DNA of 64,000 bases from Squalus acanthias. Its lineage: Eukaryota. The notes under the pieces were generated by a model, which had not been told where the DNA came from, did not search any database, and saw only the letters and a list, made by a program, of their open reading frames with translations. Location of the stretch: NCBI GenBank assembly GCA_030390025.1, contig CM059431.1, positions 96,908,001 to 96,972,000 on the forward strand, read 5' to 3'. A program made the translations under genes and the position numbers. Below are positions 1 through 64,000 of the stretch, in pieces; positions within the stretch are counted from its first letter, which is position 1; each line of letters starts with the position of its first letter.

Positions 1-2480
1 ACTATTTCTAGGGCCACTTCCTTAAGTACCCTAGGATGTAGATTATCAGGCCCTGGGGATTTATCAGCCTTTAATGCCGTCAATTTCCCTAACACCATTT
101 CCCTACAAATACTGATTTCATTCAGTTCCTCCCTCTCATTAGACCCTGTGTTCCTCGACATCTCTGGGAGGTTATTTGTGTTCTCCTTTGTGAAGACAGA
201 GCCAAAGTATGTATTTAATTGGTCTGCCATTTCTTTGTTCCCCATTATAAATTCCCCTGATTCTGACTGCAAGGGACCTATGCTTGACTTCACCAATCTT
301 TTTCTCTTCACATATTTATAAAAGCTTTTACAGTCAGTTTTTATGTTCCCTGCAAGCTTACGCTCGTACTCTATTTTCCCCCTTTTAATTAATCCCTTTG
401 TCCTCCTTTGCTGAATCCTAAACTGCTCAATCCTCAGGTTTACTTTTTTTTCTGGCCAATTTATATGTCCTCTCCTTGGATCTTATGCTATCCCTGATTT
501 CCCTTGTCAGCCATGGTTGAGTCACCTTTTTAATTTTATTTTTATGCCAGACAGGGATGAACAAATTCTGTAGTTCATCCATGCAATCTTTGAATGTTTG
601 CCATCGCCTATCCACCGTCAACCCTTTGAGTAACATTCCCAAATCTATCCTACCCAACTCATGCCTCACACCATCGTAGTTTCCTTTATTTAAATTCAGG
701 ACCCTAGTCTCTGAGTCAACTATTTCATTCTCCACCTTAATGAAGAATTCTATCATATTATGATTGCTCCGCCCAAGGGGCCCCGTACAACAAGATTGCT
801 AATTAATCCTTCCTCGTTACATAATACCCAGTCTAAGATGGCCTGGTCTCTAGTTGGTTCCTCGACATATTGGTCCAGGAAACCATCCCGTATACACTCC
901 AGGAATTCCTCCTCCACAGTATTGTTGCTAATTTGGTTAGCCCAATCTATATGTAGATTAAAGTCACCCATGATAACTGCTGTGCCCTTATTGCATGCGT
1001 CTCTAATTTCCTGTTTAATGCCATCGCCAACCTCTGCATTACTGTTTGGGGGTCTGTATACCACTCCCACTAACGTTTTCTGCCCCTTGATATTTCTCAG
1101 CTCTACCCATACGGATTCCACATCATCAAAGCTAATATCCTTCCTTACAATTGTGTTAATCCCCTCTTTAACCAGCAATGCTACCCCACCTCCTTTTCCT
1201 TTTTGCCTGTCTTTCCTGAATATTGAATACCCCTGGATGTTGAATTCCCAGCCTTGGTCACCCTGGAGCCATGTCTCCGTAATCCCAATCATATCATATC
1301 CGTTTACCTCTATTAGCGCAGCTAATTCATCCACCTTATTATGAATGCTCCTCGCATTAAGACATAAAGCCTTCAGGCTTGTTTTTTTTAACACTCTTAG
1401 ACCTTTTAGAATTATTATTTACTGTGGCCATGTTTGATTTAAACTCTTGATTTCTCTGACTGTCACCTTTGCTTTTCTCCTTCCTGTCTTTTGCTTCTAT
1501 CCTTGTTTCCCTTTCCTCTGTCTCCCTGCTCAGGTTCCCAACTCCCTGCCATTTTAGTTTAAACCCTCCTCCCCCAGAGCACTAGCAAACACTCCCCCTA
1601 GGACATCGGTCCCGGCCCTGCCCAGGTGCAAACCGTCCAGTTTGTACTGGTCCCACCTCCCCCAGAACCGGTTCCAATGTCCCAGGAATTTGAATCCCTC
1701 CCCCTTGCACCATTCCTCTAGCCACGTATTCATTTGAAATATCCTTCTATTTCTACTCTGACTAGCACGTGGCACTGGTAGCAATCCTGAGATTACTACC
1801 TTTGAGGTCCTATTTTTTAATTTACCTCCTAACTCCATATATTCTGCTTTTAGGACCTCATCCCGTTTTTTTATCTGTATCGTTGGTACCTATATGCACC
1901 ACGACAACTGGCTGTTCACCCTCCCCCTCCAAAATGCTCTGTAGCTGCTCCGAGACATCCTTAACCCTTGCACCAGGGAGGCAACATACCATCCTGGAGT
2001 CTCGTTTGCGGCCGCAGAAACGCCTATCTATTCCCCTTACAATAGAATCCCCTATCACTATAGCTCTCCCACTCTTTTTCCTCCCATCCTGTGCAGCAGA
2101 ACCACCCACGGTGCCAGGAAGTTGGCTGCTGCTGTCTTCCCCTGATAAGCCATCTCCCTCAACAACATCCAAAGCAGTATATCTGTTTGAGAGGGGGATG
2201 GCCACAGGGGACCCCTGCACTACCTGTCTGCACCTCCTACTCTGCCTGGTGGTCACCCATTCCCTTCCTGCCTGTACAGCCTTTACCTGCGGTGTGACCA
2301 ACTCCCTAAACGTGCTATCCACGATGTCCTCAGCATCGCGAATGCTCCAGTATGCATCCATCCGCAGCTCCACTGCCACAATGCGGTCTGTCAGTAGCTG
2401 CAGCTGGATACACTTCCTGCACACATGGTCAACAGAGACACAGGAAGTGTCCCTGTTTTCCCACATAGCACAGGAGATCC
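1..2480 (-). mobile_element. CR1-family LINE, 5' part (ORF1 + endonuclease end of ORF2), continues off left edge
   Basis: ORF 753..1394 has APE-type endonuclease motifs (LNARS, ITETW, GGGVAL, VYRPP, GDFN); 427..756 continues ORF2 after a frameshift; DNA closely matches the copy at 9150-10590. Confidence 0.95.
1554..2466 (-). pseudogene. CR1 ORF1, SGNH/GDSL esterase-like, frameshifted
   Basis: ORFs 1858..2466 and 1554..1838 carry an N-terminal CxxC/leucine-rich part, then GDSIVRG, HIGTND and DGLHL blocks typical of CR1 ORF1; frameshift near 1860. Confidence 0.9.
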
Positions 2481-2718
2481 ATGCCCCTCAATCATTGTTC
2501 TTTTGAAGGCTGGGCCCTTGAGCTCTAGGTGCCTGGACTCTCAGCTGAGGCTGATTATTTCTTCACCCTCCATGGAGGAGCAACTCACTCCTGCTCTTCC
2601 ACTCCCAACTCACTAATGCTCGGTGTTTCACCCAGTGAAAGCACTTCTAACTCCTTCCTTCTGAGTAGGCTCTGGGTTGGTGTTGGTTCCCAGTCAACAA
2701 TGCAGAGAGGGAGTGAGG

Positions 2719-2835
2719 AACATAGAAACAGGAGTAGGCCATTCAGCCCCTTGAGCCTGTTCTGTCATTCAAGGAGATCATGGCTGCTCTGTGTCTTAAC
2801 TCCATTCAGCTGCCTTGGCTCCATATTTCTTCATA
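2719..2835 (-). mobile_element. CR1 3' tail fragment
   Basis: aacatagaaacaggagtaggccattcagcccc matches the reverse-complemented CR1 end at 7691 and 59347. Confidence 0.75.
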
Positions 2836-2850
2836 GCCTCGGTATAACTT

Positions 2851-2946
2851 GGGTGGGGTGTAAATCAGGCGGGATGTGAATCGGGCGGGGTGTAAATCAG
2901 GTGGGATGTGAATCGGGTGGGGTGTAAATCAGGCGGGATGTGAATA
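2851..2946. repeat. 32-bp tandem repeat, about 3 copies
   Basis: Unit gggtggggtgtaaatcaggcgggatgtgaatc read directly. Confidence 0.85.
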
Positions 2947-3007
2947 AGGTGGCCGATCTGATATTGTCAGTTTTCCGCCGGGCAGGTTAGATTATAATGA
3001 CCCTCAG

Positions 3008-3152
3008 ACTGTTTCCAGTGGTTGTGGGGTCCAGAACAAGGGGACATCGTTACAAGATTAAATGCAAGAGATTTAGGACAGAGAGCATTAGAAACGTTTT
3101 CATACCAAGGCTGTGGAATTCAGTACCAAAGTTAGTGATTGATGCAGAGACC
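3008..3152 (+). mobile_element. Degraded CR1 ORF2 C-terminal fragment
   Basis: tccagaacaaggggacat...tttaggacagag...ctgtggaattc resembles the SRTRGH..FRTE..LWNS region of the intact copies. Confidence 0.65.
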
Positions 3153-3498
3153 TATTTGTCATTAAGGTAATTTCGCTGTCCACATGGTCCTTGTGCAAGG
3201 GGCCACTTTAAAAAGTAAAAAAAAAATCTCCCCAATCTTCGGGGGTCTTGCAGGCTTCCTCCGTGAAGATTTCAAGGGTCGAGACAAGAGTGCCAATCAT
3301 TTCTGCCAATAGGGCAACATTGCCTATGAAATCTAGGTCCGTGAATAGAGGCTCCATCCATCGAGCGATGGTTGCTCCTTCCTAGAACGGTTTCAAAGGA
3401 ATCTGGAGTGATGAGACACCCTTGTCTAATACCGGAGTTGACTGGAAAGGGCTGACGCTCATCCCTTTCAAATCCTCACCGAGGATAAGGCAGAGACT

Positions 3499-3598
3499 TA
3501 TTCTGATGAAAGGTCATCGACCTGAAACGTTAACTCTCTTTCTCTCTCCACGGATGCTGCCTGGCCTGCTGAGTTTTTCCAGCGTTTTCTGTTGTTAT
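3499..3598 (+). mobile_element. 100-bp Penelope-like terminal mini-insert with minimal hammerhead motif
   Basis: ctgatga-a-aggtc-atc-gacct-gaaa-cgtt core; 13-bp direct repeat taaggcagagact at 3486-3498 and 3599-3611; same sequence lies downstream of the GIY-YIG ORF at 59010..59279. Confidence 0.85.
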
Positions 3599-3893
3599 TA
3601 AGGCAGAGACTAATCGTTTGAGCTTATCAGGGCTCCCAAGGATGGAAAATATTTGCCAAGGGGCAGGTCTATACATAGAGCCAAATGCTGATTTAAGATC
3701 AACAGAGGCCACATATTGGGCCATGATATTCTCGCCTGGTCTGTGCGTCGGTATCCGATCAACTGTCCATCAGCCAGGGTGAAGCAACTTTACTTTTGTC
3801 TTCTCTTCTTATGTAGAAGAGGTCCTAATCTGCTCAGAAGTATATGAGCAAAATGCCTTTCCTGTGGGAGGAGGGGGGGGGGGGGGAGGCGGT

Positions 3894-4147
3894 GGTGACA
3901 GTGGGAACATGTGAAGGAGTGACAGTGGGAACATGTGAAGGGGTGACAGTGGGAACATGTGAAGGGGTGATAGTGGGAACATGTGAAGGGGTGACAGTGG
4001 GAACATGTGAAGGGGTGACAGTGGGAACATGTGAAGGGGTGACAGTGGGAACATGTGAAGGGGTGACAGTGGGAACATGTGAAGGGGTGACAGTGGGAAC
4101 ATGTGAAGGGGTGACAGTGGGAACATGTGAAGGGGTGACAGTGGGAA
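3894..4147. repeat. 24-bp minisatellite, about 10.5 copies
   Basis: Unit ggtgacagtgggaacatgtgaagg; explains the 8-aa repeat ORFs. Confidence 0.97.
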
Positions 4148-6478
4148 GGAACATTTAACGAAGTGCCGTTTCATGCTACTTCCAGTCTTACACGGGAGAA
4201 CCAATGTGTTTGCCGTGTCTCGCTTCCTGGTGCCGCCAGGCCCTTCGCCCATTCCGCCGGCTCCCGCCCAGATTTTCTCCAGAAACTTTTATTCACCTTC
4301 CTGCCAGTGCCAGGAAACAGACCCTCCCTTCTCAACTCCGCTTCCTGCACCTCGTCCTCCACAGAAGGGGATCGGAATCTGGAACCGCTCCTCGCAAGCA
4401 ACACTTTTTACTTTTAGCAATTCCTTGGGGTAAATAAAATCCTGAAAGCTCATAAATGAACCGGTGATGGGGAATCCCGAATTTCAATGTCACAACACTC
4501 CACAAACACCCCTCTGTCCCGAACCCTGCCAGAACTGCACACCTCTGTTAGACCAGCAATGCCTCGCCTGGCACAGAAAGCTATGCGTCTCAGCACCTGC
4601 CAGTGACCAAGGCAGCAAGGTTTTATTGGAGGGTATTTAAATGCGAGTCCGCCAGTCCAAACAAAAATCTCAAATAGGAATTTCACAAGGTTCAAGTAGA
4701 AAACATTATCACTTCAATCAATCTGACAATTTAAATAAAGCAAACGGAAAGACAAAACTTCTAAAGTACAAATTCCAAGCACTGGTTCTGTATCACTCGT
4801 CTATCAATAACTTCACCCCCGTTCACTGCAATATTCCGCGGGACATTTCGCAGCTCCAGCCCAACTAATGGGTTTCACTGGTGGAATTGCGGGACTGACC
4901 AGCTCTGGAAGATCATCTGTTCTTTCTGTGTTTCTATCCAGTGACCTAAAGCACAATCTTTCCACAGGAATTGTCCGATAAAAATAATCAGAGAGCTGTC
5001 AGGGGTTGCTTGAAAGCCACTGCACCTGTCCAGAGGAAATGCGGCCAAAGTACGCCAGCTGTAGAGGCAATGCCCCCCCCCCCCCTCCCTTTATCGCGGG
5101 GGAGACGGTGGAACATGGGCCCCACCAGCTCCTAAGCTGCGCTTCTGGAGCTGCCATTTTGCAGATTGATGGGCTAAACCGATCCGGTTATCCAGTACGC
5201 GAGATTACAGACGGATGCGAATTCCTGGCAATTGCCTGTCACTCCGGCTCACGCAGTGAGAGGAGAATCCGCCGGGACCCGATCAATTCACAAATATAAA
5301 ATAAAGTAGCCACTGAAGAGAGAAGGTACACGATGAGGACTTCAAATACTACTGACCCATTCAAAGTGAGTCCGGCCCACTACCCCTCCCGAAAGAAACC
5401 TGTCTGTGTTCTGCCTCCGAGTCTGAAGGAAGGAGTGACATTACTAAGTGTTCCTGCTATTCACAACACTTCAGCAAGTAAAGACTGTTAACACTGGTCT
5501 GGAATACAAGAGCACATCAGATCGGTTGGGAGAACAAAGGCAGGAACTGAAGGTGCTGTTTATTCGATCCAAGTATTAAGCACATGGCAACATTCTACAG
5601 AATCTCTAAAGAAACGACCGTTTGTTATTACAGACCTAGAAATTGGTGAAATTCATCAGCCTCCATTTCCATAAAACATGTCAGTAAGGCCAGAAACAGA
5701 AACCTCGGAAATAATACCATTCTGAAAACAGCACAAAGATATAGAGCCAGCATGTGTCGGATAAATCTCTCTCGCCCCTTCTACACGGATTCTCCTGGAC
5801 TGAATCACTTCACAAAGGTTCCTGTGAAGTCACAGATCCTTCCAATGTTAGAATTCCACAGGCCAGCAGCCGAGAACAGAGCAAGTCGGGTTTTGTCCAT
5901 CACCTCTCCGAGAACCCAATTAACATCGACCAGCACCCGCTGATAAAATGTGCCCATTTGACAGCTGGCATGTGCTGGCTGTTGGGAGTTTTAGTGGCGA
6001 GCCCAAGAACCGTGCGGCGTCCACTGACAGGAACACGTCAACCTGGCTCGAACTGGCAAGCATCGCTTGGGCTCAGGAGGAGCAACGTGTCATTCATATA
6101 TTGTTTCCTCTTCCTGTTGTTTCTCTCCTTTTTCTCTATTTCTTTTTCTCTCTATTCTGCATTTCACTATATTTACAGCTCTCCCGCGGGACTGTGGGCT
6201 TTCTATGTGCTTTCTCTCATCTTTTCTCGCTCACAAGGAAAAGTAGGCAGGAGACGGCTATGGAGGCAAGACTATCCCAGCATTCACAGAGCCACTGATA
6301 CCCATCTATTACAGTGACAGGCCTGATAGGTTTAATAGAGAGCTTTCACCACTGTTATGTGTGCTGGGATAACTCTGCTTCCATACCCTCATTCTCCAAT
6401 GAACAGCAAGAGAGCTGGCAGGATACTGATGTAGGATAGAGCATGTTCCCCAGGAGAGACTCTGCTCTTAAATAACAT

Positions 6479-6565
6479 CAGAAAGTGCTGGAAACACGCA
6501 GCAGGTCAGGCAGCATCGAGGAGAGAGAAACAGAGTCAACCTTTCGAGTCGAACCCTTCGTCAGA
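6479..6565 (-). mobile_element. Penelope-like terminal fragment with hammerhead core
   Basis: Reverse complement reads ctgacgaagggttcgactcgaaaggttgactctgtttctctctcc. Confidence 0.75.
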
Positions 6566-7690
6566 GACTCTGGTCTTACCCGAAGACTCACACTGAATGC
6601 GCAGTGCTGGTCGCCCAGGAATTCGATTGCGTGTGTCGTGTGTACCCGATACTGTGGCCCCACACATGACACCAGGTGTGTTCCCGTTGTTTGGGACATT
6701 TTACCCTTAAAGGTGCTATATAAATACAAGTCGTTGTTGTTGAAGACAAACTGAGAAACACTCTAGTGAGACGGGGCCAATTTTAAACCAAGAAACTTTT
6801 TTTACTTGAAGTATACGAATTAACAGAAGCGTTTTTTCAACGGATTCAATCAATTCCTTAGTGCTCCTTATGATATCAAAACGATAAATCAAGCAATTTT
6901 GCCCTTTCACATCGGCCTAACTCCCTTTACATGTCCTCGACCTCTGAACTGACTGCACTAGCCTAAGAAAGCGAGACAGCCACATCTCACTCTGACTGTT
7001 CCAGACTCAAGCCTGCTCAGACTGACTTTACCAGGGAGAGAAAAAGCAAAAGTGACCCCTGACCCCTCCCTCAGCTCTCTGCCAATGATTGACTTGCCAA
7101 GCTGCAAATCAAAGCTACCCACCATGTTGAATGAGTAACTTTCCTGCTCGGAACCATGGCAACTACAGTGCCTGTTCAGTTAGGCCTCTTACCAGTCTCG
7201 CATTACACTTGCAAACATCCCTGGAATGCTAATACTCGTACAAATGAACACTCATTGTCTCAAACTGATGTGGCATCACAGTTTTAATTGTTCACTCATT
7301 TTCCTTCAGGAAAGCTCCATCAATCTCCGAGCCATACTTTATTAGTTGGAAAAGTATGCTGCAATTCTGGGAACGTTATATCAGTGACATAACCCAGGAA
7401 ATTCTCGGAGCTGCTCCCATTCCGCCGGCATTACTCAGCTGGAAGTGCGGTGTAAAGGGAGTTTCCAACGCGCTGATGGAGGTGGAGCAGGAGCCACAAT
7501 ATAAAGTAGCGTGAAAACTCCTTCCAGAGTAAATATAGGTAAAAATTGCGAAACATTCCACCCCTGTAGAAATTCTTATGACTTGAATCTGGACAGATTG
7601 CCACAGCCACCAATTACTATTCACCCAGGGGTCCCCCATCTCCCACAGTAGCAGTGTAGCACCTGGCCAAGGTAGGACAGGAGGCTTCAA

Positions 7691-10592
7691 ACATAGAACA
7701 TAGAAGATAGGAGCAGGAGTAGGCCATTCGGCCCCTCGAGCCTGCTCCACCATTCAATGCGATTATGGCTGATCATCCAAAATCAGTACCCTGTCCCTAC
7801 TTTCTCCCCATATCCCTTGATCCCCTTAGCCTTAAGAAATATATCTAACTCCTTCTTGAATATATTTAATGAATTGGACTCAACTGTCTTCTGTGGTAGA
7901 GAATTCCACAGGTTCACCACTCTCTGGGTGAAGAAATTCCTCCTCATCTCAGTCCTAAATGGCTTACCCCTTATCTTTAGACTGTGACCCCTGGTTTTGG
8001 ACTCCCCCGCCATCGGGAACATCCTTCCTGCATCTAGTCTGTCTAGTCCTGTTAGAATTTTATAAGTTTCAATGAGATCCCCTCTCATTCTTCTAAACTC
8101 TAGCGAATACAAGCCCAAGTGACCCAATCTCTCTTCATACATCATTCCTGCCATCCCAGGTATCAGTCTGGTGAATCTTCGCTGCACACCCTCCATGGCA
8201 AGAACATCCTTCCTCAGATAAGGCGACCAGAACTGCACACAATACTCAAGGTGTAGTCTCACCAAGGCCTTGTACAACTGCAGCAAGACATCCTTGCTCC
8301 TGTACTCGAATCCTCTCGCAATGAAGGCCAACATACCATTTGCCTTCTTAACCGCCTGCTGCACCTGCATGCTTACCTTCAGCGACTGGTGCACAAGGAC
8401 ACCCAGGTCTCGTTGCACTTCCCCTTTTCCCAATCTATTGCCATTCAGATAATAATCTGCCTTCCTGTTTTTGCCACCAAAGTGGATAACCTCACATTTA
8501 TCCACATTATACTGCATCTGCCATGCATCTGCCCAATCACCCAACCTATCCAAATCATACTGGAGTTTCTCTGCATCCTCCTCACAGCACACACGCCCAC
8601 CCAACTTTGTGTCATCTGCAAACATGGATATATTACATCTAGTTCCCTCGTCTAGATCATTAATATATATTGTGAATAACTGGGTTCCTAGCACCGATCC
8701 CTGCGGTACCCCACTAGTCACTGCCTGCCACTTGGAAAAAGACCCGTTTATTCCAACTCTTTGCTTAATGTCTGCCAACTGGTTTTCTATCCAAGTCAGT
8801 ACCTTACCCCCAATCCCATGTGCTTTAACTTTGCATGCTAATCTCTTATGCGGGACCTTATCGAAAGCCTTCTGAAAGTCCAAATACACCACATCCACTG
8901 GTTCTCCCTTATCTATTCTACCAGTTACATCCTCAAAAAATTCCAGTAGATTAGTCAAGCATGATTTACCTTTTGCAAATCCACGTTGACGTTGTCCGAT
9001 CCTGTCACTGTTTTCCAAGTGCTCTGCTATTACATCTTTTATAATGGACTCTAGCATTTTCCCCACTACCGATGTCAGGCTTACCGGTCTATAATTCCCT
9101 GTTTTCTCTCTACCACCTTTTTTAAATAGTGGGGTTACATTAGCTACCCTTCAATCCATGGGAACTGTTCCAGAGTCTATAGAATTTTGGAAGATGACCA
9201 GCAATGCATCTACTATTTCTAGGGCCACTTCCTTAAGTACCCTAGGATGTAGATTATCAGGCCCTGGGGATTTATCGGCCTTCAATCCCATCAATTTCCC
9301 TAACACCATTTCCCTAGAAATACTGATTTCATGCAGTTCCTCCCTCTCATGAGACCCTATGTTCCCCGACATCTCTGGGAGGTTATTTGTGTCCTCCTTT
9401 GTGAAGACAGAATCAAAGTATGTATTTAATTGGTCAGCCATTTCTTTGTTCCCCATTATAAATTCCCCTGATTCTGACTGCAAGGGACCTACGCTTGACT
9501 TCACCAATCTTTTTCTCTTCACATATCTATAGAAGCTTTTACAGTCAGTTTTTATGTTCCCTGCAAGCTTACTCTCATACTCTATTTTCCCCTTCTTAAT
9601 TAATCCCTTTGTCCTCCTTTGCTGAATCCTAAACTGCTCCCAATCCTCAGGTTTGCTGCTTTTTCTGGCCAAATTATATGTCCTCTCCTTGGATCTTATG
9701 CTATCCCTAATTTCCCTTGTTAGCCACGGTTGAGTCACCTTTTTTGTTTAATTTTTATGCCAAACAGGGATGAACAAATTTTGTAGTTCATCCATGTGAT
9801 CTTTAAATGTTTGCCATTGCCTATCCACCGTCAACCCTTTAAGTAACGTTCCCCAATCCATCCTAGCCAACTCGCGCCTCATACCATCGTAGTTTCCTTT
9901 ATTTAAATTCAGGACCCTAGTCTCTGAGTCAACTACTTCACTCTCCATCTTAATGAAGAATTCTATCATATTATGATTGCTCCTCCCGAAGGGGCCTCGC
10001 ACAACAAGATTGCTAATTAATCCTTTCTCATTACATAATACCCAGTCTAAGATGGCCTGATCTCTGGTTGGTTTCTCGACATATTGGTCCAGGAAACCAT
10101 CCTGTATACACTCTAGGAATTCCTCCTCCACAGTATTGTTACTAATTTGATTAGCCCAATCTATATGTAGATTAAAGTCACCCATGATAACTGCTGTGCC
10201 CTTATTGCATGCATCTCTAATTTCCCATTTAATGCCATCCCCAACTTCAGCATTACTGTTTGGGGGTCTGTATACAACTCCCACTAACGTTTTCTGCCCC
10301 TTGATATTTCTCAGCTCTACCCATACAGATTCCACATCATCAGAGCTAATATCTTCCTTACTATTGTGTTAATCTCCTCTTTAACCAGCAATGCTACCCC
10401 ACCTCCTTTTCCCTTTTGCCTGTCCTTCCTGAATATTGAATACCCCTGGATGTTGAATTCCCAGCCTTGGTCACCCTGGAGTCATGTCTCCATAATCCCA
10501 ATTATATCATATCCGTTTACATCCATTTGTGCAGCTAACTCATCCACATTATTACGAATGCTCCTCGCATTAAGACACAAAGCCTTCAGTTT
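7691..10592 (-). mobile_element. CR1 LINE with near-complete, disrupted ORF2 and 3' tail
   Basis: RT ORF 7783..9066 ([22 protein letters not shown]), upstream ORFs 9151..9738 and 9748..10335, endonuclease start near 10590, (ttctatg)-type tail at 7691. Confidence 0.96.
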
Positions 10593-12700
10593 GCATGTTC
10601 TTGCCCACTCACGTAGCCTGTCTATTTCCCCTTGAAGCCTCTTTGCATCCTCCTCACAACTTACATTTCCACATAGCTTTGTATCATCAGCAAACTTGGA
10701 TACATTGCCCGAAAATGACCCATTTATTCCTACTCTCTGTTTTCTCTCCATTAACCATTCCTCAATCCATGCTAGTATATTGCCCCCAATCCCATGAGCC
10801 CTAATTTTGTTTAATAACCTCTTGTGTGCCACCTTATCGAATGCCTTCTGAAAATCCAAATTCATCACATCCACTAGTTCCCCCTTATCTATTCTGCTAG
10901 TTACAACCTCAATAAACTCGGACAGATTTGTCAAACATGATTTCCCTTTCATAAATCCATGTTGACTCTGCCCAATCCTATTATTATTTTCTAAGTGCCC
11001 TGTTACCATGTCCTTAATAATAATTGTAGCATTTTCCCTACCACTGATGTCAGGCTAACTGGTCTGTAGTTCCCCATTTTCTCTCTCCCTCCTTTCTTCA
11101 ATAGTGGCGTTATATTTGCTATCTTCCAAACCACTGGAACCATTCTAGAATCTATGGAATTTTGGAAGAAGACAACCAATGCATTCACTATCTCTATAGC
11201 AACCTCTTTCAAAATCCTAGGATGTAGGCCATCAGGTGCACAGGATTTATCAGCTTTCAGTCCCATTAATTTCCCCAGAACTTTTTTTTACGAATACTAA
11301 TTTCTTTCATTTCCTCATTCTCGCTAGACCCTTTGTTCTCCGCTATTTCTGGGAGTTTTTTTTGCGTCTTCTTCCATGAAGACAGACACAAAGTATTTGT
11401 TTAATTTCTTCACCATTTCCTTATTCCCTATTATAATTTCTCCTGTCTCAGCCTGTAAAGGACCCACATTTACTTTTGCTAATCTTTTCCTTTTTACATA
11501 CCTATAGAAGCTTTTACAATGTGTTTTTATTTCTCTTGCTAGTTTACTCTCATATTCTATTTTCCCTTTCTTTATCAATTTCTTGGTCCTCCTTTGCTGA
11601 ATTCTAAAATTCTCCAAATCCTCAGGCGTACTGTACTTTTTGGCAACATTATAAGCCTCTTCCTTTGATCTAATACTATCTTTAACTTCTCTTGTTAGCC
11701 ACGGTTGGACTACTTTTCCTGTGGGGTTTTTGTGCCTTAAAGGAATGTATATTTGTTGAAAATTATGTATTAATTCATTAAATGCTAGCCATTGCTTGTC
11801 TACCATCATATCTTTTAATGTAGTTTCCCAAACTATCTTAGCCAAATCGCCCCTCATACCTACATAGTTTGCTTTGTTTAGATTTAAGACCCTAGTTTCA
11901 GATTTAACGAAATCACTTTCGAACTTAATACAAAATTCCATCATATTATGGTCACTCTTCCCTAAAGGCCCTTTTACTGCAAGGTTATTAATTAATCCTT
12001 TCTCATTGCACAATACTAGATCTAAAATAGCCTGTTCCCTAGTTGGTTCCTCAACACACTAATTTCCTGATTTATACTCTGCCCTACATTACAACTACTG
12101 TTTGGGGGCCTATAAACAACTCCCACCAATGTTTTCTGTCCCTTGCTGTTTCTTAGCTCCACCCAAACTGATTTTACTTCTAGATTTTTGGAGCTAAGAT
12201 CCTTTCTCTCTACTGTCTTTATCCCATCCTTTATTATCAGGGCTACTCCTCTTCCTTTTCCATTTTGCTTATCTCTTTTAAACATTACATATCCTGGAAT
12301 ATTTAGTTCCCAACCATGGTCACTTTGCAACCACATCTCCATAATGGCTATTAGATCAAACCTATTAATTTCTATCTGTGCTATTAATTCATCTATTTTG
12401 TTGCAAATGCTTCGTGCATTCAGATATAGTGCCTTTAGCTTTGACTTATTTCTATTTTTCCCTGATGTCCTCTTAGTCACTGATTCCCTATTACCTTTGT
12501 TACTCTCTCTGTCCCTTCCTGACCCACTCTGCTTATTTTTACCCCAAACTCTGCTCTGCTCTAGAGCCTTGGCATTTCTCTCGCTGCTTTTAAGTTTACT
12601 CTTTCTTGAATCCTCCCACCCACCCACCTTCATTAGTTTAAAGCCCTGTCTACTGCCCTAGTTATTCGATTCGCCAGGACACTGGCTCCAGCCTGATTAA
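10593..12700 (-). mobile_element. Second CR1 subfamily copy, 3'-truncated with internal deletions
   Basis: ORFs 12022..12633 (endonuclease), 11324..12013, 11003..11266 and 10482..11009 (RT part). Segments are missing near 12060 and 10708 relative to other copies. Confidence 0.92.
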
Positions 12701-13279
12701 TGAATGAGTCCACAGCATTGAGCAAATTAAAACCCCAAAACATCACCTCAAAACCCAACTACTGCAAGGGATTTTCTCTGTGGGGAACATTTTTTGTTAT
12801 CTGTGATCAGCCTATTTCTGAAGCATGGGTTTAGGAGGCAAGTTGTACAGTTATTTTTCAGGAATTAACTGAGTACAGCACATGCTGTTTCGTTACATTA
12901 TTCCGGGCACATCAACACCCGAGTCCACACAATACAAACCTCCGCCAGACCTCAGCCGCCCTTGGAGCTGAGCCCGGCCCGGCCCAGCCAGACCCCACTG
13001 CCTCCCTCTGAGTCCACGGCTTCTCTCTCACTGGCGCAGCACCGCCTGCCCGTACAGCCCTTTCCCGTCCCATCCTGGGAACCTGCGAACCGGGGCACGT
13101 TGCCTCCTCTCTTCCTGCCTCCCTGGGTTTTAAAAAGGGTAAAATACAGGTAGAAGGTTCAATATCGTGCTCCCGGTGCGCTGCCGGGGCTGCCGGCGAT
13201 TTCCCATCTATTCAATAGTGGGCTGGCCGCCTGGTACACCGACAGCAGACAGACATCAAATAAGCTGACAGCTCATCGA

Positions 13280-13372
13280 CTGTTTCTCTCTCCACAGAAG
13301 CTGCCTGACCTGCTGAGTATTTCCAGCATTTTCTGTTTCTATTTCAGATCTCCAGCATCCGCAGTGTTTTGC
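13280..13372 (+). mobile_element. Older Penelope-like terminal fragment
   Basis: ctgtttctctctccacagaagctgcctgacctgctgagtatttccagc...ccagcatccgcagtgttttgc. Confidence 0.8.
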
Positions 13373-13514
13373 TTTGTTTTTATTTTATGAAAGAAAGGCT
13401 CCCGATTACCTTAGTGAAGGGACCTGTGTGAGGGCACAGGACAACCATGGAGACTTACACAACAGTGGGTGGGAAACATTGAGGAAAGGAGTCAACAGAT
13501 TGAGTTATATCGCG

Positions 13515-13748
13515 AAATAACAACAGAAAACGCTGGAAAAACTCAGCAGGCCAGGTAGCATCCGTGGAGAGAGAAACAGAGTCGATGAGCTGTCAGCTTA
13601 TTTGATGTCTGTCTGCTGTCTGACGAAAGGTCTTCGACCTGAAACGTTAACTCTGTTTCTCTCTCCACGGATGCTGCCTGGCCTACTGAGTTTTCCAGCG
13701 TTTTCTGTTGTTATTTCGGATTTCCAGCATCCGCAGTATTTTGCTATC
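13515..13748. mobile_element. Inverted pair of Penelope-like termini with captured 40-bp spacer and 13-bp TSD
   Basis: Minus terminus 13515-13580, spacer 13581-13620, plus terminus 13620-13748 with ctgacga...gaaacgtt; gagttatatcgcg at 13502-13514 and 13749-13761. Confidence 0.88.
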
Positions 13749-14210
13749 GAGTTATATCGCGTCTTGACTGTAGAGAAACAGCCTGAGGCTTCTCAGAGGA
13801 GCATCAATTTACTGACACATTGCTATCAGCATATTATGAAAAACTAATCCAATCTAATCGTTGACACGGTGCACAGATGCTGCTATTGCCTCCAAAGGGT
13901 TAATTTATTTGATAGAATAAAATATAAAAAGACTTCCCATCACTTTCTGCCGCTTTGCGGTTCAGTAAAATGTCAGTCATTTATCACCCGCTCAATGACG
14001 TCTTCCAATGCTAACATCTCACTAATTTGCAAGTTATCTGCAGTTCCATTCACCTCCTTTTCTAACAATACACCTCTGCTTCTGCACCTCACGGATGAAG
14101 CAAATGTGGTTTCATATTTAGCGCGAGCGATCACAGGGAATTGGCTCAATGTTACTCGCTTCACTGCTCAGAGTGACCATCCTTCAACTCTAATGATTGA
14201 GGGCGTCAGT

Positions 14211-16697
14211 TCCCAGTCTGACCCTAACCTGTGGTCACTCTCAGCGCTCCCAGTCTGACCCTAACCTGTGGTCACTCTCAGAGCTCCCAGCCTGACCCTA
14301 ACCTGTGGTTGCTCTCAGCGCTCCCAGTCTGACCCTAACCTGTGGCCGCTCTCAGCGCTCCCAGTCTGACCCTAACCTGTGGTCACTCTCAGAGCTCCCA
14401 GTCTGACCGTCACCTGTGGTCACTCTCAGAGCTCCCAGCCTGACTGTAGCCTGTGGTCACTCTCAGAGCTCCCAGTCTGACCCTAACCTGTGGTCACTCT
14501 CAGAGATCCCAGTCTGACCGTAACCTGTGGTCACTCCCCGAGCTCCCAGTCTGACTGTCACCTGTGGTCACTCTCAAAGATCCCAGTCAGACCCTAACCT
14601 GTGGTCACTCTCAGAGTTCCAAGCCTGACTGTAGCCTGTGGTCACTCTCAGAGCTCCCAGTCTGACCCTAACCTGTGGTCACTCTCAGAGCTCCCAGTCT
14701 GACCGTAACCTGTGGCCACTCTCAGAGCTCCAAGTCTGACCTTAACCTGTGGTCACTCTCAGAGCTCCCAGTCTGACCGTAACCTGTGGTCACTCCCCGA
14801 GCTCCCAGTCTGACCCTAACCTGTGGTCACTCTCAGAGCTCCCAGCCTGACCCTAACCTGTGGTCACTCTCAGAGCTCCCAGTCTGACCGTAACCTGTGG
14901 TCACTCTCAGAGCTCCCAGCCTGACCCTAACCTGTGGTCACTCTCAGAGCTCCCAGTCTGACCGTAACCTGTGGTCACTCTCAGAGCTCCTAGTCTGACC
15001 GTCACCTGTGGTCATTCTCGGAGCTCCCAGTCTGATCCTAACCTGTGGTCACTCTCAGAACTCCTAGTCTGACCCTAACCTGTGGTCACTCTCAGAGCTC
15101 CCAGCTTGACTGTAACCTGTGGTCACTCCCAGAGCTCCCAGTCTGACCCTAACCTGTGGTCACTCTCAGAGCTCCCAGTCTGACCGTAACCTGTGGTCAC
15201 TCTCAAAGATCCCAGTCTGACCCTTACCTGTGGTCACTCCCAGAGCTCCCAGTCTGACCCTAACCTGTGGTCACTCTCAGAGCTCCCAGTCTGACCCTAT
15301 CCTGTGGTCACTCTCAGAGCTCCCAGTCTGACCGTCACCTGTGGTCATTCTCGGAGCTCCCAGTCTGATCCTAACCTGTGGTCACTCTCAGAACTCCTAG
15401 TCTGACCCTAACCTGTGGTCACTCTCAGAGCTCCCAGCTTGACTGTAACCTGTGGTCACTCCCAGAGCTCCCAGTCTGACCCTAACCTGTGGTCACTCTC
15501 AGAGCTCCCAGCTTGACTGTAACCTGTGGTCACTCCCAGAGCTCCCAGTCTGACCCTAACCTGTGGTCACTCCCAGAGCTCCCAGTCTGACCGTAACCTG
15601 TGGTCACTCTCAAAGATCCCAGTCTGACCCTTACCTGTGGTCACTCTCAGAGCTCCCAGCCTGACCGTAAACTGTGGTCACTCTCAGAGCTCCCAGTCTG
15701 ACCGTATCCTGTGGTCACTCTCAGAGTTCCCAGTATGACATAACCAGTGGTCACTCTCAGAGCTCACAGCCTGATGTAACCTGTGGTTACTCCCCGAGCT
15801 CCCAGCCTGACCGTAACCTGTGGTCACTCAGTGCTCCCAGTCTGACTGTAACCTTCGGGCACTCTCAGAGCAACAGTATGACTGTAACCTGTGGTCGCTC
15901 TTATAGTGACTGTCTGACTATAACCTACGGGCACTCTCATAGACAGTCTGACTGTAACCTGTGCGCACTCTCATAGACAGTCTGATTGTAACCTGTGGGC
16001 ACTCTCAGAGTGACAGTCTGACTGTAATGTGCGGGCATTCTCATAGACGGTCTGACTGCAACCTGTGGTCACTCTTATAGTGACAGTCTGACCATAACCT
16101 GTGGGCACTCTCAGAGCGACAGTCTGACTATAACCTGTGGGCACTCTCATTGACAGTATGACTGTAACTTGTGGGCACTCATAGTGACAGTCTGACCGTA
16201 ACTTGTGGGCACTCTCAGAGCAACAGTCTGACTGTAACCTGTGGGCACTCTCAGAGCGACAGTCTGACTGTAACCTGTGGGCACTCTCAGAGCAACAGTC
16301 TGACTGTAACCTGTGGCACTCTCAGAGCGACAGTCTGACTGTAACCTGTGGGCACTCTCAGAGCAACAGTCTGACTGTAACCTGTGGCACTCTCAGAGCG
16401 ACAGTCTGACTGTAACCTGTGGGCACTCATAGTGACAGTCTGACTGTAACCTGTGGGCACTCTCAGAGCAACAGTCTGACTGTAACCTGTGGGCACTCTC
16501 AGTGCGACAGTCTGACTGTAACCTGTGGGCACTCTCAGAGCAACAGTCTGACCGTAACCTGTGGGCACTCATAGTGACAGTCTGACTGTAACTTGTGGGC
16601 ACTCTCAGAGCGACAGTCTGACTGTAACCTGTGGGCACTCTCAGAGCGACAGTCTGACTGTAACCTGTGGGCACTCTCAGAGCGACAGTCTGACTGT
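14211..16697. repeat. 2.5-kb minisatellite: 37-bp domain grading into a 36-bp domain
   Basis: Left unit cagtctgaccctaacctgtggtcactctcagagctcc; right unit cagtctgactgtaacctgtgggcactctcagagcga; transition about 15700-16200. Confidence 0.97.
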
Positions 16698-17874
16698 TAC
16701 TGGAATGTTAGCGAGGTCTGACAGTTGAAATAGCCTGGGTTTCAAATTTTCTGCAGCGAGAGTGTTTTGAAATTGTCACATCAGCCCAAACAACCCCTCT
16801 GATTTTCGACTTGCTGAACCCTATTGCACATTTTATAAGCCTCGAAACACCTTTTATTGAGCACACGTTGCCAGGTCCTCATGAAGCAATTGTGGCCTTT
16901 TCTCATTGTGCACACTCCCTGACCCACAGGGATATATGAGGCTTCTGTCCCTTACAGTGTATTTTTCAAAGTGTTCTTTTGTTGCAGAGATCCTCACTCA
17001 GCTCCAGCTCCAATTTAACTGTTGCTAGGCCTCTCTTCATTTCCGCAAACCGAGCCTTTTGAAAATGTGGCACCAACAAACTATTATCCATCGCCTTCGA
17101 CAGCCCCAGGTATTAAATCTGATGATGGAGTGGCTCCAATCAGCAAGGTGCTCCCCAGCTCACCTATCAGCTATGGCTCATTACTGATCACTAGCTCCTC
17201 CTGTGCTAGTTACTGTCCCCTCCTGTGCTAGTTCTCACAAGCTGAATTAAGAAGCAATTTTGGATTGCTTCAATAAATGATTCCTGGGGCCTCATACCTT
17301 CTCTGCCTGGCCCTGGTTTGTCCACCTTATAAGTGGATGATTGAAATTTCCCATCACCAGTACCACCCTCTCCTTGGCTCCCTCAGTAATTTGTTTGCAG
17401 CTGCAGACTCATTTCTAATTCCAGATCTGGTGGCCTTGAACAGAAACTGAGAAGCATTCTGGGCTTTCTGACCAACTCCAAGTTGTAGCCAGAGGGCGGA
17501 ATGTTCCTCCTGGTTGGGCAAGGTTTCCGCGCAATTTGCCCCAATTACTGCCCCAAATCCATCGCCTGAGAACACTGCCATTATACAGGTAAAGGGATGA
17601 GCTGCACAGCAGCTACCACATCGAGGCCATCTTGGTTATGATATCTGAAACGTGAGACTTTGCCTGGACATTGATTTTACCTGTTTGTAGCTATGGGGCT
17701 TCTCTGAACTTCTCCAGCCAGTTATAGTGAGAACTGGAGAAAGTTTTGTTTTGGACTTGAGAAATTGATTTCTCAATGGGTATCCCTCTCTTCTTGTGCT
17801 ATTAACATGAATAAATGGAGGAAGTGAGATTGGAAGAACTTAGAGTGAGACACACCGAAGATGTTTGTTCCACT

Positions 17875-18650
17875 AGAGTTTACAGACCTGGAAAGTCTTA
17901 TTTAGATTGCACTGACTGCCAGTGCCTAGAAGGCTGCGTCGCCCCCCCCCCTCCACTCCCCCCCCCGTGGCTACTGGGGAGTTACACCAGCTGCTGACTG
18001 AAGACCTGCAGCCCACTTCCACCAGGAGAACAGCACTGTCTGTAGTAGTCACCACTGCCGCACATTTTTATTTGCCACTGGATCTTTCCAGGCAGCCTCG
18101 GGTGTACTTTTCCACATTAGTCAGGCAGCAGATCACCATTGCATGTTGACGAGCGCTACCCAGGACATCTTCATCATGTGCCACTCCACCACAGCAGCCT
18201 AATGGCTGAAAACCATTGGCTGGCTGATTGGTAATTGGCCTATCTCCAGCAGTCATGACTTCTGACTTCAGTGAGACCTCTGCAGACAGAGGGGAGAACG
18301 GAGCTAATGAGGCCCGCGGGACACCAACAAGTGTGATAGAGCAGAGCATTGGCATTCTGGCATCTGTCTTTAGATACCTGGATCCATCTGGTGGAGCCCT
18401 GCACTAGAAGCCCAACAAGAATCTCCAAGATCATTGTTACCCATTGCAGACTGTATACTGTCACTATGCAGGAAGGACTTCTACTTCCTGAAGCTGAAGG
18501 GAACAAAGATGATGAAGAGGAAGGAGGTGGTCGTCCATCCCCACATTAGGAGGAGGATGTACAGGAAGGAAAGGAGATGGAGCAAGAGATTCATCAGTCT
18601 GCAGACAGAGAAGGGAGGCGGCAACTTACAGCTGAGTGTTTTCGGTAAAT
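17875..18650 (+). pseudogene. Decayed Harbinger DDE transposase (HARBI1-like), internally deleted
   Basis: Across frames: VYRPGKSYL, ELHQLLTEDLQPTSTRRTALSV, ATGSFQ, GWLIG, VIEQSIGIL..FRYLDPSGGAL, ISKIIVTHCRL and an acidic tail. The C-terminal part aligns by eye with ORF 63511..63969. Confidence 0.85.
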
Positions 18651-19554
18651 AAAAGCTGTGAAACCGAATAAAATCACCCCTCTCCCGAACTGAACCTCCC
18701 CCAGCCATGCACCACGCGTATTCTGATCTTTTCAGGCAGGCACCCATCACAATGAGATGAGGCTCTTCTGAAGAGAACACAATTTTCCACTTGTCATACT
18801 TTGATAGTAATAAATCTCCCAGTGACTGACAGGGTGATTGTAAAATACTTTCCCACCAAATGGGCCCGAAGCATGAAAGTCTTCTTGTTGCAATATTGTA
18901 TTTATTTACATTTACTACAAACAGAGACAGTCACATCATTCAAAGGTTTGGTAAAGCCTCCGAGTGCATTCACAGACACTGGTGATGAAACAGTCTCCAA
19001 TTCATTTATTGAATAGATTGTGGCATGAGGAGGATTTTTTCCTTATTTACCAATCAAAAACTAGGTTTTCAAACTTGACATTGTGACTGTTTTCTGTTCC
19101 CTGACCTGCAGTTCACCGATCGCCGTTTGAAAACCTGAATAAATATGGTAACGTTGCAGAGCCGGGCTGAAGTCAAGGCTTCCCTTTCTCCGGAAATTTC
19201 AATAGATCCATCTCGCAGTTTACAACAAATTAAAACTGCCCTGGATTTCTGTAATAAAGGTGTCGAGTCTTTGACCTTTTATGTTTGCCAGTGATCTGAC
19301 TTATTAGAAAACAATCCAATTCTGTATTGTGGCAGAAGTAAGTATTCCTGTCATTAGTTTTCTGTGTTTTCAGGTGTCTTGGGTTCTAATAGAGGCTGCT
19401 CATTTTCTGAGAGACAGGAGGCAGCCAAGTGATGAGAAAGGCGAAGTTCATTTCGATCAGGTTGCAGCAGCAACAACTAGAATCTTTGATAATGCAGGTG
19501 AAACAATAAAAGGTTTCCTTAACCACTTCTGGGGTATAACACACAACCATCAAA

Positions 19555-19790
19555 TAAAAACTTGTATTTATATAGCGCCTTTAACGCAGTCAAACGTCCC
19601 AAGTCCCTTCACAGGAGCGTAATCAGATAAAATTTGACACAGGCCACCGATATCAGGACAGGTGACCAAAAGCCTGGTCACAGAGGTCGGTTTTAAGGAG
19701 CATCTTAAAGGAGGAGAGAGAGGCGGAGAGGTTTAGGGAGGGAATTCCAGAGCTTGGGGCCCAGGCAGCTGAAGGCACGGCCGCCCATAG
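19555..19790 (-). mobile_element. L2-type LINE 3' end
   Basis: Minus strand encodes SLSSFKMLLKTDLCDQAF and ends in gttaaaggcgctatataaatacaag, a typical L2-group tail. Confidence 0.8.
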
Positions 19791-20291
19791 TAATAGGATA
19801 TAGTTGCTGCATTGGTGGATAAGCATGTTTGAAATGTTAATATAAGCAGCTGTGACACACCGATGTGCCGGCATAGATTTTCTGCCCATGCACCGCTAGT
19901 TTGTTTTGGCAAAGCTAGGGCTAACTGAGGTGGGCAATTACTCGGGGATATGCTCAGCCATGTGCTTGCCTCCTGCTATGCCACCTCCCCAATTTCCCAC
20001 TCCCCAGCTCAGCATCATTTATTGTACCCATCCACATGTGCACGGGCAAATCGAGACAACGTGCCGATGACAGTTTACTCAATCTATAGCACCGCCTTAC
20101 AAACAATATACAGAACCCGTTTACCAAAAGCATACAAGGGAGTATTCCCCTCGCCTCCCGCATCCTGTGGAAACGAGGCAGATGAGCAATTAAAATAGCC
20201 TGGGAATTTACTGCCCCATTGCCGCTCCCACCGCACACTCTTTTTAGGCTGCTGCCTCGTGAATATGTGAAAATGGGTGTCGAATTATGTC

Positions 20292-21842
20292 GATAGCAAA
20301 ATACTGCGGATGCTGGAAATCCAAAATAACAACAGAAAACGCTGGAAAAACTCAGCAGGCCAGGGAGCATCCGTGGAGCGAGAAACAGAGTTAACGTTTC
20401 AGGTCACAGACCTTTTGTCAGAACTGGAAAAAAGCAGGAAATGAAATAGATTTAAAGCAAGTATAAAGCTGGGAAAAGGGGGAGGGGATGAAGGAACAAA
20501 AGGGAAGGTCAGTGGTAGGAGAGATTAAGAGACATTGAGAGACATTAAGAGATAATCAAGGCAAGAGGAGGTGGTAATGTGACAGGTTGAGGCTAGATGA
20601 AGTGTGAAATGCGCTGGCAGAATGAAGGACAGCTGCCAGCTTCTGGGAGGGATAAAAAAGGCCAAACAAAAGGGTAGATGAAAAAATAAAATAAAAATTT
20701 ATATTTTTACATTTACATTTATATTTTTTTATTTTATTTTTTCATCCACCCTTTTGTTTGGCCTTTTTTCCCCCTCCCAGAAGCTGGCAGCTGTCCTTCA
20801 TTCTGCCAGCGCATCTCACACTTCATCTAGCCTCAACCTGTCACATTAACACCTCCTCTTGCCTTGAATATCTCTTAATGTCTCTCAATGTCTCTTAGGG
20901 CTGGATTTTCATTGACCCGTGGAGGCGGGTTTGGAGGCGTGTGGGGGGTTAAAATTGCAAAAACTGGCGGGCGGGCACAGGTCCGCCTCCATCCCGCCTC
21001 CACGCAATTTTCATTAAATCGTGTCTGCTGGTCCCGACTCCATCCCGCCTTTAAGAGGCAGGATAGGCTGTTAAGGCCCTTAACAAGCACTAAATTGGCT
21101 CTATAATGCCATTTTGAAAGGCCTTTGTGATTTTAACCCTTGATCTACGTGAAGCACGCCTGTTCTGAACCACGATTGTGAAACCTGGCGGGAGCACATT
21201 TGGATAGCTGACTATCAGCTGCAGGTCCACTATTACAACGGAGATGTGATGAAGGTAGTAGTAGTATTAGGTCTGAAAGTCGCCTCTGATGCTGCTGCAT
21301 TGAACGTCTTCAGAGACTGCCTGGCCTTTGCTGTGAGAGGACCTGGATGCAAAAAAAAAATCTCTCTCTCTCTCTCTCGCTGCTGCTCATTTTGCATCCA
21401 GGTCCTCTCACAGCAAAGGCCAGGCAGTCTCTGACCTTCAATGCAGCAGCAATGATGACATCATCAGAGGCGACTTTCAGACTGAAAACACTAATTGGTT
21501 CATGGGTTCCCACATGCTGGAACTCAATTGCCCAATTAGGTGAAAATTGCATCAATCTCCCACATCCAATTGCAGTCGGGTGGATAACATGAAATGTGGA
21601 TGACACGACCCCAACCCACCCCAGTATCAAAATCCAGCCCTTAATCTCTCCCACCACTGACCTTCCCTTTTGTTCTTTTATCCCCTCCCCCTTTTCCCAG
21701 CTTTATACTTGCTTTAAATCTATTTCATTTCCTGCTTTTTTCCAGTTCTGACAAAAGGTCTTCGACCTGAAACGTTAACTCTGTTTCTCTCTCCACGGAT
21801 GCTGCCTGGCCTGCTGAGTTTTTTCGGCATTTTCTGTTGTTA
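20292..21842. mobile_element. Fold-back Penelope-like insertion (two ~0.4-kb inverted arms), interrupted by a MITE
   Basis: 20322-20700 is the near-exact reverse complement of 20720-20897 plus 21641-21842; 14-bp TSD tgtcgaattatgtc at 20278-20291 and 21843-21856. Confidence 0.9.
20898..21640. mobile_element. Non-autonomous PIF/Harbinger MITE, 743 bp
   Basis: 12-bp TIR gggctggatttt / aaaatccagccc; TTA duplicated on both sides; the empty site is preserved in the other palindrome arm. Confidence 0.92.
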
Positions 21843-21877
21843 TGTCGAATTATGTCATTAGGACCACGATGCAATTT

Positions 21878-22900
21878 TAATAGGAATTAGAAAAGACTTT
21901 AAAAAGAGGCACATGACAAAACAAGGGAAAAGAATACAGATAAAAATCAAATGGAGTATACAAACTATGGAGGGGAAGCAAAAAGACTAGAAAGGCTAAG
22001 AGGGGCTTGGAGAACGACTGGCAGGGAACACAAAAGAAAATAGTAAAGGATATTATAAACACATAAAAAGTGAAAGAATAGTTAAAGGTACAGCTGAGAT
22101 TAAAAAGGAAATCTTGTGGAGGATAATGGAATAGCAGAGATACTAAATGAGGACTTGGCTTGGATTTTCATGGAAGAGTGTGGTAGTGGGAATGAAAAGA
22201 TACAAGAGGAGGAGGTGTTAATTCTGGCTGGAGGTAATCCTGGAGGTTTGATCACGTGACATCTCTAAATATTTCTTGTACCTTAAACCGGTCGGTCCCC
22301 AGTATAATCTTTCTCCAGGAGTTCGCAATGGCTGCTGTTGTGTGAGAAGTTCCGAGAGTCAGGACCACCACGAGCAGGTGAAGAGGATAATCCCCGACCC
22401 CATTCCCCCGACCCATCCCCCCAACCCCTATTCCCCATCTCCCATTCCCCATCCCCCGACCCCATTCCCCATCCCCCTTGAGGTGAATAGCTTAGATACA
22501 TTTAAGGGGGATCTAGATAAGTACATGAGGGAGAAAGGAATAGAAGGTTATGCAGATGGAGTGAGATGAAATAGGATGGGAGGAGGGTCGTGTGGGGCAG
22601 AAACACCGACACAGACCAGTTGGGCCAAATGGCCTGTTTCTGTGCTGTAAATTCTATGTAAAATTAAAGCCAGGCCGTTCAGGAGAGAAGTTAGGAAACG
22701 CTCCACACAAAGGGTGGTAGAAGTGTGGAACTTCCTCCCACAAAAAGCAGTAGATGCTAACTCGATTAATAATTTAAAATCTGAGATCGATTTTTTCTAG
22801 CCAAGGGTATAAAGGGATATGGAGCCAAGGCAGGTGGATGGAGTTAGGATACAGATCAGCTATGATCTCATTGAATGGTGGAATAGGCTCAAGGGGCTGA
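21878..22900 (+). mobile_element. Degraded CR1 fragments including two 3' ends
   Basis: Decayed ORF2 linker 21878-22270; CR1 ends at about 22480-22660 (ggccaaatggcctgtttctgtgctgtaa) and 22665-22900. Confidence 0.7.
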
Positions 22901-22902
22901 AT

Positions 22903-24900
22903 CATAGAATCATTGAAACTTACAGCACAGAAGGAGGCCATTTGGCCTGTCGTGCCTCTGCTGGCTCTTTGAAAGAGCAGTCGTGCTTAGTCCCACATCC
23001 CACCCCCCAATTTTGTCCGTAACCCTGTAAGTTCCTCATCCTCAGGTACCCGTCCAACTCCCTTCTAAAGTTATTTATGGAATCGGCTTCCACCACCATT
23101 TCAGGTAGAGCATTCCAGTGAAAAATTTTCTCCTCATCTCCCCTCTAGATCTTTTGCCAATGATTTGAATCTGTGATCTCTGGTTATTGACCCACTTGCC
23201 AGAAGGATTAATTTTTCTCTCTCTACTCTATTAAAACCTCTCATTATACCCTCTGTTAGGTCACCTCTTAACTGTCTCTGTTCAAAGGAGAACAGTCTGA
23301 ACTTCTCCAACCTCTCCTCATAACTGAAATCCCTCATCCCTGGTAACATCCTGGTAAGCCTCCTCTGTACCCTTTCTAAGGCCTTTACATCTTTCCTGAA
23401 GTGTGGGGCCCAGAATTGTCCACAATACTCCAGCTGAGGCCTAACCAGTGATTTATAAAGTTCTAGCATGATCTCTTTGCTTTTATATTCTATTCCTCTA
23501 TTTATAAACCCAAGTAACCCATAGGCTTTATTAACCACCTTATCAACTTGCCCGGCCACCTTTAAGGATTTGGTGTATATGGACGCCAAGGTCTCTCTGC
23601 TCATCTACACTTTTCAAAATCGTGCCATTTATACTATACTGTCTTTCCATATTAACCCTCCATCTGCGATGCTTCTGCCCATTTCACCATCCCGTCTGTC
23701 ATCCCGAAGCCTGTAACTATTCTCATCACTATCTACTACTTTGCCAAGTTTCGTATCATCTGCAAACTTTATAATGTTGCTCCCTAAACCCGAGTCTAGG
23801 TCATTTATAAAAATTGCAAAGAATAATGGACCCAAAACTGACCCTTGGGGAGCACCACTGCAAACCACCTCCCAGCCTGAAAAACATCCACCCACCTTTT
23901 GCTTGTATCACTGAGCCAATTTTCTACCCATACTGCCATGTTCCCCTTAATTCCATGGGCTTCCATCATCTTAATAAGCCTCCTGTGTGGCACTTTGTCG
24001 AATGCCTTCCGAAAATCCATATATACAACATCTACTGCATTACCTTGATCAACCTTCACTGTTACCTCATCAAAGAATTCAATCAAGTTAGTCAGACACG
24101 ATTTGCCTTTAACAAATCTATGCTGGCTCACCTTGATTAACCCATGCCTTTCCAAATGAAAGTTTATTTTGTCCCTGATAATGGTTTCCAATAACTTCCC
24201 CACCACCGATGTTAGGCTGACTGGCCTGTAGTTTCCTGATGCATCCCTCTTCCCTTTCTTGAATATTGATATAACATTAGCAACCCTCCAATCCTCCAGC
24301 ACTGCTCCTGTATCCAATGAGGATTGAAAGATTAGGACCAATGCCTCTGCTATTTCTACCATTGCTTCTTTCAACAACCTAGGATGCATTCCATCCAGAC
24401 CAGGTGACTTTCCAACTTTCAGTAATGCTAATATTTTTAGTACATCTTCTCTATTACTATTCTGTCCATAACTGCCCTCTCCTCTTGTAGTGTAACCTTC
24501 ACATCATCTGCTTGCTTTGTGAAGACAGATGCAAAGTACCCATTTAATACTTTAGCCATGTCTGAGTCAATGAATATATTCAAGGCTGAGATAGACAGAT
24601 ACTTGAGCTATAGGGGAGTCAAGGGTTATGGGGAACAGGCAGGAAAGTGGAGTTGAGACCAAGATCAGATCAGCCATGATCTTATTGAATGGCGGAGCAG
24701 GCTCCAGGGGCCGAACGGCCTACTCCTGCTCCTATTTCTTATGTTCTCATGCCCTCTGCCTCTACATGAAGATTTCCCTTTTGGGTCCTTAATAGGCTCA
24801 ATGTTTCCCCTAGCGAACTTCTTACATTTTGTTTATAAAATGTTTTAGGGTTCACGTTAATGTTGCCTGCCAAATGAATGATCTACTCCTGTTCCCATCT
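22903..24900 (-). mobile_element. CR1 LINE (RT region and tail) with nested CR1 3' end
   Basis: ORFs 23805..24389, 23629..23895 and 23134..23604 are RT pieces; a plus-strand CR1 tail sits at 24561-24750 flanked by catg. Confidence 0.9.
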
Positions 24901-25412
24901 TCCTAAAGCTGTGATTGCACTAGAGAAGGTACAGAGGAGATTTACAGGGATGTTGCCAGGACTGGAGAATTTTAGCTATGAGGAAAGATTGGAGAGGCTG
25001 GTGTTGTTTTCTTTGGAACAGAGGAGGCTGAGGGGAGATTTAATTGAGGTGTATAAAATTATGAGGGGCCTAGAGTGGACAGGAAGGATCTATTTCCCTT
25101 AGCAGAGGGTCAATAACCAGGGGGGCATAGATTTAAAGTAATTGGTGGAAGGATTAGAGGGGAGTTGAGGAGAACTTTTTTCACCCTTGAGGGTGGTGGG
25201 GGTCTGGAACTCACTGCCTGAAAGGGTGGTAGAGGCAGAAACCCTCATCACATTTAAAAAGTACTTGGATATGCACTTGAAGTGTTGTAACCTACAAGGC
25301 TACGGACCAAGAGCTGAAAGTGGGATTAGGCTGGATAGCTTTTCTTGGACCGGCACAGATACGATGGGCTGAATGGCCTCCTTCTGTGTCGTAAATTTCT
25401 ATGATTCTATGT
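24900..25412 (+). mobile_element. CR1 3' fragment
   Basis: ORFs 24878..25102 (LEKVQRRFT..RRLRGDLIEVYK) and 25187..25372; tail ttctatgattctatg. Confidence 0.9.
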
Positions 25413-26204
25413 CTATCTGTGTGGGGGGAGGGGTCTGTGTGGGGGTCGTGTCCATTTGTCTCTGATTGGCGTGTGTCTGTGTGTCTCTGGTTTGTGTGTC
25501 TGGTGTCTGTCTGTCTGTGCTGGCTAATGGCAGAGCACCCAGAGACACACAGCCCATCAGAGGGAAGGGGAGCAGCAATGATTATTTCCACAGAGCCATG
25601 TCTCTCAATGAAAGGCTCTTTGAATACTTGCAATAGCAGCTGACATTAAGTTTTGCCCACAATTCCCCTTTCGCACAGTGACGGAAAAACCGAATGGCTG
25701 CACTTTATATTGTGCCCGAGCTTCCTATTCAGTCTCCTTTGACGAGCTGGGTGGTGTCCCGCTGGCGATGGGAAGAAGCCCTTTCACATCCAGCTTATTA
25801 CATGGCTAATTAACCAGGAGCGTTGGCTCTTGTTGGAAACCGCCAACAAGGAAGCAAAGCCGAGCTGAGCCGCGCAGCTTGTCGCTCGCACAATGCGGGT
25901 AAACAGAGACAGCCTGTCGCTGGGTTCATTAATGTACGGGAGCAGCGTAAACTTGGATAAATAAAACTTAACAGCGTTTGGAGGTGTTTACATATATGTT
26001 ATTCGCTCGAAATGTTGTTGGAGACATTCCTCCTATTCACTGTGTAGAACTCCAGTCATTCTGCAAGTGTGCTCGCAGGAAGTGCCCCGATTTGTTTTAT
26101 TAGTTTAATGCAAACAGTGAAAAACAAACAAGCAAACAGACCGAATCCTGCGCCCCACTGATGGTAGCACCACCTATAAAACCGCTAAACAAAAACTGCA
26201 GCGA

Positions 26205-26333
26205 CTGCAGATCTGAAACAACTGCAGATCTGAAACAAACCCCCAGGAAATGCTGGAAACACTCAGCAGGTCAGGCAGCATCTGTGGAGAGAGAGATAGA
26301 GTTAACGTTTCGGATGTGGACCCTTCATCGACT
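26205..26333 (-). mobile_element. Penelope-like terminal fragment
   Basis: tgctggaaacactcagcaggtcaggcagcatctgtggagagagagatagagttaacgtttcgg; hammerhead core mutated. Confidence 0.75.
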
Positions 26334-27918
26334 TGCCACAGGTAGCATATCGGTGCTGCACCAAATGACTTTTTAAACAACGCGTGCGATCTTTTAGCGA
26401 CAAAAGTTTATTTTGTGATTGTGTCCTGCCCTTTTTTCGTTAGAATGAAACCGGTCACAGATACTCCCAATTTTCACATTGCAGCCGGGCTCTCTCATGC
26501 TTTGAGCGAGTGAAACCTGCATTCACACCACAGGTTCAGTGTTGGTGTGAAGTAGTTTCGGATTCGCAGCCACGCTGGACTCCTGAGTGGAAATCGGGTG
26601 TGAAGGCTCGATCTGACTCCGAGTGAGATCGCCTGCCCCGGTGTCAGGTCGGAGTAGATATTTACACCGTGACCGCTTCACAAACTGCAGGGAAGGAACC
26701 TGTTACTGTGACACCTTATCTGTTAAAGTTTGAAAACTTTAGCAACAAGTTTGGGCCAGAATTTGGGCATTTTCTGGACACTTAATGAAGCGTTTGTTCA
26801 CTTATAAAGAATTGAGTGACATCAGAAAAAGTCCATCAATGTAAAATAGCCTCGCTGAGGTCGCCACTAGTTGAATTATAGACCGGAGTTGCCAAGCTAA
26901 GGGAACTGTTGCAGGAGTGACTTAAAACCTGCAACTAAAACCTCACAGTAGTTACATTTAAGGAAAATAATCTTTAAAAGACTTTGAGATTGAGTAACAG
27001 CGGTTAGGCTGTGTACCTGGGCTCCCATTGAGACTTTAATCTTTCTCTGTACAGGAAGCAGATATTTGACGAGTGTGCAGGTGAAAGCAGGGTCGAGTTC
27101 CCAACAGAGAGCCTGTGTGTTCCACTTGAGAGAGAGACCCGGGGGTCAACCTGGCTCACTCGGCATTGCCGCCTCGCCAGATAATAGCTTCCCATTAGCA
27201 ATTGTAATGAGCAGGTGCGAGGACCCGAATCTTGGCTCCCCAGTTCGAAGACCCAGAGAGCGGCTTCTCGGGGTAGTGCTGGCGACATCGGCATATGCCA
27301 ACTCAAGCCTCAGCTTTTTAAATGTGTATAACATGCACTCGAGAATTTTACAAGTGTTACAGACCGTATTGTGTGGTGTACATATATATATATACACCAG
27401 AACTAATTGAAACAGCATGTAATCCTCCTACCACCCCTTATCTGAACTATTGTCAAATCATTTTAAAAATCCTTCCTTCTGCACAAGGTTAGGATAGGAT
27501 CAGCTTGTCAAACACGTTCTACCTCATTGGCTTTCCATACAGATTTCCAGGGATTTTCCTTTTGTACCATGAAAACGTAACACCAACAATTAGCAGCTCA
27601 CTAATCTCTTCCCATCTTCAGCAGCTGACAAGGTTTTAGAAGGAGGGAGAAACAAAGAGTGAGCCGGGCTTTCAGTCGCTATGTTGCGGTGTCATTTCCC
27701 TTCCAACACAACGCTGATAATTCTCCATACTTTCACCTCGCACTCAAATCAGATGCATTTTTCTTAATCAAAGCAGATCACCACTCGTCTAGCAGGCACT
27801 ACAATGAGAAACACCAAAAGAAAGACAATATTTCGAGGATGCTTAATTTGGTCTCAGTTGAGCTTTGCCTACGGTTTTCAACACTTATTATAGTGATCAC
27901 TTATTACTGACATTTCTG

Positions 27919-28357
27919 TGTCAGCCGTGGTTCAGTGGGTAGCACTCTCGCCTGTGAGTGAGAAGGTTATGGGTTCAAGACTTGAGCACAAAATCTAGGC
28001 TGACGCTCCAGTGCAGTACTGAGGGAACGCTATACTGTCGGAGGTGCCATCTTTCAGAGGAGATGTTAAACTGTGCCCTGTCTGCCCTCTCTGGTGGATG
28101 TAAAAGATCCCACAGCACTATTCGAAGAGGAGCAGGGGAGTCCTGGCCAGTATTTATTCCTCAACCAACATCACTAAAAACAGATGATCTGGTCATTATC
28201 ACACTACTGTCTGTGGGATCTTGCTGTACGCAAATTGGCTGCTGCGTTTCCTACATTACAACAGTGACTACACTTCAAAAGTACTTAATTGGCTGTAAAG
28301 CACTTTGGGACATCCTGAGGTCGTGAAAGATGCTATAGAAATACAAGTATTTTTTTC
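27919..28357 (+). mobile_element. tRNA-derived SINE with Deu-domain-like core (SacSINE1/DeuSINE-like)
   Basis: A-box-like tggttcagtgggtag and B-box-like gggttcaag; central gatgttaaac..aaagatccca..gcactattcgaagaggagcagggg; L2-like tail. Related copies at 52049, 53515 and 55636. Confidence 0.85.
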
Positions 28358-28725
28358 ATCTGCAAAATGGGACATTTCAGAAAAAAGCAGAACATACAGT
28401 TCAGGAAACACCTAATGGATGTGGAAGGCACTGGGAAGACCACAGTTACTGTCCATCCCTAGTTGCTATTACAACTATGTGGCTTGCTGAGCAACTTCAG
28501 AGGACAACAATAATCAATCCTGTTGTCTGCATTCGAGTCAAGTGCAGGCCCACTGTAGGATTGACAAGTTCCCATCTCTGAAGGACATTGTTCCAGAGAC
28601 CTTCCACAAATTAATGGATTTACTGAATCTAAAATTGACAACATGACACAGTGTGATTTCAATTCACAACTTCAGGCTTTCTACTCCAGAAAGCCTCATA
28701 TGACACTACTGTGGATTAAGCTGCA

Positions 28726-28795
28726 CTACATCTCATCGAATCATTCACCCATAGACCTGTCCTACATCTCATCGAATCATTCACCCATAGACCTG
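28726..28795. repeat. Tandem duplication with 36-bp period
   Basis: ctacatctcatcgaatcattcacccatagacctgt occurs twice. Confidence 0.85.
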
Positions 28796-29563
28796 TGCCG
28801 AATCTCAGGGACACATTCATCCATTTCACTGTCCAACATGTCTCTCTGATACATTCCTCATTGACTTGTCCAATATCTCACTGGCACATACTCCATTCAT
28901 CTGCACCCTACACTTTGTTAGCTGAATCCCTGCTGCTAATTGATTTTGTTTAAGTTATACTTTGGTTGATTAACTTTTTTCATGCTCATCATATAAAAAA
29001 GGAATGGAACATTACAGTTTGGGTTAACTTAATGTGGTATGACTCACTCCCAGTTTGGATTTGTCTGACCAGATACACAGTAAAGTTCCTCACTTACATT
29101 GAGTTCAAACTCAAAGCTTCGAAGAACTATCCCTTTCCACATCAAACATAGTTCTCGCCATCCCTAGTGAGACTCCCAATTTGTGTTGTCACCAACCATT
29201 GGTGGGAACCAAACTGAGTGTTCTTAGCACCTGAATGGGGAGAATCTGATGAATTAACAGCAGGAAAAAGACAGAGAGACAACGGTAATATCGTAAATGG
29301 AGAGAACGACAGGAAGATATTCTGATACTGCCAGGGGAGAATAAGGGATGGAATTTGAAACAGGATATTGCAAAAAAAAGGAGAGAAAATGGGTACAGAA
29401 TAGTGAAGGAAAACAAAAATACTTACGGCTGAGGTACTGATGTTTTATAGCAATTACAGCACAGAAAGAGGCCATTTGTCTGTACAGGTACTAGCTCTTC
29501 AGCTGGAGCGGTCATCTTTATACATGTCAAATCGTGTTTCACATCATTCCCCAGCCCTGCCAG

Positions 29564-30282
29564 CTGTATTATAATACACTGTGTGTTACAGGGTATAACT
29601 ATTATAATACACTGTGTGTTACAGGGTATAACTATTATAATACACTGTGTGTTACAGGGTATAACTATTACAATACACTGTGTGTTACAGGGTATAACTG
29701 TATTATAATACTGTGTGTTACAGGGTATAATCGTATTATAATACACTGTGTGTTACAGGGTATAACTATTATAATACACTGTGTGTTACAGGGTATAACT
29801 ATTATAATACACTGTGTGTTACAGGGTATAGCTATTATAATACACTGTGTGTTACAGGGTATAACTATTACAATACACTGTATGTTACAGGGTATAACTA
29901 TTACAATACACTGTGTGTTACAGGGTATAACTGTATTATAATACACTGTGTGTTACAGGGTATAATTATTATAATACACTGTGTTACAGGGTATAACTAT
30001 TATAATACACCGTGTGTTACAGGGTATTATAATACACTGTGTGTTACAGGGTAGAATTATTATAATACGCTGTGTGTTACAGGGTATAACTATTATAATA
30101 CACTGTGTTACAGGGTATAACTATTATAATACACTGTGTGTTACAGGGTATAATTATTATAATACTCTGTGTGTTACGGGGTATAACTACTATAATATAC
30201 CATGTGGTACATGGTATAACTATTATAATATACTGTTGTAAGGTATAACTATATTATAATACACTGTGTTATAAGGTATAAA
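29564..30282. repeat. 33-bp AT-rich minisatellite
   Basis: Unit acactgtgtgttacagggtataactattataat; source of the 11-aa repeat ORFs. Confidence 0.97.
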
Positions 30283-31327
30283 ACTTATGCCATTCTGAAA
30301 CAGCATTTCATCCAACTTTCTGTGCGAAAACCCAGAGTAGATCAGCCAGTGCTGTATTTTATGTATAATTTCTTAACTACAGAACATAATATAAATATCT
30401 TGACAGTAATTGTAATAATTTGGTTGAATGTAGGCACAGTCATTGTCAGTGAGTTTGCAAATCGCTTTAGTTACTGGCAGTAGGGGGAGCTGTGGCTTCA
30501 TTCGCTGTGAACACTGACTGCACATTGCCTGATAATCTGCAGCTGCCCAGAAACCTCCCCTTATAGTTTCTCAGCCTCTTCCTACATTATATAGCCCACA
30601 GGGATAGTGTTGTCCCCCCTCCTCCATCGTCTCCTCTCCTCCTGAAGGCAATGACTACTATTTATATGTGAGACTGGACAGGTCCTGGCAGATTATTTGA
30701 CCATGATAGGCATCACAACTGAACCATCCTCATTTTACGTTTATCTTTCTTTCATCGAACTCCTCGCCTGACAGAAACAGCATGTTGAATATTTCATGGT
30801 GAAGCTGGCGTTGGTTACTGATCTCTCCTCCCAGTCCCATGTACTGTTGTGTCCAATCTGTGGATAGTGCATCTATGACCAACTTTGGAAGTGGGTCTGA
30901 GGGAGCAGGCTGGGTGTTGTGGTGTTGGGAATCATTGGACTCTGGGCTATGCACACACTGTCCATACACTGAGCCAACCTCACACCATAATGTGAGTTTA
31001 GCTCATTATTGGCCCCCGTTACTCTCCGCTCCACCAGCAGACTGCTCATTTTCCAGGTGCGATGGAGAGAAAAAATGGTTCAGAGATCTATTACATGGGG
31101 TCTCTGGCCCTTTATGTTGCCCTATGATTCCTGGAGTCTCCGGGGGTCGGGACTGTCTGTAGCTCCAATGTGAATTATCCCTCCTGAAATGAGGCGGAAC
31201 ATTCGGACTCCTTTCGCCTCATGTTCCTGCAACCAAGGCCTTTTTCGGGGCATTTCAAGAAGCTGGGGGTGGGTCTTGAACCTCGGATCAGAGGACCCGA
31301 CGGGGCAAGGCAGCACGGGAAATTAAT

Positions 31328-31795
31328 TAAAACAGAAAATGCTGGAAATACTCAGCAGGTCAGGCAGCATCAATGGAGAGAGAAACAGAGTTAATGTTTC
31401 AGGTTGATGACCTTTCGTCTATACTGGAAAAAGTTACAGATGTAACAGGTTTTAAGCAAGTGAAGGGGCAGGGAAAGGGTGGGGGGAGAAAAGAACAAAA
31501 GGAAGGTCTGTGATAGGATGGAAGGCAGGAGAGGGTAAATGACAAAAGGGATGATGGTGCAAGGTGAAAGGAGATGGTAATGGGACAAGTAAAGAAACAA
31601 AAGATGGGTCAAGAGGAGGTGTGAATGGGAATAACAGAATCATCAATGTTGAGTCCAGAAGGCTGTAAAGTGCCTAATCGAAAGATGAGGTGCTGTACCT
31701 CGAGCTTACGTTGAGCTTCATTGGAACAGTGTAAGAGGCTGAGGACAGAGAGGTTAGAGTGGGAGTGGAGTGGAGAATTAAAATGAAAGGCGTAA
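31328..31795 (-). mobile_element. Penelope-like element 3' part (GIY-YIG C-terminus, UTR, terminus)
   Basis: HFNSPLHSHSNLSVLSLLHCSNEAQRKLEVQHLIFRLGTLQPSGLNI in ORF 31609..32076; homologous to 58678-59295. Confidence 0.88.
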
Positions 31796-31799
31796 TTAC

Positions 31800-34200
31800 C
31801 TGCCATCCCCCTATAAAAACATGGAAATAGTCTAAGAAAGGATAAGAAAAGCAAGGAGAAGAGTATAAGGAGACAATCTGAAGAAATATTAAAAAAGCAG
31901 TAAAGTACAAATATATCAGTAAAAAGAGAACAGTTGAATGTGAGGTGGGTTCTCAAGAGGAGAGCGAGTTGTGGAGGATAAAGCACAAAGGAAGGTGGTT
32001 GTGGTTGTTGGAGGCCAATCATCTGAGCCCCAGGACATCGCTGCAGGAGTTCCTCAGGGCAGTGTCCTGGGCCCAACTATCTTCAGCTGCTTCATCAATG
32101 ATCTTCCCTCCATCATAAGGTCAGAAGTGGGGCTGTTCACTGATGATTGCACAGTGTTCGCAACTCCTCAGATAATGAAGCTGTCCATGCCCGAATGCAG
32201 CAACACCTGAACGACAGTCAGGCTTGGGCTGATAAGTGGCAAGTAACATTCGCGGCACACAAGTGCCAGGCAATGAGCATCCCCAACAAGAGTCTAACTA
32301 CCGGCCCTTGACATTCAATGGCATTACCATCGCTGAATCCCCCACCATCAGCATCCTGCGGGTCCTCATTGACCAGAAACTTAACTGGACCAGCCACATA
32401 AATACTGTGGCTGCAAGAGCAGGTCAGAGGCTGGGTATTCTGCAGCGAGTGGCTCACCTCCTCACTCCCCAAAGCCTTTCCACCATCTACAAGGCACAAG
32501 TCAGGATTGTGATGGAATACTCTCCACTTGCCTGGATGAGTGCAGCACCAACAACACTCAAGAAGCTCGACACCATCCAGGACAAAGCAGACCGCTTGAT
32601 TGGCACCCCATCCACCACCTTAAACATTCACTCCCTCCACCACCGGCACACCGTGGCTGCAGTGTGTACCATCTACAAGATGCAATGCAGCAACTCGCTG
32701 AGGCTTCTTCAGCAACACCTCCCAAACCCGCGACCTCTACCACCTAGAAGGACAAGGGCAGTAAGCGCATGGGAACACCATCAAATCCAAGTTCCCCTCT
32801 AAGTCACACACCATCCTGACTTGGAAGTATATCGCCGTTCCTTCATCGTCACTGGGTCAAAATCCTGGAACTCCCTCCCTAACAGCACTGTAGGAGTACC
32901 TTCACCACACGGACTGCAGCGGTTCAAGAAGGCGGCTCACCACCACCTTCAAGGGAAATTAGGGATGGGTAATAAATGCTGGCCTTGCCAGTGACGCCCA
33001 CAACCTTTGAATGAATAAAAATAAAGCAGAAATTAGCTGGGATGCTTAGCAAGTACTTTACTTCCGTGTTTCTAAAAGAGATGGATATTAGGGAAGAGGT
33101 AAAACCGGAGCTGGTTAAAAAAGAGCTGAGAGATATAATAAATACAAGGAAAGTATTAGAGAAGTTAAACTAAAGGAGGACAAGGTGCTGGGACATGATG
33201 GATTACAGTCAAGGGTCCGGAGAGAAATGGGGAAGAAATAGCAGAGGTCCTAGAAATAATATTTCAGGTTTCTGTTGAAAGTGGATGTGTGCCGGAGGAT
33301 TGGACAGTTGCCAATGTAGACAGAGCTAATCCCAGGAATTACAGGCCAGGTAGTTTTAATATGTGGCATGGAAAATTTTGGGATCTTTAATTTAAGATGG
33401 CATTATTAAATATCTAGATGTAGAACATAATTAGAAGCAGCCAACATGATTTTCAGAAAGGAAGATGGTGCTTGATAAACCTGATCGAGTTCTTCCAGGA
33501 GGGGACAGATATCATGGATGGGAAAATACAGTGGCTGTGTTATACAGGGATTTACAGAGAGCCTTTGACAAGGTACCACACAGGAGACTATTGGAGAAGA
33601 TTAAGGAGTGTGGAAGGGGGGAGGGTAGCAAATTGGGGTTAGAAGGGAGGAAACGGAGAGTAGGAGTTAAGGACAGTTTCTCAGACTGGCTGGAAGTGGG
33701 TAGTGGTGTCCCTCAGCATTCTGTTCTGGGCCACTTCTGTTCACTGTGTACATCAATAATTTGGATATAAGGCTAGAGGGAGTGATGTCCAAATTTGCAG
33801 ATGATGTTAAAATAGTAATTCTGAGGACCAAAGGAACATGCGAGGGGATATTGATAAGCTGGTGGATTGGGCAACAAAGTGGCAGCTGAAATTGAATGTC
33901 AGTAAATGTAAATCTTTCACATTACCCAGCTTTCCCCCATTCAAAGTACAATTATTACTTTTATTTTTACCAAAATGTACCACCTCTGATTTACTGACAT
34001 TGAATTCCATCTCCCACTATTTTATCAATGTCTCCTGGCTGCTATTTTTTGGTCCTCAGAATTATTTATTATGCTTCCTATTTTAGTATCATCTGAAAAT
34101 TTGGACATCACTCCATCAAGCCCTATATTCAAATCATTTAAGTACACTGTGAACAGAAACGGATCAGTACCCTGCCCTAGGAAAGGACACTGTCCTCTTG
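31800..34200. mobile_element. Old degraded CR1 (plus, 31800-33910, split by a younger LINE) abutting a minus-strand CR1 fragment (33910-34200)
   Basis: DLQRAFDKVPHRRLL and SGVPQ in ORF 33465..33770; minus ORFs 34025..34213 (SKFSDDTK) and 33807..34010 (MEFNVSK). Confidence 0.75.
31982..33022 (+). mobile_element. 5'-truncated LINE of a distinct CR1/L2-group family
   Basis: [27 protein letters not shown] in ORF 31971..32210; C-terminal ORF 32236..32802; ends tgaatgaataaaa; ataaagca on both flanks. Confidence 0.9.
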
Positions 34201-34671
34201 TTGAGTTTGCCAATTAGCCCATCCTGTTAATTCCAGCCTTGTGCGGGACCGACCGATGGTGTGAACAGGCTTTTCCATTAGTCAGAAACTGAAAACGACC
34301 CTGCTTTAATTGGATCGGGTTCTCCCTGAGTAATTTAAACCGGCCATTCAGTAACTGGTTTGAGTTGCAAATCAGTAATTTTTATGTACAATGGAGGGCT
34401 GAGATGGGGAGTTAGTGAAATGGCCAGAAAATCATGTGTAATGTGTGCGGGGATTTGAGATGTGCGCTCTCAGCGGGTGAAGCTCCCCTGAAATGATTCA
34501 GTAACCTGTGCAATGAACAAGAACCACCTTAAAATTAATTTTAACATTTTTTATTTTGTACCATGATGTGTGCGCGATCACAGGCTGGCAGTAAAATGCT
34601 TGCTCGGTGCAATTTGGTTGCCAATGTTTCTTCTTAAATGAAACCCTGTGGCCAAACTGTAGAGAGTCTGA

Positions 34672-36782
34672 GCCCAGAAATTGGGCTACTTAGCGCCACT
34701 GGTTTGCCCCACAATCCTGGTAAAAAAAATAGCGGCCGCCACGCTAATGCCCGCCATTTTGGTGATGGCCTTAGCACTGCCGATAGCAGCGCTGGCCCTG
34801 GAGATGCAAATATGGAGAGCGTGATGTCACGTTGACTTAACGTCACACTCTGCGAACTTGGACCTTTGCGCTGGTTCCTAAGCGAGCGTGCAGCAAATTG
34901 ACAGAGACGCTGTCAGCACTTCTCAAATTGACACATACATCTTTCAGGTAAGTTTGCATTTAAGCTTTTTGACTGGATTTTTTATGTTTTATTGAAGTAG
35001 TGGTTTGGTGCAATACATGTTAAAAGTGTTTAAAGTGTGCAGGAAATGCTGCTGGCCGCTTACAAGGCCTCGGAGATTAAGGAAGGCCTCTGCGAAGACA
35101 GAAAAAGCTAGAAATACACAGCAGGTCAGGCAGCATCCGTGGAGAGAGAAACAGAGTTCACATCTCAGGTCGCGTTGCTGCCTGACCTGCTGAGTATTTC
35201 CAGCATTTTAAGTTTTTTATTTCAGATTTAAAGCATCTGCTCGCAGAGAGAAGAGAGGAAGCAGAAGGAAGGATGCAACCCAGGCAGTCCCTTTCTAGCC
35301 GGGATATCCAGGGTGGAATGATCCACCTGCAGTACCAGTGACCACAACCCCAATTCCCCTTTCAACATTTGTCCCACACCTTACCTTCCCTCCATTACTG
35401 ACCATCACAGTGTCTTCTTGGCCACAATGCGGAAATAAAAGCCACCACAAAGCAAACTTTCCAATCCAACTTTATACATCTATCCATCCAATATGACATC
35501 AAGACGCCAACTAATCACCTTTATGCATTCCTTTAGTGACTGTCTTGTGTGTATCTTTGCCTATCCTACTGATGTCACGCAGTGCTACCCCAGTGGCTGC
35601 AGCATGGCTGGTGGAAGGCTGCTGACTTTTAGTAGGGGACACTGCAGATGGCCTTGCTGGTCAACCTTGAATAGCTGGTGGCTGAGAGTGTGAAATTTAG
35701 TGGCGGTATTTCTTCTTCACTCTCCTCCCCCTCTTCTTGGCCAACCACTGGCTGGGCAGGCTGCATTTCTTGGGTGTGTGAAATGAGGAAGGCACAAGGG
35801 TGGAGTTGTGGTGAGGGGAGGGCGGGAAAGCAAGAGGTGCATGCGAGAAGGAGGATAACGTACGAAAATACCAGCATCTTATATCGTTCAGCTCTGCCAC
35901 TGGCCAAGGGCTCAGCCATGCCCCTGCCAAGAATGGCCAGCACCGCCTCATCCAAGGGGGTGAGGGGAAGCTAGGAAAGGGAGGTGTGCCTCATGTTTGG
36001 TACAGATTATTGGTAGGTGAGGTGAGTGATGGGGGGGGAGTGAGGTGACAGGGAGTCATGCATTGAGCAGTGTGTGAGGCTGTTGGTAGGAGATGGCTTT
36101 TGAAGATGCAGTCACTGACCTTGACCACTGGTCTGAGGTCGTGAAGCTTCTTTGGGCATTGGAGTCAGGTGGTGGGGCGACATTGCTGGCAGTGACGGCC
36201 TCGCTGATTGGGCCCCATATCCTTCTATCTGGAGGGCCTCCTGGCCCCTGTGGGTTGAGGACCTTTCTTGCAGTGTTGACCCCCTGCACAAAGCTGGAGT
36301 GCTGTGTGTGAGACCCTGGGTGCCCCTTCCCTGGCTTGCTGGGCCATTTGTGTTAGTGCTGAAGCACATTTCCCGTTTTTTGAGGTGCGGAAGGCAATTC
36401 AGCTTTAAGAGCTGAAGTCTGCCATTTGGGAATTCTTTTTAACATCAATTTTTTTTTCAGAAGGCAGTTGAGCTGTAAGGGCTAAAGACTGCCTATTTTT
36501 AAATGATTTTTATTTTTTTCATTTTAGAAGGTAGTTCCCCTTTAAAGTGACAGGCTTGCTTCAAGAGAAGGCTGTTCTTGCTGCAATGATGCTACGTCCA
36601 CGCTACATTGGGTCTCCTGCTGGGACGAACGCCATGAAAGCGGCCTTGCACGGTAAGTTTAGCGCTGGGCTAATGTTAATTAGCAACTAGTACCAAAATC
36701 CCATCCTGCCAGTGCCATTATTTTCGGCGGCCATTACCACGGTGGCACCGACAGGTTTTTAGCGATCTGAAATTTCTCGGCC
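34672..36782. mobile_element. Internally deleted Harbinger element with decayed Myb/SANT gene on the minus strand
   Basis: Termini gcccagaaatt and aatttctcggcc flanked by TGA on both sides. Minus strand near 36120-36160 reads QCPKKLHDLRPVVK|gtcagt, versus QCRKKFNDLTRVVR|gtgagt at 61550. MDEAVLAILGRGMAEPLASGRAE parallels exon 2. Confidence 0.8.
35097..35240. mobile_element. Inverted pair of short Penelope-like termini
   Basis: cagcaggtcaggcagca near 35120 and tgctgcctgacctgctg near 35176 form a hairpin. Confidence 0.8.
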
Positions 36783-37545
36783 TGAGAGTCCAAGTGTGGC
36801 AAACAATGCCCAGGTCTTCAAATATATCAGATATGTATTACACTGGACAGCTCTGGGGTCAACCTACAGTGTGTTAAAATTGTAGATTTTATTTAAAAAA
36901 AATCAACTTTGCTTTATTCTGAAAATCTAAGTTGGTAAATACAATTCTGTTCTCTAACCCTTGTTAGGTTGAAAGTCAGTGGAGATGCACAGATTGTTTT
37001 TACACGTCATGAATAACCTATGTAAGTCTGATCTGAAGGTTATTTCTAAAGGATAATTGGCTGAAAACTGAGCTTCAATAATTCAGAAAATGGCGGGGGG
37101 AGGGGGAAGTAAAATTGGAATAAAAGAGAAAGGGTTGTCTGAGATTCAATTACTTGTCATCTTTCAAACATTACAACGAGATTGAGGTAACCCTAAACAG
37201 ACTAAAAACATAAATCTTCAGTCTGTTGTTCAGTTCATTGTGTTTAGTTTGATAACATTCCTGACCTGGTTCCTCAAACCTGCTTTAATTACACCAGCGA
37301 GTAAGTTAAAAGAAATCCTTTCTTAACACTGGACATTTATCAAGTGTTGTCTTCCAACCAGTGACAGTATTCAGAATGGCAGAGTGTAAATCTCCATTAG
37401 ATGCAGACGTTTATTTCAAATACATTTTATGGAGGTGAATTTTCTCATCCAGTTCAGCCCTTTAGTGGTGTATAAATGGCACAGGAAAATATTTTAGTCA
37501 GGAAAATAGTGTGGCAGCTACCTACACCCAATAGGTCATTAAAAC

Positions 37546-37641
37546 ATTCTGATGAAGGGTCATCGACCTGAAACGTGAACTCTGTTTCTCTCTCTACAGA
37601 TGCTGCCTGACCTGCTGAGTATTTCCAGCATTTTCTGTTTT
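37546..37641 (+). mobile_element. 96-bp Penelope-like terminal mini-insert with hammerhead motif
   Basis: ctgatga-a-gggtc-atc-gacct-gaaa; 14-bp TSD taggtc(a/g)ttaaaac at 37532-37545 and 37642-37655. Confidence 0.85.
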
Positions 37642-38254
37642 TAGGTCGTTAAAACTGTTCTCTGGAGTTCCCTCGCGCTTTAAGTCTTCCGGCGACCCGC
37701 CCATTAATTCTCGATTGTGGGGGGCCATTGGTGTAACAGCTCCTGGTTTCTTCAGCCCACATTTTAAACTGACCTGCCCCTGGGAACAGGGGGTATTGAG
37801 GTCTGATGTGCATTTTATACTCGCCCATTTGACTTTAATGAAGAGTAAAATCAGGCTGAGTCCGACCCGAATCCCCGCCTTTCCTGCTGATTGGGTTAGG
37901 TTAAAATCGGGCTGTGGGTCTGAAGACTGGAGATTTTGAATAGCAATTTCTGCAGCTGGGAAATGCCTTTTTTTATTGCCATTTTGCCTACAAACACCTG
38001 GACTTGGTCTTCACGGTGTCAGACCATCAGAAGACTTCCAATTTTAATACATTTATTGCAGCGAATTCCAAAGTGCACACAATCAACCTACTCTTTCTTA
38101 ACACCGGGTGTCTACAAGTGCATTTTTAAATTTATTTTCGTGCTTTTTCTAGGTAGAACCTGATAGCCAATAGCATAAGAGGTAGATGGCTCCTCAGGCT
38201 GTACAAAAGGCTCATGGGACTGAAGTGGCCCATCTTCTGACAGCTCTCCCTCAA

Positions 38255-38345
38255 TCTCAGTACCAGGTTATGTGCTGGAGTGGGGCTTGAATTCACAAAA
38301 TCTTCTGACTCAAAGGCAAGAGCGCTACCCACTGAGCAGAGCCGA
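38255..38345 (-). mobile_element. SINE tRNA-like head fragment
   Basis: Reverse complement tgctcagtgggtagcgctcttgcctttgagtcagaag...ttcaagccccactccag matches the SINE head at 52810-52880. Confidence 0.7.
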
Positions 38346-39040
38346 TGCAGTATTCTGCTATTCACCAAAATGAACAATTACAGTCATTTAGTACTGAGGC
38401 ACAACGTTAAAGAAACAAGATCTTACTAAAAGTGATAAAAATTCTGCAATAAAGCTGTAGTGAATCTTGCACCTTACCTTTAATGAGAGGTTCTTCGACA
38501 GTTTGACATCAAACGCTAACGGATGACATTAAGGTCTTGCTATTCAAAGAAATCTGAAATTAAGGCTTCAGTACATGTTAATACAGCTATTAAAAATGCA
38601 AACCGTTGCACTCCAGGCTAGACAGCTGATCTGACTACAACTTTATAAAAGGCAATTACACTCACATTTAAATGCAAGGTGTGTGAGAAAGAAAATGGGG
38701 ACAAGCCTCGTTTAAATGTGTTCTTTTGAATATTTATTAAGCATAATATTGACAGGTAACTCATTTATCAAGTTTCAGTGAGTGCATAAAAGCGAAGAGA
38801 TTGATTTTGCAATTACCCTTCACATCCATATCACGGGATTCTTATTAGCTCTGAATATCCTAATTAAATACCTTACACCTCGTTTACACTACAGAAAAAT
38901 CCTATTCGGATTGCATGTGTCCAAATTGAATTCACTAATTCTGACATGTCTCGAGTGCAGAGGAATCAGTTAAATGGCAGATTATAGCTGTGGTGCACAA
39001 TTTATAATAAGATAGAAACCAGTGCAGTGTCATTACTTCC

Positions 39041-39740
39041 CCGTGACTGCACCCCCAAAATCAGCTGCCCTGTGACTGCACCTCCAATCAGCTGCCCCGT
39101 GACTGCCCCTCCAATCAGCTGCCTCGTGACTGGACCTCCAATCAGCTGCCCCGTGATTGCACCTCCAATCAGCTACCCCGTGATTGCACCTCCAATCAGC
39201 TGCCTCGTGACTGGACCTCCAATCAGCTACCTTGTGACTGGACCTCCAATCAGCTGCCCCGTGACTGCCCCTCCAATCAGCTGCCCCGTGATTGCCCCTC
39301 CAATCAGCTGCCCCGTGACTCATCTCCAATCAGCTGCCTCGTGACTGCCCCTCCAATCAGCTGCCCCATGATTGCCCCTCCAATCAGCTGCCCCGTGACT
39401 CACCTCCAATCAGCTGCTCCGTGACTCACCTCCAATCAGCTGCCTCGTGACTGCCCCTCCAATCAGCTGCCCTGTGATTGCTCCTCCAATCAGCTGCCTC
39501 GTGACTGTCCCTCCGATCAGCTGCTCCGTGACTCACCTCCAATCAGCTGCCTCGTGACTGCCCCTCCAATCAGCTGCCCCGTGATTGCACCCCCAAAATC
39601 AGCTGCCCCGTGACTGCCCCTCCAATCAGCTGCCCCGTGACTCACCTCCAATCAGCTGCCCCGTGACTCACCTCCAATCAGCTGCCCGTGACTCACCTCC
39701 AATCAGCTGCCCCGTGACTGCCCCTCTAATCAGCTGCCCC
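39041..39740. repeat. 27-bp (26-bp variant) minisatellite, about 26 copies
   Basis: Unit cgtgactgcccctccaatcagctgccc. Confidence 0.97.
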
Positions 39741-40365
39741 GGACACACAGTGTATAATCTCTAATGAAAATATTTTATTTTTATTTTCCTAAGACTAGAT
39801 AGCTTTGTGTGCAGCGCACACCTGAGACGTTACATTTCCAAAGGATAATGACTTGTGATTGGCTGAGACAAGGACTTTTCTAGTAGATTACCCATCGCAT
39901 TGCCTGGTGTTAAATTAATAAAAGATTTGATTCAATTGGCAACCTCTAATAAGGAATGAGCAGTAAACTAAGCAATTAAAACAGGCGATTTAACTTTTAC
40001 GATACTTTCTTTTCTGGATTTCAGCAGGAAGTGACCAATCAAATCATTTTCTGAAGTTGCTTTGAATTGCCATCCTGAATTTTTCACCTACCTGTTAATT
40101 TTCTGGGAAAAGTGATATTTATAACGCAACAAACTCTCAAAAAATTTAACATTTCAGAATAAAATTTATAACCTTACTAAAAGTTACCTGTACAGCGTTG
40201 TAAATCTGAGAGAAACATTTTCTCAAAATGGTATTCTGGTTAGAAGCCCAGTGCTCAACTTGGTGTGTTTGGTGTACTTGGATACTCGAGTCTTTCCCAT
40301 CGGAATCCCGCCCATCTGAGCCCTTTTCACCCATGTTTTTAACCCAAACCCTTCCCACCAGAACC

Positions 40366-42320
40366 ATTGGGAGCAGTTTAAGATTCAACAAAGGAGGACA
40401 AAGGGATTAATTAAGAAGGGGAAAATAGAATACGAGAGTAAGCTTGCAGGGAACATAAAAACTGACTGTAAAAGCTTTTATAGATATCTGAAGAGAAAAA
40501 GATTAGTGAAATCAAGCATAGGTCGCTTGCAGTCAGAATCAGGGGAACTTATAATGGGGAACAAAGAAATGTCAGACCAATTAAATACATATTTTGGTTC
40601 TGTCTTCACAAAGGAGGACACAAATAACCTCCCAAAGATGTTGGGGAACATAGGGTCTGATGAAAGGGAGGAACTGAAAGAAATCAGTATTTGTAGGGAA
40701 ATGGTGCTAGGGAAATTGAAGGGATTGAAGGCCGATAAATCCCCAGGGCCTGATAATCTACATCCTAGGGTACTTAAGGAACTGGCCCTAGAAATAGTAG
40801 ATGCATTGCTGATCATCTTCCAACATTCGATGGAATCTGGAACAGTACCCATGGATTGGAGGGTAGCTAATGTTACCCCACTATTCAAAAAGGGTGGTAG
40901 AGAGAAAACGGGGAATTACAGACCGGTAAGCCTGACATCGGTAGTGGGGAAAATGCTAGAGTCCATTATAAAAGATGTAATAGCTGATCACTTGAAAAAC
41001 AGTGACAGGATCGGACAAAGTCACCATGGATTTACAAAAGGTAAATCATGCTTGACTAATCTACTGGAATTTTTTGAGGATGTAACTGGTAAAATAGATA
41101 AGGGAGATCCAGTGGATGTGGTGTATTTGGACTTCCAAAAGGCTTTTGATAAGGTCCCGCATAAGAGATTAGCGTGTAAAGTTAAGGCACATGGGATTGG
41201 GGGCAAGGTATTGACTTGGATAGAGAACTGGTTGGCAGACAGAAAGCAAAGAGTTGGAATAAACGGGTCTTTTTCCGAGTGGCAGGCAGTGACTAGTGGG
41301 GTACCGCAGGGATCGGTCCTTGGACCCCAGCTATTCACAATATATATTAATGATCTAGACAAGGGAACTAGATGTAATATCTCCAAGTTTGCAGATGACA
41401 CAAACTGGGTGGGCGTGTGTACTGCGAGGAGGATGCCGAGAAACTCCAGGATGATTTGGACAGGTTGGGTGATTGGGCAGAAGCATGGCAGATGCACTAT
41501 AACGTGGATAAATGCGAGGTTATACACTTTGGTGTCAAAAACAGAAAGGCAGATTATTATCTGAATGGCAATAGATTGGGAGAAGAGGAAGTGCAACAAG
41601 ACCTGGGTGTCCTTGTGCACCAGTCGCTGAAGGTAAGCATGCAGGTGCAGCAGGTGGTTAAGAAGGCAAATGGTATATTGGCCTTCATAGCGAGAGGATT
41701 CGAGTACAGGAACAAGGATGTCTTGCTGCAGTTGTACAGGGCCTTGGTGAGACCACACCTTGAGTATTGTGTGCAGTTTTGGTCGCCTTATCTGAGGAAG
41801 GATGTTCTTGCCATGGAAGGAGTTCAGCGAAGATTCACAAGGCTGATACCTGGGATGGCAGGAATGATGTATGAAGAGAGATTGGGTCGATTGGGCTTAT
41901 ACTCGCTGGAGTTTAGAAGAATGAGAGGGGATCTCATTGAAACTTATAAAATTCTGACAGGACAGGACAAACTAGATGCAGGAAGGATGTTCCCGATGAT
42001 CGGGGAGTCCAGAACCAGGGGTCACAGTCTAAGGATAAGGGGTAAGCCATTTAGGACAGAAATGAGGAGGAATTTCTTCACCCAGAGAGTGGTGAACCTG
42101 TGAAATTCTCTGCCACAGAAGGCAGTAGAGGCCAATTCATTAAATATATTCAAGAAGGAGTTGGATATATTTCTTAAGGCTAAAGGGATCAAGGGATATG
42201 GGGGAGAAAGCAGGGACAGGGTACTGAGTTTGGATGATCAGCCATGACCGCATTAAATGGCGGAGCAGGCTAGAGGGGCCGAATGGCCTACTCCTGCTCC
42301 TATCTTCTATGATTCTATGA
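40366..42320 (+). mobile_element. 5'-truncated CR1 LINE
   Basis: RT ORFs 40506..41564 and 41417..42103 (frameshift near 41403); tail ttctatgattctatga. Confidence 0.96.
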
Positions 42321-43241
42321 TTGCCAACCTGGCCCTTCCCCCCCAAGTTCTTCCCTACCATGCAGTGAGAGACCCAAGCGCAGCAACAGATGAGGTGAAA
42401 ATTAAATCTGGTCAGTGACTGGAGCAGACCGAGTCCAAGGCAGGGTGGATTGACCGGGTTTGAAGAGGCTCCTGGAGAGTTGTGTTGGTCTGTGAATGCC
42501 TTCTGCCTGCTCCAAGTGCTTCTGGCCCAGTCCAAGCACTTCCTGGGTCATCAGAGTGTCACTGGGGCTGATAATAATCGCGGGACAGGGCAGACAGACA
42601 GATACTAAGCTACAGGTTTAGCATGCAACAGGTAAACGGGGCTGTCAGCAGGCTTCTGCGACCCATCATGTGGGAGGCTGGCGAGTGATGCTCATATGGG
42701 GTGAAGGTATCGTATTATCGGCCTGATGTCTGTGTTATGTTACCCCATGCTCAGCTGAAATAGGTTTATTTTCTGTTATCAGGCCGTGTGCAGCACTTCA
42801 TATAAACCTGAGCAAATGGCAAAGCGGATTTGACTGTGCCCCTGGGAGAAAGGAGGCTCGGGGACAAGAGCTCTAAAACACATTACATGAATTTTGGGTG
42901 AGGGGGGCGGGTGGTGTTTCGCTGACAGATACAAGAATTGAGGACTAACTGCCCCTGAATTTCCATACACTGGTGTCCCATGTTGAGGAAAAGGCCAGAA
43001 AATGTACACAATAATCATCTGTTTCTCTGACCAGGGCAAAAAGACATTGACTGTGGCCAGGAAGTAGGCAAAGCTGATCAACAATGGTGTGTGGATCAAG
43101 AGCTTTCATCTTCTGCCAAATGATTTACAAAAGCAGCAGGCTTAAGTTACAGAGACCTGCTGCCAGCGTAAATACATTGGCAACAGCCGCAGTGTATCAT
43201 ATCCAACGTAGTTCAAGTACCTGGCGGTGGATGGTTGTGAA

Positions 43242-44094
43242 ACACACTGTAAAATACAGCTGTACCCGTCAAACACACTGTAAAATACAGCTGTACCCGT
43301 CAAACACACTGTAAAATACAGCTGTACCCGTCACACACACTGTAAAATACAGCTGTACCCGTCAAACACAGCGTAAAATACAGCTGTACCCGTCAAACAC
43401 ACTGTAAAATACAGCTGTACCCGTCACACATACTGTAAAATACAGCTGTACCCGTCAAACACACTGTAAAATACAGCTGTACCCGTCAAACACAGTGTAA
43501 AATACAGCTGTACCCGTCAAACACAGTGTAAAATACAGCTGTACCCGTCAAACACACTGTAAAATACAGCTGTACCCGTCAAACACAGTGTAAAATACAG
43601 CTATACCCCTCACACACACACAATGTAAAATACAGCAGTACCCGTCACACAGTGTAAAGTACCGCTGTACTCGTCACACACACTGTGTAAAATACAGCTG
43701 TACCCATCACACACACTGTAAAATACAGCTGTACCCATCACACACACTGTAAAATACACCTGTACCCATCACACACTGTGTAAAATACAGCTATACTCAT
43801 CACACACACTGTGTAAAATACAGCTATACCCATCACACACACTGTAAAATACAGCTGTACCCATCACACACACTGTGTAAAATACAGCTGTACCCATCAC
43901 ACACACTGTGTAAAATACAGCTGTACCTGTCACACACACTGTAAAATACAGCTGTACCCATCACACACACTGTGTAAAATACATCTGTACCCATCACACA
44001 CACTGTGTAAAATACAGCTGTACCTGTCACACACACTGTAAAATACAGCTGTACCCATCACACACACTGTAAAATAAAGCTGTACCCGTCACAC
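43242..44094. repeat. 31-33-bp minisatellite, left part
   Basis: Unit acacactgtaaaatacagctgtacccgtcaa. Confidence 0.96.
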
Positions 44095-46721
44095 CAATAC
44101 CAAGGGGCAGAAAACGTTAGTGGGAGTTGTATACAGACCCCCAAACAGTAATGCTGAGGTTGGGGATGGCATTAAACGGGAAATTAGAGATGCGTGCAAT
44201 AAGGGCACAGCAGTTATCATGGGTGACTTTAATCTACATATAGATTGGGCTAACCAAATTAGTAACAATACTGTGGAGGAGGAATTCCTAGAGTGTATAC
44301 GGGATGGATTCCTGGACCAATATGTCGAGGAACCAACTAGAAATCAGGCCATCTTAGACTGGGTATTATATAATGAGAAAGGATTAATTAGCAATCTTGT
44401 TGTGCGAGGCCCCTTGGGGAGGAGCGATCATAATATGATAGAATTCTTCATTAAAATGGAGAGTGAAGTAGTTGACTCAGAGACTGCGGTCCTGAATTTA
44501 AATAAAGGAAACTACGATGGTATGAGGCATGAGTTAGCTAGGATGGATTGGGGAACGTTACTTAAAGGGTTGATGGTGGATAGGCAATGGCAAACATTGA
44601 AAGATCGCATGGATGAACTACAGAATTTGTTCATCCCTGTTTGGCATAAAAATAAAACAAAAAAGATGACTCAAACGTGGCTAACAAGGGAAATTAGGGA
44701 TAGCATAAGATCCAAGGAGAGGACATATAATTTGGCCAGAAAAAGCAGCAAACCTGAGGATTGGGAGCAGTTTAGGATTCAGCAAAGGAGGACACAGGGA
44801 TTAATTAAGAGGGGGAAAATAGATCATGAGAGTAAGCTTGCAGGGAACATAAAAACTGACTGTAAAAGCTTCTATAGATATGTGGAGAGAAAAAGATTGG
44901 TGAAGTCAAGCGTAGATCCCTTGCAGTCAGAATCAGGGGAATTTATAATGGGGAACAAAGAAATGGAAGACCAATTAAATACATACTTTGGTTCTGTCTT
45001 CACAAAGGAGGACACAAATAACCCCCCAGAGAGGTCAGGGAACATAGGGTCTAATGAGAGGGAGGAATTGAATGAAATCAGTATTTGTAGGGAAATGGTG
45101 TTAGGGAAATTGACGGGATTGAAGGCCGATAAATCCCCAGGGCCTGATAATCTACATGCTAGGGTACTTAAGGAACTGGCCCTAGAAATAGTAGATGCAT
45201 TGCTGGTCATCTTCCAAAATTCTATAGACTCTGGAACAGTTCCCCTGGATTGGAGGGTAGCTAATGTAACCCCACTATTTAAAAAAGGTGGTAGAGAGAA
45301 AACGGGGAATTATAGACTGGTAAACCTGACATCGGTAGTGGGGAAAATGCTAGAGTCCATTATAAAAGATGTAATAGCAGAGCACTTGGAAAATAGTGAC
45401 AGGATCGGACAAAGTCTACATGGATTTACAAAAGGTTAATCATGCTTGACTAATCTACTGGAATTTTTTGAGGATGTAACTGGTAGAATAGATAAGGGAG
45501 AACCAGTGGATGTGATGTATTTGGACTTTCAGAAGGCTTTCGATAAGGTCCCGCATAAAAGATTAGCATGCAAAGTTAAAGCACATGGGATTGGGGGTAA
45601 GGTACTGACTTGGATAGAAAAGTAGTTGGCAGACAGGAAGCAAAGAGTTGGAATAAACGGGTCTTTTTCCGAGTGGCAGGCAGTGACTAGTGGGGTACCA
45701 CAGGGATCGGTGCTAGGACCCCAGTTATTCACAATATATATTAATGATCTAGACGAGGGAACTAGATGTAATATCTCCAAGTTTGCAGATGACACAAAGC
45801 TGGGTGGGTGTGTGTGCTGTGAGGAGGATGCAGAGAAACTCCAGTATGATTTGGACAGGTTGGGTGATTGGGCAGATGCATGGCAGATGCAGTATAATGT
45901 GGAAAAATGCGAGGTTATCCACTTTGGTGGCAAAAACAGGAAGGCAGATTATTATCTGAATGGCAATAGATTGGGAAAAGGGGAAGTGCAACGAGACCTG
46001 GGTGTCCTTGTGCACCAGTCGCTGAAGGTAAGCATGCAGGTGCAGCAGGCGGTTAAGAAGGCAAATGGTATATTGGCCTTCATAGCGAGAGGATTCGAGT
46101 ACAGGAGCAAGGATGTCTTGCTGCAGTTGTACAGGGCCTTGGTGAGACCACACCTTGAGTATTGTGTCCAGTTTTGGTCGCCTTATCTAAGGAAGGATGT
46201 TCTTGCCATGGAAGGAGTTCAGCGAAGATTCACAAGGCTGATACCTGGGATGGCAGGAATGACGTATGAAGAGAGATTGGGTCGATTAGGCTTGCATTCA
46301 CTAGAGTTTAGAAGAATGAGAGGGGATCTCATTGAAACTTATAAAATTCTAACAGGACTAGACAGACTAGATGCAGGAAGGATGTTCCCGATGGCGGGGG
46401 AGTCCAGAATCAGGGGTCACAGTCTAAGGATAAGGGGTAAGCCATTTAGGACTGAGATGAGGAGGAATTTCTTCACCCAGAGAGTGGTGAACCTGTGGAA
46501 TTCTCTACCACAGAAGGCAGTTGAGGCCAATTCATTAAATGTATTCAAGAAGGAGTTAGATATATTGCTTAAGGCTAAAGGGATCAAGGGATTTGGGGAG
46601 AAAGCAGGGACAGGATATTGAATTTGGATGATCAGCCATGATCTCATTAAATGGCGGAACAGGCTCGAGGGGCCGAATGGCCTACTCCTGCTCCTATCTT
46701 CTATGTTTCTATGTTTCTATG
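44095..46721 (+). mobile_element. Young 5'-truncated CR1 LINE inserted in a minisatellite
   Basis: ORFs 44120..45439 and 45626..46621 share a frame and are separated by two nonsense codons; tail ttctatgtttctatgtttctatg. Confidence 0.97.
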
Positions 46722-47211
46722 TAAAATACAGCTGTACCCGTCACACACACTGTAAAATACAGCTGTACCCATCACACACATGGTAAAATACAACTGTACC
46801 CGTCAAAACCTGTGTAAAATACAGCTGTACCCATCACACAGTGTAAAATACAGCTGTACCCATCACACACACTGTAAAATACAGCTGTACCCGTCAAAAA
46901 CACTGTAAAATACAGCTGTACTCGTCACACACAGTATAAAATAGCTGCACCCATCACACACACTGTAAAATACAGCTATACTCATCTCACACACACTGTA
47001 AAATACAGCTGTACCCGTCACACAATGTAAAATACAGCTGTACCCGTCAGACACACTGTAAAATACACCTGCACCCGTCATGCACTGTGTAAAATACACC
47101 TGTACCCGTCACACACACTGTAAAATACAGCTATACTCATCTCACACACACTGTAAAATACACCTGCACCCGTCACACACACTGTAAAATACAGCTGTAC
47201 CCGTCACACAC
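46721..47211. repeat. 31-33-bp minisatellite, right part
   Basis: Same unit as 43242-44094 resumes immediately after the CR1 tail. Confidence 0.95.
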
Positions 47212-49138
47212 GGTGTGTTATATTATAGTTACAACCTGTAACACACAGTATATTATAATTATACCTTGTAACTCAGTGTATTTTAATATAGTTATTACCT
47301 AAAAGTTGCCTGATTCAATTTTGGGTGAGACACACTTCTGAGATGAATCGATTGTGGAAGATTACTGCCCGGTTTCACCTATTTTCAAGTTTGAAAGAAA
47401 TGGGCGCAAAAAATGTTCAATTTATCCCCTTGGAAATTTGCTTGAATTCACTCTACCCCCTAGAAAGCTGGTAACACCTTTACGTTCAAACTAGGGTAAT
47501 CTGAATATTCCCTATTTTACCGTTTAACATATATTGTTTGCTGATACCCCCTCTTATCTCCCTCGTTCTGGGCTGTAACTTTTAAACTTCTCCAATCTTT
47601 CCTCATACCTCATGCTTTACACTTGGGATCAATCATGTTTCTGCTTACTGTTCCAAGGTAGGTTTATATTTTTTATGGTTTACTAACCAAAAGGAACAGA
47701 ATATTCTCCGTATGGTCTGACAAATGCATTCTAAAGCCTTAGCATCACTTTTGCCGGCTTGTACTTTACCGTTCTGACTCTATATCCTACCAATCTTTTA
47801 AATTTTGTTCATAATATTGTCTGGGCATCGAAAGCAACAAGTCTACTATTACTCTCATGTCCCTGTGTTAATCCAATCACATTCCTTGTCTACTTGTATC
47901 CCACACTTTTAAGAGCAGTCATCAAGACTCCAATGACTGCACTTTTCTGGCTAACAGTTGTATAAATGTGGAATACTCATGAGAAATGGAAATCCCATCA
48001 CTTCCGTGAGAAGAATAAAATGCTAGTCAGGGATGCGCGGATTTTTTTGGACAAGACAGTTAAACTGTCAGAAAGATCCACTAATAAATACTGAAATAGC
48101 TACCAGTCAGAATGCTGGGAAGGGTTATATTGCTAATCTGTTTTAACCTTATACATAATTTATGATGAATTGCAAATCACATGAAATTCAGATTGCATTA
48201 CTGTAAATACAATTTTTGCATAGCTATCTTAATCAAGCCATTTGCCAATATTTACTGATGGAAACTTGCATGTTAAACAACAACTAATCAGAAGTACATT
48301 TCTGGTGCAAGTATAATGTTGTAAAGACATTAACTAGCCTGAACTAAATAATCTCTTATGGGAACAAATATCTGTAAAGCCTCCCCTGGTGGCTGAGCTC
48401 ATTAAGATCTCCTTGTAGATCGAGCTAGATGCTCATTTGATCAGGAAGCTTCAGTGGCATCTGATTAAGGCTCCATTTGCACAGCGGGCTCCCAGCTCTT
48501 GAAACCCCAGCTGACAGTCTGCTTGAATAGACGTGATTTAGGATTTGAACCACTGGACTTGTAAATGTCAGAGTTATTGAGGACAGTATGTTTCTCAGGG
48601 GAATATACCATTTTTACCTATGTTCAGATAAATTTGAATTTTAGAGCACAGAACCAAATAGTTTGATAGTTTCATATAAAGGCCTGAATAATAATTAGGA
48701 TTTTCACAGTGTACAGCACAGAGTTTTAGAACATTTTCATTGTCTTTATATGATGCTAAAGGAATATGTTTAATTATTACATTTATAAGTCATTCTCCAT
48801 GTGTTAGCTGAAAAGGCGTTGAGTTCAGAGTGCAGGCAACACTCAGAATATGTTACAATTCATTAAAAACATTCGAGCAGTTCAATCCACGCCCACACCG
48901 GGGTCTGATAGCCGGTCGGAGATACAATCAGATAGCTATACATTCATTTATAAGTGCAAGTCGAGAATATGGCACAAAGGTTAGTGAGCCTGTTTCCTGT
49001 GGTATCTGTTTTTTTTTTATATCTAAATGATCTTTTGGGACCAGATGAGTTTGGCTGCATTTACACTGTGGAGTGAAGAGGTTTCGCTTCACACGGACGC
49101 TGCAGTTACAGTGTAAATCCAGCTTGAATATTAGCATG

Positions 49139-50187
49139 AATTGGTTAACGGACAGAAACCAGAGAGTAGGAATAACCAGGTCATTTTCGGGTTGGCAGGA
49201 TATAACTAGTAGGGTACTGCAAGGATCAGTACTTGGGCCTCAGCTATTTACAATCTATATCAATGATTTAGATGAAGGGACCGAATGTAATGTATCCAAG
49301 TTTGCTGATAATACAAAACTAGGTGGGAAAGTAAGTTGTGAGGAGGACACGAAAAGGCTGCAAAGGGATATAGACAGGTTAAGTGAGTGGGCAAAAACAT
49401 GGCAAATGGAATATAATGCGGAGAAGTGTGAAGTTATCCACTTTGGCAGGAAAAATAGAAAAACAGAATTATTTTTAAATGGTGAGGGATTGTGAAATGT
49501 AGTTATTCAGAGGACATTCATCCTTGTACACGAATCACTGAAAGTTAACCAATTAGGAAAACAAATGATATGTTAGCCTTTATTACAAAAGGATTGGAGT
49601 ATAAGAATAAAAAAGTCTTACTGCAATTATATAGGACCCTGGTAAGACCGCACCTGGAGTATTGTGTACAGTTTTGGTCTCCTTACCTAAGGAAGGATAT
49701 AACTTGCCTTAGAGGGAGTGCAACGTAGGTTCACCAGATTGATTCCTGGGATGGAGGGATTGTCCTATGAGGAGAGATTGAGTAGACTAGGCCTATGAGG
49801 TGATCTCATTGAAACATACAAAATTCTTACAGGGCTTGACAGGGTGGATGCAGGGAGGATGTTTCCCTTGGCTGGAGAGTCTAGAACCAGGGGTCACAGT
49901 CTCAGAATAAGGGGTCGGCCATTTAGGACTGAGATGAGGAGAAATTTCTTCACTCAGAGGGTTGTGAATCTTTGGAATTCTCTACCGCAGAGGGTTGTGG
50001 CGGCTCAGTCATTGAGTATATTCAAGTCTGAGATCGCTAGATTTTGGACACTAAGGGAATCAAGGGATATGGGGATAGTGCAGGAAAGTGGAGTTGAGGT
50101 AGAAGACCAGCCATGATCTTATTGAATGGCGGAGCAGGCTTGAAGGGCCGCATGGCCTACTCCTGCTCCTATTTCTTATGTTCTTAT
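49139..50187 (+). mobile_element. 5'-truncated degraded CR1 LINE
   Basis: [25 protein letters not shown] in ORF 49073..49495; 49844..50116; tail ttcttatgttcttat. Confidence 0.93.
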
Positions 50188-50596
50188 CCAGAGTCAAGGT
50201 CTGAGCTCACACCAGAACAAAGCAGAGCGAGACTCCCTGGAGGAAAGGGTTTCACATCACTTCACTCTGGAGTCACTCTGGGCCTCAACACTAGTTTAGT
50301 GTTGGTACAAAACCGAAATCACTTTGCACAGACCTTAAACTTGCAGTTTAAATTCACCCTTAGAATAAACAATATTTGACCTACATGTAATTTCAGCTTT
50401 TAGCATTAGCTGTACTGTAGGAGGATATTTGAAAGAGTATCGCAAGGAATGTTTCATGTTGCAGATAACTTCTGTTTTAGTTGCATGTTTTCAATCCAAA
50501 CTTCTAACATTCTTGGGTCTTAGGGTTGACAAATTGAGTATTGTTTCAAATGAGTTATTACAATGTGCAGATTGTTTTTTGAAAATAGCAGCCATT

Positions 50597-51311
50597 GGGC
50601 CGGAATTTGTGGTGGGCATTCGCTGTTATTACCCCTTTGAAACTGACCGCAACTTCAGGATATAGCGCAAGCGTATCCGAAATGCGGAAATCCTGAAATT
50701 GTGGTCTGTCATTCACTGCTCCCCACCCACCCCACCACCAATAGTCAGAAATCAGTGTAATCAGGGAAACTGACGAAAACCTCGGCTTTTCCTCGGTAAT
50801 ATCGCTGTTAAATACCCCATTAAATGTTAGACCCTTTTGGATTAGGTGCAACTGGGGTTTTAACAGCGCATTGATTGCTAAACAAACGTTATGACCCTGA
50901 AAAACTAATTAAAATTTTGTGGAGTGTCAAATTTATCTATTTTAATTAAAACTAAGAAACTTTTAAATTTAAAAAAATAGTTTGTTCATCTTTATTTCAG
51001 GTTTACGTTGTCCCCATGTAAGAGCCCCAATCTTTGTTTTGCTCTCTAACATTTAAAAAAAGTTAGAATCAAAAGAGTTTACTCACTTCCTGGTTCTCCG
51101 TCTGTGAGAATACTGCATTGTGATTGGCTGCTTAGCCAGCTTGTTGACATCACAGCAGTTGTATGGAATTCCCCCTAAACTACACTGATTCCAACTGCAT
51201 GTTGGAAAAGCCAAACTTCTTGCCACAGAGATTGCGAGATCTTTTTGGGAAGCTTACTTAGGGGCCAGCGGTGAACGACTTTGCTTCACCGCTGACCGCA
51301 AACTACAGGTC
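50597..51311. mobile_element. Probable non-autonomous DNA transposon (Harbinger-like MITE)
   Basis: Imperfect TIRs gggccggaatttgtggt / accgcaaactacaggtc (11 of 17 match); att on both flanks; non-coding interior. Confidence 0.55.
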
Positions 51312-52048
51312 ATTATCTTTTTTTTAAATAAAATTTTAGGAAGTTAGAATGAAGAGCATCAAACTCTATCATGTCTCGGTGGGTCAGTGTCCCTTGCCTA
51401 AATGTCTCAGATCGATTTTTATGTTGATTAAATACTCAGATTATATAGAACGCAAGATCAAACCCTCACTGTTTAGGGGTGAGCGAGCACCCTGGAATAA
51501 CATCAACGTAATGCTTATGTCATTACTGTGAAATGTTCCCAAACCCCGGACTGTCTCCTTTTCATTATTTTCCTGGGAGTTGCTTCCAAGATTATATTTG
51601 CCAATTTAGATTTTGTGTTGTGTTATTTCTGTGTAAAACCGGAAAGGCACACTGCAATAAATACCTGCAATTCATAGAAGCTTACATTTAAAATTAAATT
51701 GCTGTGCTTTCTATTAATTATCTATTAAGTAATTAGTGCTTTATAAGTTGTGCTTACTGGCAGGACGATTCTAGTATTGTACCATAGCCGCGTTCAAGGG
51801 GAAGGTAACTGGCAGTGGCATCACTGTCTGAACTGTCATAATCTCAAATTACCAAAACTGTATTTCCTGCATATCTGGCCAAAGATAGATAAAGGTCAAA
51901 TGTTCAAAATTATTTTAAGAAAAGCTAGAGGACAAAGTTGAGATGCTTTATTCAGCTAATGCTAAAGAAAGAAACCTTCTGTGCTATGTGTGTGCCTATG
52001 AGAGACAGAGAAAGACAGTAACAAACAGGGAGCCATTTCAAATATAAA

Positions 52049-52880
52049 GAAAGAAAAAAGACTTGCATTTCTACAGCACCTTTCACAACCTCAGGACATC
52101 TCAAAGCGCTTTACAACCAATAATTTACTTTTGAAGTGTAGTCACTGTTGTAATGTAGGAAACGCGGCAGCCAATTTGTGCACAGCAAGCTCCCACAAAT
52201 GGCAATGTGATAATGACCAGATAATCTGTTTTAGTGATGTTGGTTGAGGGATAAAGACACCAGGGAGAACTCCCCCTGCTCTTCTTCATAATAGTGCCAT
52301 GGGATCTTTTAGGTCCGAGAGAGCAGACAGGGCCTCGGTTTAACATCTCATCTGAAAGACGGCACCTCCGACAGTGCAGCATTCCATCAGTACTAAAATA
52401 ACAACAGAAAATGCTGGAAACACTCAGCAGGCCAGGCAGCATCCATGGAGAGAGAAACAGAGTTAATGTTTCAGGTCTGTGACCCTTCGTCAGAACTGGA
52501 AAAAGTTAGAGATGTAACAGGTTTCAAGCAGGTGCAGAGCCAGGGAAAGGGGAGGGGGGGAGGGGAGGAAAGAACAAAAGGGACGGTCTGTGTTAGGATG
52601 GAAGGCAGGAGAGATTAAATGTTGCAAATGGGGATGGCAGAATAATCAACAGCTGCCATTTGAAAAAATAGGGGCAGGGGTTTTGGTCCTCCCTCAGTAC
52701 TGTCGCTCCTACAGTGCAGCACTCCCTCAGTACTGCCCCTCCAACAGTGCAGCGCTCCCTCAGCACTGCACTGGAGTGTCAGCCTAGATTTTTATGCTCA
52801 AGTCTCTGGAGTGGGACTTGAACCCACAACCTTCTGACTCAGAGGCGAGGGTGCTACCAACTGAGCCATGGCTGACACTG
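52049..52880 (-). mobile_element. DeuSINE-like SINE interrupted by a Penelope-like fragment
   Basis: Head 52690-52880 and body/tail 52049-52394 match the reverse complement of 27919-28357; short internal duplications at 52690-52770. Confidence 0.85.
52395..52675 (-). mobile_element. Penelope-like 3' fragment with hammerhead core
   Basis: Reverse complement ccagttctgacgaagggtcacagacctgaaacattaactc. Confidence 0.85.
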
Positions 52881-52895
52881 TACTGATCATGCATC

Positions 52896-53379
52896 TTTTT
52901 TATTTATTCACGGGATGTGGGCGTCAGTATCAAGGCCAACATTTATTGTCCATCCCTAATTGCCTTTGAGAAGGTGATGGTGAGCCACCTTCTTGAACCA
53001 GTGCAGTCCATGTGGTGAAGGTACTCCCACAGTGACTTTGTCTTTGCAGTTTATGGTACAACTGAGTGGCTTGCTAGGCCATTTCAGAGGGCAGTTACGA
53101 GTCAACCACATTGCTGTGGAGTCACATATAGGCCAGACCAGATAAGGACAGCAGATTTCCTTCCCTTAAAGAACATTGGTGAACCAGATGGGTTTTTACG
53201 AGAATCCGGTAGTTTCATGGTCACCATTACTGATACTAGCTTTTTAGTCCAGATTTATTTAATTAACTGAATTTCAGTTGCCCAGCTGCCATGGCGGGAT
53301 TTGAACTCAGGACTCCAGATTATTAGTTCAGGCCTATGGATTACTAGTCCAGTAACAGAACCACTATGCTACCGTTCCC
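52896..53379 (-). mobile_element. tRNA-derived SINE (second family) with LINE-derived tail
   Basis: Minus-strand head ggtagcatagtggtt...gagttcaaatccc; 52896-53035 matches the reverse complement of 32885-33020. Confidence 0.8.
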
Positions 53380-53514
53380 TTGTTATCTGATATAGCTTTT
53401 GTTTATGCTCAAATTCTAAACAATTTAATTATATATTTTTCTCAGTGGAAATGTTAAACTGCGTCACTGTGTGTAACAATATTTCAGTGTGTGTTTTTAC
53501 AATTGTTTGCATGC

Positions 53515-53716
53515 AGTGCCAGTTCAGTGGGCAACACTTTCACCTCGGAGTCAAATGCTCGTGGGTTCAAGCTCCATTCCTGAGACTTGAGCACATAATC
53601 TAGGCTGACTTGTTAGTGCTGAGGGAGTACTGCACTGTCGGAGGTACCGTCTTTGGGATGAGATGTTAAACTGAGGTCCATCTGCCCTCTCAGGTGGATG
53701 GAAAAGATCCCATGGC
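53515..53716 (+). mobile_element. DeuSINE-like SINE, 5' half
   Basis: Matches 27919-28115. Confidence 0.8.
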
Positions 53717-54847
53717 TCTAAAAGAAATGTCTAAAAGGTTGAAAGAATTTTTGTCCCCTATTTTTCCACTTCCCTTCAGTTGTTTACATTCCTTTAAATT
53801 TCACCCACTTTCCATACCCAGTAACAGGCTACCTCCCTGCACCTGTGCATAATTATGGAAATGAGTTGAGCCACAAATATTGAGTGCGATGAACACATTA
53901 CCAATCTGGTAAGGTTTGCACCAATTCATTTGGAATCAACAGACAAGATAACCCACCTTCCTTCTCTCGAATACTTTTATTGCATTCAGTTTGCTCTCTC
54001 TCCATTTCCTTAGGACAGAGGTGCAGAGTGACGTGAAATTTTGCCCTGTTGCAAGTCCCTTCTAACCCTCGTCAATACAAAAGTAACACAGATGGATGCT
54101 AGATGCAATAAGTGATTGGGAATTGAAGAGCACATCAATGACAGCTAATCAATAACCTCGTCTGATCGTGATTGAACAAATTCACATGAAAAATGACAGA
54201 AAGACATCAGCCAATATAAACCAGGGAAATAATTGAACAGAAGACGATAGAAGTGGAATAAATATTCTGACCTTTAGTTGCACATCTTTCCCTTCGGGTG
54301 TCTACCTCTCCAGAACCCTTTTGGTTTCGTTCTATTTCAGGTCAGTAATATACTCGGTGTTATGTGGATCTTTCTCTTCGGTATCAGCTTAGTGTAGAGT
54401 CGGCTTGGCAGACAGGAGGCGTCAGGGCATTTGGAATCTGAGATGACAACAAAACAACAATACCTGATCAATAAAAAGTGAAATACAAGGACCGTCTGCA
54501 GACACTGGGGAATTCACAATATAAAAATAGCTCCGGGAACAAGTCAGTAACTTAGTTTGTCATGAGTATTTAATATTCAAAGGGAGAATTAAAAGAGAAA
54601 AATATATTCTAAACTTTAAATGAAAAATAATTCAGTTAAGGATTTTATGCCGTTTCCTAATTTCAAGGAGGAAGAACGATACTTTAAAAGTCTGTATGTT
54701 AGATCAGTGAATGGGGCAAGGTGAATACTTTTAAAATTTAAATACCCGGGCTCACAGTTCATTGTTACATCACTGAAGTTATGGTGGATGATCCAGAGAA
54801 TCCTGCAGAAATGCAACCCCTACGATTCCATGAAATGTGCCCAACAC

Positions 54848-54970
54848 CTCTGTGGGAGCACCTTCACCACAAGGACTGCAATGGTTCAAGGCCCAGCCAT
54901 CACCTTCTCAGGGCAACTAGTGATGGGCAATAAATGTGGCCTTGCCAGCGATGCCCACATCCCAAGAACA
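54848..54970 (+). mobile_element. LINE/SINE tail fragment
   Basis: ccttcaccacaaggactgca...gatgggcaataaatgtggccttgccagcgatgcccacatccc matches 32895-33005. Confidence 0.75.
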
Positions 54971-55635
54971 ATATACATGAGGGTCTGTGTAACTCCTGGA
55001 CTTGTTTTGATTAGCAAAAGGGGACAAGTTGCTTATGATTTAAAGCAAATCATCATTTAAACCAATAATAAATTTGGTTTGCAATCATACAAAGCGAGAA
55101 TGATATAAGGGATAGAGACTGAGAATTGACTCTGGGAAGTTGCAAGCATTTGCTGACCTGAGCTTCAGTAAAATTCAGTCCATACAATAAGGCCCAGATC
55201 TACTTATGAATACAGCCTGATATTCAGGTGCAAGGGAACAGTAAATGGGGCTGGACCTCACTGGGGTACGAGTTGGTCAGTGCCAACTGCTGGCAAGAAA
55301 TTGCTGGCAAGAAATGGATGGCGCGAATGCAACACGCACTGGAAGAGATTGGTGCGAGGATCTCCCAAAATTTGTGCGCAGGCCTACCATTAAACCAGCA
55401 AGCTGCGGACGCCAATCGAATTTCTCTTTCGGCATTTGCCCAGCTAGTGCAGCAAACATTATGACTTGATTGTCAGACAATTTGCGATCCTCAACTGCAT
55501 GGTGTTCAATTTTAAACCTCTCACTTGGTTATTTTTCTTTGAGATCCCACAGTCCTCAGTCGCCACAATCAAACCTTTCTCATTTCAAAACAATGTAGCT
55601 CGTGTTAGACTGTATGCGGTTTTAAGGAACATGTA

Positions 55636-56058
55636 ATCAGAAGGTCGTGGGTTCAAGCCCCACTCCAGAGACTTGAGCACAGAATCTAGGCTGAGACTCC
55701 AGTGCAGTACTGAGGGAGCGCTGCACTGTCGGAGGTGCCGTCTTTCGGATGAGATGCTAAACCGAGGCCCCGTCTGCCCTCCTCTGGATGCAAAAGATTC
55801 CAGGACATTATTTAAAAGATGAGCTGGGGAGTTCTCCCATGACCTGGCTAATATTCATCACTCAACAACACCTAAAAACAGATTACATGGTCATTTATCA
55901 CATTGCTGTTTGTGGGACCTTGCTGTCCACAAATTGGCTGCCATGTTTCCTACATTACCACAGTAACCACACTTCAAAAGTACTTCATTGTCTGTAAAGT
56001 GCTTTGGACAGTCCAGTGGTCATGAAAGGTGCTATATAAATGCAAGCCTTTCTTTTTA
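55636..56058 (+). mobile_element. DeuSINE-like SINE, slightly 5'-truncated
   Basis: gccgtctttcggatgagatgctaaaccgaggccccgtctgcc core and gaaaggtgctatataaatgcaag tail. Confidence 0.85.
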
Positions 56059-56482
56059 TTTCCCAGAGATATGTCCAAGTCTCCCCCTTTTTGTACTTAC
56101 GATGGATGAGATCAGCAGCATTTTAACATTATTTTAGTGCATCACAAACATATAAAAAAAGAGGCGTATTTACCAGCAGATTGATGCGATGCAGTGGGTA
56201 GTGACACCATAGAATGATTGCTTCAATACGTATTGGTGACTATTCCAGTTTGGGCTTTTTCCCCAACACTTATGCTGATGTTCAGAACTACACCGTAGTT
56301 TTCATAGACTTTATTGAGCATTTTGTATTGGGTTGGTGTAGCCCAGGTGTAAAATGTACCCCTAATTATATCTACTGGAGAATATGTGGGATACCCAGCA
56401 CCTACTCCCTTCATTTCTGTAGACAGAAATTAACACATCATGAAACCAATGTGTAAAGGCTAAACTACAGGGTCAGATTTAT

Positions 56483-57077
56483 TTACAGGTAAAATACACA
56501 GATGCAATAAGACAAAGCAAGTGACAGAACTAGCACAGTACTTAAACACAATAGAACTGAAACAAGTGCACAAGGGGTTAATAAATTCTTAAAAAGGTGT
56601 TCCTTGCTGTTTCTGTCGAGAACAGATCCTTTGATAAGAATAGTCAGGTTCCTCTTTTTCCAAAGCCCTTCCAAGATATACATGGAAGATTTGAGTTCTA
56701 TAACCCCAGAGGAGTTGGTTGCTTTTTCCCCAGAATTGCGAGCAAACAGCCAGAACTATGATTTCACGCCAAAAGACTTCTTTCAAGTTACAGCAACTTT
56801 ATTTGAAGTAAACATGTGAACAATGATCCGCAGTCTTTAGATCTCTGAAGGTGAGATGTTAATGGCTGGAAATTGCAGCTTCCTTTGTATAGTTCCCCAC
56901 CCAGATTGAGTTCCACACCTTACAATGGCTTTTCCTAATGGCTTGGTAATCTGATAGAACAGGATCACATACATCCTTGTCTGTAACACTGTACACGTTA
57001 TCACCTGAAGCCTGAACCACAGCCATCAAAGGGAATTGCTTTATTGGATGTTTGCACACTGACTGAGTGTCTGCCAT
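56483..57077 (-). pseudogene. Possible decayed Ig-FN3-transmembrane gene segment (LRIT/LRRN-like)
   Basis: Ig F/G-strand-like YQAIRKSHCKVWNSI, then after a frame change RIIVHMFTSNKVAVT*KKSFGVKS*F..YILEGL..LTILIKG and a hydrophobic stretch ALVSVLLCLSTVLVLSLALSYCICVF. Pattern recognition only. Confidence 0.3.
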
Positions 57078-57292
57078 TTTGTAACTTGTAAGCCTATCGA
57101 TTTTTTTAAAAAAAACATAGGACTTCGGTGGACATTCATGTTGTGACAGTCACATCCTCTTGCCTTGGGCGTGGATCCAAAGACAATAAAAGCAAACCTG
57201 GATTGCTGTAAGGCCAGGAGACCATATGAGGCACAATACACACTGGCTGGAGTATAAAGGCAGCCTGTTGCACCACCATTCACAATTAAACA

Positions 57293-58650
57293 GTCATAGA
57301 GTCATAACGGCACAGAAAGAGGCCGTTCAGCCCATCGAGTCCATGCCAGCTCTCTGTAGAGCAATCCAGTCAGTCCCAATCCCCCGCTCTATCCCCGTAG
57401 CCCTGCAAGTTTATTTCCCTCAAGTGCCTATCCAGTCTCCCCTTGAAAACATTGAGTGTCTCTGCTTCCACCACTTCCATCGGCAGCGAGTTCCAGGTCC
57501 TCACCACTCGCTGCGTAGAAAAGATTTTCCTCACATCCCCCCTGTATCTCTTACCCAAAACCTTAAATCTGTGTCCCCTAGTCCTTGTACCATCAACTAG
57601 TGGGAACAGCCTATCCCCGTCTAGCCTATCCAAACCCGTCAGAATCTTGTACACCTCTATCAAATCAACCCTCAACCTCCTTTGCTCTAATGAAAACAAA
57701 TTCAGCTTCTCCAACCTGTCCTTGTAGCTAAGATCCCCCATCCCTCGGTAAATCTCCTCTGCACCCTCTCAAGGGCCTTCACATCCTTCCCAAAATGTGG
57801 TGACCAGAACTAGACGCAATACTCCAGTTGTGGCCTAACCAATACTTTATAAAGGTTCAGCATAACTTCTCTACTTTTGTACTCAATACCTCTATTTATG
57901 AAGCCCAAGATCACATATGCTTTGTTAACCACTCTCTCAATATGTCCTGCCACCTTCAGGGACCTATGCACATTAACTCCCAGGTCCCTCTGTCCCTGCA
58001 CACTCTTTAAAACTGTGCCATTAAGTGTATATTGTCTCTTCCTGTTCCTTCTGCCAAAATGCATCACCTCACACTTCTCTGTATTAATTTCCATCTGCCA
58101 CTTGTCTGCCCATTCTGCTAGCCTTTCTATGTCCTGTTGCAGTTGATTGGTATCATCATCACTGTTTGCCACACCCCCAAGTTTGGTGTCATTGGCAAAT
58201 TTAGAAATTCTACTCCGTATTCCAATATCCATGTCATTTATATATATATCAAAAAAAGCAGTGGCCCCAGCACTGACTCTTGGGGAACACCACTGTCTAC
58301 CATCCTCCAGTCTGAAAAACAGCCATTTACCACAACTCGCTGTTTTCTGTCCTTAAGCCAATTCCTTATCCAAGCTGATCCACCTATTCCATGAGCCTCA
58401 ATTTTGTTAACCAGCCTTCTATGTGGTACTTTGTCAAACGCTTTCCGAAAATCCATGTAGACAACATCCATTGCATTCCCTTCATCAATCCCCCCTGTTA
58501 CTTCATCAAAAAATTAAATTAGATTAGTCAAACATGATCTGCCTTTTACAAATCCGTGTTGGCTTTCCTTAATTAGCTTAAACCTATCCAAGTGCCCGTT
58601 AATTTTTTCCTTGATTATTGTTTCTAAAACTTTACCCACCACTGGTATTA
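57293..58650 (-). mobile_element. 5'-truncated CR1 LINE
   Basis: RT ORFs 58238..58471, 57810..58232 and 57370..57741; tail at 57293. Confidence 0.93.
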
Positions 58651-58677
58651 ATCAATGAGAAGAACTGACTCGATCAT

Positions 58678-59340
58678 CAAATATAAACAAAAAATGCTGG
58701 AAATACTCAGCAGGTCAGGCAGCATCTGTGGAGAGAGAAACAGAGTTAACGTTTCAGGTCGATGACCTTTTGTCAGAACTGGAAAAAATTAGAGATGTAA
58801 CAGTATTTAAGCAAGTACAGAGGCAGGGAAAGGGGAGGTCTGTGACAGGGTGGAAGGCAGGAGTGATTAAATGACAAAAGATATGATTGTACAAAGCAAA
58901 AGGAGATGGTAATGGGACAAGTAAAGAAACAAAAGATGGGTCTAGAGGAGGTGTAAATGGGAATAGCAGAATCATCAACAGCTGCCATCTGAATAAATAG
59001 TGGCCGAGGTTATGGACTGAAATTGTTGAAATCAATGTTGAGTCCAGAAAGCTGTAAAGTGCCTAATCGAAAGATGAGGTGCTGTTCCTTGAGCTTAAGT
59101 TGAGCTTCGTTGGAACAGTGCAAGAGGCCGAGGACAGAGAGGTCAGAGTGGGAGTGGAGCAGAGAATGAAAGTGACAGGTGAACAGAAGCTCAGGGTCAC
59201 GCTTACGGACTGAACGGAGGTGTTCCGCAAAGTGGTCACCACTCTGCGTTCGGTCTCCCCAATGTAGAGGAGACCGCATCGTGAGCAGCGAATACAGTTT
59301 TTATTTCAGATTTCCAGAATCCGCAGGATTTTGCATCTGG
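58678..59340 (-). mobile_element. Penelope-like element 3' part with GIY-YIG endonuclease remnant and inverted terminal tail
   Basis: ORF 59010..59279 (DHFAEHLRSVRK..CHFHS..HS..LKEQHLIFRLGTLQLSGLN); hammerhead motif 58745-58782 in sense orientation; inverted tail 59298-59337; ctcgatcat at 58669-58677 and 59341-59349. Confidence 0.9.
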
Positions 59341-59346
59341 CTCGAT

Positions 59347-60955
59347 CATAAGAACATAAGAAGTAAGAACAGGAGTAGGCCATATGGCCCCTCGAGCCTG
59401 CTCCGCCATTCAATAAGATCATGGCTGATCATTGACCTCAAGTCCACTTTCCCGCCTGATCTCCATTTCCCTTGATTCCCCTAGAGTCCAAAAATCTATC
59501 TATCTCAGCCTTGAATATACTCAAAGATTCAGCATTCACAGCCCTCTGGGGCAGAGAATTCCAAAGATTCACAACCCTCTGAGTGAAGAAATTCCTCCTC
59601 ATCTCAGTCTTAAATGGCCGACCCCTTATCCTGAGACTATGCCCTCTAGTTCTAGACTCTCCAGCCAGGGGAAACAACCTCTCAGCATCTACCCTGTCAA
59701 TCCCCCTCAGAATCTTGTATGTTTCAATGAGATCACCTCTCATTCTTCTAAACTCCAGAGAGTATAGGCCCATTCTACGCAATCTCTCATCATAGGACAA
59801 CCCTCTCATCCCAGGAATCAATCTAGTGAACCTTCGTTGCATTGCCTCTAACGCAAGTCTATCCTTCCTTAGATAAGGAGACCAAAACTGTGCACAGTAC
59901 TCCAGGTGTGGTCTCACCAAGGCCCTGTACAATTGTAGCAAGACTTCCTTACTCTTATACTCCAAACCTCTTGCAATAAAGGCCAACATGCCATTTGCCT
60001 TCCTTATTGCTTGCAGTCCCTGCATGCTAGCTTTCTGTGTTTCTTGCATGAGGACACCCAAATCTCTCTGAACACCAACATTTGAATGTTTCTCACCATT
60101 TAAAAAATATTCTGTTTTTCTATTCTTCCTACCAACTTACTGCCCACTCACTTAGTCTATCTATATCCCTTTGCAGACTCTTTGTGTTCTCCTCACCTAG
60201 CTTTGTATCATCAGCAAACTTGGATACATTACACTCGGTCCCTTCATCTAGGTCATTAATATAGATTGTAAATAGCTGAGGCCCCAACACTGATCCTTGT
60301 GGCACCCCACTAGTTACAGCCTGCCAACCTGAAAAAGATCCGTTTATCCCTACTCTCTGTTTTCTGTCCGTTAACCAGTCCTCTATCCATGCTACTATAT
60401 TACCCCCAACTCCATGAGCCCTAATCTTGTGTAATAATCTTTTATGTGGCACCTTATCGAATGCCTTTTGGAAATCCAAATATACTACATCCACTGGTTC
60501 CCCTTTATCTACCCTGCTAGTTACATCCTCAAAAAACTCGAATAAATTTGTCAAACATAATTTCCCTTTCATAAAACCATGTTGACTCTGCCTAATTATG
60601 TTTTGATTTTCTAAGTGCCCTGATACCACTTCCTTAACAATGGGTTCCAGCATTTTCCTGACGACTGATGTCAGGCTAACTGGCCTGTAGTTCCCTGTTT
60701 TTTCTCTCCCTCCTTTCTTGAATAGCGGTGTTACATTTGCGACCTTCCAATCCGTTGGGACCATTCCAGAATCTAGGGAATTTTGGAAGATCAAAACCAA
60801 TGCATCCACTATCTCTTCAGCCACATCTTTTAGAACCCTAGGATGTAGGCCGTCAGGTCCAGGGGATTTGTTGGCTTTTAGTCCCATTAGTTTCTCTAGT
60901 ACTTTTTCTCTACTTATATTAATTACGTTAAGTTCCTCACCCTCATTAGACCCTT
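59347..60955 (-). mobile_element. CR1 LINE interrupted by Harbinger insertion
   Basis: RT ORFs 60129..61010 and 59438..60061; CR1 homology stops abruptly at about 60955. Confidence 0.95.
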
Positions 60956-61315
60956 GGGGGGAAAAATTAGGTCGCGCCCCATTTGGGGCGCAAATATCGT
61001 CTGGACGCAAATATTAGCGCCTGGTGCTAATTATCGCCACTGACTGGAAACTTCACTTTTACCGCCCCGGGAGGTGAGTGGAGCGCTAAATCAGGCGCTG
61101 CACACCTGTCTTAAGGCGCAGAGGCCGAGCAGTGAGGCGCTAACTCAGCGCGCGAGCGCAGCGCAGGTGCTGCCAGTTAGCGAGGGAACACAGACACACT
61201 GGCGCCGGCCAGTTCTAAAAGCGGGGGGGGCCAACTTGCTCCCCAGCCACATCCTGCTCATTGCAGCCTTGAATCTCGGCCTGGAGAGACCTGTGAATCC
61301 ATTTTGCTGCCAAGG

Positions 61316-63200
61316 ATGGAGAGGGTGAGAGAACGAGCTCAGCGCTTCACCGAGCGGGCCTTGGATGCTCTGGTTGGCGTGGTGGAGCGCAGAAGATGTA
61401 TACTCTTCCCTGAGAGTGGCAGGAGGCCTTTGCCACGCGAGTACAGAAGACAGGAGGGAGGTGGCTCAGAGCATCTCCTCCAGGAGCATGGTGCCCAGGA
61501 CCCATGTTCAATGCCGCAAAAAGTTCAACGACCTCACTCGGGTCGTCAGGGTGAGTGGCTTTTTCTCAATACCTCTCCATCCCTCCATCTCAACCTCACT
61601 CTATGGCCAGAGGGTCTTAAAACCCCAATGCACAACACTCATCCAACACCTATGGCCCTTTCATGAAACACACACACACATTCCACACTTTGCATACAGT
61701 AAGGGCTATTCACCTATGGGAGGCACATCAGGCAAGACCATGGCTGTATACAGTAAGGGCTATTCACCTATGGGAGGCACATCAGGAGGGAGGCACATCA
61801 GGCAAGACCATGGCTGTATACAGTAAGGGCTATTCACCTATGGGAGGCACATCAGGCAAGACCATGGCTGTATATTTACTCAAATGCTGTCCTTTTTCTT
61901 GCAGGCCAAGCTGGCGCATAATAGGAGACAGCAGCAACGGACAGGTGGAGGGCGGCCTCAGCTGCAACCCCTCAGCGATCTTGAGGAGCGCGTCCACAGG
62001 ATTGTGGCAAGCCGGGTGATCGGTCCCGTCGCCACTGGAGACGCCGACCCCGTTCTGGACAGCAATGGTAAGGTCATCACCTTTTTGTCCTCTGTCCTTC
62101 CACTTGTCCCTCACAACATCAGCCTTTGACACTTTCAATCCAACTTGCTAACTCGCTGCACTTATTCCTCCCTTACTGCCACCCTGTCCTCACGCTAAAG
62201 CCACTCTTGTACCTCCCTGCTTTCAGATGGTGATTCACCAGCTGAGGAGACGGGCCCTGAAGCTGCCAGTGGGAGTGAAGCTGCAGCCGAGGAGGAAGAG
62301 GAAGCCGGAGCATCAGTGCCACCCTCTCCCGAGGAAGCCCATGCCCACACTGGGAACACGCCTTCCCTGGAGGGGAGCAGGGGGGAAGGGTCTGATGAGG
62401 GTGAAGCTCCAGGACCCAGCGGGCTGCAGCAACGCCATGGGGGTAGGGAAGAACGGGGGCCTTCTCCCCAGAGGGAGAGTATGCCAGAGACTCCTACTGC
62501 AATGGACGCAGAGGAGGAGCGGCTGATCGCAGAAATGAACACCCAGGCGGTGGGCATGCACACTGAGCTCATGGGTGCAGTGGCAAGGGTGCCCGAATGC
62601 ATTGAGTCACTGGCAAGGAGTGTGGAGCACTTCGCTGCAGCACAGGCGGATGCCACACTAACGCTTAGAGCTGCAATTCAGTCACTGACTGCCGTGATCC
62701 CATCTCTGACTGCTCTCATGCAGACTCAGATTGAGGCCACGCGAGCACTGACTGCTGCCAACCTCGATGGTTCGTTCACATGTCCCCGGGGCTCTCACCG
62801 CGCCGCAGCAGGCCAGCAATCTGTGCTCCAGCAGATTGCTCCGGATGCTGAAGTGCTGCCCCGTGGGAGTGCCAGTGTGTTGGGCGAGCAGGGAGTTGCT
62901 GTCCTCTCTCACGATGACAGCATTCCTGCTGCCAACACTGTCACTTCTCCACTGCACTTGCCACCGCCTGTAGGACAGACTGCTGCCACCCATGCAGAGT
63001 TGGTGCAGTCTGCAGCCAGGCCCTCCAGGCCCAGAACTGGTCGAGGCCGTCCTTCAGGGGCATCTGCAGTGTCAGGGTCTGATGATCAGCAGCCTTCCAC
63101 CAGCCTTGCTGCAGCCACTGAGGTCCCATTACGGAGGAGCAGTAGGGTTACAAGGGGGGAAGTGCGCAAGGGAAGATCACCCTCGAAGGGCAAAAAGTAG
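61316..63200 (+). pseudogene. Harbinger Myb/SANT-like DNA-binding protein, 3 exons (61316-61550, 61905-62067, 62227-63200), one frameshift at 61454
   Basis: RFTERALDALV..(W)REVAQSI..RTHVQCRKKFNDL motif. GT-AG introns with matching phases (0 and 1) join exon 1 to AKLAHNRRQQQRTGGG and to ORF 62316..63200. Confidence 0.85.
61694..61873. repeat. 54-bp tandem repeat (about 3 copies) in intron 1 of the Myb gene
   Basis: Unit atacagtaagggctattcacctatgggaggcacatcaggcaagaccatggctgt. Confidence 0.9.
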
Positions 63201-63510
63201 AAGGTGTGACAAAATGCTGGTCATTTTTTTATTAAAGGCCGAGGTTCGTGGTCCAACTTTTGTCTAGTGTTTTGGACATTATCTCCAGGTTGTGAGAACC
63301 AGTTATGTTAATGACTGTTTTTTTGTGTTTATTTCTGAGTTTGTCATGAGGAAATGACACACACAGAGTTTGTAAAATAAATAAGTTTTTGTATTCAAAA
63401 TATACATGTTTGGTGTTTGTAATCATTGGTGCCTTGGACGGCTTAGGGGTTGCGTGCTGGGTTCATTGATGTTGTTAGCAATGGCAGAAGCCATTTCCAC
63501 AGCAGGGGCC

Positions 63511-64000
63511 CTAGAAGCGGCTTGCTATCAGCCGTTGACGGACGGCCCTTGCAGTTTCACCATTGTGGGCCGCCCTCCCGCCTTGGTGCTGCTGATGATC
63601 ATCCTCCTCGTCCTCTTCCTCCTCTTCCTCCTCCTCCTCTGGTGGTGCTCCAAGGCCTGGTGGCATTGGCTGGGTCCTGACGATTGCCATGTTATGCAAC
63701 ATGCAGCACACAACTACGAAGTTGGATACTCGCTCAGGCGAGTACTGCAGGGCTCCTCCAGAATGGTCGAGACAGCGGAACCGTTGCTTCAGCACGCCGA
63801 TTGTGCGCTCAATGATGTTCCTGGTAGCTTGATGGCTCTCGTTGTACCGCAGCTCAGCAGGGGTGTTGGGCGTACGGAGCGGTGTCATCAGCCAGGTGCT
63901 CAATGGATACCCCTTGTCCCCGAGAAGCCAACCAACTGGCTGATGCGGTGCCTCGAAAAGTTCTGCCACAGTAGTCTGGCACAGGATGAAAGCATCGTGG
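63511..64000 (-). CDS. Harbinger DDE transposase (HARBI1-like), C-terminal part, open to window edge
   Basis: [41 protein letters not shown] and CCMLHN motifs; no stop from 63999 to 63514. Confidence 0.93.

What the first reader, a model, noticed from the sequence alone, without database searches (positions are those of the whole stretch)
3486..3611. Dispersed minimal hammerhead-ribozyme mini-retroelements of about 100 bp with their own TSDs
Seen: inserts 3499-3598 and 37546-37641 both begin within 4 nt of a CTGATGA core, continue through stem II (aggtc/gacct), GAAA and acgt, end at nearly the same point, and have 13-14-bp direct repeats. The motif recurs at about 6550, 13620, 20410, 21750, 26320, 31410, 52480 and 58765. 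Stem II is mostly kept while its loop varies (atc, ttc, tgt, aca), and longer copies have agtt/aact as stem I. Known: Penelope-like elements carry minimal type I hammerheads with a palindromic stem III that work as dimers. Inference: this lineage has a very abundant ribozyme-bounded short element mobilised by a Penelope RT/GIY-YIG, or a strongly preferred truncation point at the ribozyme. Most copies here have a damaged core or stem (CUGACAA; G at the cleavage site in 37546), so activity is not claimed.
Basis: partly seen in the sequence, partly recalled or inferred. Interest (0 to 1): 0.75.

Follow-up and report, generated by a model that had tools for sequence, protein, structure and literature searches.

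The report
Truncated Penelope retroelement ends with hammerhead
The roughly 100-base inserts are dead-end tail pieces left by an abundant Penelope-like jumping gene of a shark- or ray-type genome, each carrying the small hammerhead RNA motif already known from such elements, so the catch is correct but of a known kind.

Summary
Both inserts, their 13-14-bp target-site duplications and the recurring motif are there.

They are not a separate mini-retroelement lineage. [quoted passage not shown] One full-length copy shows the same sequence, with 1 mismatch, inside both pseudo-LTRs.

A mini runs from the first bases of the minimal hammerhead to one of two 3' ends about 36 nt apart. This is the optional PLE 'tail', explained by two internal reverse-transcription start sites (PMC11167929). 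Head-to-head inverted partners are common.

In the exact-match counts, 898 of 3670 young copies break within 5 nt upstream of CUGAUGA. All 24 sampled breaks are true ends at -4 to 0, mostly at G(-3). At most 153 of 10551 copies break at the predicted cleavage site. So ribozyme cutting does not set the ends.

My preferred cause is a transcript 5' end at the hammerhead. This is inferred, not shown.

All structural features are in print for PLEs. Earlier scan notes on other shark-type genomes agree. Only the sharp 5'-end hot spot is a modest addition.

The parts
3486..3498 (+). Left target-site duplication (taaggcagagact) of mini copy 1
   Evidence: identical to 3599-3611
3499..3598 (+). Mini copy 1. 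It has TATT (probably target or microhomology), then the PLE segment from C of CTGATGA (3503) to ...GTTGTTAT. This is the 'short' 3' end, without tail.
   Evidence: 99 of 100 nt are identical to the pseudo-LTR of a full-length PLE copy (L072/L073).
3503..3535 (+). Minimal hammerhead motif: CUGAUGA core, extra A, 5-bp stem II with ATC loop, GAAA, ACGU palindrome, U17, AACU. The helix I 5' strand is reduced to UU.
   Evidence: 0 mismatches to the motif pattern
3599..3611 (+). Right target-site duplication of mini copy 1
37532..37545 (+). Left target-site duplication (taggtcattaaaac) of mini copy 2
   Evidence: 13/14 identical to 37642-37655
37546..37641 (+). Mini copy 2, from an older lineage, with the short 3' end. 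Its hammerhead has G at position 17 (GUG), so it is not cleavable.
37642..37655 (+). Right target-site duplication of mini copy 2
6466..6565 (-). Mini copy (CTGACGA, decayed stem II) starting at about position 0, with direct repeats ag[a/c]cagagtct
13619..13749 (+). Mini copy with the ~36-nt tail (long 3' end). Its hammerhead pattern is intact but helix I 5' strand is absent. It lies head-to-head with the partial arm at 13514-13582 (-).
13280..13373 (+). Partial copy in which the 5' half of the hammerhead is replaced or degenerate
13514..13582 (-). Partial copy, the inverted partner of 13619-13749
20291..20698 (-). Long 5'-truncated PLE 3' end (pseudo-LTR + hammerhead with CTGACAA + tail). The inverted pseudo-LTR piece at 20726-20896 makes a long hairpin.
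   Evidence: The hairpin gave spurious sub-threshold miRNA matches.
20726..20896 (+). Inverted partial pseudo-LTR (fold-back arm)
21655..21846 (+). Long 5'-truncated PLE 3' end (CTGACAA core)
26222..26329 (-). Mini copy starting at about +2, with decayed stem II
31325..31790 (-). PLE 3' fragment: end of the endonuclease coding region, 3' UTR/pseudo-LTR and a decayed hammerhead
   Evidence: blastn to L052; tblastn to P0003, E 4e-15
35095..35173 (-). Partial copy, one arm of a head-to-head pair
35176..35240 (+). Partial copy, the other arm of the head-to-head pair
52396..52688 (-). Long 5'-truncated PLE 3' end (CTGACGA core, ACA loop, CpG-decayed ACAUU)
58679..59298 (-). PLE 3' fragment: GIY-YIG endonuclease C-terminal coding, stop, pseudo-LTR, and hammerhead with CTGACAA. 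An inverted tail piece at 59286-59334 (+) abuts its 5' end.
   Evidence: tblastn to P0003, E 7e-22; blastn to L052, 88.8% over 644 nt

Best explanation
The 100-135-bp inserts are dead-on-arrival by-products of a young, very abundant canonical Penelope-like element (reverse transcriptase plus C-terminal GIY-YIG endonuclease) of an elasmobranch-type genome.

Each insert is the last segment of the element's pseudo-LTR. It runs from the first bases of the minimal hammerhead to one of two internal reverse-transcription start sites, at about +96 and about +132 from the C of CUGAUGA. The long form therefore carries the classical 30-40-nt PLE 'tail'.

The endonuclease makes staggered cuts, giving duplications of 8-18 bp. 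Target-primed reverse transcription starts at the internal site and copies only about 100-135 nt. Priming from both strands, or snap-back at the hammerhead's own helices, gives the frequent head-to-head inverted partners.

About a quarter of young copies end at -4 to 0, with the mode at G(-3). The most likely reason is that many template RNAs begin there. That would mean a pseudo-LTR promoter (TATA-like box plus an initiator-like CCAGTT/CACAGTT) starts transcription at the first nucleotide of helix I. On that view a mini is a run-off cDNA made when the enzyme starts at the start site next to the RNA's 5' end.

Shown here: PLE identity, anatomy, the two 3' ends, duplications, inverted partners, the 5'-end hot spot, and the lack of ends at the cleavage site. 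Inferred: the transcript start, and which strand events make the inverted arms. Ribozyme activity was not tested.
For: 1. PLE identity.
- Long copies continue upstream into a GIY-YIG endonuclease reading frame with a CxxC linker, a stop, and about 250 nt of 3' UTR.
- Their relatives are elasmobranch proteins with RVT_1 plus GIY-YIG.
- The genome gave 91 scored matches to one of those proteins at 70-71% identity, with open frames up to 1004-1057 aa.

2. Relation to the full-length element. One copy inspected at both ends has the mini's sequence, with 1 mismatch, in a direct pseudo-LTR on each side. It has an 8-9-bp duplication, and the frame is open from the hammerhead into the ORF.

3. Two 3' ends. 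Of 29 minis, 25 have exact direct repeats of 8-18 nt. Of those 25, 12 end at +92 to +99 and 13 end at +129 to +136. This matches the two adjacent internal start sites and the 'tail' shown for an Anolis PLE (PMC11167929, main text read in full).

4. 5'-end hot spot.
- There are 3670 exact copies of the 42-mer that starts at CTGATGA. Of these, 2772 are preceded by CAGTT and 898 are not.
- Of the first 100 listed copies, 24 lack CAGTT. None of the 24 continues into pseudo-LTR sequence.
- Their ends are GTT in about 11, AGTT in 4-6, TT in 2-3, and position 0 in 4. Eight of the 24 abut an inverted copy or tail.

5. No peak at the cut site. Of 10551 copies of the +29 to +70 42-mer, 7366 are preceded by GTT, 3032 by GTC, and 153 by anything else.

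6. The minis are polyphyletic. They occur with N7 = U and with N7 = C, with GTT and with GTC, and in old and young lineages.

7. Constraint on the module. Between the two lineages, the upstream pseudo-LTR is 64-66% identical, the hammerhead 95-100%, and +33 to +97 is 88-89% identical. Hammerhead differences fall only at N7, at 10.1 (A or G opposite U), in loop II, or at CpG decay sites.

8. Promoter-like context. TTAAAT or TTAAAA lies 24-29 nt upstream of A(-4), and CCAGTT is kept across lineages in an otherwise diverged stretch (reading these as TATA box and initiator is my inference).
Against: - No RNA evidence for a start at the hammerhead. Only assembled contigs of public runs were available. 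They gave no table of molecule starts and cannot show expression.
- In Drosophila virilis Penelope, the mapped start lies 46 nt upstream of a 75-nt intron whose 3' end abuts helix I (passages of PMC2377424, and PMC4209133). So a start exactly at the hammerhead is not the published arrangement. The shark sequence before helix I also looks like a splice acceptor.
- The young lineage reads CACAGTT, a poorer initiator match than CCAGTT.
- A stop of the enzyme at a bound protein cannot be excluded.
- Pfam found no family at E up to 0.01 in the decayed endonuclease frame of L052. The Pfam GIY-YIG genome search returned only one unrelated older PLE. Domain identity of this family therefore rests on homologues.
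- My first 30 loci were selected by a query that began with TATT. Their uniform ATT start and 'ATT in the duplication' are partly a selection effect.
- Only one full-length copy was seen, and only at its ends.
- The unbiased sample is 24 plus 15 copies from one chromosome arm.
Confidence: 0.82

Rival explanations
1. The enzyme, not the RNA, sets the 5' end. Reverse transcription starts at the 3' pseudo-LTR of long transcripts and often stops just after copying the hammerhead. The cause would be PLE protein (or its dimer partner) bound upstream of or on the motif, or the cDNA 3' end (AACT) snapping back on its own helix I complement. The short cDNA is then integrated.
For: - Fold-back junctions lie exactly at helix I or stem II in sampled copies: L076, L091, L096, L018, L109.
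- The Anolis PLE protein binds RNA just downstream of the hammerhead and assists ribozyme folding (PMC11167929).
- The same hot spot is seen in both N7 variants.
Against: - A structural block should stop the enzyme before (3' of) the motif. Here it has already copied all 33 nt, and the ends are at its very last bases.
- No excess of ends is seen at +26 to +29 (153 of 10551).
- Only 2 of 39 sampled copies had ends inside the motif without an inverted partner (L100, and the arm in L109).
Confidence: 0.25
2. The minis are a self-propagating, SINE-like non-autonomous family. The idea is a minimal module (hammerhead + enzyme-binding region + start sites) that is transcribed from its own copies and mobilised in trans by the PLE enzyme.
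For: - There are many 99-100% identical copies of discrete length.
- The module is the most conserved non-coding part of the element.
- In vitro, an RNA of similar extent suffices as template for an Anolis PLE (PMC11167929).
- A 2026 preprint argues that animal retrozymes, including monomers, are non-autonomous PLE derivatives (abstract and Results read).
Against: - The minis share every polymorphism of the long copies, so they arose many times.
- They differ by 1 base from a full-length copy's pseudo-LTR.
- They lack the upstream pseudo-LTR where a promoter would lie. No private diagnostic base was found.
- The 100%-identical set was selected by the query.
Confidence: 0.08
3. The inserts derive from hammerhead-processed unit RNAs. 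These could be retrozyme-like (tandem units cut and circularised, then reverse-transcribed) or linear RNAs whose 5' end is the ribozyme cut.
For: - One contig in one run (X9) joins the tail end back to the base before CTGATGA, 132 nt upstream. That would be a tandem junction.
- The HHR core, H17 and helix I are intact in thousands of young long copies.
Against: - At most 1.45% of copies break at the predicted cut.
- No tandem arrays were seen in the window or in 70 loci.
- Short-ended minis do not carry the tail at their 5' side, as a once-round copy of a circle would.
- For the Anolis PLE, ribozyme mutants insert normally and no reads end at the cut site (PMC11167929).
Confidence: 0.03

Closest known systems
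Canonical endonuclease-positive Penelope-like elements (Penelope/Poseidon, Neptune clades) and their insertion signatures
   Same: [quoted passage not shown]
- Pseudo-LTRs from partial tandems, heavy 5' truncation, an adjacent inverted 5'-truncated copy, an optional 30-40-nt tail, and variable target duplications (PMC8557442 passages; PMC2377424 passages).
- All of these were seen here.
- A Cx2C-x-CxxC-like linker (CKCQRCNTC) precedes the endonuclease, as described for Neptune. The clade name is my recollection plus a passage; it was not tested by a tree.
   Different: Nothing categorical. This is a lineage of an elasmobranch-type genome with more than 10,000 near-identical 3' ends. About a quarter of its copies end exactly at the start of the hammerhead. 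I did not find that figure stated in the papers read.
Minimal hammerheads (min-HHR) of metazoan PLE pseudo-LTRs (Cervera and De la Pena 2014, PMC4209133)
   Same: [quoted passage not shown]
- A short helix I of 4 bp, no real helix III, and palindromic 15.2-16.2 (ACGU) that would pair in a dimer.
- They occur mostly as single dispersed motifs 'probably related to truncated PLEs', and as pairs on opposite strands.
   Different: - The 10.1-11.1 pair is A-U or G-U here, not the highly conserved G-C.
- Stem II is 5 bp, against 7-8 bp in the Schistosoma families.
- There is little within-genome variability of the stems.
Anolis carolinensis Poseidon element PAc (Frangieh et al. 2024, PMC11167929)
   Same: - Two adjacent internal start sites explain the tail.
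- The template requirement lies just downstream of the hammerhead, and both DNA strands are cut and extended.
- The ORF frame opens at the hammerhead. The cut site is 26 nt after the AUG formed by A6-U7-G8 in the N7 = U variant here, and the paper gives 26 bp for PAc.
- No sign that cleaved RNA is the template.
   Different: - The start sites here lie about 94 and 130 nt after that AUG, against 111-118 in PAc.
- In the N7 = C variant there is no AUG in the core.
- A preference for ATT targets could not be judged here because my sample was selected for ATT.
Non-LTR retrozymes of animals (Cervera and de la Pena 2020, PMC7229834, search listing only; Li, Clavereau and Pollet 2026 preprint)
   Same: Short non-coding hammerhead-bearing PLE-related sequences, found as monomers and multimers.
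   Different: No tandem arrays and no evidence of circular RNA here. The ends are not at the cleavage site.

Membership tests
Canonical EN+ Penelope-like element (insertion unit) | Single ORF with reverse transcriptase followed by a C-terminal GIY-YIG endonuclease | tested here: met
   - Homologues P0003, P0004 and P0007 carry RVT_1 plus GIY-YIG.
- There are 91 genome matches to P0003 at 70-71% identity, with open frames up to 1057 aa.
- The endonuclease frame lies directly upstream of the hammerhead-bearing 3' UTR.
- Caveat: Pfam found nothing in the decayed L052 frame.
Canonical EN+ Penelope-like element (insertion unit) | Pseudo-LTRs (partial tandem) flanking the ORF | tested here: met
   L072 and L073 are the two ends of one copy. 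The same ~370-nt segment lies before the ORF and after the stop, and the whole is flanked by (t)actcccac. Only one copy was examined.
Canonical EN+ Penelope-like element (insertion unit) | Optional 30-40-nt tail at the 3' end | tested here: met
   Of the 25 minis that have target duplications, 12 have short ends and 13 have ends about 36 nt longer.
Canonical EN+ Penelope-like element (insertion unit) | Frequent 5' truncation and adjacent inverted 5'-truncated copies | tested here: met
   - 5' ends range from 0 to beyond -1000.
- 8 of 24 sampled ends abut an inverted copy or tail.
- The window has such pairs at 13514/13619, 35095/35176, 20291/20726 and 58679/59286.
Minimal hammerhead of metazoan PLEs (min-HHR) | Catalytic boxes CUGANGA and GAAA, with H (not G) at position 17 | tested here: met
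   - 3670 exact copies carry CUGAUGA, and the sampled remainder carry CUGACGA.
- Position 17 is U in 7366 copies and C in 3032.
- In the window only 2 of 7 motifs are unbroken.
Minimal hammerhead of metazoan PLEs (min-HHR) | [quoted passage not shown] | tested here: met
   An A follows CUGAYGA before the 5-bp stem II in all lineages. The feature is listed in PMC4209133.
Minimal hammerhead of metazoan PLEs (min-HHR) | Conserved G10.1-C11.1 pair | tested here: not met
   Position 10.1 is A or G, opposite U at 11.1.
Minimal hammerhead of metazoan PLEs (min-HHR) | Palindromic 15.2-16.2 / loop 3, allowing a dimeric helix III | tested here: met
   GAA-ACGU-U: ACGU is self-complementary and is kept in all lineages except where CpG has decayed.
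Minimal hammerhead of metazoan PLEs (min-HHR) | Helices supported by covariation | tested here: inconclusive
   Stem II and helix I never vary between lineages. The only change is one-sided, A-U to G-U at 10.1. Differences among copies are decay.
Minimal hammerhead of metazoan PLEs (min-HHR) | Self-cleavage (as a dimer or with protein) | not testable with these tools
   No assay was possible, and contigs cannot show RNA ends.
Rfam hammerhead families | Match to a curated covariance model | tested here: not met
   There was no hammerhead match at gathering score or at E up to 10 over the whole window. My explanation is that these models include a helix III that the minimal motif lacks. That explanation is not from a call.
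Non-LTR retrozyme | Head-to-tail tandem arrays of the short unit | tested here: not met
   No arrays were found in the window or in 70 loci. There is a single tandem-like contig joint in one run. No genome-wide search for arrays was made.
SINE-like non-autonomous retroelement | Own lineage (private substitutions) and own promoter | tested here: not met
   The minis share the polymorphisms of the long copies and lack the upstream pseudo-LTR. No promoter test was possible.

The most novel reading that the evidence does not exclude
Transcription of this PLE starts at the very first nucleotide of hammerhead helix I. The ribozyme motif would then sit at the capped 5' end of the genomic RNA.

On this reading the 100-135-nt hammerhead-to-start-site module is a complete minimal template in vivo. 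The thousands of minis would be a natural record of (i) the transcript start, (ii) the two internal reverse-transcription start sites, and (iii) initiation at the 5'-proximal copy of the start site.

Any promoter-bearing truncated copy could then spawn minis. The hammerhead's role would be at the RNA 5' end, for example pairing two RNAs through the ACGU palindrome or helping template recognition, rather than cutting multimers.
Probability: 0.35. Interest if true: 0.5.

Novelty: new member of a known kind. Interest (0 to 1): 0.27.

Why it matters
Little changes for the field. PLE pseudo-LTR hammerheads, tails, inverted arms and dispersed truncated copies are all in print.

The useful points are quantitative:
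- In a genome with more than 10,000 near-identical 3' ends, about one copy in four ends within 4 nt of the start of the hammerhead.
- Almost none end at the predicted cleavage site.
- The two 3' ends lie about 36 nt apart.

This gives in vivo support, from a second vertebrate lineage, for the internal-initiation model derived in vitro for an Anolis element. It also argues that ribozyme-cleaved RNA is rarely the template.

It further gives a testable prediction about where PLE transcripts begin. For annotation, these inserts should be masked as PLE fragments, not called as a new SINE or as ribozyme genes.

Tried and rejected
- Rfam scans. There was no hammerhead family. The top sub-threshold 'miRNA/snoRNA' matches at 20600-20820 are the long hairpin made by two inverted pseudo-LTR pieces.
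- First loose motif pattern. Matches were at chance level because the spacing was wrong. It was replaced.
The unbiased sample is therefore small: 100 kb of random stretches held only 1 copy, plus 24 and 15 short junction pieces.
- Pfam GIY-YIG search of the genome gave one match (L031). This is an older, different PLE without this hammerhead tail within 1.5 kb.
- Pfam on the L052 endonuclease frame found no family.
- Splice-acceptor explanation of the 5' end (exon starting at T(-2) after CAG). It is disfavoured because GTT ends outnumber TT ends, about 11 to 2-3.
- Type III-like alternative hammerhead using an upstream AACU (older lineage only). Rejected by reading the sequence: the triplet before it is UCU, not NUH, and the young lineage lacks it.
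- RNA evidence. All 24 runs found are kept as contigs, and most are only guessed to be RNA. Laying 4 of the 24 (X1, X5, X9, X10) gave a depth step at the module's two borders but no table of molecule starts. This says nothing about expression or the transcript start.
- Folding the 138-nt module. The energy is no better than shuffles, z = -0.2. A 9-bp pairing between CGGAUGCUG and the tail's CAGCAUCCG appears, but it is broken in the older lineage by CpG decay and shows no covariation.
- ATT as a general target motif. My first 30 loci suggested it, but they were selected by the query. Only 58 of 3670 copies have ATT.
- Earlier scan notes by place gave nothing.
Full report
**The observation**

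The two named inserts are as described. Window 3499-3598 lies between two copies of taaggcagagact (3486-3498 and 3599-3611). Window 37546-37641 lies between taggtcattaaaac and taggtcgttaaaac.

Both inserts read ATT, CTGATGA, one extra A, a 5-bp stem II (A/G-GGTC ... GACCT) with an ATC loop, GAAA, CGT, then T or G, then AACT. Both stop at ...TTCTGTT(G/T)TT.

A 22-mer from the conserved part downstream occurs 14 times in the 64 kb (up to 3 mismatches), against none in 100 shuffles. A hammerhead-shaped pattern occurs 7 times against none. Only two of those seven are unbroken. Rfam gave no hammerhead match at gathering score or at E up to 10.

**What the repeat is**

The window lies in a 3.7-Gb assembly. 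Longer copies in the window and elsewhere run upstream of the motif.

One 1090-nt form (L052:936-2025) reads, from 5' to 3':
- the end of a reading frame with a CKCQRCNTC linker and a GIY-YIG-type endonuclease;
- a stop;
- about 250 nt of untranslated sequence;
- AGTT-CTGACGA...GAAACGTT-AACT;
- about 70 more bases.

Pfam found no family in this decayed frame. Its relatives in the protein collection are uncharacterised proteins of rays and sharks, three of which carry RVT_1 plus GIY-YIG. One of them (P0003) matched the genome 91 times among the scored candidates, at 70-71% identity, with open frames up to 1004-1057 aa. In the window, tblastn with P0003 finds endonuclease-coding remains in the copies at 58679-59298 and 31325-31790.

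This is a canonical endonuclease-bearing Penelope-like element (PLE).

**One full-length copy, seen at its ends**

A ~370-nt segment stands before the ORF and again after the stop. It consists of about 235 nt, then the hammerhead, then about 100 nt, then a ~36-nt stretch ending gctatcgta. The whole is flanked by (t)actcccac. That is the pseudo-LTR arrangement of PLEs.

The mini at 3499-3598 differs from this segment by one base. The frame is open from upstream of the hammerhead into the ORF. In the CUGAUGA variant, A6-U7-G8 forms an in-frame AUG 26 nt before the predicted cut. The paper on the Anolis element PAc gives the same figure.

**The 3' ends**

Among 29 minis fetched with the window's copy as query, 25 have exact direct repeats of 8-18 nt. 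Of these, 12 end at +92 to +99 and 13 end at +129 to +136, counted from the C of CTGATGA.

Frangieh et al. 2024 (PMC11167929, main text read) showed three things for a purified Anolis PLE protein:
- reverse transcription starts at two adjacent sites inside the RNA, which explains the optional 30-40-nt 'tail';
- both DNA strands are cut and extended;
- ribozyme mutants insert normally.

The two 3' ends here are the same signature.

**The 5' ends**

My first 30 loci all began N-ATT-CTGATGA. That was a selection effect, because the query itself began TATT. Exact whole-genome counts correct it:
- The 42-mer starting at CTGATGA occurs 3670 times (reversed-pattern control 0).
- It is preceded by CAGTT, and so continues into the pseudo-LTR, 2772 times.
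- It is preceded by ATT only 58 times.

Of the first 100 listed places, 24 lack CAGTT. I fetched 22-45 nt at each of them. None continues into pseudo-LTR sequence, so all 24 are true ends:
- about 11 keep GTT;
- 4-6 keep AGTT;
- 2-3 keep TT;
- 4 start at the C itself.

If the true end is G(-3), about a quarter would show A at -4 by chance, which fits. Eight of the 24 abut an inverted copy or an inverted tail piece.

A second sample took 15 copies that have the downstream part but not the CTGATGA 42-mer. Thirteen are the CTGACGA variant: 11 long, 2 ending at -3 or -2. One starts near +6. One is a fold-back pair.

So about a quarter of young copies end in a 5-nt slot, while the rest are spread over more than 3 kb.

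**No ends at the cut site**

The 42-mer from +29 (AACTCT...) occurs 10551 times. It is preceded by GTT 7366 times, by GTC 3032 times, and by anything else 153 times, or 1.45%. Cleaved RNA is therefore rarely, if ever, the template.

Position 17 is U or C, never a common G. That keeps the NUH rule.

**Are the minis a lineage of their own?**

They occur with N7 = U and with N7 = C, with GTT and with GTC, in the young lineage and in older ones. In the window, 3503 is young, while 37549, 6565 and 26329 are older. They lack the upstream pseudo-LTR. I found no base private to minis.

They look like repeated by-products of whatever PLE variant was active at the time, not a self-propagating family. 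This was not tested with a genome-wide tree.

**Constraint on the module**

I compared real copies of two lineages:

| Region | Identity between lineages |
|---|---|
| Upstream pseudo-LTR | 64-66% |
| Hammerhead (-4 to +32) | 95-100% |
| +33 to +97 | 88-89% |

Differences inside the hammerhead fall at N7, at 10.1 (A or G opposite U), in loop II, or are CpG decay.

In contigs of three coded organisms, summed depth rises 10-25-fold at the first bases of the hammerhead and falls after the tail. This fits conservation plus copy number. It says nothing on expression.

There is no two-sided covariation, because the stems do not vary.

**Why the hot spot?**

The end is at the last base of the motif that the enzyme copies, not the first. 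A structural block is therefore a poor explanation. A spliced exon would start at T(-2), which is not the mode.

A transcript 5' end fits best. CCAGTT (CACAGTT in the young lineage) resembles an initiator. TTAAAT or TTAAAA lies 24-29 nt upstream and is kept across lineages in a diverged stretch. A mini would then be a run-off cDNA made when the enzyme starts at the start site nearest the RNA's 5' end.

This is inference. In Drosophila virilis Penelope, the mapped start lies 46 nt upstream of an intron that ends at helix I. No RNA reads were available here. A stop imposed by bound protein, or snap-back of the cDNA's AACT end on its helix I complement, remains possible. Junctions of that kind exist (L076, L091, L096, L018, L109).

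**Comparison with what is known**

- Cervera and De la Pena 2014 (PMC4209133, parts 1-2 of the text read). They describe minimal hammerheads in PLE pseudo-LTRs with an unpaired base after position 9, a 4-5-bp helix I and palindromic 15.2-16.2. These are mostly dispersed as single motifs 'probably related to truncated PLEs', with some pairs on opposite strands. The motif here meets these features, except that the 10.1-11.1 pair is not G-C.
- Craig et al. 2021 (PMC8557442, passages) lists 5' truncation, the adjacent inverted truncated copy and the 30-40-bp tail.
- A 2026 preprint (abstract and Results read) derives animal retrozymes from PLE pseudo-LTRs.
- Two earlier notes of this scan on other shark-type genomes reached the same reading.

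My three literature searches and the passages read did not show a statement that PLE 5' ends pile up at the first base of the hammerhead. I cannot say it is not in print. Repbase and Dfam could not be consulted, and supplements were not opened.

**Verdict**

The 'strongly preferred truncation point' is supported. The 'mini-retroelement' lineage is not supported. This is a known kind, with a small quantitative addition.

Noticed in passing
L052:936 and 11 other loci of L033-L061: In the older lineage, 12 of 29 long copies share one 5' end about 990 nt upstream of the hammerhead, inside the RT-endonuclease linker coding region. Their upstream flanks are unrelated to each other. This is a second discrete 5'-end hot spot, or a deleted subfamily.
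   Followed up: partly
window 3470-3487 versus L052:928-948: The flank just upstream of mini copy 1 (aaatcctcaccgaggat) matches the first bases of the 1090-nt form plus its flank at 17 of 18 positions. The sequence after the insert does not continue the match. Unexplained.
   Followed up: no
window 20600-20900: Two inverted pseudo-LTR pieces form a ~200-nt near-perfect hairpin. It drew strong but sub-threshold matches to plant miRNA and snoRNA models (MIR841, E 1e-23, 114 bits against a gathering score of 200). This is an artefact of the fold-back.
   Followed up: yes
L047:2085-2160: A copy in which endonuclease-coding sequence (...gagcttccggt) is joined directly to the 10 bases before the hammerhead. 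It is an internal deletion of about 430 nt that removes the ORF end and most of the 3' UTR.
   Followed up: no
window 13247-13300 (+) and 13560-13612 (-): Two partial copies share a variant in which the 5' half of the hammerhead is replaced by ...cagacagacatcaaataagctgacagctcatcgac, joined to (A)CTCTGTTTC. This may be a deleted or rearranged sub-variant.
   Followed up: no
whole genome (pattern counts): The young family is polymorphic at exactly the two hammerhead positions that tolerate change. N7 is U or C, each in roughly half of the copies. Position 17 is U in 7366 copies and C in 3032.
   Followed up: partly
window 14097-15550; 15714-16706; 29501-30321; 39053-39623; 43210-44108 and 46713-47200; 3846-4205: Several minisatellite arrays with periods of 37, 36, 33, 27, 31-33 and 24 bp. 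The 37-bp array has about 40 copies at about 90% identity.
   Followed up: no
window 172-727, 8732-9940, 10708-11915, 23950-24448, 58386-58650, 59350-61000, 60328-60907: Other dispersed repeat families are present. One unit of more than 1.6 kb lies upstream of the copy at 58679-59298 and has many copies at 72-83% identity in the window and loci. They were not identified.
   Followed up: no
L031 (G000:C1:259617737-259620988): A different, older PLE: it has a Pfam GIY-YIG hit at 35 bits and a reverse-transcriptase thumb-like frame upstream. A tRNA-like SINE-type sequence lies about 800 nt downstream. This hammerhead tail is not within 1.5 kb.
   Followed up: partly
L072:330-801 in runs X1, X5, X9: Contigs of three differently coded organisms hold the hammerhead-to-tail module at 90% identity or more, with the same two borders. 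The module is therefore shared across several species.
   Followed up: no

Follow-up and report, generated by a model that had tools for sequence, protein, structure and literature searches.

Junctions templated by nearby DNA after an end has folded or snapped back are a known class of event at L1 and R2 insertions. Early cell-culture work on L1 reportedly also found pairing of the cDNA with resident L1 copies. For Penelope-like elements (PLEs), we know of no observation of the late steps of integration so far, and a literature search, in which subscription papers were thinly covered, found no such junction. For L1, a fold-back inverted duplication at an insertion site is outlined in the legend to Fig. 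S9C of PMC11702581, the part of that paper considered here: a resected end anneals to itself, synthesis proceeds along its own strand, and the end is released and joined to the reverse-transcribed end, leaving local DNA inverted inside the insertion. According to panels A and B, the pairing uses 6 to 14 bp of genomic homology at the reciprocal end, in cultured cells. A preprint on somatic L1 insertions (bioRxiv 2024.08.27.596794), in the sections available, gives 22 cases of non-L1 DNA, below 250 bp, that was copied during integration from templates within 15 bp of the site, and proposes that the cDNA pairs with nearby homologous DNA. In excerpts of the work on R2 (PMC11371274), which used engineered single-ended insertions in rDNA, the 3' end of the cDNA primes on the cDNA or, less often, on nearby target DNA before joining, with no pre-existing copy guiding the pairing. 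Snap-back SD-MMEJ combines inverted primer repeats, short synthesis, unwinding, and a microhomology join, with primers of 2 to 9 nt within about 30 nt of the break in the excerpted text of PMC5728401.

Integration of PLEs has been described for PAc, a Poseidon-type element of Anolis, which makes use of two start sites and cleaves as well as extends each of the two strands (PMC11167929, available in part). According to this source and general accounts of PLEs (PMC8557442 and PMC3846280, as excerpted), reverse transcription has two starts, the tail is confined to one end, a target duplication flanks the inverted termini, and a hammerhead ribozyme lies in the terminus; inverted termini, a target duplication, and a tail of 30 to 40 nt at one end only are given as standard in the latter two. 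In rotifer PLEs, unrelated DNA lies between solo pLTRs with a duplication (PMC3846280). The locus described here shares this layout, with a putative hammerhead. It differs from the three accounts, as far as their excerpts go, in that the spacer between the termini could be traced to the flank of an adjacent copy, within an insert that contains no open reading frame (ORF).

The locus lies in a 64-kb stretch of DNA, which was analyzed as a whole and is referred to below as the window. The insert occupies positions 13515 to 13748 and is framed by an exact 13-bp target-site duplication (TSD; 13502 to 13514 and 13749 to 13761), as the initial annotation had stated. Its left arm, located by alignment at 13515 to 13582 on the minus strand, is a terminus of a young subtype without the tail. 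The homology of this arm begins at 13513, so that the last 2 nt of the left TSD copy also match the element, which may reflect a priming microhomology. The right arm (13619 to 13748, plus strand) is a terminus of the same subtype; in the alignment, it begins with the first base of a putative hammerhead core and ends in a one-sided tail of 30 nt (13719 to 13748), by which it reaches past the left arm. Between the arms, 13580 to 13620 on the minus strand is an exact inverted copy of 13241 to 13281. The reverse complementarity had been noted earlier for 13581 to 13620 and 13241 to 13280; it was found to be exact and 1 base longer, giving 41 bp. The captured piece shares a 2-nt microhomology with the right arm at 13619 to 13620. 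The GIY-YIG endonuclease is absent at the locus. The inverted termini, the TSD, and the 30-nt tail at one end are those of a Penelope-like (EN+) insertion.

About 230 to 270 bp to the left of the insert lies the source of the captured piece, adjoining an older Penelope-like terminus with its tail (13280 to 13373, plus strand), the proposed landing site of the fold-back, which aligned to the right arm at 88%. No target duplication of this older copy was found at either of its candidate starts. When the arms were compared, the left arm (13513 to 13582, minus strand) and the right arm (13650 to 13718) differed at 3/70 positions, and the left arm and the older copy differed at 8/66; the split into two subtypes is therefore real. 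Both arms share subtype letters that are missing from the older copy. The subtype difference claimed in the initial annotation was thus confirmed by alignment, with one correction: in the right arm, the run quoted there is 4 T long instead of 5. The homology of the left arm ends 1 nt short of the ribozyme cleavage site predicted from the motif.

The 40-mer at 13241 to 13280 had been regarded as unique DNA abutting the older terminus. This holds for its 5' 24 to 32 nt only. A search of the window that allowed up to 3 mismatches gave exactly 2 occurrences of the 5' 32 nt (13241 to 13272, plus strand), against 0 expected from 100 shuffles, and these nt are present at the orthologous place in two related organisms (B and C, see below). 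By contrast, the last 8 nt (TCATCGAC, 13273 to 13280), and perhaps 16 nt from 13265, align to stem II of the ribozyme in older-subtype copies, so that 13265 to 13272 may be a decayed ribozyme core of the older copy. The chance of the stem II match was about 0.007 for 6 independent letters, a post hoc estimate. The last 8 to 16 nt are thus probably decayed older element, judging from the alignment, and 13273 to 13281 (plus strand), aligned to the copies at 58776 and 37549, is a probable 5' remnant of that element with stem II letters, copied along with the flank. Since the end of the 40-mer aligns to stem II, the captured piece would consist of 24 to 32 nt of single-copy flank plus the damaged 5' end of the older copy itself. 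At 13273 to 13282, the older copy has apparently lost 13 to 15 nt, comprising the second core segment and the cleavage site of the ribozyme, between two AC dinucleotides. The junction of this deletion marks this one locus as the donor.

In the window, 15 pieces of one short terminal repeat were found. Five of these run on upstream into the element, and all 5 have a pyrimidine run there, not the 40-mer. Four of the 15 (3503, 6564, 13620, and 37549) begin at the first base of the hammerhead core and have non-element DNA before it. This recurrent start is a hot spot of 5' ends about 30 nt upstream of the predicted cleavage site, and the 3 pieces other than the right arm that have it are flanked by target duplications of 13 to 16 bp with at most 1 mismatch. 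The putative hammerhead was recognized by visual comparison of its core letters, stem I, stem II, and a palindromic stem III region with the available part of PMC4209133, and cleavage is a prediction. A search against Rfam gave 0 matches at the gathering score in the whole window; below the threshold, 9 matches were obtained at the locus, none to a hammerhead, the top ones corresponding to the arm hairpin. The monomer fold of the hammerhead was not significant (z of -0.9). In the older-subtype copy at 58776, a broken frame reads CxxC and then YIG. Pfam returned no GIY-YIG match for any of the 3 broken endonuclease frames, and the third Atlas match (0.92) is a cluster with GIY-YIG in 23% of its members, which we treat as a lead only.

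For a comparison with relatives, four sequencing runs out of 24 listed were used, namely X1 (organism A, the best match), X7 (organism B), X8 (organism C), and X12 (organism D); X3 and all RNA runs were left out. The possibility that the 40-mer is element consensus and occurs in many unlinked copies, which the initial annotation had named as fatal to its reading, was not borne out. Ahead of either junction, the loose ends were normal element in each of the four runs: the loose-end consensus before 13280 is the ribozyme, and that before 13619 is a pyrimidine run ending in CCAGT. In X1 and X8, five listed sites of the 40-mer have the depth of the single orthologous contig, as do the flanks. The element itself gave summed depths in the millions, a summed depth being no copy number. 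In X7, the depth over 13255 to 13268 was 58.6, made up of 34.4 from the orthologue and 24.2 of unexplained source.

The insert is absent from both informative relatives, organisms B and C. In X7 and X8, one contig each crosses the site and joins 13346-13513 straight to 13773-14120 with no letters between, and a second contig each spans 12921 to 13313/13315, that is, the donor flank and the start of the older copy. Both ends of the older copy (to 13313/13315 and from 13346) are thus on orthologous contigs in these organisms. Since B and C carry the flank and the older copy but no insert, the donor predates the insert, which independently confirms that the terminus called older is older. The gap in B and C is 259 nt, 12 more than the insert plus one TSD copy. 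The extra 12 nt, just beyond the right TSD copy (13762 to 13773), are missing at the contig join, and no match of at least 7 nt was found for them within 12501 to 14200. The empty allele is therefore not a clean pre-insertion site. Organisms B and C have lineage-specific deletions elsewhere too (at 13917, against D), and a deletion that ends at the insertion site is an unexplained coincidence. A secondary loss of the insert from B and C could also have produced the 259-nt gap, but the substitution pattern given below makes this unlikely (0.004 to 0.03). Among the unique pieces listed, X12 covers 13819 to 14120 only and says nothing on the insertion site or the polarity of the 40-mer. Organisms A and B differ at 51/866 aligned letters; at the 12 listed sites that D covers, it has the letter of A 6 times and that of B/C the other 6 times (hand-read, 40 of 209 rows).

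Within the 40-mer, B and C have 5 listed substitutions, at 13255, 13257, 13264, 13266, and 13268. The captured copy has the allele of the window (organism A) at all 5. For an insert dating back to the split, the chance of this pattern would be 0.03, or 0.004 conditional on both copies staying unchanged. At 2 of the 5 sites, B/C have a CpG that has decayed in the window; only 13255 was used for CpG polarity, since 13266 could equally be ancestral ribozyme core. The contig spans in X1 (at its repeat-covered end), X7, and X8 imply a 2-nt insertion between 13269 and 13313/13315; were it located at 13279 to 13282, it would make the older junction identical to the captured one. Within organism A, one X1 contig (13351 to 13539, 0 differences) crosses the left junction by 25 nt and another (13740 to 14120) crosses the right junction by 9 nt. 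In their flanks, the contigs holding the outer junctions show 5 and 2 differences to the window, and the insert is therefore carried by another haplotype too. Among the contigs listed, outside of which there are 348,386 further pieces, none spans 13581 to 13620, so that the window is the one place where the captured piece itself is seen; across the donor, the X1 contig is unbroken.

Taken with the described systems, these data provide good support for a real, though single, fossil of fold-back copying where a Penelope-like element inserted. It has an inverted copy of nearby DNA, a donor that is older than the insert and unchanged, homology at the point of switching, and a microhomology at the return, as snap-back junctions do. 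The initial annotation had proposed that the nascent strand annealed to the nearby homologous copy, copied its flank, and jumped back. The local, pre-existing donor and a switch inside an identical tract support this; as for the partner of the annealing, a fold-back within one strand fits better than a neighboring duplex. When the strand from 13230 to 13582 was folded, a 66-bp stem (88% paired identity to the older copy) closing a 168-nt loop was predicted at -79.5 kcal/mol (z of -10), and 0/100 shuffles folded as well. The 3' end of this fold lies at the edge of the donor, and extension from there yields exactly the captured piece, inverted. The switch point falls inside an identical tract of 16 to 19 nt common to both subtypes, and the return is over 2 nt.

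We consider it probable that a single integration of a young Penelope-like element was interrupted by such a snap-back, with the capture occurring during integration. By analogy with PAc in vitro, the endonuclease would make staggered cuts in the two strands at a distance of 13 nt, and each of the two 3' ends would prime reverse transcription at the two start sites of the element. Of the two cDNAs, only the right one would then carry the 30-nt tail, the architecture that is observed. The left cDNA may stop at or near the ribozyme cleavage site. This stop is weakened by the PAc data, since no reads end at the cleavage site in the available part of PMC11167929. The opposite strand would then be resected or displaced over about 270 nt, and the top-strand end, presumably single-stranded, would fold onto its own strand. 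There it would meet the older copy, whose inverted orientation makes it a complementary partner of the left arm, for 66 bp of pairing within that strand. A polymerase, either the reverse transcriptase (RT) of the element or a host repair enzyme, would extend the end by about 39 nt along the 5' end of the older copy and its flank, and the product of this step is what is found. Finally, the extended end would be released and joined to the right cDNA at its usual stopping point through the 2-nt microhomology, an order of events to which the observed junction conforms. That the right arm starts at the recurrent start, as 4/15 pieces do, is expected of an unresected end made at the time of integration. 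One point against a fold-back is distance, because the snap-back repair described in the excerpts of PMC5728401 uses short repeats within about 30 nt of the break, compared with 270 nt here. We infer that the capture took place during integration rather than in later repair, and from DNA rather than from a read-through RNA. The captured piece is a repair scar without function.

The timing is where the strongest rival differs. An ordinary back-to-back insertion could have come first, and its hairpin apex could later have broken or stalled a replication fork, upon which the left end folded back, copied the flank, and was rejoined; or an early capture could have been followed by gene conversion that held the two copies alike. 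The two 41-mers differ at 0/41 positions, compared with 3/70 for the arms of this insert and 17/371 for those of a second insertion of the same subtype (20292 to 21843). This contrast is not significant alone (Fisher P of 0.29), but a simple clock model favors later capture or homogenization 4.3-fold, or 2.0-fold if the arm differences are ignored, and the identical fold-back stem could have been used at any time. On the other hand, the right arm starts at the recurrent integration-time start with no loss by resection, two events are needed instead of one, and a later gene conversion would have left the adjoining arm untouched, as this arm keeps its 8 differences from the older copy. A later event is, in our judgment, a rather doubtful explanation.

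Capture during integration could also have occurred at the level of RNA. Guided by homology, the RT would have left the RNA of the young element for a nascent transcript reading through the older locus, whose upstream part it then copied. A top-strand transcript would have the right strand and order, template switches of the RT and two-RNA insertions are described for L1 in the part of PMC11702581 considered, and the host DNA between the pLTRs of rotifer PLEs (PMC3846280, as excerpted) offers a parallel. However, the donor lies 270 nt from the break, on the side where a fold-back works, whereas a transcript could stem from any of very many copies, which makes a switch between RNAs unlikely. 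The share obtained with the RNA runs was at most 0.10.

Short-read assembly graphs are commonly pruned of short unique paths that run between repeats of great depth. The position of the captured piece in no independent contig among those listed, next to an X1 donor contig that is unbroken, could otherwise suggest an assembly error in the middle of the insert, or a variant there that only the assembled haplotype has; this pruning, the presence of both outer junctions in X1 contigs from another haplotype, and the improbability that an error would stop at the recurrent start site make such an origin highly improbable. That a subfamily consensus contains the 40-mer and was inserted independently at both places, for which the resemblance of its last 8 to 16 nt to the stem II region and the extra depth in X7 might speak, is the least credible explanation, given the single-contig depth at the five sites in X1 and X8, the normal element before both junctions genome-wide, the different upstream sequence in 5/5 longer window copies, and the different subtypes behind the two 40-mers. 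Even taken jointly, artifact and consensus are very unlikely.

Compared with the known cases, what differs is the order of the elements, the 66-bp guide provided by an older family copy, and the distance. In the L1 fold-back (PMC11702581, panels A and B), the pairing is with short genomic homology, whereas here the new cDNA pairs over 66 bp with an older copy of its own family, and the event is a germline fossil with a different element order. The template lies 230 to 270 bp away and is reached via a family copy, unlike the adjacent templates of the somatic L1 insertions (bioRxiv 2024.08.27.596794, sections available). An older copy would guide the pairing, in contrast to the excerpted R2 experiments (PMC11371274), and the 66-bp stem with its 168-nt loop differs from the short primers in the excerpts of PMC5728401. 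The class is already known from L1 and R2, and this one case changes no model. The scar, dated by the empty site in relatives, indicates that both cDNA ends can stay free and single-stranded for long enough to pair with DNA 270 nt away. A wider claim, that cDNA ends made from ribozyme-cleaved RNA of PLEs regularly fold back onto neighboring family copies in this genome, appears improbable to us at present. If true, each of the abundant old termini would serve as a landing pad from which its own flank is duplicated and inverted, and the spacers that separate back-to-back termini would be both a genome-wide record of the integration intermediate and the first in vivo sign of cleaved RNA as a template.

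As to generality, 3 back-to-back pairs are present in the window, and the spacer could be traced to local DNA in 1 of them. Of 15 chosen upstream 60-mers, 3 had matches to non-element DNA elsewhere, and all 3 were taken from this locus. The back-to-back layout was also sought by pattern in metagenome contigs, with 0 stretches returned, a result that is uninformative for a vertebrate repeat. The second insertion of the young subtype, at 20292 to 21843, is also back to back, with an exact 14-bp duplication, arms 17/371 apart, and a one-sided tail; it has an AT-rich apex near 20711 and no foreign spacer. Inside its right arm, at 20898 to 21640, lies an element of about 740 bp with short inverted ends and a 3-bp duplication, which we take to be Harbinger-like and which holds an imperfect 212-bp palindrome (21271 to 21482). 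The third pair (35098 to 35240) is older and has a 3-nt spacer, and no target duplication was found for it. The window is dense in LINE frames, presumably CR1-like. At 7688 to 10589 and 40366 to 46716, several LINE copies 93 to 96% alike occur in both orientations with long open frames, and an old imperfect inverted pair (65%) of LINE-like sequence lies at 33735 to 34158. At 14211 to 16694, a 37-bp minisatellite is present in 68 copies, and further arrays with units of 24 to 33 bp were observed at 3894, 29567, 39039, 43242, and 46720.
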